Notes under the pieces: generated by a model
Databases searched by the model: none
Seen by the model: the letters and a program-made list of their open reading frames with translations, nothing else
Told to the model about the DNA's origin: nothing
Source of the DNA: an uncultured Pseudomonadota bacterium
GTDB taxonomy: Bacteria > Pseudomonadota > Gammaproteobacteria > Ga0077536
DNA: 50,496 bases
Reading direction: 5' to 3'
Assembly: GCA_913047675.1 (NCBI GenBank)
Contig: CAJWTO010000006.1
Location: 1 to 50,496 of the forward strand
Translations under genes and position numbers: made by a program
In this document: one piece after another, positions 1 through 50,496 of the stretch
Layout of the letters: every line of letters begins with the position of its first letter
Numbering within the stretch: the stretch's first letter is position 1

Positions 1-53
1 CTTATAGCATTAGCCAGTTCGACGTGTGTCACTTGAGCCGATCCTTGGTTCAT
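1..53 (-). CDS. tkt: Transketolase, N-terminal fragment (runs off window start)
   Basis: Reverse strand from ATG at 53 reads MNQGSAQVTHVELANAI(R). ELANAIR is the typical transketolase N-terminus, and a GAGAGGGG SD lies upstream. Not in the ORF track because only 17 codons are visible. Confidence 0.75.
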   Translation of the reverse strand, partial: MNQGSAQVTHVELANAI

Positions 54-262
54 CACTTACCCCTCTCATGTAAATTAAATAAACGTTCAATTGAATGCAG
101 TTAGTAGGTTGTCACATCGATTCACTACTATTTTTAACAATTCAAATATTAAGTCTTATATGTGCCGATCTAAAAGTATTTAAGCCGTTTAATTAATTAG
201 CAACGGCATAATAGACTAATCGTAGTAAATTATATCCTCTAATTCTATACTGATATTCCGTC

Positions 263-275
263 TGAAAAAACTTCA
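263..275. promoter_or_regulatory. Candidate MetR (LysR-type) box upstream of metF
   Basis: TGAA-AAAAC-TTCA matches the MetR consensus TGAANN(A/T)NNTTCA, 135 nt upstream of metF. The region is AT-rich, so a chance match is possible. Confidence 0.35.
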
Positions 276-409
276 ATTATTGAGTGGTTTTCCCGCTACG
301 AGACCATGATTCGCACGAATGGGTCAATTAAGGGATAATCGTCATCGTTATTTAATAGAATGAATGTCTAAGAGGCTTTATTCATCAGTTTATGTAATTT
401 AGGCATAAT

Positions 410-1234
410 ATGACCGTACCAATTAGTTTTGAATTTTTCCCTGCGCGAGGTCCCGAGTCTCAAGAAAGACTCTGGAAGACAGCTAGAGCTTTGGCGACTG
501 TTAATCCTGAATTTTTTTCAGTTACCTTTGGTGCTGGTGGCGGCACTCGAGATTTAACGTTTGATACGACCATTAATCTCAGTGAAGAAGCAGACGTTCG
601 AACTGTCCCTCACATTTCGTGTAATGCACTTACAGCAGAGGAGATAGCGGAAATGTTGAATAAATATAAATCTGTAGGTGTGTCGGAGATAGTGGCGTTG
701 AGGGGAGATAATCCATCAGGTTTAGGTGCATCTGGCGAGTTTAAATATGCGAATGAACTAGTTACATTTGTCAAAGATAGGTATGGTGACGACATTAAGA
801 TTAATGTGGCAGCTTACCCTGAAGTGCATCCTCAAGCGGTATCGTCGAGGGACGACCTTCAGCGTTTCAGACATAAGGTTGCATCTGGCGCTGATGCTGC
901 AATTACTCAGTATTTCTATAATGCAGATTCTTATTTTTACTTCGTAGATAGATGTGCAGCAGTTGGGATAGATATCCCGATTATTCCTGGAATTATGCCA
1001 ATTACGAATTATACTAATTTAGAGCGATTTTCAAAGATATGCGGCGCGGAGATTCCCAGGTGGTTAGCTAGGGAGTGTGAAGGCTTGCGAGATGACAAAG
1101 AGGCGCTGGAAGATTTAGGTGTCGAGGTAGTGTCTAAGTTATGTCGTCGGCTAATTTCAGGCGGTGCCCCCAAATTACATTTCTACTCTATGAACCAGGC
1201 CCCGGTGCTTCTGAGGATATGTTCTAATTTGTAA
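410..1234 (+). CDS. metF: 5,10-methylenetetrahydrofolate reductase
   Basis: SFEFFP, SVTFGAGG, ALRGD, AAYPEVHP, AITQYFY, PGIMP and LHFYSMN motifs; 274 aa. Confidence 0.97.
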   Translation: MTVPISFEFFPARGPESQERLWKTARALATVNPEFFSVTFGAGGGTRDLTFDTTINLSEEADVRTVPHISCNALTAEEIAEMLNKYKSVGVSEIVALRGDNPSGLGASGEFKYANELVTFVKDRYGDDIKINVAAYPEVHPQAVSSRDDLQRFRHKVASGADAAITQYFYNADSYFYFVDRCAAVGIDIPIIPGIMPITNYTNLERFSKICGAEIPRWLARECEGLRDDKEALEDLGVEVVSKLCRRLISGGAPKLHFYSMNQAPVLLRICSNL

Positions 1235-1278
1235 TATGAGTTTCAGCTAAATTTGCAAAAACTAAAAGACAAAAAAAA

Positions 1279-1764
1279 TCACCCTGATTTTTTTATCGAT
1301 AGTTTTACAGATTTGCCCAACTCTCCCTTGATTGGCGTCAATACCTGAGTCTCGCATAGAAATTTATAATGTCTAATGAATCTTGGATCGAAATCACAAG
1401 TTTTTCTTTTTTTAATATCAAAGCTTATGGATAGTGTTTCTTGCGTAGCAAGTAAGCGGTCGTCATGATACATCTCTTGGTAGACATGCGCTCGTTTTGA
1501 GTCAAAATCGACAATACGAGTTTCAACTCTCAGTTCATCTCCAAGCATTGCTTCTGAGTGATAGCAAATGTGTGCTTCAAGTGAAACGGTAGAACGTTGT
1601 TCGGTTCTTATGTAGTTAATATCCATACCGATTAAGTCCTTGTATTTGTCGAATCCTTTTTCAAACACAATTAAATAATAGGCAACATTCATGTGTTCGT
1701 TCGAATCAATCCATTTTTTTAAAACTTGGGCCTTAGTGGTGATAATCCCGCTCGCAGGTAGCAT
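1279..1764 (-). CDS. Hotdog-fold acyl-CoA thioesterase (4HBT-like; resembles betainyl-CoA thioesterase domains)
   Basis: WIDSNEHMNVAYY (DxxxHxNxxxY) motif and SLEAHICY; 161 aa. Confidence 0.8.
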   Translation of the reverse strand: MLPASGIITTKAQVLKKWIDSNEHMNVAYYLIVFEKGFDKYKDLIGMDINYIRTEQRSTVSLEAHICYHSEAMLGDELRVETRIVDFDSKRAHVYQEMYHDDRLLATQETLSISFDIKKRKTCDFDPRFIRHYKFLCETQVLTPIKGELGKSVKLSIKKSG

Positions 1765-1824
1765 GATATTTTCCTATTGTTTCTAGTTTTCACAATAATA
1801 CGTTGGCTTAATTTAACGTTGATC

Positions 1825-1853
1825 TTGACAGGCTCTGCATGAACCCCGATGAT
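1825..1853 (+). promoter_or_regulatory. Probable sigma70 promoter for tRNA-Met
   Basis: Perfect TTGACA (1825-1830), 17-nt spacer, GATGAT (1848-1853), about 70 nt before the tRNA. Confidence 0.5.
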
Positions 1854-1925
1854 CTCGGGGTAATTTCCCCTTGCTGTTTAGAAAAAATTATCCGACAAAA
1901 ATCGGGGAAACATTTCTCAGAATTC

Positions 1926-2002
1926 GGCTATGTAGCTCAGCTGGTTAGAGCGCGGCATTCATAATGCTGAGGTCGGTGGTTCAAGTCCACCCATAGCCAC
2001 CA
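1926..2002 (+). tRNA. tRNA-Met (CAT), elongator type
   Basis: 77 nt: GGCTATG/CATAGCC acceptor stem, D arm AGCTCAGCTGGTTAGAGC, anticodon stem CGGCA/TGCTG with loop TTCATAA, T loop GTTCAAGTC, encoded CCA. The G1-C72 pair and lack of a GGG/CCC anticodon stem exclude initiator; the GGCTA start resembles proteobacterial elongator Met rather than Ile2. Confidence 0.95.
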
Positions 2003-2248
2003 AATTATTTACTCATAAATAGCGAAGATCTTCCATTATTATCTCGACATCAGGTACTCTGACCGAAAACGAGGATCCTGTAGCTTTTATACAGCGCTAT
2101 CAAGTATGTTAATAGAGTACAGTGGCATCTAGCGATGACGTGCGAATATTAATTTCACTTCAGACGTTGTAGTGACCTAATATACTATTAAATGATATAC
2201 TCATCATTAATTAAAAAAACCTGTAAAAAGTTATCATAGGAGAGGCAA

Positions 2249-3856
2249 ATGTCGGATAGGGAGATCATTGACGCAGTCATTATAGGTGCGGGAATATCTG
2301 GCATGTACCAGCTTCATAAGTTACGTGATGAACTGGGTTTGGATGTGAAGGTATTTGAAGCGGGCAGTGGAGTAGGTGGGACTTGGTATTGGAATCGTTA
2401 CCCAGGGGCTCGTTTTGATTCCGAAAGTTATAGCTACGGTTACTCGTTTTCGGATGAGTTATTGGAAGAGTGGAATTGGAATGAGCATTTTTCACCCCAA
2501 CCTGACAACTTGAAATATTTAGAATTTGTTGCAGACAAGTTTAATCTGCGTCCTAATATTGAATTCAATACTCGAGTGCTTGCGGCTCACTATGATAATG
2601 ACCGTAATTTGTGGCGGATTACAACAGACGGCGGTCAATCCACTAGTTGTAAATTCCTTATCTCCGCAGTTGGTGTTTTATCTACACCCTTCGTGCCTGA
2701 AATTCCTGGTCTGGAGAATTTTAAAAAGCCCTCCTGGCATACAGCTGAGTGGCCAAGAGAAAATGTTTCTTTAGAAGGTAAACGAGTCGGAGTCATAGGG
2801 ACAGGCGCTACCGCAGTGCAAATGATTACTGAGATCGCGAAAAATGTTGGGCAATTAACTGTTTTTCAAAGGACGGCTAATTTCTGTAAGCCTATAGGTA
2901 ACAGACCGATAACAGAAGAAGAGCAGGTTCAGATAAAGAAAGATTATCCGAAGATCTTCCAACGCTGCAGGGAAACCTTTGGTTCCTTCCTAGCTGACTT
3001 TGAAAAAAAATCGGCTTTTGATGTGACTCCTGAAGAAAGAGAGGCTCGATATGAAGAATTGTGGAACGAGCCTGGTTTTGGCTTCTGGTTAGGTACTTAT
3101 GAAGATATTCTTACAGATCCTAAAGCAAATGAGACTCAAGCGGAATTTGTTAGAAACAAGATCAGGTCTCGAGTCAACGATCCAAAAGTGGCTGAGATGT
3201 TGTGTCCGAAAGGCCACCCATTTGGTACCAAGCGCGTGCCGTTAGAAAATGGCTATTATGAAGTCTACAATCAAGCAAACGTAGAGCTTGTCGATATTAA
3301 AAATACTCCGATAGAAATAGTTACAGAGGGTGGCCTCAGGACCACCGAGCAAGAGTTTGAGTTTGATATATTAATATTAGCTACGGGATTTGATACTGTC
3401 ACCGGGAGTTTGGATCGAATTGATATTCGCGGTCGCGATGGATTAGTGCTTAAGGATAAGTGGTCAGATGGACCTAAAACTTATTTAGGGATGGGTTCCG
3501 TCGGGTTCCCGAATTTATTTACTGTCGTAGGCCCGCACAATGGCGCTACGTTTTGTAATATTCCTCGATGTATTGAGCAGAATGTCGAGTGGGTGAGTGA
3601 TTGTATAAAATACCTGACTGAAAATGACATAAGTCGTATTGAGGTCAACCAAGATGCTGAAGACGAATGGACGGAGCATGTGCAAGAGGTAGTTAAAGGG
3701 ACTCTTTTCCCTGAGGCGGATTCGTGGTTTATGGGGGCAAATATCCCTGGGAAAAAGAGACAGATGTATCTTTATGCTGGGGGCTCTCCACTATATCGAG
3801 AAACATGTGATAGTGTGGCTTCTAACAACTACGAGGGATACACTCTAGAGAAGTAG
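2249..3856 (+). CDS. Type I Baeyer-Villiger monooxygenase (cyclohexanone/phenylacetone monooxygenase family)
   Basis: GAGISG, GGTWYWNRYPG, fingerprint FKKPSWHTAEWP, GTGATA, ATGFD; AGGAGAGG SD. Confidence 0.93.
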   Translation: MSDREIIDAVIIGAGISGMYQLHKLRDELGLDVKVFEAGSGVGGTWYWNRYPGARFDSESYSYGYSFSDELLEEWNWNEHFSPQPDNLKYLEFVADKFNLRPNIEFNTRVLAAHYDNDRNLWRITTDGGQSTSCKFLISAVGVLSTPFVPEIPGLENFKKPSWHTAEWPRENVSLEGKRVGVIGTGATAVQMITEIAKNVGQLTVFQRTANFCKPIGNRPITEEEQVQIKKDYPKIFQRCRETFGSFLADFEKKSAFDVTPEEREARYEELWNEPGFGFWLGTYEDILTDPKANETQAEFVRNKIRSRVNDPKVAEMLCPKGHPFGTKRVPLENGYYEVYNQANVELVDIKNTPIEIVTEGGLRTTEQEFEFDILILATGFDTVTGSLDRIDIRGRDGLVLKDKWSDGPKTYLGMGSVGFPNLFTVVGPHNGATFCNIPRCIEQNVEWVSDCIKYLTENDISRIEVNQDAEDEWTEHVQEVVKGTLFPEADSWFMGANIPGKKRQMYLYAGGSPLYRETCDSVASNNYEGYTLEK

Positions 3857-3899
3857 GTGATCGTAAAATTAGGTTGTTGAGTTAATATCAGGAAGGGAA

Positions 3900-5105
3900 A
3901 TGGAGTCTATTGATCTTTCAGACGATCTGTCTTTTCGAAAAGGCTTTCCTCATGACTACTTCAGTTGGCTAAGGAAAAACAATCCAATCTATTGGCACGA
4001 GCCTACGCATGTTACACCTGACAAGGAAGGCTTCTGGGTAGTCTGTTGCTACGAAGATGTTAACTATGTGCTCCGTAATCCGACAATTTTTTCGTCTGAT
4101 AAAGCGGGAGAACGAGTCGGTGGTGGAACTGGTATTAAGGACGAAAAAACTGCTGGGAAAATATTAAATCAAAGTGATGGAGCGCAACATCGTAGGTTGC
4201 GAGCGCTTGTTCAGAAAGGGTTTACGCTAAAGGCAGTGCAAGAACTAGAAGATGTACTTAGGAACAAGGCGCGAACTATTTTTCGTAAGCTTAAAGTAGG
4301 CGATAAACTAGATTTCGCAGTAAGTATTTCTCCCGAGATTCCGACGCAAGCTATTTGTACCGTGTTGGGTGTCCCAGAAAAAGATAGGAAAGATCTATGT
4401 GAATGGATTGACTTGGGCATAGAAGCCGCCTCGACCTCTGTCATTGCATCTGAATATCTTGCGAAAATCCGTAACTACTCCAAGTCTCTGATTGAAACTA
4501 AGAGAGATCGGCCCACACTAGATATTTTCTCAAGAATCGTGCATGCAGAATTTGAGGAGGATGGCTCTATACTAACTGATTATGAGCTGGGCTCATTTTT
4601 TTCTCTACTGTTTCCTGCGGGTGCCGAAACAACGACTCGTTCAATAAGTGGTGCGATACAGGCTTTCATAGAGAATCCACGCGAGCTAGATAAGCTTAGA
4701 GCAGATAAAACGCTCGTAAAAAGTGCTATTGAAGAAGTGGTCAGATGGACAACGCCTTCCGTTTACAAACGGAGAACTGCTAAGTCGGAGACAGTGATAC
4801 AAGACTGTAGAATCGCAATCGGAGACAAGGTTACTGTTTGGGAAATGTCCGCCAACCGAGATGAACAAGTATTTGATGATCCGTTTTTGTTTAATATTGA
4901 GCGGGATCCGAACAAACATCTTGGATTCGGTGCTGGTGCGCATTTCTGTCTAGGTGCTTCGTTGGCCCGCTTGGAACTAAAGATCGTCTTAGAAGAGTTC
5001 CTGGCGTCAGATGTTTTGTTGAGTATTGACGGTCCTATAGAATGGACGCCGAATAATAGATTGGTTGGGATAAAGCGCCTTCCCGTGAAAGTTGTCAGCC
5101 GATGA
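3900..5105 (+). CDS. Cytochrome P450 (CYP124/125/142-like clan)
   Basis: I-helix AGAETT, EVVR (ExxR), SANRDE and heme motif FGAGAHFCLG. Confidence 0.95.
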   Translation: MESIDLSDDLSFRKGFPHDYFSWLRKNNPIYWHEPTHVTPDKEGFWVVCCYEDVNYVLRNPTIFSSDKAGERVGGGTGIKDEKTAGKILNQSDGAQHRRLRALVQKGFTLKAVQELEDVLRNKARTIFRKLKVGDKLDFAVSISPEIPTQAICTVLGVPEKDRKDLCEWIDLGIEAASTSVIASEYLAKIRNYSKSLIETKRDRPTLDIFSRIVHAEFEEDGSILTDYELGSFFSLLFPAGAETTTRSISGAIQAFIENPRELDKLRADKTLVKSAIEEVVRWTTPSVYKRRTAKSETVIQDCRIAIGDKVTVWEMSANRDEQVFDDPFLFNIERDPNKHLGFGAGAHFCLGASLARLELKIVLEEFLASDVLLSIDGPIEWTPNNRLVGIKRLPVKVVSR

Positions 5106-5113
5106 GCATAAAT

Positions 5114-5575
5114 TTATAGCGGTCCGTAAAAGATATACGCGACGATGAGGGATAGAAGAACGATTGCAGTTAGAGGAATACGCAACGCATTGTACCAATG
5201 AGGGAAATATCCATTTTTAGTCGCAATTGCGTCTACTATGAGTTGCGAAAGAAAACCTACCGATAAAAGTATAGTAGCTACCGTAAGGTTTTTAATAAGA
5301 ATAGTCCCCCAGGCTACTAGGGCGGGAGTCACGCTAATACTCAGATTGGTTTTCAGGCTGGCTGTAAACTCATTTTGGGATAGGTTGTTCATGGCAGCGC
5401 CCCAGTATATTCCGCCTAAAAATGAGAGTATAACTGCCGCGTATAGCATTAATGCTTCTATAAAAAAGCGTTCCTCAAAAAGAATACTAAGAACTGCAAG
5501 AGCCACAAATGGAGACGCACCACCATATCCCAATAGGATTACAATTTGGGGTATCGCGTCTTTTTTATCAGCCAT
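5114..5575 (-). CDS. DUF3429-type small membrane protein
   Basis: LGYGGASPF, YAAVILSFLGGIYWG and WYNALRIPLT motifs; several hydrophobic helices. Confidence 0.8.
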   Translation of the reverse strand: MADKKDAIPQIVILLGYGGASPFVALAVLSILFEERFFIEALMLYAAVILSFLGGIYWGAAMNNLSQNEFTASLKTNLSISVTPALVAWGTILIKNLTVATILLSVGFLSQLIVDAIATKNGYFPHWYNALRIPLTAIVLLSLIVAYIFYGPL

Positions 5576-5581
5576 GCTTTA

Positions 5582-6382
5582 TTATCGGAGCCTATCAATT
5601 AGTTTAGATATGTCATCTAGTTTATGGAGTACTTGCTCCTTCCTATCTTCTGAGACGAAATATACAAAATTTTGATAACCATCGTTGATAGCTTTTTTGC
5701 TCTCTGTTAGGGAGGTCGGAGCATCCATTAGCGACAGAGTGATTTCATTCATATTTCTTCCTTGTTTCTCGCATGCCTGTTTTAGATCTAAGGATGGGAA
5801 ACCTTTATACACATCTCCTCTTGCTAACCAACCATCCGCATACTCTGCTACTCTTTCGGGAACCTTGTTGGAGTTAGAACCTATCCAAATGAGAGGATCA
5901 ATTTTAGGCTTGTCAGGATAGTTGAGTTCATTTTTTTTCTGCCAAATATCTCTCATCTTCAGCACCCGTTGTCTTACAATTTCCCACCGCCTACTAAAAT
6001 TAGACCCGTGATTTTCCATAGCCTCGCGAACAAAACCGCCTGCCACACCTAGTATTAGTCTGTTATTACTAATAGCTTGAAGCGATTCGACCGTTCGAGC
6101 GGTATTTTCCGGATCTCTTTGGGTCAGTAAACAAACGCTAGTACCTAATTTTATTTTACTAGTTACGGCGGCGCAGGCAGCTAAAGTTATAAAAGGGTCG
6201 TAAAACTTGGATAGGCGTTTTATGTCATCAAATTTTTTTATCGTTTTATCTCGATTGATTGGGACATGACTATTCTCTGGCAGAAAAATACAATGAAAAC
6301 CTCTATTCTCAGCTTCCTTAGCAATGAGATGCGGAGGAAAACTCATCGTATGCTTCGTCAAACAAATGGAGAAATTTGTCAT
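5582..6382 (-). CDS. Luciferase-like monooxygenase (LLM) family flavin/F420-type oxidoreductase
   Basis: AENRGF..FLPENSHVP, DPFITLAACAAVTSKIKLGTSV, RLILGV, RVAEYADGW. Confidence 0.85.
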   Translation of the reverse strand: MTNFSICLTKHTMSFPPHLIAKEAENRGFHCIFLPENSHVPINRDKTIKKFDDIKRLSKFYDPFITLAACAAVTSKIKLGTSVCLLTQRDPENTARTVESLQAISNNRLILGVAGGFVREAMENHGSNFSRRWEIVRQRVLKMRDIWQKKNELNYPDKPKIDPLIWIGSNSNKVPERVAEYADGWLARGDVYKGFPSLDLKQACEKQGRNMNEITLSLMDAPTSLTESKKAINDGYQNFVYFVSEDRKEQVLHKLDDISKLIDRLR

Positions 6383-6403
6383 ATATTCTTGCCGACCAAT
6401 TAA

Positions 6404-7531
6404 TTAGTCAAAGGTGATAAGTTGCCTTACTGTTTCACCACTCGCGAGTTTGTCAAATCCCTCATTGACCTGATCAAGTGATAGTTTTTCACTCATTAAA
6501 GAATCAATAGGTAGCGAACCGGCTTCAAATAGTTCGATGTAGCGCGGTATGTCGCGTTTCGGTACGCAGCTTCCTAGATAACTTCCTTTTATAGTTTTTT
6601 CTTCCGCCACTAGACTTAGATGTGATATCGAGAACTGACTGTTTGGATGAGAGAGACCGCTGGAGCATGTCATACCGCCCCGTTTAGTTAGTGAATACGC
6701 TAATTGTAAAGCGTGCTCGGAACCGACACATTCGAATGCGTAATCGCCACCACCATTTGTGACACTTTTTACTTTGTCTATGATTTCAGGATCATCTGCT
6801 TTAAAGACTAAGTCGCAACCTAGCCCACTAGCTAGCTCGAGCTTACTATCCAATAGATCTACTCCGATTGTTTTTGCAGCGCCGGCCGCTTTTGCACCTA
6901 AAAGAGCAGCTAACCCTGTGCCTCCTAGCCCTACGATCACCGCAACTGAGCCCATTTTCATTTCGGCTGTATTTACAACTGCACCTACTCCGGTGATTAC
7001 AGCGCACCCAAAAAGTGCTGCCTGATCTAGTGGGAGATTTTTACTGACCTTGACCAGAGAACATTGCGAAACGACAGCGTATTCGGCAAAACAAGAGACG
7101 CCCACATGATGCGTGACTGGCTTTCCATTTAATGAGATGCGTTGACCTCCACCAAGCAGCGTACCCGCAACATTTGCTTTTGCACCAGGTTCGCATAGCG
7201 CCGGTCTTCCTTCTCCGCATGGAATACAATCCCCGCAACTAGGCACAAAAACAAATACGACATGGTCCTCTACATCTAAATTAGTCACGCCAGGACCAAC
7301 AGATGTCACAACACCCGCGGCTTCGTGGCCAATCACCATAGGCACTGGGCGCGGTCTAGAACCATTTAGCACTGATAAATCTGAGTGACAGAGACCCGCC
7401 GCTGCCACTTTCACTAGTACCTCTCCATCGCCTGGAGCATCTAGCTCTATTTCTTCGATCTTAATTGGTTTCGAGTCTCCATAGGGGGCTGGTGCTCCTA
7501 TAGTATGTAAGACCGCCGCACGACATTTCAT
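6404..7531 (-). CDS. Zn-dependent alcohol dehydrogenase (class III-like MDR)
   Basis: GLCHSD, GHEAAG, structural Zn site CGDCIPC...C, GLGGTG. Confidence 0.93.
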   Translation of the reverse strand: MKCRAAVLHTIGAPAPYGDSKPIKIEEIELDAPGDGEVLVKVAAAGLCHSDLSVLNGSRPRPVPMVIGHEAAGVVTSVGPGVTNLDVEDHVVFVFVPSCGDCIPCGEGRPALCEPGAKANVAGTLLGGGQRISLNGKPVTHHVGVSCFAEYAVVSQCSLVKVSKNLPLDQAALFGCAVITGVGAVVNTAEMKMGSVAVIVGLGGTGLAALLGAKAAGAAKTIGVDLLDSKLELASGLGCDLVFKADDPEIIDKVKSVTNGGGDYAFECVGSEHALQLAYSLTKRGGMTCSSGLSHPNSQFSISHLSLVAEEKTIKGSYLGSCVPKRDIPRYIELFEAGSLPIDSLMSEKLSLDQVNEGFDKLASGETVRQLITFD

Positions 7532-7584
7532 TTATAATTCTCCATTTTTAAGGCAGTTTCAAACATTGATAGGATTGCCGCAGA

Positions 7585-8478
7585 TCAAGTAATAGACGCG
7601 GAATAAATATTTTCGACCGATGCTTGTAACAATGTATTAAATTCGTCGTCGGAGTGATTTACTGTGAGCCCTTCCGTCAGCGCTCTATTGAAGCTTGCAA
7701 TTACGCCATTATTTCGACTGAGTCGTCCGTTAGCCTCTTCGCGAGGATATCCACCAGATAGAGCAACTACTCGTAACACCCTTGGATGACTGGTAAAGTC
7801 TTGGTAGAAATTATCTGTCTCCGGAAGGGTAAGTTTGAGCATGACCTTCTCATTTTCATTTAGTTTATCCAATTCAATTTGAATTTCCTTTTTAAGAATC
7901 GCCTCTATCGCAAGTTTCTCTTGGCTGTGGATGTCGATTTCTGGCTCGACAATCGGTACAAGCCCTGCGGCACTAATTTTTTTAGCTAGCTCGAATTGTT
8001 GTTTTACTACGCCAACAATAGCGGTTTGATTTGGCTTTTTAATTACGGAGCGCATTTTTGTTCCGAAGATCCCTTTTGATTTTGCTTTGAGTAATAAGCT
8101 ATCTAGATCTGGTATTGACTTCATCTGTTGGCAGCCATTTTCTACATCAGCAAGACCCTTATCTACTTTAAGGATTGGCACCACATTCTTTTTACTCCAG
8201 AGATATTCCGCGGTAGATATACCGTCAATATTTTTATCCATAGTATTTTCAAATAGGATAGCAGCTAAAATATGTTCTCCAGAAAAAGCAGGACTTTTCA
8301 TAATTCTAGTTCTCATCTTGTGGACAACCGTAAACATTTCTTCTTCAGTGGACCATGCGTCGTTCCCCACACCATAGATCTCCAATGTTTTTGGTGTACT
8401 TCCACCACTTTGATCAAGTGCTGCAATAAATCCGTTTTCGTTACTTAGTTTTTCTAGTTGTTGGTCAAAATTAGTCAC
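7585..8478 (-). CDS. fda: Fructose-bisphosphate aldolase class I
   Basis: GFIAALDQSGGSTPK, AILFE, LKVDKGL, GTKMRSVI, PIVEPE, VVALSGGY; GTG start. Confidence 0.95.
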   Translation of the reverse strand: MTNFDQQLEKLSNENGFIAALDQSGGSTPKTLEIYGVGNDAWSTEEEMFTVVHKMRTRIMKSPAFSGEHILAAILFENTMDKNIDGISTAEYLWSKKNVVPILKVDKGLADVENGCQQMKSIPDLDSLLLKAKSKGIFGTKMRSVIKKPNQTAIVGVVKQQFELAKKISAAGLVPIVEPEIDIHSQEKLAIEAILKKEIQIELDKLNENEKVMLKLTLPETDNFYQDFTSHPRVLRVVALSGGYPREEANGRLSRNNGVIASFNRALTEGLTVNHSDDEFNTLLQASVENIYSASIT

Positions 8479-8668
8479 TATGGCTCTCTTTGTAAGTTAT
8501 GATATTGAAAATATTCTAACGCAAATCCGAATAAAAATGTGCCAAGAATGTATATATCCTTGGGTTGACGCTGCCTTCATTGCTACTGTTTTGATCAAAA
8601 TTGTCTTTAAGGCGTTAGAATAAGAAACATATTTTGTAGCCGTCTCCCTTAGGATGAGATATGAGACT

Positions 8669-11122
8669 CTAACTTCGCGTTCTTATACTTTTTGGGTCAT
8701 ACATTGGTAACAGTGATGCGGTCGCCTTGTACAGTCTATTAGCTTGCTCTATCTCGAAGCTTCGTGTCGATAAGAATTCGGGAGTAATTCCTTCGATATT
8801 TTTTAAGTAGCCCATAGAAGCGCATGCTCCTAGAGTGTGGGCGTATCCCGATGACGTGGTATATCCAATACGTTCTCCATCACATAAAATTGACTCATTG
8901 TGCGAGAGTATCGGGCCACTATCTTCCAGTAAAAACTGTACTAGCCGAGTGTTAATCGATCCTTTCTCTTTTTGTGCGACTAACGCCTCTTTACCAACGA
9001 AACCTTCGGGTTTATCCCAATCACATGTAAATGAAAGGCCAGCTTCAAGTAGGGTTTCTCTGGGTCCCATATCATGCGCCCATTCGCGATAAGCTTTCTC
9101 AATCCGCAGAGAATTAAGGGTATGATACCCACAGTGTTTTAGACCGTGCACTTTGCCCTCTTCAATGATTTTGTCATACACCGAAACTGCCATCTCGGTC
9201 GGAATGTAGAGTTCCCAGCCTAACTCACCTGTATATGATATACGTACAGCTAGCGCGTTCTGATATCCGATTTCTATTGGTTGCATTGTCCCAAATGGGA
9301 AGTATTCGTTTGAGAAATTAGAGGAAGAGATGGTTGTAAGCAGAGATCTCGAATTGGGTCCTTGGATGTTGAGCATGGCATATGAACCACTGATGTCGGT
9401 AAGTACACAATTAGCGTTATCGCTTATATGCTCATCGATCCATGCTTTCACATGAGTGGCGGTAAATGCTGCAGTTACAACCATGTATTCATTAGCTTGC
9501 AATCGAGTGATGGTTAGATCAGCTTCTACTCCTCCGATTTGATTCAAAAACTGAGTGTATACAACGGTTCCATTTGCAACTGACATATTCGCTGTTGCAA
9601 CTCGGTTTAATACGCTTTCCGCGTCTTTACCCTGCACTAAGATCTTCTGGAAAGATGACTGATCGAAAATCCCTACTGCGTTTCTTACAGCTTGATGCTC
9701 TGATGCATTATTGTGAAACCAATTTTGTCTGCCAAAATCATAGTTATATTCAGCAACTTCTCCTGGCAATGCATACCAGTTCGGGCGTTCCCAGCCGGCA
9801 GATTCTCCAAAACAAGCTCCTACTTTTTCCAGGCGTTCATGTAGAACTGACTTTTTAATACCTCTCCCAGTCTCCCACTGTCGGTTAGGCCAGTGCATTT
9901 TATAGGCGATACCGAGGGATTCGATGGTGCGATCAACAATAAACGATTTATTGTTTTGACACGGCTGCATTCTTCTTATGTCGACATCCCAAATATCCAT
10001 TGGTTGAACGCCGTCATTTATCCATTGGGCCATTACATTACCAGCGCCACCACCAGACAAGATCCCGAGAGAGTTAAAGCCACACGCAATGAACAACTGT
10101 TTTGTATAAGGGACTTTTCCCATCAAATAGTTGTGATCGGGAGTAAATGATTCGGGACCACAAAAAAATTGTCGAATACCGGTATCATTGAGGATTGGAA
10201 GACGCTGCATGCCTTTCTCTATATGAGGTAGCATACGATCCCAATCAGGATCAATTTCGTCAAAGCAAAAATCTTTTGGAATACCGTCGGTGGCCCAAGG
10301 CGCTGCGACAGGCTCGAAAAATCCCAGCAGTATCTTGCCAGCTTCTTCTCTTGCATAGACTCCTCTTCCTGGGTCTCGGAGTATAGGCAGCTGGTTATGC
10401 ACTTCATCGATTGGTTCGGATATTAGGTAATAATGTTCGGCTGCCTGTAGCGGGATGTCGATTCCATTTGCCAAGCCGAACTCTCTTCCCCACATGCCAG
10501 GGCATAGCACGACTACTTCTGACCGTATCTCTCCTTGATCCGTAGTGACTCCGACTGCTCGGCCATTTTCTATGATTAATTCTGTTACAGGCGTATCTTC
10601 AAAAATTTTTACTCCTCGTTGTCTGGCCCCTTTTGCTAATGCTTGCGCGACATCTGCGGGATTTACCCTTCCATCATCTGGAAAGTAGAAGCCAGCCAAC
10701 AAATCATCTACGTGAGTTAGCGGGAATAACTCTCGAACTCTCTGGGGAGAAATTTCTTCGGTTTCAACACCAAATGTCCGAGCCAGAGCACAGCCACGGC
10801 GCATTTCCTCTACCTTATCTTCAGTCATAGCGAGTTGTATTGACCCGCATTTAATGAATCCAGTTGCCTGTCCCGTCTCGATTTCCAAGTCCTCATATAG
10901 TTTCAGAGAATATTGAGCAAGACGAGTTTGGCTTTCGGTATCTCTGAGAGTTGTGACAAGGCCTGCTGCGTGCCATGTCGTACCCGAAGTTATTTTTTTT
11001 CTCTCAAGAACAACCACATCCTCCCAACCGAGCTTGGCAAGATGGTAGGCGGTTGAACATCCAATAATACCGCCTCCTATCACAATAGCACGAGCATTTG
11101 TAGGTAGGGATTTTTTGTTCAT
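8669..11122 (-). CDS. GcvT-family FAD-dependent amine oxidoreductase (dimethylglycine/sarcosine dehydrogenase-like)
   Basis: GGGIIG, SGTTWHAAG (covalent-FAD His), GPESFTPD, GWERPNW and C-terminal aminomethyltransferase folate-binding domain (RISYTGELGWELY, SLRIEKAY); 817 aa. Confidence 0.93.
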   Translation of the reverse strand: MNKKSLPTNARAIVIGGGIIGCSTAYHLAKLGWEDVVVLERKKITSGTTWHAAGLVTTLRDTESQTRLAQYSLKLYEDLEIETGQATGFIKCGSIQLAMTEDKVEEMRRGCALARTFGVETEEISPQRVRELFPLTHVDDLLAGFYFPDDGRVNPADVAQALAKGARQRGVKIFEDTPVTELIIENGRAVGVTTDQGEIRSEVVVLCPGMWGREFGLANGIDIPLQAAEHYYLISEPIDEVHNQLPILRDPGRGVYAREEAGKILLGFFEPVAAPWATDGIPKDFCFDEIDPDWDRMLPHIEKGMQRLPILNDTGIRQFFCGPESFTPDHNYLMGKVPYTKQLFIACGFNSLGILSGGGAGNVMAQWINDGVQPMDIWDVDIRRMQPCQNNKSFIVDRTIESLGIAYKMHWPNRQWETGRGIKKSVLHERLEKVGACFGESAGWERPNWYALPGEVAEYNYDFGRQNWFHNNASEHQAVRNAVGIFDQSSFQKILVQGKDAESVLNRVATANMSVANGTVVYTQFLNQIGGVEADLTITRLQANEYMVVTAAFTATHVKAWIDEHISDNANCVLTDISGSYAMLNIQGPNSRSLLTTISSSNFSNEYFPFGTMQPIEIGYQNALAVRISYTGELGWELYIPTEMAVSVYDKIIEEGKVHGLKHCGYHTLNSLRIEKAYREWAHDMGPRETLLEAGLSFTCDWDKPEGFVGKEALVAQKEKGSINTRLVQFLLEDSGPILSHNESILCDGERIGYTTSSGYAHTLGACASMGYLKNIEGITPEFLSTRSFEIEQANRLYKATASLLPMYDPKSIRTRS

Positions 11123-11309
11123 GATTAGTATGTCTCCGGCAATTTATCTTACGTTTAAAAATCAGCTTTGCGAGAAGGAAAATTTAGCATTTTTGTGACT
11201 TCTAAGACAGAGGTAAGTGTCTAGATACCTGACTACTTCGATATAAACACGGTGCCGCAACTAATACCTGATAGACTAGATTATCTCGCAGCATAATTGG
11301 GGAGTAACT

Positions 11310-11426
11310 ATGCGTGAAAGGGATCAAGATTTCCAGAGTATCCGCGAAACTGCCGAATCGATGTTAGATATCATAAGATCGCTCGCGGCTGCAGGCGAAT
11401 TCAATGGTACTAGGGTGGAGAAATGA
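11310..11426 (+). CDS. Putative 38-aa small protein, uncalled in ORF track
   Basis: GGGGAG SD shortly before ATG at 11310; reads MRERDQDFQSIRETAESMLDIIRSLAAAGEFNGTRVEK; its TGA overlaps the next ATG (ATGA at 11423-11426). Confidence 0.5.
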   Translation: MRERDQDFQSIRETAESMLDIIRSLAAAGEFNGTRVEK

Positions 11427-11839
11427 CTGATCAAATAGCGACAGGATCCTGTCAGTGCGGAAAGATTCGTTATTCGCTTCTTGCGCCAAGTCGAGAGTTA
11501 CATCATTGTCATTGCTCGATGTGTCGTAAGTGTCATGCATCAATGTTTGGTACTTATGCGACTATACAAAGGGAATATTTTCTATTAGAGGAAGGGAAAG
11601 AGCACCTCACAACTCATTTAACGACCTCCGACGTCCATCGACATTTTTGTTCAGGATGTGGTGCGCATATTTATATAGATGTCGATTGGGAACCTGATTT
11701 AGTGTGGTTTACTCCAGGGACTATAGATACGGGTCACCCGCAGCATCCAGTTGAAACGGAGCGACATATTTGGGTAGGTTCGAAGAATCCTCTTTATTCG
11801 ATTACAGGAGATTTACCTAAACATGAGGAGTTCGATTAA
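11423..11839 (+). CDS. GFA/CENP-V family Zn-binding protein
   Basis: GSCQCG, CHCSMCRK, RHFCSGCG, HIWVGSK. Confidence 0.93.
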   Translation: MTDQIATGSCQCGKIRYSLLAPSRELHHCHCSMCRKCHASMFGTYATIQREYFLLEEGKEHLTTHLTTSDVHRHFCSGCGAHIYIDVDWEPDLVWFTPGTIDTGHPQHPVETERHIWVGSKNPLYSITGDLPKHEEFD

Positions 11840-11870
11840 AACCTGCTATTCGGTTGGGCCACATTTTGCG

Positions 11871-13559
11871 TCACCCTCGGAAGTCGTAGATCTTTCTGGC
11901 CTGGTCTTCAGAGATATATCCTTCACGCACATCCTCCGTTACTGCCTCCTGTGATCTATCCGCTGGCGCTCCGAAACCTCCGCCGCCGGGCGCAAGAACC
12001 CTCACACGATCTCCAGGGTTCATCGGGATGTTTGAGTATTTACTGGGACTAACTTTTCCGTAAGCTTCGACGGTAGTTTCCCATTTATTACCACCCGCTT
12101 TTTTATACAACGTCGCGCCAAGAGCGCCCCCCCCGCCATTTTTTAATCCCCATGCACAAATTTTGTGCTTATTTGTCATCTGACTGACGAGCATTTCACC
12201 TGTGCACATCATTTGCTTCACATTACTTAGTCCACCTCGAAATTGTCCTGCTCCTCCAGAGTTAGGTCTTAAGGCGTATTCTTCGACGATCCACGGGAAG
12301 CGAGTCTCGAAAACCTCCATCGGAGTATTTGCACAGTTTCCGTTGATAGAATCGGTCGCGTCGTTCCCATCGGCAAACGATCTACCCCCATAACCGACAT
12401 AGCTAAAGTCAAAGCCTCCGTAAGGCTCATCATTTAACTCGTCGTGTCCGCCAAAGACAAAACAACCATGAGTAGTACCTTCTGATGCCATGACTCGGTC
12501 TGGGACGCAATCCACCATCGCCCCAAATATAGCGGAAACAATTAAAGGATGCGTCTCGGTATTTCCTCCTACTTCTGAGCCTGGATAATCCACATTCATT
12601 ACAGTTCCGGCGGGTGCTATTACTCGTATAGGCCGGAAGCATCCAGAATTTAGCGGGATAGTCTCGTCAGTCATATGTAAGATTGCATTGAATGCAGCTG
12701 ACCAAGCGACACCTAATGTAGCATTAATAGGCCCCTTTGCTTGCTTGGAAGAGCCGGTATAGTCCACGACTACTTCTCCTCCCTGAACATAGACAGCAAT
12801 ATGAATTTCATACTCTTTATCTTCAATTCCGTCATCTTCAACCTTATCAACAAACGTGTACTTACCATCCTTAAATGTTTCCAACTCAGCGCGCATGCGT
12901 TTTTCAGAGTAATCCATTAGATCTTGTACTGTACTTTCGAAGGTTTGCGCGCCGTATTTTTCAATGAGGCTTTTAAGTCTTTTTTCGCCTAGGTCCACAG
13001 CACTAATTAGTGCCCGCATGTCACCATAGTTACCTCGTGGAGTTCGTACGTTAGCCAGCATCATTTTCCAAACTTCTGGAACATCCTTACCTTCTTTAAT
13101 GATTTTTATGGGCGGAACACGCAAGCCCTCGTGGAATATCTCTGTAGCTTCACCCGGAAAGCCACCTGGGACCATTCCCCCAACTTCAACGAAATGCCCC
13201 ACGCACACCGAAAAAGCGACAATTTTATCCTCTACAAAAATAGGCTTAAAGACAGTATGTTCTGGCGTATGCAGTCCTCCCCGATATGGATCGTTATGGA
13301 TTACCACATCTCCCTCACTCATTTCCGAGAGAGGTATTTCTTTTATCATTGAACGCACCAACAACGGCACGCCGCCGATTTGAGAAGGGCAAAAGTCGGC
13401 GACCGCTATTAGCTCTCCGTCACGATTTGCCAGGGCGCATGTAAAGTCTTCTCCCTCACTAAAGATGGTCGAATAGGCCGTCTTCTGAACGTTTATTCCC
13501 ATCTCGCGTGCTATAGCGATCATTGCTGATTCGACTATGTTCATGTTGATCATGTCCAT
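11871..13559 (-). CDS. Hydantoinase B/oxoprolinase family subunit (acetone/acetophenone carboxylase-related)
   Basis: TAYSTIFSE, NDPYRGGLH, GGMVPGG, EGLRVPP, NVRTP, SGGAGQFRGG, PGGGGFG. Confidence 0.92.
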   Translation of the reverse strand: MDMINMNIVESAMIAIAREMGINVQKTAYSTIFSEGEDFTCALANRDGELIAVADFCPSQIGGVPLLVRSMIKEIPLSEMSEGDVVIHNDPYRGGLHTPEHTVFKPIFVEDKIVAFSVCVGHFVEVGGMVPGGFPGEATEIFHEGLRVPPIKIIKEGKDVPEVWKMMLANVRTPRGNYGDMRALISAVDLGEKRLKSLIEKYGAQTFESTVQDLMDYSEKRMRAELETFKDGKYTFVDKVEDDGIEDKEYEIHIAVYVQGGEVVVDYTGSSKQAKGPINATLGVAWSAAFNAILHMTDETIPLNSGCFRPIRVIAPAGTVMNVDYPGSEVGGNTETHPLIVSAIFGAMVDCVPDRVMASEGTTHGCFVFGGHDELNDEPYGGFDFSYVGYGGRSFADGNDATDSINGNCANTPMEVFETRFPWIVEEYALRPNSGGAGQFRGGLSNVKQMMCTGEMLVSQMTNKHKICAWGLKNGGGGALGATLYKKAGGNKWETTVEAYGKVSPSKYSNIPMNPGDRVRVLAPGGGGFGAPADRSQEAVTEDVREGYISEDQARKIYDFRG

Positions 13560-13604
13560 TTACTATATCTCCTAGATTGACTTGCCAATTACGCTGAGAG
13601 TTGA

Positions 13605-13817
13605 TTAGCCAATTTCATGTATTTTTTCGTGCCCGAAAGGCAATTTTGGTTGGTCTACACCTTGAGCTTTGGCAGATGCCCAGTCCACGCACCATTGTGA
13701 ACAAAATATTTCTTTTGGAGAAGATTTTGATTGTATCCCTCCTGAATAAAGCAGCATTCCACAATTTGAGCATTTAATATATTTTTCAATATAGTAGCCA
13801 TTATTTGAAAATTTCAT
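13605..13817 (-). CDS. Small Zn-finger protein (CxxC...FCSxxC, TRASH-like)
   Basis: 70 aa with CSNC and FCSQWC; AAGGA SD; co-oriented between the hydantoinase A and B genes. Confidence 0.75.
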   Translation of the reverse strand: MKFSNNGYYIEKYIKCSNCGMLLYSGGIQSKSSPKEIFCSQWCVDWASAKAQGVDQPKLPFGHEKIHEIG

Positions 13818-13834
13818 TTTCTATCCTTAGCAAA

Positions 13835-15868
13835 TTATTTGGTGGCAATTTCGCCGATTAAAATATTTCCATAGAGATCTATCTTCACGTTGTACTCCGG
13901 CCTAATTATTGTTACAGAAGCTCCTTCTTCAATGATTGCTGGTCCGTTAAAGCTATCTCCTGCTTTGAGGTGTTCCCGAGAGTATATTGGAGTTTCAATG
14001 TGGCCAGAGTCATATCTGACAAGTCGAGTGCCTTCGCTTATGACGGGACCCGAAGATCTTTCAATCTCGAGTAGGTTGGGCTTTGGCGTTAGAGATACTG
14101 CGGTCACTTTAATGCTGATAAGCTCGATGGTTTCTCCAGGTATATCAAAGTTGTAGCGAGTTTTGTGGACTGAATGAAATTGTTGCCACACGTCTAGAAT
14201 TGTTTGTTCATCAAAAGAGTCGAATTCTACCGCAACTTCCAATTCATGGTTTTGCCCAAAATATCTCATTTCTAGTGAACGATAGATTTCAAGATTTGCC
14301 TGATAACCCTGAGTAGATAATGATTGTTTAGCTTCAGTGACGAGATCAGATAAAACGCGACTGGCATGTTCTGCATTAAATGCTTTTGAGGTCATCGGGG
14401 CTGTTCGTTCCAGATCAACTCGTGCATCAGTCATGATGAAACCGAAGGCAGAAAATTGTCCTGGAAAATTTGGTACGATTCCACTGGGAATGCTGGCCGA
14501 ATGCATTACATCAGTTATGTGGACAGGCCCCGCGCCACCAAAAGCAAGCAACGTGAAATCTCTAGGGTCTAACCCTCTCTCGGTTAGAACCATTCTTAGA
14601 GCCCCCACCATATTATTGTTGGCAATCTGTACGATTCCGATAGCTGCTTCATCTATAGAAACTTCAATTTGATCGGCTACGTTTTTGATAGCTTGTTTAG
14701 CCGCATCAACGTCTAAACTCATCTCACCGCCGAGGAAATTGGACGGATTAATTCGTCCTAATACCACGTTTGCATCAGTCACTGTGGGATCTTCACCACC
14801 GCGCCCATAGCACGCGGGCCCGGGTTGTGCGCCCGCACTCTGAGGACCTACTCGTAGCATCCCTCCTTTATCAATCCACGCTATCGAGCCTCCACCAGCT
14901 CCCATTGTTCTGATATCTAGCATGGGAATTTGGATAGGTACTCCAAACTCTATTTCGTAGCTCGTTGTGAAACTTTCGCGTGCGCTAACTATTGTCGAAA
15001 CATCAGTTGATGTACCTCCCATATCTAAAGTCACTAAATTACTCACTCCAGATAAGCCTGCGATATATTTTGCTCCTATTACGCCACCAGTTGGGCCAGA
15101 GAGACTTAAGTGGATAGGATATTGCCGCGCTCCTTCAAGTGTGGTTTCGCCTCCGTTCGACTTGATGACAGCAACTTTTTTAATATCACCTGCTTCGTTT
15201 AGTCGGTCTTGGAGTCGCAAAAGATTTTGCGAGACGATGGGCTTGATGTAAGCATCAGCAATCGTGGTTGACGATCTCTCATGTTCCTTCCACTTTGGTA
15301 AAAGCTCGTAGGAGATTGATACGGGCTTATTCGGGCACTCTTCTTCAAAAATTGTTTTAAGCCGACGCTCATGCTCTGGAAAAACATATGAACACAGTAA
15401 GCATATAGCGATTGCTTCGATATTCGGATCAGAGTTAATTGACTTTGCGACAGTTCGTGCTTGCGACTCGTTTAACGGTTTATACACTCCTTCTCTGGGA
15501 GTTATTCGCTCGTCGATTTCGTAGCAATCTCTTCTTTTAACAAGCGGCTTAGATTTAATCCAAGTAATATCGTAGTGACTTTTCCGTTTTCCGCGTTGAA
15601 TAAATGGGACATCTTTGAAACCTTGAGTAGTGACGAATGCAACTGTTGAGCCCTTTCTTTCCAGTATCGCATTTGTTGCAACTGTAGTGCCGAAGCGCAT
15701 ATATTCCACTTGTTCGGAGGATTTTTGTGCCATTCCATTTAGGATACCGTCGCTTGGATCATCAGGAGTGGATGAGGTTTTCCAAACTTCTAATTTTTGT
15801 GTTTTTGAATCGTAAGAAACAAAGTCTGTGAATGTCCCCCCAACATCTATTCCTAGAATACGGGTCAT
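13835..15868 (-). CDS. Hydantoinase A/oxoprolinase family ATP-binding subunit
   Basis: GIDVGGTFTD, GTTVATNA, SGPTGG, DMGGTSTD, GAGGGSIA, GPACYGRGG, AFGGAGP. Confidence 0.95.
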   Translation of the reverse strand: MTRILGIDVGGTFTDFVSYDSKTQKLEVWKTSSTPDDPSDGILNGMAQKSSEQVEYMRFGTTVATNAILERKGSTVAFVTTQGFKDVPFIQRGKRKSHYDITWIKSKPLVKRRDCYEIDERITPREGVYKPLNESQARTVAKSINSDPNIEAIAICLLCSYVFPEHERRLKTIFEEECPNKPVSISYELLPKWKEHERSSTTIADAYIKPIVSQNLLRLQDRLNEAGDIKKVAVIKSNGGETTLEGARQYPIHLSLSGPTGGVIGAKYIAGLSGVSNLVTLDMGGTSTDVSTIVSARESFTTSYEIEFGVPIQIPMLDIRTMGAGGGSIAWIDKGGMLRVGPQSAGAQPGPACYGRGGEDPTVTDANVVLGRINPSNFLGGEMSLDVDAAKQAIKNVADQIEVSIDEAAIGIVQIANNNMVGALRMVLTERGLDPRDFTLLAFGGAGPVHITDVMHSASIPSGIVPNFPGQFSAFGFIMTDARVDLERTAPMTSKAFNAEHASRVLSDLVTEAKQSLSTQGYQANLEIYRSLEMRYFGQNHELEVAVEFDSFDEQTILDVWQQFHSVHKTRYNFDIPGETIELISIKVTAVSLTPKPNLLEIERSSGPVISEGTRLVRYDSGHIETPIYSREHLKAGDSFNGPAIIEEGASVTIIRPEYNVKIDLYGNILIGEIATK

Positions 15869-15934
15869 AAAAAATTCTCCCCAAAATTATTTACGGGGAG
15901 TGAATTTTGACAAGCTCCCTTTGTAGTTCAATTC

Positions 15935-15963
15935 AGACTATATCTAATTTGTGAATTTCTCAA
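15935..15963 (-). promoter_or_regulatory. Candidate sigma70 promoter for the hydantoinase operon
   Basis: Minus strand TTGAGA-17 nt-TAGTCT, about 67 nt upstream of the start codon. Confidence 0.35.
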
Positions 15964-16034
15964 GATGATCGGTGGCGCTACCTTGTTGTGGCTCTCAAGT
16001 TTAACTTATGTGCTAACATGGTGTTTTATTTTAG

Positions 16035-16826
16035 ATGGATGTTGTTGTGACTAGTTCATTGGCTTGGGTACTATCTGTGTGCCTGTTGGGGAGCCTGATT
16101 AGTATAGGGACGGCTGGCGCCTACTTGTTGCTGCCTAAGCTGCTGAGAGATAAGACTCTAGACTATTTAATTTGTTTTGCAATTGGGATGCTTCTTGGTG
16201 CGAGCTTTTTGCATTTGTTGCCCGAGGCGATAGAGCAGGCGGGAGATAGTGTGAATGGGATAATGCGAGTGGCAGTATCGGCGATTCTTGCATTTTTTAT
16301 TTTAGAAAAGGGTTTGATATGGCGACATCACCATCATAATGAGTCACATCCAGAGTCTCTACAAGCGGACGAAATAGAGTCAGGAGAGCATGCTGGATCC
16401 CTTATACTAATTGGTGATTCCGTTCATAATTTCTTAGATGGGATCCTGATTGCATCAGCTTTTCTGGCAGATTTTTCACTTGGTATCGTCACAGCCTTAG
16501 CAGTTATTGCCCATGAAATCCCTCAAGAATTAGGTGATTTTGCCATTTTAATAAAAAGTGGTTACTCTCGTAGCCGCGCCCTTTTTTACAACTTACTGAC
16601 CTCGGTTGCTATGATTATTGGAGCGACACTGGCGTGGTTTTGGTTAAGTGAATTTTCGAATTTTATCCCCTACTTGTTGACTTTTACTGCCGCTAGTTTT
16701 ATCTATGTTGCAGTTTCGGATCTCATGCCAACTTTGAACTCAAAAATAGGGCTTTCGGCAACTACTATTCAGCTAACTTTGATCGGACTGGGTCTCGCTT
16801 TGAACGGGCTGGTTCACACGCACTAG
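16035..16826 (+). CDS. ZIP family metal (Zn) transporter
   Basis: HLLPEA, His-rich loop WRHHHH, GDSVHNFLDG, AHEIPQELGDF; stop overlaps the convergent ampG stop. Confidence 0.93.
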   Translation: MDVVVTSSLAWVLSVCLLGSLISIGTAGAYLLLPKLLRDKTLDYLICFAIGMLLGASFLHLLPEAIEQAGDSVNGIMRVAVSAILAFFILEKGLIWRHHHHNESHPESLQADEIESGEHAGSLILIGDSVHNFLDGILIASAFLADFSLGIVTALAVIAHEIPQELGDFAILIKSGYSRSRALFYNLLTSVAMIIGATLAWFWLSEFSNFIPYLLTFTAASFIYVAVSDLMPTLNSKIGLSATTIQLTLIGLGLALNGLVHTH

Positions 16827-18106
16827 GACAATATTGAACTTTTTTCTTGTTTCCAAAAATATAGGCTGACAAATATCGCGGGTATACCCATTGCGGCAGC
16901 GTAGACGAAAAAGTTGAAATAGCCAACAGCGTCGACTACGAAGCCAGAGCTACTCGCTATAAATCTCGCTGGAAGTGTCGCTAACAGGAATAGTAACGCG
17001 TACTGTGTCGCCGTGAATTTCTCTGTGGTCAGGGAAGATAGGTAAGCGATTAAAGCGGCTGTCGCTACTCCTTGGGCTAAATTATCGCAGATAATCACTA
17101 AAGTCAGAGCTGATATGTCATTTCCTATAAGAGCGAGCGCTGCGAATGTTAAGTTTGTGAGTGCGACCAATATAGCGCCAATTGATAACGCTACTATTGT
17201 GGAATAACGGTAAACTAAAAGTCCGCCTATAAATGCCCCAGCTAGACTGACACTGATGCCAAACGCATTAGTAATTAAAGCGATTTGATCTTTTGTGAAT
17301 CCCGCCTCTTGATAAAAAGGCATAGCCATAGGCCCGAGGATGAAGTCACTGAATCTGTATGACATGACCAGTAGCAGAATCAGGAAGATACGATCGGTGT
17401 AACGATTAGCGATATCCATAAAAGGAGTCAGATAAGAGGTTTGAAACCAGCTTTTCGGATTATTTAAAATCGAAATATGGTCTCGTTCGACCTCAAGCGG
17501 CTCAGGTACTAATAACATCGTGATAACGGCTATAACAGCCATGGTCATAGCCGCCACGCCATAGGCGGTTGACCAGTCGAAGCGGGACGCTATCAGGAAA
17601 GTGATCACTTGAGTGCATAAGAAAGCTAATCGCCATCCTCCCTGGTACATTGCAGCACCCTGGCCTAGCTGTTTTTCTGTTAGCAGCTCGATTCTCATAG
17701 CGTCTACGCATATGTCTTGCGTGGCAGACGAGAAAGCCACTGCAAGTGCTAACGCAATCAGAATTAATATAGATTGGTTTGGATCACAGGTAGCCAGTCC
17801 CAATAAGGTCAAAGTGACAGTTATTTGACTAAGTAATAACCAGCTTTTTCTAGTCCCAAGACTGTTAGATAAAACTGGTATTTTGAGTCGATCGATGAAA
17901 GGTGTCCAGACGGCTTTTAGAGAATAGGTAAGAACTATAAGTGACATAAGCCCTATTGCAGACCTACTGACACCAGATTCAGACAACCAAAAGTTAAATG
18001 GATCCATCAGCATCCCGTAAGGCAAGCCTGACGAGAATCCTAAAAATAAAACTACAAATAGTCTCGGGTGTAAATAGCCTGAGAGTAGGGTATTCCAGTT
18101 ATGCAC
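16823..18106 (-). CDS. ampG: AmpG-family muropeptide MFS permease
   Basis: LGFSSGLP, SATQDICVDAMRIE, TATQYALL; GTG start abuts the amidase stop. Confidence 0.88.
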   Translation of the reverse strand: MHNWNTLLSGYLHPRLFVVLFLGFSSGLPYGMLMDPFNFWLSESGVSRSAIGLMSLIVLTYSLKAVWTPFIDRLKIPVLSNSLGTRKSWLLLSQITVTLTLLGLATCDPNQSILILIALALAVAFSSATQDICVDAMRIELLTEKQLGQGAAMYQGGWRLAFLCTQVITFLIASRFDWSTAYGVAAMTMAVIAVITMLLVPEPLEVERDHISILNNPKSWFQTSYLTPFMDIANRYTDRIFLILLLVMSYRFSDFILGPMAMPFYQEAGFTKDQIALITNAFGISVSLAGAFIGGLLVYRYSTIVALSIGAILVALTNLTFAALALIGNDISALTLVIICDNLAQGVATAALIAYLSSLTTEKFTATQYALLFLLATLPARFIASSSGFVVDAVGYFNFFVYAAAMGIPAIFVSLYFWKQEKSSILS

Positions 18107-19636
18107 TTACGTGGAAACAATTTTTTCGAATGCATGCCCAGTGCGCAATACGACGTCATCTTCTCCTGTTCGACCTGTTAACATCATTCCTATAGGGAGT
18201 CCGTCAGATTTACCCACTGGTACGCTCATTGAAGGATGCCCGGTTACATCAAAAGGGGCAGTATTAGTCAACATATCTAGAGAGCACCCTAATATTTCGG
18301 ACAGCGACGCATCAGGCGGTGGTATTTTGTGCGCTTTCATTGGGGTTGTGGGCATGACCAAAATATCAATTTCAGAAAAGGCATCGTCATAGGCTTTACG
18401 CAAGATACGCGCAATATTCTGCGCTTTCGTAGAATAGTAATTGCCGAAGCGCATTCTCATTACCTGCGCAAAAAGTAGAGTTGTCTTAACTGTGACAGGC
18501 ATTTTGTCCGCACGTTGTTTACGCACATTTTGGTAAAATCGAGTTGCTTCTGTTGATGAGTATCCGCCGTAACAAGGACCCAGTGGGCCATTATGGGTAA
18601 AAGTTGAAAGCGTCCCATCTAGGATACTCGTCATCATTATTGGCCCCCCATGTAAATGCATCGGGATTGAGACATTTTCAACTGAACATCCCATCTGTTC
18701 AAAGCTCAGTGCGGCAGCTCTCACTGCATCATCCACATCTTTTTCACTTCCTGGCGTGTCGAACCCCTCTGCGACGATAGCAATTTTTAGACCTTCTATC
18801 CCTTTAAGAATTTCTTCACTGTAAGATTTAACAACCATGTCACTCTTTTGGCGGGGATCACACCCATTGTCGTATCCCGAGATTACTTCGAGTAATAAAG
18901 CCAAATCAGAAACATTTCTGGCCATAGGCCCCAAATGATCAACTGAATATTCGATGCCGCCTGCGCCAGTATACGGGACGAGACCATAGGTGGGTTTAAT
19001 TCCATAACAACCAGAAAATGAGGCTGGCATTCGAACCGAGCCCCCTTGGTCACTGCCAATTCCCATATCACAATGACCGCCTACAATCAGTGCGGCACAG
19101 CCACTTGACGATCCTCCCGCCATGAAATCTTCGTTATGCGGATTTCTCACCGGTCCAGTGGCTGATGTGTGACTGCCTCCAGAAAAACAAAAGTTTTCAC
19201 AAACTGCTTTACCTAAAATTTCTCCACCTGCCTCAAGTACTCGCTTTACTACGCTGGCATCCTCATTGGGAACGAAGCCTTCGTAAACATCTGATCCATT
19301 CATCATAGGCACATCAGCAACGCTTATATTGTCCTTTATTGCTAATGTTTTGCCCGCCAGTTTTCCTCGCTCTGCTCCTTTTATATTACATTTGTAAAAC
19401 CAAGCGTTATAAGGATTGTCATCATCGTTAGGTCGGTGGACATTAGTTCTAGGGAAGTCAGCAGTTACTATTTGTTCATCAAGCTCATCCACGAATCGAA
19501 CATTATCTGTAAGGCCGCCCATAAACCCTTCATAGGTATCAAGCTCATTTTTATCCATATTGAAATTTAGTTCTTTAGCGGCTTCTCGGATTTCATCTGC
19601 CGTAGGGTTAGATATAGATTTTCTCTCATCAGCCAT
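18107..19636 (-). CDS. Amidase signature family enzyme
   Basis: AIKDN (Lys), GGSSSG, GSDQGGSVRMPAS. Confidence 0.95.
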   Translation of the reverse strand: MADERKSISNPTADEIREAAKELNFNMDKNELDTYEGFMGGLTDNVRFVDELDEQIVTADFPRTNVHRPNDDDNPYNAWFYKCNIKGAERGKLAGKTLAIKDNISVADVPMMNGSDVYEGFVPNEDASVVKRVLEAGGEILGKAVCENFCFSGGSHTSATGPVRNPHNEDFMAGGSSSGCAALIVGGHCDMGIGSDQGGSVRMPASFSGCYGIKPTYGLVPYTGAGGIEYSVDHLGPMARNVSDLALLLEVISGYDNGCDPRQKSDMVVKSYSEEILKGIEGLKIAIVAEGFDTPGSEKDVDDAVRAAALSFEQMGCSVENVSIPMHLHGGPIMMTSILDGTLSTFTHNGPLGPCYGGYSSTEATRFYQNVRKQRADKMPVTVKTTLLFAQVMRMRFGNYYSTKAQNIARILRKAYDDAFSEIDILVMPTTPMKAHKIPPPDASLSEILGCSLDMLTNTAPFDVTGHPSMSVPVGKSDGLPIGMMLTGRTGEDDVVLRTGHAFEKIVST

Positions 19637-19686
19637 AATTATAATCCTCTATCTCGACAAAGAACGGATACATCTTTGCCTATCAT

Positions 19687-20664
19687 TTAATGAAATTGGG
19701 GTTTTTTCCAAAGATCACGTCGGTCTACAGATAGTATGGTAGTTTCTGAAACAGAACCATTCCGCATTATTTTCATCGGCACTTCACATCCTGCCGGACC
19801 TATATTCCATATATTACGGAAAAAATTTGCTAAACTATGTGACTTGATATTATTGATTTCTAATATGACGTCACCAGTCTCTAGTCCACCGAGTGCTGCA
19901 GGGCCATTGTTATATAAGCCTACTATTTCAAAGTCTTGATCAATTTGGGAGGCGAACATTCCGAGCCAAGGTCTGGGTGATGAAAGTGTTTGCCCATAAA
20001 GCTTTAACTCTTGCAGACGGTCATCTAATAGTTCAACCGGCACAATCATATTTCCTTCGCGTTGCATAGCGTCAGATTCAATTTTGTTTACAAACAGTGA
20101 GCCGATACCACAAACCTCGCCAGCGTTATTTAGCAGAGCGGCACCTCCCCAGTTAGGGTGAGAAGGTGCGGAAAATATAGCGTTTTCAATTACATATTCC
20201 CAGTATCCTGCGAACTCAGCACGAGCTATAATTTTTGCAGTAATTGCTGTTGCTTTACCTCCGGCACCAGCAACAACGACATCATCATTTGCTTTTATCA
20301 GGTTTGAGTTTCCAAGAGGGATAGTCGGTGCATCCAGCTCTCCCAAACATTGCACCAATCCAAATCCAGTTTCATAATCATAAGCCAATGCGTGTCCCTC
20401 TATCACTTGGCCAGAATTGGTGGTGATCCAAATTTGCTCTGCTTCAGCCACTAGGTAACCGATGGTAAGAATTAAGCCCGAGTCTATGATGTGTACGCCG
20501 TAGCCTTGTCGCTCGGTTCCAAGGACAGAAGCGGTGAATGCCTGTTCTGAAGTAGAGGCTTTTAGAGTGACAACGCCATTCAGGGTTGATTCGAGATCAA
20601 AAGCTATTTTCTCAAAATTAGGTTGAATTTTTGAATCAATTTTAGGGCTCAGCTTTTCAGTCAT
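19687..20664 (-). CDS. S1C/HtrA-fold trypsin-like domain plus PDZ protein, apparently catalytically dead
   Basis: Trypsin-like layout (LILTIGYL, YDYETGFGLV, HPNWGGAALLN..GE..GIGSL) followed by RPWLG...GPAALGGLETGDVI PDZ. Confidence 0.85.
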   Translation of the reverse strand: MTEKLSPKIDSKIQPNFEKIAFDLESTLNGVVTLKASTSEQAFTASVLGTERQGYGVHIIDSGLILTIGYLVAEAEQIWITTNSGQVIEGHALAYDYETGFGLVQCLGELDAPTIPLGNSNLIKANDDVVVAGAGGKATAITAKIIARAEFAGYWEYVIENAIFSAPSHPNWGGAALLNNAGEVCGIGSLFVNKIESDAMQREGNMIVPVELLDDRLQELKLYGQTLSSPRPWLGMFASQIDQDFEIVGLYNNGPAALGGLETGDVILEINNIKSHSLANFFRNIWNIGPAGCEVPMKIMRNGSVSETTILSVDRRDLWKKPQFH

Positions 20665-20780
20665 ATGCTATGATCTTCTCTGCTTATTAGTGACTTGAAT
20701 ATTTATCTTACATCATTACTATACGCCAGTGGGATCAATTGCTGCGTTTTTTATTAAGAGTGATTTTTAGTATTCCTAGT

Positions 20781-22346
20781 TCAAGGTCTCACCGAAAAAA
20801 ATTCCTCGCCCACCATATTTTTTAGTTTAGTTTGTATATTGTCGACCCATTGGCATAAAAGAGGCCTAGTTTCCTTTGGATCTATAATGTCATGTACTGC
20901 GAACGACTCTGCTGCACGAAACGGAGATTTAGTCGCGGCGAATTTCTTTTCGAGTTCGTCACGCTTTGATTCGGGGTTTTTCGCAGCTTCGATTTCACGA
21001 TGGAAAGCAACTGCAACACCGCCCTCTAGTGGTAAGGGACCATTTTCAGACGAAGGCCAGTCTAAAATATAGTTACTTCCATTATAGTGCGCAGCAGCAG
21101 CCACCCCGTAAGACTTTCTTACTCGAATAGAAGCCCACGGCATTTTTGCTGTCGAAGCTGCTGCTACTGCGGCCATTCCATAGCGGATTGTCGCAGCACT
21201 TTCTGCGTTTGGACCTATCATGAAGCCAGGCTCGTCAACGAAGTTGACCAATGGCAGATGGAACGTCTCGCATGTTTCAATCATACGTCGCATTTTTTGA
21301 GCAGCATCAGCGGTCATTGCGCCAGCGTTATATCGGCAGTCGTTTGCAGTGATGCCAACAGATTGTCCATTAAGCCGTGCGTACCCAGTGATGAGTTCTG
21401 GTCCATAAAGAGGGGATGTCCTAAAAAATGAATTTTTATCTACAATGAGCTCAATGATGTCTAACATATTAAATGTTTGTCGTTTATCTTCAGGCACAAT
21501 GTTAGTTAGGCTACTTTCCGTCCGATCAGCGATATCATTTTGGCACTTCACTCGTGGCGCAGGCTCCCAGACATTCTGCGGGAAATAGGACAAAAATTTC
21601 CGTATTTGCTCTAGAGCTTCTTGCTCATTATTAGCCACATTATCCACGACACCTGATTGCGCATGGATCTGGTATCCACCGAGTTCCTCCTTTGTGAGCG
21701 AGCGTCCTAGTGCGCGTTTTACCAACGCGGGGCCACCTGTCATTATTTGTGAGGTACTTTTAACCATTACTGAGAAGTGAGAGGCTACTAATCGGCCTGC
21801 AGGAAAACCTGCTACTGGGCCTAATGCAGCCGAAGCGACCGGTATTTGACCTAAAGAATCGCTTATGACCTTAAACCTAGGCTCAGAATGCACTGGTTCT
21901 CCGACGGTTTGCGGTTTTTTAGGATCAACGTCTCCGGAGCCAATATTACCGCCGCCACCTTCAAGCAAGCGAACCAACGGTATTTTGTATTCTAAAGCCA
22001 AGTGTTCGGCATAAACACTTTTTCGAAGTCCGGCAGCATTTGGTGAGCCGCCCTTTAGAGTGAAGTCCTCACCACCAACCACTACCGAGCGCTTATTTAT
22101 ACTTCCGAATCCAAGGATATAGTTAGATGGTATGAATTTAATTATATCTCCAGCGTCGTTTAAGTGAGCCCCTCCCGCAATTTTTCCTTGCTCTTGGAAA
22201 GTGTCCTTATCCAAGAGTAGATTTATCCTTTCTCGTATAGTTAATTTTCCTCGCTCATGGTGTTTCGCTATAGATGCTTTCCCGCCTAGCTCTTTTGCGA
22301 GTCTTCGGCGTTGTACAATACCTTTTATTTGTTTTATCCAACTCAT
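20781..22346 (-). CDS. Acyl-CoA carboxylase carboxyltransferase (beta) subunit
   Basis: GKLTIRERI, DFTLKGGS, GGPALV, GYARLNG, VDEPGFMIG, DIIDPKETR. Confidence 0.92.
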   Translation of the reverse strand: MSWIKQIKGIVQRRRLAKELGGKASIAKHHERGKLTIRERINLLLDKDTFQEQGKIAGGAHLNDAGDIIKFIPSNYILGFGSINKRSVVVGGEDFTLKGGSPNAAGLRKSVYAEHLALEYKIPLVRLLEGGGGNIGSGDVDPKKPQTVGEPVHSEPRFKVISDSLGQIPVASAALGPVAGFPAGRLVASHFSVMVKSTSQIMTGGPALVKRALGRSLTKEELGGYQIHAQSGVVDNVANNEQEALEQIRKFLSYFPQNVWEPAPRVKCQNDIADRTESSLTNIVPEDKRQTFNMLDIIELIVDKNSFFRTSPLYGPELITGYARLNGQSVGITANDCRYNAGAMTADAAQKMRRMIETCETFHLPLVNFVDEPGFMIGPNAESAATIRYGMAAVAAASTAKMPWASIRVRKSYGVAAAAHYNGSNYILDWPSSENGPLPLEGGVAVAFHREIEAAKNPESKRDELEKKFAATKSPFRAAESFAVHDIIDPKETRPLLCQWVDNIQTKLKNMVGEEFFSVRP

Positions 22347-22405
22347 TTTTTATTTCTCATCATTACGCGCACTAAATATACTATTTTTTAGTGATACTGA
22401 CTTTA

Positions 22406-23461
22406 CTAGTAGCGGGCTATGATGTTGGTTGCGAAATCTTTAATTTCTTGTTCGGGAGAGTCAGTTATTTGAAAGGCAAAATGTGTTAATCCCTTTTCTT
22501 CTAACGCCTTAATCCTTTCGATGATTGATGCAGGAGTACCAATCATAGCGGCAATATTAGCAATTTCTGAAACAAGGTATTTTAGTTCGTCATCGCGCGT
22601 GAAGATGAGATGACCCTCATGTAGCATCAGGTGCCGCCGCTGAGGATCGAGAGACGCAACATATTTTTTGTATTGTTTTACGTGCTCTGAAATTGTCTTG
22701 TCAGCGGGAAGGAGCTTTTCATCCCACTCGCAAAGGACATGTAGAAGATTGGTTATAAATGGACCGACACTGCGCAGAACTCGATCGCTTTCTATCGTCT
22801 CGCCAGGTTTTAAAATGGCGAGAGGGACGATCGCCTTGGTTGGAATATTGCCAGGATCACGGTTACTTGAGATTGCTGATTCACTAATGATTTTCCTATT
22901 AGCGACAAGCGTATCTGGAGTTATATTCCAAGAGAGATGCGCGTCGCATTCAGCCCCACAGAAAGCTAGGGTTTTTTCGCCGAATGCCGAAAGAGTCAGT
23001 GGGATCTTTTGTTTAAGATTAATGAAGCCGTGGTCAGGGTGAAGCAGTTTAATTAATTTTTTATTTCCGCCAAAATCATGGAGGCATTCCTCGCCTTTTA
23101 GCAGGGTCTGAATCGTTCGTATTTCACGCTTCATTTTTTTGAGTGGTAGCGGTTTTAGTCCCATAGTCAGTCGTGCAGTGTTTCCATTGCCCACACCCAA
23201 TTCCACTCGCCCAGGAGCTATTTGCGCAACAGTAGCTATAGAGTGAGCTATCACAGGAGCCATTCTTGTACTCGGCACCGCTACTCCAGTCGCCAGTTTA
23301 ATTTTTTTTGTTGTATGGGCGGCTAGTGCCATCGTGGCGTATACGTCAGAGTAGATCATTTGAGAATCAAAAAACCACGCCTGTTGAAATCCAACTTCTT
23401 CTGCAAGCATAACCAAATTGTAGTCGGTTATTTTTGACGGGAATGTAACACCAAAATCCAT
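22406..23461 (-). CDS. LLM-family flavin-dependent oxidoreductase
   Basis: AEEVGFQQAWFFDSQ, TKKIKLATGV, APGRVELGVG. Confidence 0.9.
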   Translation of the reverse strand: MDFGVTFPSKITDYNLVMLAEEVGFQQAWFFDSQMIYSDVYATMALAAHTTKKIKLATGVAVPSTRMAPVIAHSIATVAQIAPGRVELGVGNGNTARLTMGLKPLPLKKMKREIRTIQTLLKGEECLHDFGGNKKLIKLLHPDHGFINLKQKIPLTLSAFGEKTLAFCGAECDAHLSWNITPDTLVANRKIISESAISSNRDPGNIPTKAIVPLAILKPGETIESDRVLRSVGPFITNLLHVLCEWDEKLLPADKTISEHVKQYKKYVASLDPQRRHLMLHEGHLIFTRDDELKYLVSEIANIAAMIGTPASIIERIKALEEKGLTHFAFQITDSPEQEIKDFATNIIARY

Positions 23462-23553
23462 CGGGTTGCCTTTATCTGTTTACTTGTAAGAAAAATTAAG
23501 ACGCAAAATTAGTCAAAGAAACACCAGTGATACCGCCCGATATAATGAAATAT

Positions 23554-24360
23554 TTAAGCGGCTAGAAACTCAGAGACTTTGGCATACAATTTTTCTGTTT
23601 GCTCTATAGGAGGTTCGTGGCTGCACTCGCTTAGTGTGAAAACTTCAGATTTAGCGATTCCTTGCTTGAAGTCATTCGCGTACGTCGGAGGGATAAGCTT
23701 GTCATTTTCACCCCACACGATAAGTGAATCCGCAGTTACCCTGTGTATACGTTTTTTTAGTCCTTTATCAGGGATAGGCCAAACAAGTTTAGCTGTGCAA
23801 CCAATTGTCCAAATAAAATCGCGATCCCAAAGCGCGGCTTCTTCTGAGTCAGCTTCAGGGCGCATCATTCTTTTCAACGCTCTAGGCTTGTTTTTATCGT
23901 AAAAAAGAACATCAAGAATCGCGTCATAACTTAATGCACACCAGTCGGCTACGGTATAAGGATCACTTTCCTTCCACAGGCCAATTGGAGCAATTAGTAT
24001 CAGTTTATCTATTTTTTCTCGTCTTTGCGCGGCAATTTCACACGCCAACAACCCGCCGAATGAATGTCCTATAACAGTTGCCTCATCAAGACCTAGTCCG
24101 TCCATCAAATCGTCATAAGCGAGTACAGCATCCCAAAGGTTGTCTAATTGCTCCAACTCGTCAGGCTTACCGGGGACGGTTCCTGGAAAAAATGGCGCAT
24201 ATACAGTGTAGTGGTCGGCTAAACTATCTAAAAAATCGTCCCAATAAAATCCACCTGCAGAGTGAAAGAATACAATCGGCTTGCCGCTTCCCGCTACATT
24301 TACTGTTATTTCGAGCTTATCTCCTAGCACAGGCACGATTTGTTGTTTCAATGTATGCAT
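23554..24360 (-). CDS. Alpha/beta hydrolase
   Basis: GHSFG nucleophile elbow, WGENDKLI, C-terminal His (CSHEPP). Confidence 0.9.
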   Translation of the reverse strand: MHTLKQQIVPVLGDKLEITVNVAGSGKPIVFFHSAGGFYWDDFLDSLADHYTVYAPFFPGTVPGKPDELEQLDNLWDAVLAYDDLMDGLGLDEATVIGHSFGGLLACEIAAQRREKIDKLILIAPIGLWKESDPYTVADWCALSYDAILDVLFYDKNKPRALKRMMRPEADSEEAALWDRDFIWTIGCTAKLVWPIPDKGLKKRIHRVTADSLIVWGENDKLIPPTYANDFKQGIAKSEVFTLSECSHEPPIEQTEKLYAKVSEFLAA

Positions 24361-24379
24361 TTTCTATCCTTTTTTACTC

Positions 24380-25615
24380 TCAAGCGGCTTTTTTCTTTTT
24401 CTCAGAGGCGCTGCTACCAGCCGGCCACCACTTGTCTTCCCAGCCTTCGTCGTCCCAGATCCCTCGCAAGTGTGGCAACACGCCTTTAGAGATACGCTCA
24501 ATATTTTCCATTGCTTTGTTATGGGGCATCGAGCCAAATTGAGGGAGAAGCAAAAGGTGGCCTACACGCAATTCCTTTACAATCTCGGTGAGTCTCTGAG
24601 TGACTGTCTCAGCACTTCCTGTCACTAAATAGTCTCGATCATTAAATTCCTTATAATGGAGATTATTTAATTCATCGTATGCTGGGAATGGCTTTTTAGT
24701 TAAAACATGTGTGAGGCTACTGTGAGTCATGTGGCCAGGAGGTAGTAATAACTCTTGTGGCATATGCAATAATTTATGGTAAAAATATTCAATATGTTCT
24801 CCATAGTCGGCTTCTGCTTGTTCATCAGTTTCAGACACTCCAACGGGGATCAGGTAAGTCATTCGATAAGGGTTTTTATCTCGCCCTGCCTCTTCTACTT
24901 TATCCCAATACCCTTGGACCATATGCTTCGCTCCTTGGGCTCCGAAGTATGTTAGGTAACAGTAGGAATAATCGTGTTCAATCACAAAATCCCATGTACT
25001 AGGACTAGCGTTACCGGGGACCCAGATCGGAGGGTTTTCTTTTTGTGAGGGTTTGGGCCAGATATTGACCATGGGCAATTGGTAGTATTTTCCGTTCCAA
25101 GCAAATGGTTTCTTTGAATTCCACGCTTTGACAATAAGATCATGAGCTTCTCTATATCGTCCCCTCTGTTCTACCGGAGCCATACCATAACTGTATGCGT
25201 AATCTCCCCCTAAGCCGACAGGGAAGCCGGCTACTAATCGACCTTCAGAGATGCTATCTAGCATAGCGTATTCCTCGGCGACCCTGATTGGAGGATTTAA
25301 AAATACAGCAGTTTCACCCATTTGGATGATAGCGGTATTAGTTCCACGCGTAGCTCGCGCTAACACAGAGCCCATCATGTTAGGGTTAACCATGAAGCCA
25401 TATGCATTTTGATGGTGTTCATTGGTACACACACCATCAAAACCTGATTCAGCGGCGAATATTAGCTCGTCTAAAGTCCAGTTAAAATATTTAGAGACCA
25501 TCTCCCTATCGGCAACATCTTCAAATGGTAGTGTGAACCAGGCAGAATTATATTTTTTGTCAAAATCGGAATCGAGATCTCGATACGGCATTAGGTGAAA
25601 ACACGCGATTTTCAT
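24380..25615 (-). CDS. LLM-family (bacterial luciferase-like) monooxygenase
   Basis: GFDGVCTNEHH, RVAEEYAMLDSISEGRLVAGF, PKPSQKENPPIWVPG. Confidence 0.92.
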   Translation of the reverse strand: MKIACFHLMPYRDLDSDFDKKYNSAWFTLPFEDVADREMVSKYFNWTLDELIFAAESGFDGVCTNEHHQNAYGFMVNPNMMGSVLARATRGTNTAIIQMGETAVFLNPPIRVAEEYAMLDSISEGRLVAGFPVGLGGDYAYSYGMAPVEQRGRYREAHDLIVKAWNSKKPFAWNGKYYQLPMVNIWPKPSQKENPPIWVPGNASPSTWDFVIEHDYSYCYLTYFGAQGAKHMVQGYWDKVEEAGRDKNPYRMTYLIPVGVSETDEQAEADYGEHIEYFYHKLLHMPQELLLPPGHMTHSSLTHVLTKKPFPAYDELNNLHYKEFNDRDYLVTGSAETVTQRLTEIVKELRVGHLLLLPQFGSMPHNKAMENIERISKGVLPHLRGIWDDEGWEDKWWPAGSSASEKKKKAA

Positions 25616-25654
25616 GTTGATGTCCCCTTAAATCAACTTACGTAACAAAATATC

Positions 25655-25673
25655 CTACATTACAATAATGTAG
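25655..25673. promoter_or_regulatory. Perfect inverted repeat, candidate operator or small hairpin
   Basis: CTACATTA-CAA-TAATGTAG in the 70-nt gap between the PQQ dehydrogenase stop and the LLM start. Confidence 0.4.
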
Positions 25674-25685
25674 ACGTGAAGTATT

Positions 25686-27776
25686 TTACAGGCCTCCCTC
25701 ATTGCAAGCCTTACATGGTGCTGGAGTGTTGGCTTGTCTCCTTACATAATGTTGCAATGCAATTAAGTCGTTTTCTTGGTATTTAGCAAAGTTAGGCATA
25801 CCATTTGAGCGCAGACTTCCTTTTACTACCACCGAGTGCATAGCATCAGCAGAGAGCATTATTGGCGAAGCTCTAAGATCTGGCGCATTGCCCGCTGCTC
25901 CCGCACCTGGTCCATGGCACATCATGCATTCTTCGGTATAGAGTTTAGATCCCTGGCTTGCTAAAGCTTCATCTACTAAGAAATCTTCAGCAATAATAGG
26001 CTTAGCATATATGGGGCCTTTTGACGGCGGAAGCTCTTCTTTTTCATTTAAGGCAAAGGTCACTAAGCGCCTCATATGAGCTCCATAAGCCCATCCGTGC
26101 TGAGCACCCATAAATCCTGGAGTAGCTGCGCCGACTCCACCCCACCCTGTTAGAAGGCTAATATACTGGACACCATCGACATTGTAGGTGATTGGTGGGG
26201 CAGAAATACCTACTCCTAGGTCGCTTCTCCAAAGAGCTTCACCTGTGTCGGCTGCGTATGCATGGAAAGTGCCATCGGCTCTACCTTGAAAAACTAGGTT
26301 GCCAGCTGTAGTAAGTGTCCCTGGATTCCATACCCCGGGAAGTGGAACTTCCCAAATTAGCTTTTGACGAAGGGGATCCCATGCTCGTAGCGCCCCAGTG
26401 CCTATGCCATCAGGAACATAGTCAGGTCCGAATTCAATGGCCGCGTCAAACTTAAAGTAGGGGGATTCCCAGTGCATGATATCGACATTTTTATCTGAAA
26501 ACATACCAGGCATTTCGATAATAGGTATGTAAGCTAGGCCAGTGTTAGGATTGTAAGACATCGCATGCCAGTTATGACCACCAAAAGCACTAGGCCAAAC
26601 AACCTCTTCTCCGTCCTCGTAACGCGCCCCTGCGCGTTCGATTGGTCTACCGGTTTTCATATCTACCTCTGTCGCCCAATCGACTTTAACATAAGGTTCG
26701 GCGGACAATAATTTCCCGTTCGCCCTATTAATAATGTAAAAAAAACCGTTTTTAGGCGCGTGGATAATCGCTTTTGCTGTTCGATCTTTGACTTTAAGGT
26801 CGACCAGTATCATATCCATATTCGAATTGTAGTCCCAGGCCTCTCCGGGAGTGGTTTGATAATGCCACTTATACTTTCCAGTATCGGCATCAAGTGCGAC
26901 TATTGAGCAGAGGAACAGATTATCTCCCCCTTCGGGACTGCGGATTTTAGGGTTCCAGGGTGAGCCATTACCTGTTCCCAGGTATACCTGATCAAACTCA
27001 GGGTCGTAAGTAATCCCGTGCCAAACAGTTCCTCCACCTCCGTGTTTCCACCACTCGCCAGTCCAGGTCTTAGCAGCCATCTTCATTGCGTTATTTTCGA
27101 AGCCATCTTCGGGATTGCCGGGGACGGTATAAAATTTCCAAGCTTCTTTTCCGGTTTCCGTGTCATATGCAGTGACAAAACCTCTGGCTGGTCCCCATTC
27201 AGTTCCACCATTGCCTATTATGACTTTGTCTTTGAAAACCTTAGGGGCACCTGTAATTATAAGTGGTTTTTGGGGATCGAAGGTTTGCACAGTCCATACT
27301 GGCTTCCCCGTTTTAGCGTCTAATGCTATTAACCTGCCATCAATAGTGGCGTTGAACACTTTTCCTTTCCAGAAAGCGATTCCCCTGTTCCAGTCCCACA
27401 TCATTCGCAGCCTATCGCCGGAATGTTCGGTGACCTTGGGATCAAATTCCCATAGTAGTTTTCCTGTTTTAGCTTCTACTGCTCTGACCACATTGTAGCT
27501 GCCATTGAAGTAAAGGATGCCATCTATTGCAAGAGGTGTTCCCGTAAGCGACCGATCCTTAGGAAGATCTAAATACCATTTTATTCCTAGTTCCGAGACT
27601 GTCTTATCGTTTATCTGAGTTTGTGGACTGAATCGTTGCTCAGAGTATGTTCGACCATAACCAGCCCAGTTATTTGCCTCGCCTTCGTTGGCTAGAAATT
27701 TATCATCGACTGTTGAACCGGCAATCAGATTCGCATGGACAGCCAACAAGAAGATGATCAACTTAATATCGCGCAT
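25686..27776 (-). CDS. Periplasmic PQQ-dependent quinohemoprotein dehydrogenase (type II ADH-like) with C-terminal cytochrome c
   Basis: Signal-peptide-like N-terminus, Trp-docking repeats (ALDAKTGKPVW etc.), GGTEWG, GTGNGSPW, WDYN, KNGFFY, heme motif CMMCH and distal Met (GMP). Confidence 0.93.
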   Translation of the reverse strand: MRDIKLIIFLLAVHANLIAGSTVDDKFLANEGEANNWAGYGRTYSEQRFSPQTQINDKTVSELGIKWYLDLPKDRSLTGTPLAIDGILYFNGSYNVVRAVEAKTGKLLWEFDPKVTEHSGDRLRMMWDWNRGIAFWKGKVFNATIDGRLIALDAKTGKPVWTVQTFDPQKPLIITGAPKVFKDKVIIGNGGTEWGPARGFVTAYDTETGKEAWKFYTVPGNPEDGFENNAMKMAAKTWTGEWWKHGGGGTVWHGITYDPEFDQVYLGTGNGSPWNPKIRSPEGGDNLFLCSIVALDADTGKYKWHYQTTPGEAWDYNSNMDMILVDLKVKDRTAKAIIHAPKNGFFYIINRANGKLLSAEPYVKVDWATEVDMKTGRPIERAGARYEDGEEVVWPSAFGGHNWHAMSYNPNTGLAYIPIIEMPGMFSDKNVDIMHWESPYFKFDAAIEFGPDYVPDGIGTGALRAWDPLRQKLIWEVPLPGVWNPGTLTTAGNLVFQGRADGTFHAYAADTGEALWRSDLGVGISAPPITYNVDGVQYISLLTGWGGVGAATPGFMGAQHGWAYGAHMRRLVTFALNEKEELPPSKGPIYAKPIIAEDFLVDEALASQGSKLYTEECMMCHGPGAGAAGNAPDLRASPIMLSADAMHSVVVKGSLRSNGMPNFAKYQENDLIALQHYVRRQANTPAPCKACNEGGL

Positions 27777-27885
27777 TCCTTCCCCTTTTTTGATTGTAGT
27801 TACAATTACGACAGTATCTGATGGCGAGGAAACACTATCCTAAAACCATTAGTATTTGTCCAGTTGTCAAATTTTTTTTACTCTT

Positions 27886-28338
27886 CTAATCCATCCTGCT
27901 TGAGTAGTCCCACGAGGTCATCCATTCGGGGACTATTTTAATAGTGCTTTCTGACTGAGGGTGCGAGAGAAGCCATTTAGCTAGCGAGCTATCAGTACTG
28001 ATTAAGTATTTCTCTATCAACTTTTCTAAAACGGGTTCGCTCACAGCGTTTATCAAGGTTGCTGTACCTCTACCCCTTACGCCGGAGTAGGGTGGGTTCT
28101 CTCCTGCTATTTCGAAGCCAACTTTATTATTTCTTTTTAGCCTCGCGCATATTAGTGATTTAGAGCGAGCGCTTAGGTAAATAAATTTGTTCTTCTGGAG
28201 AAACCACATAGATGTAACTTGGGGAAAGCCATTTTGATCTATTGAGGCTAATCTACAGGGCAAAACTGTTGTATCCAGATAATCCCTAACTTGGTCTTCG
28301 GACCATGCGCTAGAGGTACTCAATTTATATCCCATCAT
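27886..28338 (-). CDS. Pyridoxamine 5'-phosphate oxidase-like (split-barrel flavin/F420-binding) protein
   Basis: RLASIDQNGFPQVTSMWF, GVRGRG, SWDYS. Start moved from 28392 to ATG 28338 (or GTG 28341) because an AGGAG SD lies at 28346-28350 and the longer call overlaps the upstream gene. Confidence 0.82.
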   Translation of the reverse strand: MMGYKLSTSSAWSEDQVRDYLDTTVLPCRLASIDQNGFPQVTSMWFLQKNKFIYLSARSKSLICARLKRNNKVGFEIAGENPPYSGVRGRGTATLINAVSEPVLEKLIEKYLISTDSSLAKWLLSHPQSESTIKIVPEWMTSWDYSSRMD

Positions 28339-28369
28339 CACTTCTCTCCTATGGAAATTGTAAGCGCTT

Positions 28370-29122
28370 CTACCAAGGTATATTACTGCCATCCCATGCT
28401 AGGAAGGAACCATTATCAGTAGTTGTAAGATTATCTATAACGGCTACCATTTTAGTCGCCGCGTAGTCTGGCGCAAACAATTTTTCTTTAGGAATTGCTT
28501 TTTGAAACGGTTTTGACAATCTAGTGTTTACTGAACCTGGATGGAACGCGATACAGATGCTTTTAGGTAATTGACGAGCAAATTCGATCGCGATGGTCTT
28601 AGTGATTTGGTTGAGGCTTGCTTTTGAGGAGCGGTAGCTGTACCAGCCTCCTAGACTATTATCTTCAATGCTCGCGACTCGGGCCGACATATTTACGATA
28701 ACCGATTTTTTTTCCCTTTGAATTAGCGATCTAAAGTACTTAAGCACTAGGATTGGTCCGATAGCATTTATCTCATAGGAACGTGCTAAATTAGAGGCGG
28801 AGACATCCGCTAATCTTTTTTCGGGGTATATAGAATCGTCATGTAAAATCCCGCTAGAGTTCACTAATAATGATACATGTTCTATTTGCAGTGATAATTT
28901 TGTTGAAGCCAACGCAATAGACTTTTCGTCAGAAACATCCAACTTTTGAGTTATTAGTCTCGAGGTATACTTTTGTTTGAGTTTTCTTAATCCGCTGCTT
29001 TTTTCTGGCTCTCGGCAAGTAGCCACCACCACAGAATCATCCTGGTGCTTAAGAATATGAGTCGCCAACGCCAAACCTAGACCTTGCCCAGCTCCTTGGA
29101 TTATGGTGGCATCGTTTTCCAT
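28370..29122 (-). CDS. SDR oxidoreductase, CsgA/C-factor-like
   Basis: GAGQGLG, SARVASI.DN..GGWYSYRSSK (YxxxK), HPGSVNT, WDG..IPW. Confidence 0.9.
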   Translation of the reverse strand: MENDATIIQGAGQGLGLALATHILKHQDDSVVVATCREPEKSSGLRKLKQKYTSRLITQKLDVSDEKSIALASTKLSLQIEHVSLLVNSSGILHDDSIYPEKRLADVSASNLARSYEINAIGPILVLKYFRSLIQREKKSVIVNMSARVASIEDNSLGGWYSYRSSKASLNQITKTIAIEFARQLPKSICIAFHPGSVNTRLSKPFQKAIPKEKLFAPDYAATKMVAVIDNLTTTDNGSFLAWDGSNIPW

Positions 29123-29155
29123 CTCAGCTGGCCGAAAATTCCACGGAACCTATGG

Positions 29156-29197
29156 AAAAAGATCCGCCACCTTTCTTTAACTGTGGCGGATTTTTTT
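29156..29197. terminator. Intrinsic (probably bidirectional) terminator after thiolase
   Basis: 9-bp stem ATCCGCCAC/GTGGCGGAT (29162-29191) flanked by A5 and T-rich tracts, just past the thiolase stop. Confidence 0.75.
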
Positions 29198-29199
29198 GT

Positions 29200-30351
29200 T
29201 TACAGGCGTTCAATAATAGTCACGTTGGCTTGACCGCCCCCCTCACACATTGTTTGCAGGCCATATTTGCCTCCGGTTCTTTCTAGCTCATGTAACAATG
29301 TCGTCATCAGCTTGGTACCGGTCGCACCGATTGGATGTCCTAGTGCGATAGCCCCCCCATTGACGTTGGTTTTTTCTGGGTCATAGTCCATGTCCTTGAT
29401 CCATGCCATGGGAACAGGCGCGAAGGCCTCATTGATCTCTACTAAATCAATATCCTCAATTTTCATACCCGCGCGTTTCAATGCATATTGAGTAGTCATA
29501 ATAGGAGCCGTTAACATAATCATGGGGTCTTCAGCTCTCACACTCATATGATGAATACGTGCTCTAGGTTTGAGATTATATCTTTTAACAGCATTTTCTG
29601 AAGCGATGAGCATAGCGGACGAACCGTCACAGGTTTGACTAGATACGGCGGCTGTGATTTTTTCGAGTCCAAAAATGGGTTCTAGGGTCGCCATTTGCTC
29701 TAAAGTAGTCTCCCGTGGTGTTTCATCATGGTCGAGCCCGTTCAGAGGCACGATTTCTCGTTCGAACCTACCTTTCTCGATCGCGCTGATAGCTCTCCTG
29801 TGGGATTCGAGAGAATATATCTCCATCTCTTCACGTGATATCCCCCATTTATCTGCCATCATTTGGGCACCTTTGAATTGGGTAGGAGGGTCTTCACCGT
29901 AGCGTGCAACCCAACCAGGTGAGTCACTAAAAGGATCGCTAAAACCAAATCCACCTGCCGCCAGTGCAGATGAACCTATTGGAATTTTTGACATTACTTG
30001 CACACCGCCGGCGATGACAAGATCGTTTACCCCAGACATTACCGCCTGAGCTGCAAAATGCACCGACTGCTGTGAGGAGCCACATTGCCTATCTATGGTA
30101 ACGCCTGGAACCGCTTCGCTAAAACCGGCAGTTAGCCAACATGTGCGTGCTACATCACCAGCTAGCGGTCCAATTGCATCTATTGTTCCGAAAATGACAT
30201 CATCATATTCCTCATCCGGAATCTGATTTCGTTCAACAATCGACTTAATAACATGGGCCCCAAGATCAGCGGCGTGCACGTCTTGCAGACTTCCCCTACG
30301 TTTTCCGGTAGGACTTCGTACCGCATCAACAATGAAAGCTTCAGCCATCAT
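29200..30351 (-). CDS. Acetyl-CoA C-acyltransferase (thiolase), FadA6-like
   Basis: DRQCGSSQQ, NEAF, GHPIGATG, MCEGGG. Confidence 0.93.
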   Translation of the reverse strand: MMAEAFIVDAVRSPTGKRRGSLQDVHAADLGAHVIKSIVERNQIPDEEYDDVIFGTIDAIGPLAGDVARTCWLTAGFSEAVPGVTIDRQCGSSQQSVHFAAQAVMSGVNDLVIAGGVQVMSKIPIGSSALAAGGFGFSDPFSDSPGWVARYGEDPPTQFKGAQMMADKWGISREEMEIYSLESHRRAISAIEKGRFEREIVPLNGLDHDETPRETTLEQMATLEPIFGLEKITAAVSSQTCDGSSAMLIASENAVKRYNLKPRARIHHMSVRAEDPMIMLTAPIMTTQYALKRAGMKIEDIDLVEINEAFAPVPMAWIKDMDYDPEKTNVNGGAIALGHPIGATGTKLMTTLLHELERTGGKYGLQTMCEGGGQANVTIIERL

Positions 30352-30437
30352 TTAATCTCCTTGCTTAATTTACTAGGTAACGGTCTATATTATGCTAAAT
30401 TCATATGCTGATTAAAACAATTGCCGAATTTCAATAG

Positions 30438-31727
30438 TCAGTCAATTATTCTTTCGGCGGTAGAAAATAATATCCAGACTATGGCGCCAATAACATTGAT
30501 TATGGCACAAAGTATGAAAGCCGACGAAAAACTCCCTGTTGTTTCCACCAGCCAACCGGTTACGGTAACACCAATAATACCTGGCAGTGTTCCAGCGGTA
30601 TTCGTAATCCCCATAAGGACGTCCGCATACCTAGGTGCGATATCGAGGTGGTTTGGTACAAATCCGGACCACATTAGGGCGGAGAACCCTAGTGCGCCGC
30701 ACATAAGTCCCATAGCTATTGACGCATTATTCACATCTTTCACCAAAATTAGGAAAATAGCGGATCCTATCAGGCCACTGACTTGCATAGCTTTACGAAT
30801 AAACGTTAGGCTAACTTTTTTATGAAGTAAATAGTCCGCGAAATAGCCGCCTAAATTTCCAAATATGAGCATTGATAAGTAGGGCGCCGCTGAATAAAGA
30901 CCTGCATTCATAATACTAAGACCGTGCTGAGTCCTGAAGTAACTAGGAAGCCATGCGAGTAACATATAGAGTATCCAGTTGCTGCAAAAATGATTAATAA
31001 AAAGTGCCCAAATGGCCTTACTTTTTAGGAAGAATTTCCATGGGATGTCTTTTTCAGAGTTTGGTACATAGGTACTGGAAATAAGCATTTTTTTCTCGGG
31101 TTCAGGGCATTTTGGGTCTGTAGCTGGGTCATTTTTAGCGATGCGAAACCATATAATTGTCCAAAAGGCGCCGCCTATTCCAAATGCGTAAAATGCCATA
31201 GGCCATCCGTACGTATCTACTATCCAGCCGGTAGTGAGAAGAGCGAATAAGGTCCCTAGTGGAATACCACCCACTAGGAGAGAGACCGCTCTCGAGCGCT
31301 CTTCTTGAGGCACCCATCTTCCATAGAGATTATATGCTGAGGGGAACATAGCGGCTTCGCCCAGACCCATTGCAATTCTAGCGATGATTAGCGCGCCAAA
31401 ACCAAAGGCAGCCGCTAAAGGCGTTAAAAAAGTGAAAATCGACCACCATAAAACTGCAATACCGAGGATAATTTTTCCACCAAGCCTATTTGCAAGCCAG
31501 CCGCTGGGAGCCATAAAAAGCATATACCCGATAAAAAAAGAAGAAAGAACATATCCTTTGGTCGTGTCTGACCAGCCAAATTCTTCTTGCATAGCTATTG
31601 CGGCAACCGAGATGTTGACTCTATCTGCGTAGCAAATAATAGCTGCGAGGACACACAGCCCTACAATGGTATACCGACGTGGCCAGTGGGATAGTTTTAT
31701 TTTTAAACCATTAAAGAGACCGCTCAT
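30438..31727 (-). CDS. MFS transporter, anion:cation symporter (ACS) family
   Basis: ICYADRVNISVA, SSFFIGY, GLGEA, NHLDIAPRYA..LMGITNT; about 12 hydrophobic segments. Confidence 0.92.
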   Translation of the reverse strand: MSGLFNGLKIKLSHWPRRYTIVGLCVLAAIICYADRVNISVAAIAMQEEFGWSDTTKGYVLSSFFIGYMLFMAPSGWLANRLGGKIILGIAVLWWSIFTFLTPLAAAFGFGALIIARIAMGLGEAAMFPSAYNLYGRWVPQEERSRAVSLLVGGIPLGTLFALLTTGWIVDTYGWPMAFYAFGIGGAFWTIIWFRIAKNDPATDPKCPEPEKKMLISSTYVPNSEKDIPWKFFLKSKAIWALFINHFCSNWILYMLLAWLPSYFRTQHGLSIMNAGLYSAAPYLSMLIFGNLGGYFADYLLHKKVSLTFIRKAMQVSGLIGSAIFLILVKDVNNASIAMGLMCGALGFSALMWSGFVPNHLDIAPRYADVLMGITNTAGTLPGIIGVTVTGWLVETTGSFSSAFILCAIINVIGAIVWILFSTAERIID

Positions 31728-31857
31728 TCTCTAGTATCCTCTTGCTACTGCAACTTTTACTATAAGCGATATTGCGAAATAACTAGTATTTTTAACTTGT
31801 TTTTTTATTTTGGTTATAATGACGCTGACATTTACACATTACTTTTTTGGAGAATCT

Positions 31858-32139
31858 ATGCCTATCTACGAATATCACTGCGAAGAGAACGGTCAGACCG
31901 TAGAAGTAGTGCATCCCATGGCGGACCGTTTTTCTACCTGGGGAGAACTCTGTGAGTATTCTAGAAGAGACTTGGGGGATACTGATGGTAGCGCCGAGGT
32001 GAAACGATTAGTGGGCGGTGGTAATGCCACTATGGACCCGGTGACCGCTTCGAAACAGTTGAAAGCGGCAGGAGCCGCGTCTACTAGTCTCTCCGGGACC
32101 AAAGGAATGGCTGCGCCGCCGAGAACAAATAAGTTCTAG
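31858..32139 (+). CDS. FmdB-like zinc-ribbon protein
   Basis: MPIYEYHCEENG...TWGELC. Start moved to ATG 31858 (GGAG SD at 31849-31852); TATAAT at 31815-31820 upstream. Confidence 0.8.
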   Translation: MPIYEYHCEENGQTVEVVHPMADRFSTWGELCEYSRRDLGDTDGSAEVKRLVGGGNATMDPVTASKQLKAAGAASTSLSGTKGMAAPPRTNKF

Positions 32140-32582
32140 CTTTTGCTGGGTTTTGCTCTTCGCGCTGGCGTTAAAAGAGATACGTAACTAACACCGGGTC
32201 TGTTATCTCCGGTAACAGGAAGTGCTTGCTTACGCCAACCAGACAACCCTTCTTTCATCACACTTATATTTGAGAAACCTGCTTCACTTAAACTTTTAGC
32301 CGCGACGGTTGCCCGGTCACTGTCGTCTGCTCCTACAATAATAGCATCTTCGTGCGATAGCCCGTGATTGGCGACCAAAGTAAACGCATCGTTAGGGTGG
32401 GTATTTCCAGTTTTTGGGTGAAAAAAAACGATCGGTATATTGATGACTTTTCCTTTTGGGTGGCCTTCAACGAACTCAGCTACTGTTCTAACGTCGATGT
32501 ATGTTGTGTTCTCCGATTGATTTATTTGTTCAAAGGTTTCTTGTGCACTAACAACAGAGTTTTTCATATTTGTTTCGTCCAA
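32136..32582 (-). CDS. Single-domain rhodanese-like protein lacking the catalytic Cys
   Basis: YIDVRTVAEFVEGHP and EGLSGW motifs; active-loop position reads IVGADDSDRA. True start may be ATG 32567. Confidence 0.82.
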   Translation of the reverse strand: MDETNMKNSVVSAQETFEQINQSENTTYIDVRTVAEFVEGHPKGKVINIPIVFFHPKTGNTHPNDAFTLVANHGLSHEDAIIVGADDSDRATVAAKSLSEAGFSNISVMKEGLSGWRKQALPVTGDNRPGVSYVSLLTPARRAKPSKS

Positions 32583-32585
32583 GTT

Positions 32586-32828
32586 TTATTGTTTGAATGC
32601 GTTGACGAATGGCGGGATTACTTGGCAGCGCGATCGGTGCTCCAGAGGGGGGGTATCGGTGAAATTAAAATAAAGCTTAGTTTCTTCTTCGATTACCTCC
32701 ATCTGCTCGATGTGAAAGTGGGCGATCCGTCCATTTTTCATTAGACCAAAGATACAGTCTATAATGCGTATTGCGGGAATTTGACCCATCTCGGGATGGA
32801 CTAGGTAGTGCGACTTTTTCTTTGCCAT
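32586..32828 (-). CDS. Hypothetical protein (80 aa)
   Basis: Fills the gap in tandem with the rhodanese gene (3-nt spacing), AGGA SD; no motif recognised. Confidence 0.65.
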   Translation of the reverse strand: MAKKKSHYLVHPEMGQIPAIRIIDCIFGLMKNGRIAHFHIEQMEVIEEETKLYFNFTDTPPLEHRSRCQVIPPFVNAFKQ

Positions 32829-32903
32829 TATCCTACTCTCTAATAGATACTGGGATACTATTTTGAGCGATTTTTAATAATTTCGCACTAGTTGATTACA
32901 GTT

Positions 32904-32919
32904 TGGCGCTTAATTTGCT
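32904..32919 (+). promoter_or_regulatory. Sigma54 (-24/-12) promoter of the Fe-S/AOR/MoaD operon
   Basis: TGGCGC-TTAAT-TTGCT, an exact GG-N10-GC spacing that matches TGGCAC-N5-TTGC(A/T), about 46 nt before the ATG. Confidence 0.65.
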
Positions 32920-32965
32920 AGAGTAAGGATAAAATGGTGCGTTAAAATAAGGGGGCTTTTAGCTT

Positions 32966-33619
32966 ATGTCGTCGGTACCTCAGAAAGAATTAGTTACTGG
33001 AGTTGAACGCTATCCATTGGATGCAGAAGTTCCCAATGTCGTTGAGAAGTTGTTTTCTTTGCGTAATCAATGTACCGAATGTAACGTTTGTGAGGTGGCG
33101 TGTTCTTTGGTCCACTCGCCCGACGGTACTGTTAATCCGCAATACGCTCGATTAAAAATTAATCATGCGCCCGCAAAGCCTTCTAAAGTGAGTCCTGGTG
33201 GTCTCGGGTTCGTTGCGGATATCTGTCATCACTGTGGTAACCCCCCACCTTGCGCTGAAGTATGTCCTACCGAGGCATTTTATTATGATCCAAAGACAAA
33301 GGCCGCCGTAATAGAGCAGGATAATTGTATTCAATGCATGGAGTGCGTGCCGGGCTGTCCTTTTGATACCGTATTTGTAGCTCCGAGCGGTGAATTATTA
33401 AAATGTGATCTTTGTGGGGGCGACCCGGTTTGCGTGAAAGCGTGTGCGGCGAGACCAGAAATGCTGAATGAAGGAAAGCAATATGTTCGTTTGCCAGTTT
33501 TGTTTTATGCCGAGCAGGCAGACTTCAATAAAGAGCACAAACAAGTCCCAGAAATGGGCGATGAAGTAGGTATGATGCAAGCGATGCTAGAGGCCGGGAA
33601 AATTTCGAGTCCTGCCTAG
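32966..33619 (+). CDS. 4x[4Fe-4S] polyferredoxin subunit (AorA/DmsB-like)
   Basis: CTECNVCEVAC, CHHCGNPPPCAEVCP, CIQCMECVPGCP, KCDLCGGDPVCVKAC. Confidence 0.93.
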   Translation: MSSVPQKELVTGVERYPLDAEVPNVVEKLFSLRNQCTECNVCEVACSLVHSPDGTVNPQYARLKINHAPAKPSKVSPGGLGFVADICHHCGNPPPCAEVCPTEAFYYDPKTKAAVIEQDNCIQCMECVPGCPFDTVFVAPSGELLKCDLCGGDPVCVKACAARPEMLNEGKQYVRLPVLFYAEQADFNKEHKQVPEMGDEVGMMQAMLEAGKISSPA

Positions 33620-33648
33620 GTTTTTTCGAGGAGAAGGGAGCAAATATT

Positions 33649-35610
33649 ATGGAGAGTCGTTTACTAAGAGTTGACTTAACTACCGGAAAGATGCGGAGTG
33701 AAGTCATCCCTCATAGTGTTTTCGAGCGTTGGATCGGTGGTTCAGGTATTAATAATTGGATTATGTGGGAGCACTTTCTAACCCATGACATTAATTGTGA
33801 TCCGAGGGGGCCGGATAATATTTTTGTTTTTGGCGTAGGTCCGCTCGCTGGAACGGGAGCAGGTAGCGGTATTAAAGGAAGAATAACTTTTAAAAGTCCC
33901 TGCTATAACATGTTTGGTGATTCGGCAGGGGGAGGCAAATTCCCCTACATGTTGAGGTTTACCGCATTTGAATATATTGCCATCACTGGTAAGTCCCCAA
34001 AGCCGGTTTATCTTCACATATGTAATGACGAAGTTTCTTTGGTGGATGCTAGTCACCTGTGGGGTCGCGATACGTTAGAAACACATACGATGTTGAGGGA
34101 AGAGCTGGGTACTTACCCTTCCCACGCACATACACTTTCTATTAGCCAAGCGGGTGAAAATCAAGTTGGGATAGCGAGTGTGGTTTCTGATGCACTAAGG
34201 ATTCATGCTCGATGTGGTGGCGGGGCTGTTATGGGCTCTAAAAATTTAAAGGCTATTGCCGTTCAAGGAAATGGCGGCTTAAAGATCCAAATGCCTGAGG
34301 AAATGCTGGCATGGTCAGATGATTTCCGCCAAAAGATAGACGAGAATGAGGCTGTCTATGGATTTAAAAGACGCGGCACTCTTGGCGCTGTCGAAATGTA
34401 TCAACATATCGGAAGTCATTTCTGGCGGAATAATCAGGGTAATATGTTTCGAGGTGGAGAAATCACCTCCGATAACTGGGTTAAAAAATATCATAAGTAT
34501 TCCGAAGTGTGCTCTTCCGACTGCTTCATAGCATGCGACGCGAAATATAAAATAGATGGTACAGAATCGGAAGCTTCTAAAAAGTATATTGGCGAAACGT
34601 TTAGACGACCGGAGTACTTGACTACAGGAAGTGCCGCCGGAGCGCTTGACGTTCGCGACTGGTCTGAAGTGGCCCATTGGGGGAAAATTACAAACGACTA
34701 TGGGATAGATAATCAGGATCTCTCGTGCGCAATTTCGTTTTTAATGGAATTGAAGCAGCGCGATTTAATTTCGGATCGTGATGTTGCCGAGTTGTTCGAC
34801 CGCGAGCAAAGTTTGCGATGGGGGAACATGGACGATATCGAGTTCTGTGTCGAGAGTATCGTCTTTCAAAAAAATCTTTTTGGGAAAATTTTTGGTGATG
34901 GGCCTTACTTAGGGGCGATTAAATATTCTGAACTGAAAGGTCAGAATTTCATGAAGTATGCGACTTACGGTAAAGGGGGGGCTAGCTTCACGGAAGAAAT
35001 GCGACCCTTTCCTACGTGGATGAATAACATGGCGGTTGCGTCCCGAGGTGCTGATCATCTCAAAGGTATCGGCCTAATCGAGAAATTCCAAAGGAAAGAT
35101 TTGTCTAAGATTTACTTCGATGGTCGGACCGAAGCAGCTGATCTGTCGGTACCTACTTTGAAAGGCGCGTCAACCGCACTTATTGAAAATCAGGTTGCAT
35201 TGCTTAACTCATATGGAGTTTGTTTGTTTCATTGGATGTTGGATCCTGCGGGATATACACCTCAAGATTATTATGGGAAAGCCTATGCTGCTGCCACTGG
35301 GATAGATCGAACTCCAGATGAATTGATGCTGGATGGTGCGCGTATCTGTAATTTGGAAAAGGCGTTTAATTCGAGAATCGGTATGAGACGAGAACATGAT
35401 ACGGTTTGTGAGCGATGGATGTGGGAGCCTACCGACGAGGGTATGTATCCAGGATCAGTTGCGGCCGAAATGTTTAATCCTGTTTTAGATGAGTACTATG
35501 AGTGGAGGGGCTGGGACAAAGATTCTGGTTTACAGACTAGGAAGAGTCTTGAAGATGTTGGTTTAGAAGATGTTGCTGATGTTTTAGAAAACGAAGGCTC
35601 ATTAGCTTAG
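33649..35610 (+). CDS. aor: Aldehyde:ferredoxin oxidoreductase family (tungstopterin) catalytic subunit
   Basis: LLRVDLT, KSP, SAGG.F, GAVMGSKNLKAI, CSSDCFIAC, RPEY, DYGID, RGADHL, NSYGVC, EYYEWRGWD; 653 aa. Confidence 0.92.
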   Translation: MESRLLRVDLTTGKMRSEVIPHSVFERWIGGSGINNWIMWEHFLTHDINCDPRGPDNIFVFGVGPLAGTGAGSGIKGRITFKSPCYNMFGDSAGGGKFPYMLRFTAFEYIAITGKSPKPVYLHICNDEVSLVDASHLWGRDTLETHTMLREELGTYPSHAHTLSISQAGENQVGIASVVSDALRIHARCGGGAVMGSKNLKAIAVQGNGGLKIQMPEEMLAWSDDFRQKIDENEAVYGFKRRGTLGAVEMYQHIGSHFWRNNQGNMFRGGEITSDNWVKKYHKYSEVCSSDCFIACDAKYKIDGTESEASKKYIGETFRRPEYLTTGSAAGALDVRDWSEVAHWGKITNDYGIDNQDLSCAISFLMELKQRDLISDRDVAELFDREQSLRWGNMDDIEFCVESIVFQKNLFGKIFGDGPYLGAIKYSELKGQNFMKYATYGKGGASFTEEMRPFPTWMNNMAVASRGADHLKGIGLIEKFQRKDLSKIYFDGRTEAADLSVPTLKGASTALIENQVALLNSYGVCLFHWMLDPAGYTPQDYYGKAYAAATGIDRTPDELMLDGARICNLEKAFNSRIGMRREHDTVCERWMWEPTDEGMYPGSVAAEMFNPVLDEYYEWRGWDKDSGLQTRKSLEDVGLEDVADVLENEGSLA

Positions 35611-35630
35611 CCGTGACATTGGACTAGATA

Positions 35631-35912
35631 ATGATTACGGTGCATGCAAATTTCCACAGCCATTTTAAAGAGCTTGCCTCTACTGGAGAGGCCTCTTTTC
35701 AAATCGAGAATCCTACTGTCGAGGCCCTAGCTCAGTGTATTTGTGACACATACGGACCTAAAATGGAGGCGATGTTAATCGATCCAGATACGCGCGAGCT
35801 TAATGAAAGAGGTACGATGTTTGTTGACGCGAGAGGAATGAGGGTCTCGATGAGTGACGCCCTTAATGATGGCGATACTATAACTTTTCTGGTGGGTATC
35901 GCGGGCGGGTAG
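35631..35912 (+). CDS. MoaD/ThiS family sulfur carrier
   Basis: 93 aa ubiquitin-like protein ending LNDGDTITFLVGIAGG, directly after aor. Confidence 0.88.
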   Translation: MITVHANFHSHFKELASTGEASFQIENPTVEALAQCICDTYGPKMEAMLIDPDTRELNERGTMFVDARGMRVSMSDALNDGDTITFLVGIAGG

Positions 35913-36011
35913 TCGGCCATAGTTTTTTTACTTGTTCTGATTTTTCGCCGCATTTACGGGTAAAGGTGTTTCTTGCATTTTGCAAAATAGACTCTAGGGG
36001 AGGAGATTTAC

Positions 36012-37283
36012 ATGAGAATGAGAATGGGTGGATTTCTGTTGCCTAGTGCGGGGGCTACGCCACAAGAATTTGAACGCGGATTAGCAGGTCAAAATTCCAA
36101 TTATTATCAACAAAGTTTAGCAGATTGTGCTAGGTTGGTAACGCAAATGGAGGACTTAGGTTTTGACTTTGTTGCGTTCACAGAGCATCACTTTCATTTA
36201 GAAGGATTGGAGGTCTCTAACAACCCTGTCATGCTGGGTACTTGGGCTGCGATGCAGACAAAAAAAATCCGCATAAGTCAGATGGGGAATGTGTTGCCTG
36301 CGAGAAATCCTATTCTCCTCGCCGAAGATTTAGCAATGTTGGATCATTTTTCTCAGGGTCGAATGAGTGCTGGTTTTGCTCGAGGCTATCAGGCTAGACA
36401 CGTTATGACTGTCGGCCAAAAAATGAATGCGGTTTCTACTGCTGCGAACGACGAGGCCTATATGGAACACGATAGGGTGAATCGGGAGCTCTTTAACGAA
36501 CATTTTTCTATAATAAAAAAGGCTTGGCATAATTCGATGTTTAGGCACGAGGGCAAACATTGGAGTATCCCACCCAGCGGTATTAAATGGGATCATCCGG
36601 CGACTATACATATGGCACCTGGTATGGTTTCGGATGAAGGAAACCTTGAGCAAGTAGGTATAGCGCCGTTGACATTACAGGACCCTTCCAGTATTGAATT
36701 ATTTATTCCATTTACGATGAGCGCTGAGACAATTGAGTGGTCGGCGCGGGAGAGGGCTGTGCCGATTATTTTCTCTCCTATCGAGGAGCAGGCTAAGGGA
36801 GCTATAGATCTTTATCACTCAGCTGCGACAGATGGGGGACGCACCCTTGATTGGGGTCAGGGTGTCGGACACTTTAGGGAGATCGTCGTAGCTGACACGG
36901 ACGAGGAGGCATATCGTATTATGGAGGACGGATTGGGCTATATTTGGACCCGATGGCACGATTGGTTTGGCTTTAATGAGGCTCTTCGTTATGTGGGAGA
37001 GAAAGGTCCAGTTCCAAATACTCCAGAGGCTATGCGAGAGCGTGGATTTTCTATAGCGGGATCAGTAGATACTGTCGCACGAGGGTTACAGCAGATGATT
37101 GACAGACTTAATCCTGAATTAATTGTTCCCTGGATTGCAGCAGGCCCAGTAAAAGTTGATAAGTTGCTAAGATCAAATGAGCTCCTCGTGGAGAAAGTAT
37201 TACCGAAACTTGGTATAGAGTTAGATCAATTTGCGCCATCATTTAGGAAAGATTTCGATGGTAATGGATGGCAGGCTCGATGA
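36012..37283 (+). CDS. LLM-family (luciferase-like) monooxygenase
   Basis: GFDFVAFTEHHF, LAEDLAMLDHFSQGRMSAGFARGY; GGAGG SD. Confidence 0.92.
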   Translation: MRMRMGGFLLPSAGATPQEFERGLAGQNSNYYQQSLADCARLVTQMEDLGFDFVAFTEHHFHLEGLEVSNNPVMLGTWAAMQTKKIRISQMGNVLPARNPILLAEDLAMLDHFSQGRMSAGFARGYQARHVMTVGQKMNAVSTAANDEAYMEHDRVNRELFNEHFSIIKKAWHNSMFRHEGKHWSIPPSGIKWDHPATIHMAPGMVSDEGNLEQVGIAPLTLQDPSSIELFIPFTMSAETIEWSARERAVPIIFSPIEEQAKGAIDLYHSAATDGGRTLDWGQGVGHFREIVVADTDEEAYRIMEDGLGYIWTRWHDWFGFNEALRYVGEKGPVPNTPEAMRERGFSIAGSVDTVARGLQQMIDRLNPELIVPWIAAGPVKVDKLLRSNELLVEKVLPKLGIELDQFAPSFRKDFDGNGWQAR

Positions 37284-37295
37284 GAGGAGTGAGAC

Positions 37296-38747
37296 ATGGC
37301 AATTAGGAACGGAGAAACTTACATATCAGGTTTGTGTGACGGTCGAGAGGTTTGGTATGGAGGTGAAAGGGTTTCTGATGTTTCTAAATTTAGTCAATTT
37401 CAAGCTGCAGTACGTTCGATTGCTGAGCTTTACGATATGCAGCATTTGGAAGAACATAGGGCTCTGTTATCCTGCTATTCTGAAGAAGTTGAGGAGGAAG
37501 TGGGTCGTTCTTTTCAAATCCCGAGAAATCCTGAGGATCTTCGTTTAAAACGAGAGGCTTATTTTCTTTGGGCACGAGCAAACTGTGGGATGATTGGTCG
37601 AAGTCCGGATTTTTTAAATGTCATGCTGGCAGCGTTGGCTGCAAAAAAAAGTTTTTTTGCAGAGGGCGGAAAAGATCGCGCCAGTAACGTTTTAGATTAT
37701 TATCGTTTTGTCGCGAAGAATGATTTGTTTATGACCCATGCCCTCTTAGATCCGCAGCTTGATAAAGGGAAGCTGAGAAACGAACAGTCGGATCCTGATA
37801 TATGCTTGCGCGTAGTGGATGAAAACCAAGATGGTATTATTTTATCTGGCATAAAACGAATAGCGACAGCTGCACCGTATGCCGATGAACTGTTAGTTTG
37901 GCCTTTCCCACCTACTTTTCAGGAGGGCGAGGAGTCTTATGCAAATGTTTTTGCGATACCTATGAACTCCAAAGGATTAAAGACGCTGTGTAGGCCATCT
38001 TTTTCAAATAGCGGAACTACGAGAGATTTCCCTCTTTCATCTCGTTTTGACGAGATGGATGCGACGGTAGTTTTTGATGAAGTGCACGTTCCATGGGAGA
38101 GAGTTTTTGTTTATAAAAACATAGTACTTCTTAATCGTATGTACAGAGACAGTCGAATGAGAGAACTGACTGCGCACCAGACAAATACGAGGTTGGAGGC
38201 TAAGCTCGGCTTTGTATATTCGGTAATTCAGCGATTGGCAGAAGCGCAGGGAATAGAAAATAGGCCCGAGGTTATGGAAATGCTTGGTGAAGCGGCGGTC
38301 AAGATAGAGGTCATACGTTCAACCACTAGATCGGCGGAGTATCAGGCAACTTTGGACCATGAGAATGGAGTCTTGTATCCAGATTTAGCTTCTCTGCAGG
38401 CAGGTAGGGCTCTTGGGCCCATTTACTACCCTGAAATGATCGATATGATACGCAAGATGGGAGGTGGTGCATTGGTACAAGTGCCAGTGACCATGGCTGA
38501 ATTTGATTCACCAGTTGGACAAGATATCGAAAAAGCGCTGAGAGGGGCCGCGATAAGTGGTCAGGAAAAAACTCAACTTTTAAAGGTTGCGTGGGATCTG
38601 TGCGGAAGTGAATTTGGGTCTAGGCACGAGCTTTATGAGAAGAATTACGCAGGCGAACGGGGCGCTCTCTTGATGGGTGTTCAGCGGGAATATTATAGAA
38701 AAGACGATCATCTAGGCCATTTTAATGAGTTTTTGGAGGCTTTATGA
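37296..38747 (+). CDS. hpaB: Two-component phenolic hydroxylase, oxygenase component (4-hydroxyphenylacetate 3-monooxygenase HpaB family)
   Basis: GRSPDFLN, HALLDPQ.D, G.K..ATAA, PLSSRFDEMDA.VVFD.V.VPWERVF, FGSRHELYE. Symbol is family-level. Confidence 0.88.
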   Translation: MAIRNGETYISGLCDGREVWYGGERVSDVSKFSQFQAAVRSIAELYDMQHLEEHRALLSCYSEEVEEEVGRSFQIPRNPEDLRLKREAYFLWARANCGMIGRSPDFLNVMLAALAAKKSFFAEGGKDRASNVLDYYRFVAKNDLFMTHALLDPQLDKGKLRNEQSDPDICLRVVDENQDGIILSGIKRIATAAPYADELLVWPFPPTFQEGEESYANVFAIPMNSKGLKTLCRPSFSNSGTTRDFPLSSRFDEMDATVVFDEVHVPWERVFVYKNIVLLNRMYRDSRMRELTAHQTNTRLEAKLGFVYSVIQRLAEAQGIENRPEVMEMLGEAAVKIEVIRSTTRSAEYQATLDHENGVLYPDLASLQAGRALGPIYYPEMIDMIRKMGGGALVQVPVTMAEFDSPVGQDIEKALRGAAISGQEKTQLLKVAWDLCGSEFGSRHELYEKNYAGERGALLMGVQREYYRKDDHLGHFNEFLEAL

Positions 38748-39622
38748 GTAGACATAGTGAAGTACCCACCACTTTCTGGTCGGATTTAAATCACGCTTCA
38801 TTTGAGCAAGGTTATTTAGAAGCCGGATCTATTAGGACTAGGTACTTACATTCTGGAGAGAGAGAGCTTCCTCCCCTATTATTACTCCATGGTACCGGTG
38901 GTCACGCTGAATGTTATATGCGAAATTTATCGAGTCATGGGCGATATTTTGATACTTGGGCCATTGACTTTGTTGGACACGGATGGTCGGGTAAGCCTGA
39001 TGTTGACTATGAAATTGATTACTATGTCGAACATGTCGCTAGTGTTATGGATGCGCTCGGTATTAGTAAAGCTCACATATCGGGAGAATCTCTTGGTGGT
39101 TGGGTAGGGGCCCGGTTTGCGCTGAAATATCCCGAAAGGATAATGCGTCTAGTCCTGAATACGACTGGCGGCGCGACCATGAATCCGTCAGTGATGGAAA
39201 AAATCAAGGTATTGACTCGTGCCGCAGTTAATGACCCAGAGTGGGATACTGTAAGAGCGCGCTTAGAGTGGCTGATGGCCGATCCCGCTACCGTTACTGA
39301 TGAACTAGTGAGGTGTCGACGAGAAATTTATATGCAGGACGGCTTTAAGGAGGCTCTTGAGCATATATTGGTCCTACAAGATCCCGAGATACGGCTTAGA
39401 AATAATTTGTCCGATGACGAGTGGTCTAATATCTTGGCTGAAACATTAGTTATTTGGACTTCAGATGATCCTACCGCAGATGATTCGGTAGGACGGCGAA
39501 TAGCGAGTTTAATTCCAAATGCTAAGTATGAATTAATGCTGAATTGTGGACACTGGCCGCAGTATGAAGATCCCAAAGTATTTAATGAGATTCATCTTTC
39601 TTTTCTTCGAGGTTGCGGTTAG
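38744..39622 (+). CDS. mhpC: Meta-cleavage product hydrolase (MhpC/HppC-like alpha/beta hydrolase)
   Basis: LHGTGGH, GESLG, CGHWPQYE; ATGA-coupled to hpaB and directly before an MhpB-type dioxygenase. Symbol is family-level. Confidence 0.75.
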   Translation: MSRHSEVPTTFWSDLNHASFEQGYLEAGSIRTRYLHSGERELPPLLLLHGTGGHAECYMRNLSSHGRYFDTWAIDFVGHGWSGKPDVDYEIDYYVEHVASVMDALGISKAHISGESLGGWVGARFALKYPERIMRLVLNTTGGATMNPSVMEKIKVLTRAAVNDPEWDTVRARLEWLMADPATVTDELVRCRREIYMQDGFKEALEHILVLQDPEIRLRNNLSDDEWSNILAETLVIWTSDDPTADDSVGRRIASLIPNAKYELMLNCGHWPQYEDPKVFNEIHLSFLRGCG

Positions 39623-39628
39623 CTAGCG

Positions 39629-40573
39629 ATGTCGGTAAGGTTCGCTTTCGCCTCGCACACACCATTAAAAGACTATTGTGAGGTCGCGCCCGCCGTTTCG
39701 GAATCTGTAGAATCAGCACATATTGACTTGAGAAACTGGGTTGATGAATATCAGCCCGAGCTTGTAATTGCGATAGGTCCTGATCATTTTAATGGCTTCT
39801 TTTACGGACTGATGCCTTCTTTCTGCGTGGGTATGTCGACCGAGGCAGTCGGAGACTGGAATACGCCTCAGGGTGAACTTCCATCGAGCGAGGAGTTGGC
39901 TACTAAATTATTAGCTTATAGTCATAGGTCGGGCGTTGACCTAGCTTATTCTCACAATATGCGAGTAGATCACGGGATTAGTCAGTTTCTTCATGAACTT
40001 TTTGAGTGGCGGATGTTGCCTCCAATCATACCCATATTTGTAAATTGTGCTGCTGCTCCGAGGCCTCCTCTGGCGAGGGTACTTGAGTTGGGACGTATAA
40101 TCGGACAATTTGCTAGAGCTCAAAGTCTTAGAGTGTTAGTAACTGCTTCGGGTGGTTTATCTCATGATCCGCCGATTCCTTCGATAACGACTGCGAGTGG
40201 TAAGCTAAGAGAACGATTGATTAAAGGCGGTGACTTGAGCGCAGAAGCAAGACAAGCAAGACAAGAAATTGTCGTTCAGGAGGCTATGAAGCAGAGACAG
40301 GGAGAAAGTTTGCGACTTCCACTTAACCCGGAATGGGATCGGACTTTTATCAATAATCTGCAGCGTTTTGACTTTGACTCTCTCTTGTCACTGAGTGACG
40401 AAGATATCACCAGTGCCGCAGGATGCGGAGCACATGAAATTAGGGCATGGCTGACGGGAGCGTCCGCCGCGAAAGAATGTGGAATAACCAAGCTAGACTT
40501 ATTGCTTTATTTGCCTATTCCAGAGTGGGTCGCGGGCTACGGGATCATGCGCGGACAGATTATGAAGGATTAA
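39629..40573 (+). CDS. mhpB: Extradiol dioxygenase, 3-(2,3-dihydroxyphenyl)propionate 1,2-dioxygenase (MhpB/LigB class III) family
   Basis: SHTPL, PDHFNGFFY, VDHG, SGGLSHDPP, PLNPEWD, HEIRAW, IPEW. Confidence 0.88.
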   Translation: MSVRFAFASHTPLKDYCEVAPAVSESVESAHIDLRNWVDEYQPELVIAIGPDHFNGFFYGLMPSFCVGMSTEAVGDWNTPQGELPSSEELATKLLAYSHRSGVDLAYSHNMRVDHGISQFLHELFEWRMLPPIIPIFVNCAAAPRPPLARVLELGRIIGQFARAQSLRVLVTASGGLSHDPPIPSITTASGKLRERLIKGGDLSAEARQARQEIVVQEAMKQRQGESLRLPLNPEWDRTFINNLQRFDFDSLLSLSDEDITSAAGCGAHEIRAWLTGASAAKECGITKLDLLLYLPIPEWVAGYGIMRGQIMKD

Positions 40574-40585
40574 GCGGAAGTTCTC

Positions 40586-40936
40586 TCAAAACTGGCTTAA
40601 AAGTACTTTACTATAACAATCCTCATTATACCCCACTAGTATTTGGTCTTTGAAGACAAGTGTTGGCGCTCTTAGGTTACCGGTAGGTCCAAGCATATTA
40701 TCAATTGCTTCGTCTGAAACGTTTTTTCCGCCGGTGAACGCCATGATCTTTTTACCTTTAGCAACAGTGATTTTTTTGGCAGTCGAAGCCAGTTTTTTTG
40801 CAGCATCTTTTCCCAATTTGCGAGAAGCAGGCACTATTTCTTGCGCTGTTAATTTTTTTGCCTCCATAAACTTGGAAGCTTTCTCGCAGGTAGTTCATCC
40901 CTTCCTATAGTAATACCAGTTAATTAAATTGCTCAT
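40586..40936 (-). CDS. ArsC/Spx-like thioredoxin-fold selenoprotein (UxxC), 116 aa
   Basis: From ATG 40936: MSNLINWYYYRKG-U(TGA at 40897-40895)-TTCEKASKF, in frame with the tracked 93-aa ORF, which carries GPTGNLRAPT...LVGYN (ArsC-type R-x-P region). Confidence 0.85.
40860..40879 (-). promoter_or_regulatory. Putative bacterial SECIS element
   Basis: mRNA GCUUCCA-AGUUUA-UGGAGGC: a 7-bp stem starting 16 nt after UGA, with the apical loop starting at +23 and G at loop position 2 followed by U. Consistent with the bacterial SECIS model. Confidence 0.6.
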
Positions 40937-41108
40937 AGTTTAATTTTAGCCTGTTACTGAAATTTATCTGCCATATTCTACTTAGAGTTAATATAATGTA
41001 AATTAAATTCGACGCTGAGGATTCGATTAGGGGCTATATTTATGGCGTCACCGAATCCCAATAATTTAATTAATGTTAGATTTTCATATTTAGAGCGCGT
41101 GAAAGGGG

Positions 41109-42356
41109 ATGTTAAAAATGAGACAGGTGCATATAGCCGGCGTTGGGATGACTAATTTTGGTAAATTCTTAGATAGAAGTTTAAAGGATTTGACCGGAGA
41201 TGCTTTAAAGGATGTTTTGTCTGACGCGGGCTGCGATGCCACAGATATCGAGGCTGCTTTTTTTGGAAATTGTGTCCAAGGCCACATGGAAGGTCAAGAT
41301 ATGGTGCGAGGCGAAATAGCGCTTCGACCTTTTGGTGTTTCTGGTGTTCCAATCGTCAACGTCGAAAATGCTTGCGCTACATCGAGTACTGCTTTTCATA
41401 TGGCCGTAAATTATGTGAAATCTGGCGCAGCTGACATTGTGTTAGCAATAGGTGTTGAAAAGATGTTCTCTGAAGATAAGGCGAGAATGTTTAGCGCCTT
41501 TGATGGCGCGTGGGATGTGCACGAAGTGGAACAGAGCGTCGAACGGTTCGATGGGATGGCCGAAGGAGTAGAGATACCTGAAGGCACCACCTCGCCGAGA
41601 CCGTACAGTGTGTTTATGGACATATACGCTGGATTTTGTCGGATGCACATGAAAGAGTTTGGCACCACTCAAGAGCAGCTAGCGATCATCGCGTCGAAAA
41701 ATCATTTACATTCTGTACATAACACTCGGTCGCAATATAACAAGGCCTTTACTGTAGAAGAAGTTTTGGCGGCGGCGCCAATAACTTACCCGTTGACACT
41801 GCCTATGTGCTCCCCTGTGAGTGATGGAGCTGCTGCTGCAATAGTTTGTAGTCACGAAGGTCTGAAAAAATTAAAAGGTCGTACCGATCGGAATGTGAAA
41901 GTTCTTAGTAGCGTACTGCGAGCGGGTAGCGATAGAGAGTTGCGTGATTTTGAGCAGCATGCAAGTAAGTTAGCTGCTATGACCGCTTACGATCAAGCAG
42001 GTGTTGGCCCGGAGGATGTTGATGTCGCTGAGGTGCATGATGCGACAGCGATGGGCGAGGTGATGGAAGTAGAGGCTTTAGGCTTGTGCGAGCTAGGCGG
42101 GGGAGGACCGATGGCACAAGCGGGTGATAGCACCCTCGGGGGACGAGTTCCTGTTAATCCGTCTGGTGGTCTTGAGTCGAAAGGTCATCCGATAGGAGCC
42201 ACCGGATTAGGACAGATTTTTGAGCTGGTTTGTCAGCTTCGGGGTGAGTCTGACGCACGACAGGTCGAAGGTGCGCGAGTAGGTATCGCGCAAAATGGCG
42301 GTGGTATTGTCGGGATCGAAGAGGCAGTGACCTGTATTACGTTATTAGGCACATAG
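41109..42356 (+). CDS. SCP2-type (non-canonical) thiolase family protein
   Basis: VENACATSS, SPVSDGAAA, EVHDA (instead of NEAF), SGGLESKGHPIGATG; no C-terminal CxGGG. Confidence 0.9.
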   Translation: MLKMRQVHIAGVGMTNFGKFLDRSLKDLTGDALKDVLSDAGCDATDIEAAFFGNCVQGHMEGQDMVRGEIALRPFGVSGVPIVNVENACATSSTAFHMAVNYVKSGAADIVLAIGVEKMFSEDKARMFSAFDGAWDVHEVEQSVERFDGMAEGVEIPEGTTSPRPYSVFMDIYAGFCRMHMKEFGTTQEQLAIIASKNHLHSVHNTRSQYNKAFTVEEVLAAAPITYPLTLPMCSPVSDGAAAAIVCSHEGLKKLKGRTDRNVKVLSSVLRAGSDRELRDFEQHASKLAAMTAYDQAGVGPEDVDVAEVHDATAMGEVMEVEALGLCELGGGGPMAQAGDSTLGGRVPVNPSGGLESKGHPIGATGLGQIFELVCQLRGESDARQVEGARVGIAQNGGGIVGIEEAVTCITLLGT

Positions 42357-42374
42357 GCTTCTGTTTTTAACTGA

Positions 42375-44129
42375 TTGACGGAATTTGACGATATGGCTGA
42401 GCGACGGAACGCGAAGGTTTTAGAGCTGACAGGAGACTACCTGCCTGATCGGGCGCTTATCGGTGGGAAAGCTTGGTCTATATGCCGAATGAAAAGTCTA
42501 GGTCTGCCGGTGCCGCCTGCTTTTGTAGTTACTACAAACGTGTGTCAGGATTATTTGAATGCTCGAGAGCTTTCTGATGCCTTGAAAGATGAGGTTCTAG
42601 TTGCTGTAAGAGGATTAGAAGGTACCACTGGAAGATATTTGGGCGGCGAGGAACGGCCGCTCTTACTTTCTGTGCGTTCAGGGGCACCAATATCTATGCC
42701 AGGAATGATGGATACAGTGCTCAATCTAGGGATGAGCTTAGAGGTTCAGAAAGCGCTAGCAGTTGAGTCTGGTAGCGAAAAATTTGCGAAAGACACTCAT
42801 CTCAGATTTTTGACACTTTACTCCAATATAGTTTTGAAGCAGTCGATCACTGATGATGTCGAACCGGAAATCATTCTTCAGTCGTTAAATAGTGATGGAA
42901 AATTTGAGAGTCCTACGGAGCAATTATTCAAAGCAATAGAAGCCGTATTTTCATCGTGGAATTCTCGGAGGGCAAAAAGATATCGTAAACACAATGGCAT
43001 TTCTGATGAGCTAGGAACAGCTGTCGTTGTGCAGGCGATGGTTTTTGGAAACCTTGATCGCGCCTCGGGAACAGGAGTGTTATTCAGTCGCAATCCTTTA
43101 ACGGGTAGTAAGGAACCTTTTGGAGAATATTTAGCCAGCGCTCAGGGGGAAGATGTAGTCTCAGGCACCCATACACCTGACCCTCTCAGTTGTTTAGAGA
43201 AAGATATGCCAGAAATCTACGATGAACTATTAAGATCTTCTGAGGTTTTAGAGAATGAAAACGGTGATGTCCAGGACATCGAATTTACAGTGCAGAATGG
43301 CGAACTCTTTTTACTCCAGTCTCGCTCTGCGAAGAGATCGCCCGATGCTGCGGTCTCTTTTGCAGTGGATATGGTGGAAGAGGGTCGGATTTCTTCTGAC
43401 GTAGCGCTATCGCGAGTAACGTGTGAGCAGGTACGCACATTGCTTCGACCTAAGCTAGAAGAGGGCTGTACAATCGACCGAGTAACTCTCGCACAGGGCG
43501 AATCGGCATGTCATGGGGTAAGTCACGGTGTTGTTGCTCTAACTTCTGAGCAAGCTGAACTACTATCCTCTCAAGGAATAGATGTTGTGCTCGCTAGGGA
43601 AACGACCAGCCCAGATGACCTCCATGGAATGATTGCTAGTACTGCGGTTTTGACCGAGACTGGTGGTTTAACTTCACATGCGGCTGTTGTGGGTAGGGCG
43701 TTAGGAGTTCCGTGTATAGTAGGGTGCGGTTCTGGAAGTCTGCTGAGGCTGGAAGGGAAGAAAGTCACGGTTGACGCCACTTCGGGTAAGGTTTTCGAAG
43801 GCTATCTACCTATGGTACGGCCAAAAGAAAGAGATGATCCTCGTTTAGTTCGTATCAAAGGATGGGCAAGTGACCAATGTCCAATTAAAGTGGTGGAGCG
43901 GTCGAGCGCCGTAACACAAGAGGTCTTCGATTTAGATGATTTAGATGATTGCGACAGTCCGGAAAAGATTCCATTGTATTTGAAAGGACAAAAAGTTGTA
44001 TCTGGTAGTGTATTAGACTCCGGAGTTGGTGTTCTAGCGGCGATACAGTGTGGTATCGAGACTATTGTCACGGATAATCCGCTAGCGGTAACTTTGGCGG
44101 CGGTCGAAGCGAAAAACTGTAATGACTAA
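42375..44129 (+). CDS. ppdK: PPDK-like ATP-grasp plus phospho-His swivel protein lacking the pyruvate-binding barrel (HpeI/AcvB-like kinase subunit)
   Basis: GGKA, PVPPAF, SVRSGAPISMPGMMDTVLN, QAMVFGN, AQGEDVVSG, QDIEFT, LQSR, GGLTSHAAVVGR. Only 584 aa versus about 880 for full PPDK. Start may be ATG 42393. Symbol is family-level. Confidence 0.88.
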   Translation: MTEFDDMAERRNAKVLELTGDYLPDRALIGGKAWSICRMKSLGLPVPPAFVVTTNVCQDYLNARELSDALKDEVLVAVRGLEGTTGRYLGGEERPLLLSVRSGAPISMPGMMDTVLNLGMSLEVQKALAVESGSEKFAKDTHLRFLTLYSNIVLKQSITDDVEPEIILQSLNSDGKFESPTEQLFKAIEAVFSSWNSRRAKRYRKHNGISDELGTAVVVQAMVFGNLDRASGTGVLFSRNPLTGSKEPFGEYLASAQGEDVVSGTHTPDPLSCLEKDMPEIYDELLRSSEVLENENGDVQDIEFTVQNGELFLLQSRSAKRSPDAAVSFAVDMVEEGRISSDVALSRVTCEQVRTLLRPKLEEGCTIDRVTLAQGESACHGVSHGVVALTSEQAELLSSQGIDVVLARETTSPDDLHGMIASTAVLTETGGLTSHAAVVGRALGVPCIVGCGSGSLLRLEGKKVTVDATSGKVFEGYLPMVRPKERDDPRLVRIKGWASDQCPIKVVERSSAVTQEVFDLDDLDDCDSPEKIPLYLKGQKVVSGSVLDSGVGVLAAIQCGIETIVTDNPLAVTLAAVEAKNCND

Positions 44130-44170
44130 AACTATTTTCACAAAGAAAAAAATATCTGAGGACAAATTTA

Positions 44171-44662
44171 ATGGCTAAGCCTACTTCGGACGATATAAAA
44201 ACGTTGATTGAACAGTTTGAGCAATCTGACTGGAAGGAAGTGCATGTAAAAACTGATGGTTTCGAATTGTATTTGTCTGAAAACCCAAAAAGTTCGGGTC
44301 CTCCTTCGGCTGTTACACCCCAGTTGACCACAGCAACTTCTCAAACTGTTGAGAACGCTGATACGAGTCCGGTCGTTGCGGAACCGGCACTTGAAGCGGG
44401 TAAAGCCATTCTACCAGAAGGCATGACTGCCGTAACAGCTCCCAATCTTGGCACATTTTATAGTGCTCCAAAACCTGGTGCGCCGCCTTATGTTGAAGTC
44501 GGTCAAAATGTTTCTGCGGAGACAGAGGTCTGTTTGATTGAAGTAATGAAATTATTTACGCCAGTAAAAGCGGGCGTATCAGGCGTCATCAGGGAAATCT
44601 GTGTATCTGATGGACAGATGGTCGAGTATGAGCAGCTCCTTGTTGTCATCGAACCAAGCTGA
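44171..44662 (+). CDS. accB: Biotin carboxyl carrier protein (AccB family; HpeC/AcvC-like)
   Basis: APNLGTFY, IEVMKL biotinyl-Lys motif, Pro/Ala-rich linker. Symbol is family-level. Confidence 0.92.
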   Translation: MAKPTSDDIKTLIEQFEQSDWKEVHVKTDGFELYLSENPKSSGPPSAVTPQLTTATSQTVENADTSPVVAEPALEAGKAILPEGMTAVTAPNLGTFYSAPKPGAPPYVEVGQNVSAETEVCLIEVMKLFTPVKAGVSGVIREICVSDGQMVEYEQLLVVIEPS

Positions 44663-44671
44663 TTTTTACTT

Positions 44672-46042
44672 ATGACAATTAAGCGAGTTTTTGTTGCAAA
44701 TCGTGGAGAAATCGCGGTACGAATCATACGAGCTGCGCACGCGCTGGGAATAGAGGTTGTGCAAGGTGTTTCTCTCGCTGATAGAGATAGTATGGCACCG
44801 AAGATGGCCGATCGTACTGTAGTTATTGGGCCGGCTCAGTCTAAGGATAGCTACCTAGATGTTCAGACTGTGGTGCATGCGGCGAAGTCGACAGGTTGTG
44901 ACGCGCTGCACCCTGGCTATGGGTTTCTTTCAGAGAGAGCTGAACTGGCGCGTGTTTGCGTGGAAGAAGGCATTATTTTTATCGGTCCTCAAGCTCAAGT
45001 TATTGAGGATTTAGGAGATAAACTTCGAGCCAGAGAAATAGCGGAAAGATCTGGGATTGCTTCAGTACCTGGAAGTGGTCATGTTGAGTCTCCTGCTGCC
45101 GCTTTAGTGGCAGCTAATAAAATTGGATTTCCTGTAGTTATGAAAGCCTCGGCTGGGGGAGGTGGACGGGGAATGTTTGTTGCCCGAAACAGTAACGCCA
45201 TTAAAGAGTCTTTTGAACGAGCAAGTGGCGAGGCCTTGGAAGCTTTTGGCGATGGGACCCTTTATCTAGAGAGATATATTGAAAATGCGCGACATGTCGA
45301 GGTACAGATAGCGGGAGATGGTCAAGGGAATGCTGTACATTTTGGCGAGAGGGATTGCTCAGTCCAGCGGAGATATCAAAAAGTAGTAGAAGAGGCTCCT
45401 TGTGTTTTAATGTCCGATCCTCTCAGAAAAAAACTTCACAAAGCAGCCGTTAAGTTAGTTGCCTCACTTAACTACTCTAATGTTGGCACAGTAGAATTTC
45501 TTTTTGATGTTGAGCGAGATGAGTTCTATTTCATTGAAGTAAACACGCGTATTCAAGTCGAACATCCGGTTACAGAGCAGGTTACGGGATATGATTTGGT
45601 ACAGATGCAGTTTCGTCTCGCGGCGGGCGAGGAAAATGCTCTACCGTCACAAAAAGCAATAGGTATTTCAAGACATGCCATCGAGTGTAGGTTGAATGCC
45701 GAGGATGCGTATAATAATTTTGCTCCAAGTCCAGGTCGCATCAAGGAATGGAGCCCCGCGCAAGGTGCTGGTATCAGAGTTGATAGTCATTGTTATAGCG
45801 ATTATTTGGTGCCACCATTTTACGACTCTATGATTGGTAAAATAGTAGTGACTGGACCAGATCGGTTGTCGACTGTTCGTCGTCTCCAAGCAGCACTTGA
45901 GGATTTTCGGATCGAAGGGTTAGTATGTAATTTACAATTACTTCGCGAAATCGTTGCGCATCCAGATTTTGAGGATAATAGTTTTCACACGCGGTGGTTG
46001 GAACAAGATATGCTTCCAGTGTTTGAGTTGGCAAAAAAATAA
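44672..46042 (+). CDS. accC: Biotin carboxylase (AccC family; HpeB/AcvD-like)
   Basis: ANRGEIAVR, HPGYGFLSE, GGGGRGM, ERDCSVQRR, EVNTRIQVEHPVTE, YDSMIGK. Symbol is family-level. Confidence 0.95.
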   Translation: MTIKRVFVANRGEIAVRIIRAAHALGIEVVQGVSLADRDSMAPKMADRTVVIGPAQSKDSYLDVQTVVHAAKSTGCDALHPGYGFLSERAELARVCVEEGIIFIGPQAQVIEDLGDKLRAREIAERSGIASVPGSGHVESPAAALVAANKIGFPVVMKASAGGGGRGMFVARNSNAIKESFERASGEALEAFGDGTLYLERYIENARHVEVQIAGDGQGNAVHFGERDCSVQRRYQKVVEEAPCVLMSDPLRKKLHKAAVKLVASLNYSNVGTVEFLFDVERDEFYFIEVNTRIQVEHPVTEQVTGYDLVQMQFRLAAGEENALPSQKAIGISRHAIECRLNAEDAYNNFAPSPGRIKEWSPAQGAGIRVDSHCYSDYLVPPFYDSMIGKIVVTGPDRLSTVRRLQAALEDFRIEGLVCNLQLLREIVAHPDFEDNSFHTRWLEQDMLPVFELAKK

Positions 46043-46057
46043 AGGATGTAGTGAAGA

Positions 46058-47512
46058 ATGGCGCACATAGAATTTCTTGATGAAACAATGCGTGATGGTC
46101 AGCAAAGTTTATGGGGAATGCGTATGCAAGCGGGCATGGCGCTTCCAGTGTCTCCAATCGTTGACCGTACCGGGTACCGAGTGATCGATCTCACTGGCTC
46201 GTCAATGTTTGAATGTTTAATTAAGTATTGTTATGAGAATCCGTGGGAAGGTTTAGACCTGCTTGTTAAGTCTATGCCGAATACTCCTATTAGGGGTGGT
46301 ATGCGGTCGAATGCTTCGGTTACTTTTGGCGTGACTCCCGATTCTTTGATGGACGCTTGGATGCGTCAGTTGAATGTCCATGGTGTGCGTAGCTTCTGGA
46401 TCTACGACGTACTCTTTAATATTGATAAAACATTGCGGTTGGCAAAAGTTGCTAAGGAGTTTGGTAGCGAAGTAGCGGGCGCCATTATGTTTACTTTGAG
46501 CCCAGTTCATACGGATGAGTATTATGCTGATAAAGCAGATAAATTGTCTGAGTCTGACGACATTGATACTATTTTGCTATATGACACGGCAGGGGTGCTA
46601 GAAAAAGAGAGATTGGTCACTTTGTTGCCAGCAATTAAATCTAAATCCCACGGAAAGCCGATCGAATTTCACTCGAATAATTTACTTGGGCAATCTGCCA
46701 AGGCTTATTTGGACGCTATAGATTTGGGTGTAAGTATACTGCACACCGCTGTGCGACCTATGGCAAATGGACCTTCGGTACCGTCTGTTGAAATAATGGC
46801 TAGGAACGTTGAGCTGTTAGGACACACGCATAATTTGGATAGCACTTTATTTCCTCCTGTTGCAGAGCATTTCGAAAAGGTTGGAAAAGCAGCGGGATTT
46901 TTAGTCAATCAATCTGCGGAATATGATGTACTTTCTATCCGTCATCAGGTACCCGGCGGAATGGTTGGAACTTTGAAAGCGCAACTAGTTCAAAATGGGA
47001 TGAGCGATAGGTTGGATGAGGTTCTCCAAGAAACTGCTGCTGTTAGAAAAGAGCTGGGCTACCCGGGGATGGCGACCCCATTTAGCCAGTTAGTGGGCAC
47101 TCAAGCGGTTCTCAATATTGTTACAGGTAAAAGGTACGCGTCTATTCCTGATGAAGTAATTCAGTATGCGGCAGGATTTTATGGTGATACAGCGGGTCCT
47201 ATCGATCAAAATATTATGGACGTTATTATGTCGTCACCACGCGCGAAAACAGTTGTGGCGAATCCTCCCGCACAGCCAAGTATTGAAGAATTGCGGAAAG
47301 AGTATGGCACTGACGACGATGACGAGCTGATTTTAAGGGCACTAGTTCCAGGAGAAGGTTTAGAAAAAATGAGGAGTAGTGGGCCTGTAAAAACTACCTA
47401 TTCGTACCTCTCGTCTCCTGAGTTACAGGAAGTATCAAAACTTATGAAACTCTCGCAGTCACCAGTCACGCAGATTAGTACCGAAGATCTTCATATATCG
47501 TTGAAGCGCTAA
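46058..47512 (+). CDS. Pyruvate-carboxylase/OadA-type carboxyltransferase subunit (HpeA/AcvE/XccA-like)
   Basis: DETMRDGQQSL, ENPWE, SPVHT, HQVPGGM, VRKELGYP.MATPFSQLVG.QA; no fused biotin domain. Confidence 0.88.
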   Translation: MAHIEFLDETMRDGQQSLWGMRMQAGMALPVSPIVDRTGYRVIDLTGSSMFECLIKYCYENPWEGLDLLVKSMPNTPIRGGMRSNASVTFGVTPDSLMDAWMRQLNVHGVRSFWIYDVLFNIDKTLRLAKVAKEFGSEVAGAIMFTLSPVHTDEYYADKADKLSESDDIDTILLYDTAGVLEKERLVTLLPAIKSKSHGKPIEFHSNNLLGQSAKAYLDAIDLGVSILHTAVRPMANGPSVPSVEIMARNVELLGHTHNLDSTLFPPVAEHFEKVGKAAGFLVNQSAEYDVLSIRHQVPGGMVGTLKAQLVQNGMSDRLDEVLQETAAVRKELGYPGMATPFSQLVGTQAVLNIVTGKRYASIPDEVIQYAAGFYGDTAGPIDQNIMDVIMSSPRAKTVVANPPAQPSIEELRKEYGTDDDDELILRALVPGEGLEKMRSSGPVKTTYSYLSSPELQEVSKLMKLSQSPVTQISTEDLHISLKR

Positions 47513-47517
47513 CGCTT

Positions 47518-48714
47518 GTGTCCAGCCGTCGCGCAGTCATAATCGATGCAGTTAGAACACCATTTTGCCGTGGTCGAGAAGGGGGAGCCTTGTCGGGGAT
47601 CCATCCAGTAGATTTGTACGCCCAAACTTTGTCGGAATTAATCAGCCGGACTCAAGTAGATCCAGCAATTATTGAAGACGTTATTACTGGCTGTGTTATA
47701 CAGGTTGCCGAGCAATCAGGAAATATCGGTAGGCAAGCCGCCCTTGCGGCGGGTTTCCCCGAAAGTGTGCCCGCTATCACGCTAGACCGTAAATGTGGTT
47801 CTGCTCAGCAGGCGATGGATTTTGCAGCGCAAGGGGTTATATCTGGGGCTTATGATACGGTTATCGCAGGTGGCGTTGAAATGATGAGTACGGTGCCGAT
47901 GAGGATTAACCGCATGGGTAAGGATAATGAAGGCGAATTATTTCGGAGCCGTTATCCAGATGGAATGATCCGCCAGGGGGTTTCTGCTGAACTTATTGCG
48001 AGCCGTTGGAATATTGCTCGTGAGGAGTTAGATCAGTTTTCGATGAGGTCTCACATCAGAGCCGCAGATGATGTTAGCGGAAGAGTTAAAGATATTGTAT
48101 CTATTAACAAGGGGTTGGCGGAGGATGGTGTTGCATTGGTTTGCGATGATGAAGGTGTTCGTCCTAATACCAACCTAGAAACGCTGTCAAATTTAGATAC
48201 TGTTTTTAAAACCGACGAAATGAGTGCTAGGTACCCGGAGATAAACTGGAGTCTGACTGCAGCGAGTTCGAGTCCAGTTAGCGATGGCGCAAGCGCCTTG
48301 CTGATTATGGAAGAACAGCTGGCGATGAGGCTGAACCTAGCACCGCGGGCTGCAATAACACATTTCTCTGTAGTGGGGGATGATCCGATAATGATGTTGA
48401 CTGCGATAATGCCCGCCACTAAGAAGTTATTGAGACGGTCTGCATTACGCTTATCTGATATTGACGCATACGAAGTTAACGAGGCATTTGCTTCAATTCC
48501 GTTGGCCTGGCTCAAGGAGTTAGATGGGGATCCTGAAAAACTCAATCAGTATGGAGGTGCAATTGCATTAGGGCATCCTGTAGGCGCCTCCGGGGGACGT
48601 TTGATCGCTAATATAATGAGAGTTCTTGAAGATACGAACGGCAGATATGGTTTAGTAACAATGTGTGAGAGTGGGGGAATGGCAAACGCGACCCTTATCG
48701 AGAACTTGACCTAG
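47518..48714 (+). CDS. Acetyl-CoA C-acyltransferase (thiolase)
   Basis: DRKCGSAQQ, NEAF, GHPVGASG, MCESGG; GTG start. Confidence 0.93.
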   Translation: MSSRRAVIIDAVRTPFCRGREGGALSGIHPVDLYAQTLSELISRTQVDPAIIEDVITGCVIQVAEQSGNIGRQAALAAGFPESVPAITLDRKCGSAQQAMDFAAQGVISGAYDTVIAGGVEMMSTVPMRINRMGKDNEGELFRSRYPDGMIRQGVSAELIASRWNIAREELDQFSMRSHIRAADDVSGRVKDIVSINKGLAEDGVALVCDDEGVRPNTNLETLSNLDTVFKTDEMSARYPEINWSLTAASSSPVSDGASALLIMEEQLAMRLNLAPRAAITHFSVVGDDPIMMLTAIMPATKKLLRRSALRLSDIDAYEVNEAFASIPLAWLKELDGDPEKLNQYGGAIALGHPVGASGGRLIANIMRVLEDTNGRYGLVTMCESGGMANATLIENLT

Positions 48715-48765
48715 GCTTGAGCCTTTTTGTTCATTGATAGCTTTTTTAAATAAAGGAATTAGATT

Positions 48766-49551
48766 ATGCCTGATAGAATGACAGATAAGGTTACTATCAT
48801 TACCGGAGCTGGAACGGGGATTGGTCGAGCCTGTATGGAACTCTTTGCGGCGGAAGGTGCGAAGGTAATTGGTTGTGGTCGCCGCGAAAACATGTTGCAG
48901 GAAAGTTTAGATTTAGTTTCTGAAAATCACGGTGAGGGGCACATTGTTGCTGCAGATTTATCTAATCTAGAAGATGCGCAGAACGTAATTAGTAAAACAA
49001 TGTCTATTTACGGAAGGATTGATTGTTTAGTGCACGCTGCGAGTGTCGGGTGGAGTTGGAGCCACACCAGCGAAGATTCGATGAATGATATAGCAAATAC
49101 TCCGCCAGAAAAATGGCACGAAGTTATCGGGATAAATTTAAATGCTTGTTATTACATGTGTCACGGGGTTTTACAGCATATGCTAGAAGCGGGTCAAGGA
49201 TCGATTGTTAACGTAGCAAGTATTTCAGGAATGGTCGGTATGCAATCGGCTCACACTTATTGTTCTGCTAAAGGGGGCGTAATAAACTTGACGCGCGCTA
49301 TGGCGAACTCGTATGGGAAGCTCGGGGTCAGAGCCAACTGCGTATGTCCTGGCTACACTGATACACCTATGATTGCTGACGTGATGAATATATTTGACGA
49401 TGAGACGTTAGCAGATAATCTCACACCAATGAGCCGTGCGGGGACTCCTTTAGAAATGGCCTATGGCTGCCTGTACTTAGCATCTGACGAAGCAAGCTAT
49501 TGCAATGGCGTGATTCTGCCTATAGATGGCGGAACTGTCGCGCGGCAATAG
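48766..49551 (+). CDS. Classical SDR oxidoreductase
   Basis: TGAGTGIG, NVASISG, YCSAK (YxxxK), CPGYTDT, IDGG. Confidence 0.93.
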   Translation: MPDRMTDKVTIITGAGTGIGRACMELFAAEGAKVIGCGRRENMLQESLDLVSENHGEGHIVAADLSNLEDAQNVISKTMSIYGRIDCLVHAASVGWSWSHTSEDSMNDIANTPPEKWHEVIGINLNACYYMCHGVLQHMLEAGQGSIVNVASISGMVGMQSAHTYCSAKGGVINLTRAMANSYGKLGVRANCVCPGYTDTPMIADVMNIFDDETLADNLTPMSRAGTPLEMAYGCLYLASDEASYCNGVILPIDGGTVARQ

Positions 49552-49610
49552 TTTGGGGGACATAATTTGATTCGTATGAGCATAAGCCCTATGAATCTCT
49601 GTAACAGTTT

Positions 49611-50258
49611 TCAGTCGATTGGCTCAAAAACCTCGCCGTTGTAAAAGAGCAGATTTCCTTCGCTGATATCATGCCATAGTCCGTGGATGGATAATTCTGC
49701 AGTCCTTACGGCATCCTGTACAAACGGAAAGGTCATCAAATTTTCCATCGACATAATGATCCCTTCGTGCTCCAGCGCGCGCAGTTGGTCTTCTTTACTT
49801 TTTGTATGATCAACGCGTTCATAGGCCGGACGCAGTAGATCTACCCATCGCCCCACAAAGCTCGTTTCTTTCTCGAGTTCAGGAGCCTTGCCAGAACACA
49901 TTTGATCACATCCTTTTACACCTCCACAATTAGAGTGTCCTAATATTATGATATGAGAAACATTTAAAGCAGTGACCGCATATTCAATTGCAGCTGATGT
50001 GCCAAGGTTATCACCAGATAGACTGAAAGGTGGGACTAGGTTAGCTATATTTCGATGAATGAAAAACTCACCTATATCTGACTCGAATATCGATGTGGCT
50101 TGTACTCGACTATCACAACAGGAAATGACCATCGCTAAAGGAGCTTGGCCCTGTTCGACGAGGTATCTGTATGTGGGTTGTTTCCCAGGAAAAGTATTTT
50201 TTTTCCAATCTAAATAGCGGAGTTTTAGGTCAGGGGGAAGCGGCGAGGCAATATTCAT
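49611..50258 (-). CDS. Beta-class carbonic anhydrase
   Basis: CCDSR, RNIANLVPP, AAIEYAV, GHSNCGG Zn ligands; GAGG SD. Confidence 0.95.
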   Translation of the reverse strand: MNIASPLPPDLKLRYLDWKKNTFPGKQPTYRYLVEQGQAPLAMVISCCDSRVQATSIFESDIGEFFIHRNIANLVPPFSLSGDNLGTSAAIEYAVTALNVSHIIILGHSNCGGVKGCDQMCSGKAPELEKETSFVGRWVDLLRPAYERVDHTKSKEDQLRALEHEGIIMSMENLMTFPFVQDAVRTAELSIHGLWHDISEGNLLFYNGEVFEPID

Positions 50259-50496
50259 GTGTTCCTCGAATTGTTATTACTGTGAAGATCTTAGTCTGGT
50301 CTTAGGTAAAAATCCAGACCGACATCAATGTCCACCATATTCTTATTTGCCTAAAGCGCAGATCGCATCACATTTTCTCTTATTCACATGGCAACCTCCG
50401 AATGACGAAGTATAAAGTATTAGACTTCATAGTAGGTATTCTATGTAGGAGAGTTACTATTAAAGATATCCCAGTACATTTTCCAAGTCTTTCCTT

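Follow-up and report, generated by a model that had tools for sequence, protein, structure and literature searches.

A conserved operon for putative kinase-assisted, biotin-dependent ketone carboxylation in an uncultured gammaproteobacterium

The window analysed here, a stretch of 50,496 nucleotides from an uncultured gammaproteobacterium, carries a seven-gene operon, one third of a conserved system. Of 24 genomes of the family, 20 have this system, as do some alphaproteobacteria and Rhodococcus plasmids; its cultured carriers include the hosts of these plasmids and Novosphingobium resinovorum SA1. There is good reason to believe that this system performs kinase-assisted, biotin-dependent carboxylation of a ketone, followed by CoA activation and thiolysis. 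The best explanation of the window, one with about an equal chance of proving right or wrong, is that it encodes the carboxylation and thiolysis stages of a catabolic pathway that is spread over three loci and degrades a methyl (or methylene) ketone. Full-text literature searches returned no description of the system. The initial annotation had taken the operon for a locally rebuilt variant of known aryl ketone operons, a view that its wide distribution overturns. The parallel that it drew in gene logic has held up: in the accessible parts of their descriptions, the Acv (AcvAB, AcvCDE, AcvF) and Hpe (HpeHI, HpeCBA, HpeD, HpeE) systems are characterised counterparts, MarK being a further one, and the operon resembles Acv/Hpe and the Aromatoleum Hped1-HacABC-AcsA1-TioL1 route (also written Hped-Hac(Xcc)-AcsA-TioL) in combining a secondary-alcohol short-chain dehydrogenase (SDR), a kinase, a three-part biotin carboxylase with a PycB-like carboxyltransferase, and thiolysis. 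By sequence, the kinase and phosphatase appear unlike those of the known acetovanillone and hydroxyacetophenone pathways.

The seven open reading frames span 41109 to 49551 on the + strand, exactly where they had initially been placed, after a 535-nt gap; intergenic gaps are, in gene order, 18, 41, 9, 15, 5 and 51 nt, and Pfam and NCBIfam profiles, the latter with their cut-offs, recovered the families proposed. The first gene encodes an SCP2-type (lipid-transfer/BbsB-like) thiolase of 415 aa (41109..42356; PF22691 and PF00108) that stays below the cut-offs of NF006102 (320 bits) and NF053628 (BbsB; 221 bits). It has no DUF35/OB-fold partner within the window and is 36% identical to the thiolase of a 12-gene Rhodococcus operon, which does have an OB-fold partner; it is likely to be the enzyme cleaving the beta-ketoacyl-CoA of the pathway. 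The last two genes encode thiolase II (acetyl-CoA C-acyltransferase family, 398 aa, 47518..48714; PF00108 and PF02803; TIGR01930, 397 bits for a cut-off of 240) and a classical SDR of 261 aa (48766..49551; PF13561 and PF00106). Neither NCBIfam nor PDB searches gave a diagnostic match for the SDR, the top NCBIfam models being butanediol and (R)-specific alcohol dehydrogenases (all below cut-off) and the PDB matches reaching 143 bits, with 135 bits for the "cyclohexanol dehydrogenase" 4ure; it is likely a secondary-alcohol dehydrogenase that delivers the ketone. Convergent with the operon lies a beta-class carbonic anhydrase gene (49611..50258, - strand; PF00484, E = 3.6e-46), placed identically in three of four same-genus loci (L107, L108 and L110) and not seen within the contig of the fourth, L109; it could possibly supply bicarbonate. 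Four RNA libraries, marine or from salt marsh, contain short contigs that match the operon at 95% or more, some of them spanning the SCP2 thiolase/KIN, KIN/BCCP, BCCP/BC and BC/CT junctions, a mere hint of expression since such libraries can contain DNA.

The four central genes could be read, as automated annotation would have it, as a housekeeping pyruvate-phosphate dikinase (PPDK) with acetyl-CoA or pyruvate carboxylase subunits. The corresponding NCBIfam cut-offs are indeed passed by the truncated PPDK-like protein that we call KIN (584 aa, 42375..44129; PF01326 and PF00391; 669 bits for NF004531 "PRK05878", pyruvate, phosphate dikinase, cut-off 456), by the biotin carboxylase, BC (456 aa, 44672..46042; PF00289, PF02786 and PF02785; 598.8 bits for NF006367 "accC", cut-off 597), and, just, by the biotin carboxyl carrier protein, BCCP (163 aa, 44171..44662; PF00364; VMKL biotinylation motif at residue 125; 118.3 bits for TIGR00531, cut-off 115.2). 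Even so, we consider this reading extremely improbable, in keeping with the initial annotation. KIN aligns to just positions 196-534 of the full PPDK model, which has 865, and lacks, by Pfam and NCBIfam, the catalytic PEP/pyruvate barrel; the PYC_OADA-type carboxyltransferase, CT (pyruvate-carboxylase/OadA superfamily, 484 aa, 46058..47512; PF02436), falls under every PycB/OadA cut-off (PycB NF006761, 320 bits for 402) and has lost a metal-site Lys and one His. Moreover, a full-length pyruvate carboxylase of 1148 aa is encoded in the genome (contig C87), as are other BC/BCCP copies, the operon genes always accompany thiolase and SDR in the compared loci, and U520, a marker of the system described below, occurs in none of the 400 other Pseudomonadota genomes sampled.

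In KIN, an ATP-grasp domain is joined to a swivel phospho-His domain (TSH, His435) and, at the C terminus, to some 110 aa specific to the family; His435 and its flanking motif are invariant across 21 homologues. Its closest PDB sequences are full PPDKs, aligned only over residues ~168-485, and it shares just 23% identity with an AcvB-like ATP-grasp protein. Hence the initial view of KIN as an HpeI/AcvB-type subunit deprived of its partner gives way to that of a truncated true PPDK, as its sequence indicates, with a His domain of its own; we propose that it acts as an ATP-driven phosphoryl donor. These findings also bear on whether the operon belongs to the canonical Hpe/Acv pathway, with hpeH/acvA, hpeD/acvF and hpeE elsewhere in the genome. 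The kinase-BCCP-BC-CT order is as in acvABCDE, in the accessible part of that description, BC is 49% identical to its counterparts in an AcvAB-type and a MarK-type cluster, and CT is 37% identical to that of the AcvAB-type cluster. However, tblastn of the genome, whose assembly is 88% complete, detected no AcvA-like, AcvB-like, MarK-like or HAD (AcvF-like) orthologue, the sole matches being a PEP synthase split over contigs C36 and C95 and KIN's own His domain; U520 and a second candidate partner, U210, show no similarity to an AcvA-like protein, and CT lies outside the Acv/MarK clade. Membership in the canonical pathway thus seems very improbable.

The hpeH/acvA and HAD phosphatase genes said to be missing from the window were, then, not found in the genome either; analogues of the phosphatase and ligase, also listed as missing, do occur on two other contigs. 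Contig C17 carries a Y_phosphatase3 gene, a second SDR gene and the genes for HisDom, U520 and U210; on contig C1, a CoA ligase 64% identical to the ligase of the clusters adjoins a second Y_phosphatase3. Sequence comparison suggests that these parts are analogues and not homologues of hpeH/acvA and hpeD/acvF: the Acv/Hpe phosphatase is a HAD enzyme, whereas both phosphatases here are Cys-type enzymes of PF13350 with an intact CX5R loop, and the ligase is FadD-like, unlike the AcsA of Aromatoleum. HisDom (244 aa) is a free-standing phospho-His domain protein that keeps the catalytic RSH histidine and has no ATP-binding domain; U520 (517 aa) has no detectable family or solved-fold match; U210 is a 210-aa winged-helix/helical protein.

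The initial annotation had allowed that the kinase might have a different partner, and HisDom, U520 and U210 now emerge as candidates. Their link with KIN is supported by fusions, adjacency and co-occurrence. Of 21 loci, 9 have HisDom and U520 next to KIN, and 10 have U210 immediately upstream of KIN; an eleventh locus, L126, also contains U210. These fuller clusters often include an AMP ligase as well. P0121 (726 aa) fuses U520 to U210, and P0172 joins HisDom to a domain resembling the U520 N terminus. On two Rhodococcus plasmids, all the parts form one colinear operon of 12 genes, in the order PEP-utilizing enzyme, 525-aa hypothetical protein, AMP-binding protein, 202-aa hypothetical protein, "PPDK", BCCP, BC, CT, OB-fold protein, thiolase, tyrosine-protein phosphatase and SRPBCC protein. 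Co-folding of the kinase, suggested at the outset, gave weak support for a pairing of KIN with U210: the median score was 0.57 (runs of 0.57, 0.60 and 0.15) and the best of three controls 0.00, with partner pLDDT no lower than 83 and 74% or more of the contacts shared, although in calibration passes at or below 0.60 were more often wrong than right unless the pairing was likely beforehand.

One could envision that the KIN operon and the C17 module work separately, with KIN acting alone or with another partner, and HisDom-U520-U210, with their own SDR and phosphatase, constituting a separate kinase system served by another donor. In favour of this idea, the single direct test of a KIN contact, just described, gave weak support, and the ortholog of the C17 module in larger relatives is a stand-alone "module B" (72-76% identity) and not their KIN-adjacent module (59-60%), so that we infer, rather than observe, its service to KIN in this genome. 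Module B comprises five genes, is complete in six of seven relatives' loci and often lies beside caprolactamase-like HydA/HydB genes. We nevertheless regard independence as improbable. HisDom by itself cannot draw on an ATP-binding domain; genomes have one KIN, and several have two or three HisDom-U520 modules, as would fit a single shared donor; and in a third variant, L141, HisDom-U520/U210 lie between genes for BC and CT, and KIN is not close by. Across the 24 genomes of the family, co-occurrence is also perfect if contig breaks are taken into account. KIN is found (E <= 1e-100) in 17 of them and in none of 16 other genomes of the class; U520 is found in 20, including all 17 with KIN, and the four genomes lacking U520 likewise lack KIN. 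We read the missing KIN of the remaining three as an assembly gap because they carry a CT orthologue (80-85% identity), with the CT match itself cut short in one and only a KIN fragment assembled in another.

The gene arrangement of the operon is conserved far more strictly than chance would produce. Genes follow the order KIN-BCCP-BC-CT-thiolase II in 16 of 17 loci from relatives (the contig of the 17th ends just past the kinase) and in all three loci from alphaproteobacterial metagenome-assembled genomes (MAGs), with thiolase II after CT in each; an SDR gene occurs in 15 of the 16 informative loci and an SCP2 thiolase gene in 10 of 17. Conservation of the thiolase and SDR with the core, on which the initial annotation had depended, is thereby confirmed.

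No gene of the system is more conserved than CT (67-99% identity across gamma- and alphaproteobacterial loci), and CT forms its own clade, so its initial assignment to the Acv type has to be dropped. In all 20 proteobacterial members the metal-site Lys, presumably the carbamylated one, is replaced by Tyr and the second His of HxH by Asn; in Rhodococcus, Glu takes the place of the Lys. The Arg of the LLRGSN motif is kept, where Acv/MarK-type CTs have Thr. Because the Arg is kept and the metal-site Lys and one His are lost, CT chemistry may differ from that of AcvE/HpeB.

In the main rival reading, the same machinery would handle non-phenolic ketones (acetone, butanone, and methyl ketones that are longer or isoprenoid) by way of an enol phosphate. 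KIN would form it from the ketone, as PPDK does with pyruvate, and the remodelled CT would join carboxybiotin to it with release of phosphate, leaving the phosphatases to salvage or proofreading. The idea draws on the descent of KIN from a true PPDK, which natively enol-phosphorylates a methyl ketone acid, and on the altered CT site, which would suit another metal or an anionic group in the active site, the residue roles being those that we presume. Several clusters contain, besides thiolase II, acyl-CoA dehydrogenase, enoyl-CoA hydratase and a GntR regulator, a content as consistent with aliphatic as with aromatic chains; related kinase-less CT-BCCP-BC clusters adjoin 3-oxoacid CoA-transferase and thiolase genes, or acetoacetate decarboxylase; and the family is common in marine metagenomes (among the at least 120 matches listed, 52-93% identical, are many named Gammaproteobacteria MAGs). 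Yet a dedicated CX5R phosphatase, in the Rhodococcus operon and the C17 module, would be needless if carboxylation freed the phosphate, the SCP2 thiolase with its OB-fold partner and the SRPBCC protein (Rhodococcus operon) suggest bulky, hydrophobic substrates, and the characterised relatives (Hpe, Acv, MarK), in the accessible parts of their descriptions, all use phosphorylated phenols. We therefore hold the enol-phosphate route to be possible, though unlikely.

For a hydroxyaryl ketone phosphorylated at its ring hydroxyl, the substrate that we would name with as much doubt as confidence, two further observations speak. An aryl phosphate is supported by the intact CX5R loops of the PF13350 phosphatases; Cys-type tyrosine phosphatases act on aryl phosphates. 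An aromatic substrate is supported by genes directly upstream of the operon for an HpaB-like hydroxylase, an MhpB-like extradiol dioxygenase (NF009910, 304.6 bits for a cut-off of 291) and a meta-cleavage-type hydrolase, which recur in L111; they are not conserved with the core, and two same-genus genomes have an aldehyde:ferredoxin oxidoreductase there.

In the phenolic pathway, whose steps, their order, the phosphorelay and the substrate we infer, the SDR would oxidize a secondary alcohol to the ketone. A multi-part kinase, in which ATP charges KIN at the swivel His and HisDom, U520 (presumably a substrate-binding transferase) and U210 act as partners, would then phosphorylate, most likely, the phenolic hydroxyl of a compound such as 4-hydroxyacetophenone or acetovanillone. 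BCCP, BC and CT would carboxylate the acetyl group with bicarbonate, perhaps provided by the neighbouring carbonic anhydrase; an aryl-phosphatase-like enzyme from C17 or C1 would remove the phosphate, the FadD-like ligase would form the beta-ketoacyl-CoA, and the SCP2-type thiolase, thiolase II or both would yield acetyl-CoA and aroyl-CoA. Should the enol-phosphate route apply instead, the system would be a biotin-dependent counterpart of acetone and acetophenone carboxylases. On the phenolic reading, which may as readily prove correct as not, it would be a third version, in its kinase and phosphatase, of the Acv/Hpe/Hac route by which hydroxyaryl methyl ketones are degraded, and one distributed over three loci.

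An ORF listing of the window returned seven plus-strand ORFs at exactly the coordinates proposed in the initial annotation (41109-49551), separated by 18, 41, 9, 15, 5 and 51 nt and preceded by a gap of 535 nt. Pfam and NCBIfam identify them, in order, as an SCP2-type thiolase; a 584-aa protein, here called KIN, made of a PPDK ATP-grasp domain and a swivel phospho-His domain (PF01326 and PF00391); a BCCP (biotin carboxyl carrier protein) bearing a VMKL biotinylation motif; a biotin carboxylase (BC); a carboxyltransferase (CT) of the PYC_OADA type by Pfam; a thiolase II; and a classical SDR. The seven-gene operon and its domains thus stand as first described. The interpretation placed on them, an Acv/Hpe-like operon for the carboxylation of aryl ketones, equipped with two thiolases and an SDR, is upheld in part. 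A beta-carbonic anhydrase gene is convergent with the operon's end. Matches of the SDR in the PDB and NCBIfam discriminate no substrate, and promoter and terminator pattern scans of the window gave results at chance level. RNA-library contigs from four marine or salt-marsh studies contain pieces of all seven genes, some spanning gene junctions, which hints that the operon may be expressed; the depth of these contigs neither ranks the genes nor proves transcription, and the parts left uncovered carry no meaning.

In two loci of the same genus (L108 and L110), the SCP2 thiolase gene is immediately preceded by genes for a 4Fe-4S protein and an aldehyde:ferredoxin oxidoreductase. The same pair is found in the window at 32966-35610 (plus strand), separated from the operon by an inserted four-gene block at 36012-40573 (plus strand). 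The block encodes a luciferase-like monooxygenase, an HpaB-like hydroxylase, a meta-cleavage-type hydrolase and an MhpB-like extradiol dioxygenase; three of its four genes are also present upstream in another of the compared loci, L111. Farther away, a minus-strand catabolic stretch (16823-31727) specifies an MFS transporter, an amidase, a trypsin-like/PDZ protease, a PF01039 carboxyltransferase, two luciferase-like monooxygenases, an alpha/beta hydrolase, a PQQ alcohol dehydrogenase with a cytochrome c domain, an SDR, a thiolase and a second MFS transporter.

KIN passes the NF004531 (PRK05878) model with 669.3 bits against a cut-off of 456 (residues 8-580), the name of this family making no statement on function. 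The full PPDK model, TIGR01828, covers KIN only with its positions 196-534 of 865, at 479 bits against a cut-off of 843. The protein can be aligned with full-length PPDKs across the ATP-grasp and swivel His domains; the PEP/pyruvate barrel is absent by both Pfam and NCBIfam, and KIN therefore cannot be a PPDK by itself. Close relatives of equal length and domain content occur by the hundreds in metagenomes, the named ones mostly in Gammaproteobacteria MAGs. A contig scan with the kinase alignment relied on motifs common to all PPDKs, and about 75 of the 80 loci listed were ordinary full-length PPDKs; among the matches listed, the truncated type was confined to L009-L012 and L018. Two of these, from the actinobacteria Nocardia uniformis (L012) and Mycolicibacterium porcinum (L018), are truncated PPDKs 47-49% identical to KIN, with no adjoining biotin carboxylase genes. 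As these kinases have no carboxylase neighbors, the truncated PPDK family must have at least one other genomic context.

A search of 40 related genomes found KIN (E ≤ 1e-100) in 17 of the 24 from the same family and in none of the 16 from 16 other families of the class. The order KIN-BCCP-BC-CT-thiolase II is retained in 16 of the 17 loci fetched (the 17th contig stops after KIN), and three alphaproteobacterial MAG loci also keep this five-gene core. The SDR gene is present in 15 of 16 relatives' loci and the SCP2 thiolase gene in 10 of 17. The view that the thiolases and SDR belong with the core could have failed on a lack of conservation; these counts do not refute it. CT is the most conserved protein of the operon (67-99% identity) and KIN the least (48-92%).

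Clustering of the ORFs that flank KIN loci brought out recurrent extra genes. HisDom is a protein of about 250 aa whose sole recognizable part is a PEP-utilizers swivel domain; U520 (about 520 aa) and U210 (about 200 aa, encoded immediately upstream of KIN) belong to no family; and a further recurrent gene specifies an AMP-forming ligase. HisDom and U520 were present in 9 of the 21 loci searched, U210 in 11. In the window's own genome the corresponding genes lie on two other contigs. One, C17, carries in order a Y_phosphatase3, HisDom (244 aa), U520 (517 aa), U210 (210 aa) and a second SDR; the other, C1, encodes a ligase that shares 64% identity with the one in the clusters, a second Y_phosphatase3 gene being convergent with it. 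The CX5R loop is intact in both phosphatase types, and HisDom retains the catalytic histidine in an RSH motif that aligns with the TSH of KIN. Two natural fusion proteins join these parts: P0121 (726 aa) combines U520 with U210 (43% identity over U210) and P0172 combines HisDom with a domain like the N terminus of U520. An ORF cluster that we had labeled U235 was discarded, being a spurious opposite-strand frame over the genuine U210 gene.

The distribution of U520 follows that of KIN. U520 was found in 20 of the 24 family genomes, among them all 17 that bear KIN, and in none of the 16 others; the four family genomes that lack it also lack KIN. The three genomes with U520 and no KIN match do have a CT orthologue (80-85% identity). 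In one of them the CT match is incomplete and one has a KIN fragment alone, so that the absence of KIN probably reflects assembly gaps. This co-occurrence suggests a link between the partners; it is suggestive rather than statistical, since the relatives are not independent samples. Beyond the family, all parts of the system are found in a single colinear operon on plasmids pRB98 of Rhodococcus oxybenzonivorans and pA of R. pyridinivorans, annotated in order as PEP-utilizing enzyme, 525-aa hypothetical protein, AMP-binding protein, 202-aa hypothetical protein, "pyruvate, phosphate dikinase", BCCP, BC, carboxyltransferase, OB-fold protein, thiolase, tyrosine-protein phosphatase and SRPBCC protein. 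Plasmid pSA1 of Novosphingobium resinovorum encodes a CT 67% identical to that of the window, along with U520, HisDom and U210. U520 was missing from all of 400 other Pseudomonadota genomes sampled evenly across the phylum, and we therefore consider the system to be patchy: dense in one family and otherwise limited to plasmids and scattered alphaproteobacteria.

Among 1.84 billion representatives, 407 are related to U520 at E ≤ 1e-3; the protein has no match in Pfam, NCBIfam or PDB sequences, and the protein atlas yielded nothing usable. Its structural model is confident (pLDDT 91.3, pTM 0.92) and gave no Foldseek match to solved structures at E ≤ 0.001. A START/Bet v 1-like fold, proposed by a few Foldseek hits of probability 0.04-0.06, was set aside. 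U210 has 357 relatives at E ≤ 1e-5, all named ones being "hypothetical protein". Its model, likewise confident (pLDDT 93.4), has an N-terminal winged helix like MarR/IclR domains (best E-value, 0.036) and a helical C-terminal part with no structural match. The system thus contains at least two undescribed protein families. Co-folding of KIN with U210 gave a median score of 0.57 (runs of 0.57, 0.60 and 0.15; best of three controls, 0.00) and, by the tool's calibration, passes at or below 0.60 prove wrong more often than right except for guesses that were likely from the start. The partner pLDDT was 83 or higher and 74% or more of the contacts were shared; the models lend weak support to a possible contact between the two proteins.

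The CT was compared with proteins from a plasmid search, chosen by the architecture of their clusters and standing in for AcvE, HpeB and XccA. They comprised a representative from a canonical AcvAB-type cluster on a plasmid of Rhizobium (encoding PEP-utilizing enzyme, PEP/pyruvate-binding protein, BCCP, BC, CT, HAD and acetoacetate-CoA ligase); MarK-type representatives from the bisphenol-degrader plasmids pBAR1 (Sphingomonas bisphenolicum) and YC-AE1 (Pseudomonas putida), where a MarK plus AcvCDEF-type architecture is seen; and CTs from kinase-less CT-BCCP-BC clusters. In a quick maximum-likelihood tree, rooted for drawing only, KIN-type CTs form a clade of their own (SH-aLRT 100 for 20 proteobacterial rows, 86 with Rhodococcus added) and Acv/MarK-type CTs a separate one (SH-aLRT 100). 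The outgroup row "own_C87_PYCtype" of this tree is to be disregarded, being the BC part of a full-length pyruvate carboxylase; the motif comparison uses the CT domain. The two kinds of system have a three-subunit set and a PycB-like superfamily in common, and the window CT is 36-37% identical to the Acv/MarK-type CTs. Identities to the Rhizobium plasmid cluster are 49% for BC, about 35% for BCCP and 37% for CT.

Residue roles in such CTs are known from the structures of pyruvate carboxylase, 5S transcarboxylase and OadA. The motif RD..Q is present in all sequences compared. The lysine of KDMAG, which we take to be the carbamylated lysine, is replaced by tyrosine in all 20 proteobacterial KIN-type CTs and by glutamate in both Rhodococcus proteins, and is retained in all eight others (Acv-type, MarK-type, kinase-less, OadA and the genome's own pyruvate carboxylase). 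The same 20 proteins have asparagine for the second histidine of HxH, presumably a metal-binding pair that shares the site with an aspartate. OadA, the genome's own pyruvate carboxylase and six other CTs retain both the lysine and the second histidine. The arginine of LLRGSN, presumably the carboxylate-binding residue, is kept in KIN-type CTs and is threonine in all three Acv/MarK-type CTs. With scores below the cut-off of every PycB and OadA model and an altered metal site, the window CT falls outside these two groups. Nor is the operon an acetyl-CoA carboxylase: it holds no AccA/AccD-type CT (PF01039/PF03255), and the PF01039 gene of the window (20781-22346, minus strand) is 19 kb away, on the other strand. 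The CT signature can be used as a search key. Kinase-less CT-BCCP-BC clusters with the usual Lys/HxH site occur on a Cnuibacter plasmid (L131) and a plasmid of Burkholderia sp. THE68 (L130). One of the two adjoins BioY, a 3-oxoacid CoA-transferase and a thiolase; the other adjoins acetoacetate decarboxylase, an acetate symporter, carbonic anhydrase and biotin synthesis genes. They look like candidates for carboxylating a small ketone or keto acid in a biotin-dependent manner.

The Acv system of Sphingobium sp. SYK-6 and the Hpe system of Rhodococcus rhodochrous GD02 offer the closest analogies. Like the KIN system, both set an ATP-dependent kinase beside a three-subunit biotin carboxylase with a PycB-like CT, and both include a phosphatase of their own, a CoA ligase and a C-C bond cleavage that yields acetyl-CoA. 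The Hpe set consists of a PpsAB/CreHI-like kinase (HpeHI), HpeCBA, the HAD phosphatase HpeD and HpeE/HpeF (Dexter et al. 2022, PMC9618137), and acvABCDEF encodes kinase A, kinase B, BCCP, BC, CT (26% identical to PycB) and HAD in this order (Higuchi et al., bioRxiv 10.1101/2022.04.28.489975); this kinase-BCCP-BC-CT succession of acv is shared with our operon. The two papers conflict in their assignments of HpeA/ApkA and HpeB/ApkB: hpeB is the carboxyltransferase and hpeA the biotin carboxylase in Table 1 of the former, apkA is the CT and apkB the BC in the latter.

Several features differ. In place of the PpsA/PpsB-like AcvAB/HpeHI, the proposed kinase combines a truncated true PPDK, which has a His domain itself, with HisDom, U520 and U210; KIN is 23% identical to an AcvB-like protein over the ATP-grasp domain, and U520 and U210 do not match Acv queries. 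The phosphatase is of the Y_phosphatase3 (CX5R) rather than the HAD type, the ligase is FadD-like rather than AcsA-like, thiolases take the place of HpeF or VceAB in cleavage, the CT lies in a separate clade with Lys-to-Tyr and His-to-Asn changes, and the genes are spread over three loci of the genome. HpeH/AcvA, HpeD/AcvF and a CoA ligase had been noted as absent from the window. In tblastn searches of the 88%-complete genome, AcvA-like, AcvB-like and MarK-like queries found only a PEP synthase (split between contigs C36 and C95) and the His domain of KIN, and two HAD (AcvF-like) queries from Acv- and MarK-type clusters had no match at E ≤ 1e-6. The canonical homologues were thus not found in this genome; analogues, including a FadD-like ligase, are encoded on C17 and C1.

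Other known routes differ in other ways. According to Hall et al. 2025 (JBC, PMC12624787), MarK of Novosphingobium aromaticivorans is a monomeric UPF0261 kinase that operates with AcvCDEF, so that the kinase is interchangeable and the BCCP-BC-CT-phosphatase set constant; these authors count MarK-type and AcvAB/HpeHI-type clusters only. MarK (UPF0261/Tm-1-like) is a single-chain kinase from a family unrelated to KIN, and its clusters, unlike the KIN system, retain a phosphatase of the HAD family and an Acv-type CT in which Lys and HxH are unaltered. The p-ethylphenol route of Aromatoleum aromaticum EbN1 draws on the same kinds of enzyme as are seen here, comprising a secondary-alcohol SDR (Hped1), a biotin carboxylase (HacABC = XccABC), a CoA ligase (AcsA1) and the thiolase TioL1 (PMC10715001). 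The xcc genes are described as clustering with hpeHI homologues (PMC9618137), so that its kinase is of the canonical type, unlike KIN. The acetone and acetophenone carboxylases (Acx, Apc, Acr) likewise carry out ATP-dependent ketone carboxylation via phosphorylated intermediates, with products then CoA-activated and thiolysed; in contrast to the biotin-based operon they are biotin-independent enzymes of the hydantoinase type, and none of the seven operon proteins has a Hydantoinase_A/B domain in Pfam. Full-text searches of PMC and bioRxiv retrieved no cluster of the present type; supplementary figures of hpe-like clusters, outside their reach, could already show one. The available portions of the Dexter, Higuchi, Hall and Aromatoleum papers make no mention of a truncated PPDK kinase, a U520-like protein or a partner of the tyrosine phosphatase type.

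We think it probable that the system carboxylates a ketone in a kinase-assisted, biotin-dependent way, after which the product is activated with CoA and thiolysed. It is about as likely as not that a hydroxyaryl methyl ketone serves as the substrate and that its ring hydroxyl receives the phosphate. The built-in Cys-type phosphatase, the parallel with all characterized relatives, the SCP2/OB-fold thiolase and SRPBCC protein in Rhodococcus, and, in the window and L111, the upstream genes for an aromatic hydroxylase and meta-cleavage all argue for such a substrate. Its main rival, enol phosphorylation of non-phenolic ketones, draws on the PPDK ancestry of KIN, the altered CT site and the beta-oxidation genes of some clusters, and appears to us rather unlikely.

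The number of modules complicates the assignment of these partners to KIN. Larger relatives have two or three HisDom-U520 modules, yet one KIN. The orthologue of the C17 module in these relatives (72-76% identity) is a stand-alone set of five genes, "module B", complete in six of seven loci and near caprolactamase-like HydA/HydB genes in five of seven; the module beside KIN, with 59-60% identity, is not its orthologue. Convergent with the C17 module lies a Hydantoinase_B/Hydantoinase_A pair (10493-14364, minus strand, in L124, G000:C17:8000-24000), its best NCBIfam matches being caprolactamase subunits at scores far below the cut-offs. A third architecture is seen in L141 (G014:C8:21000-40000), with CT, BCCP-BC, HisDom, a 741-aa frame that fuses U520 and U210, and then another CT; its two CTs are 43-47% identical to that of the window, and no KIN lies within the 19 kb fetched. 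One could envision a PTS-like arrangement in which one ATP-charged donor serves several carrier/transferase modules. This would explain the combination of one KIN with several modules and also the existence of two His domains. It is tempting to take the idea further. ATP-charged KIN would supply a free-standing phospho-His carrier, or more than one, and every carrier would work with its own U520, a new-fold transferase by which the substrate would be set; the product would be the enol phosphate of a non-phenolic ketone, and the CT, devoid of the usual Lys/His metal site, would join it with carboxybiotin. Taken as a whole, this chain of PPDK-part phosphorelay, enol phosphate and remodeled CT strikes us as improbable. 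If true, acetone-like or aliphatic methyl ketones would for the first time have a biotin-dependent carboxylase, and one common in a marine gammaproteobacterial family.

The only kinase solutions described for the bacterial phosphorylate-then-carboxylate route of lignin-derived acetovanillone and of 4-hydroxyacetophenone are AcvAB/HpeHI and MarK. Our data point to the KIN system as a third, multi-component and built from a truncated PPDK. Its novelty lies in the U520 family, for which Pfam and NCBIfam offer no model and Foldseek finds no solved fold at E ≤ 0.001, in the different phosphatase, and in a CT with a rebuilt metal site. As the initial annotation had anticipated, automated annotation misses the system, which current labels (ppdK, accBC, "carboxyltransferase") hide. 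Should the substrate prove to be a simple ketone, the system would fill a stated gap, that of a biotin-dependent acetone carboxylase. Being frequent in a marine gammaproteobacterial family and present on Rhodococcus and Novosphingobium plasmids, it has a bearing on the design of lignin-upgrading strains and on the turnover of aromatic or volatile ketones in the sea.
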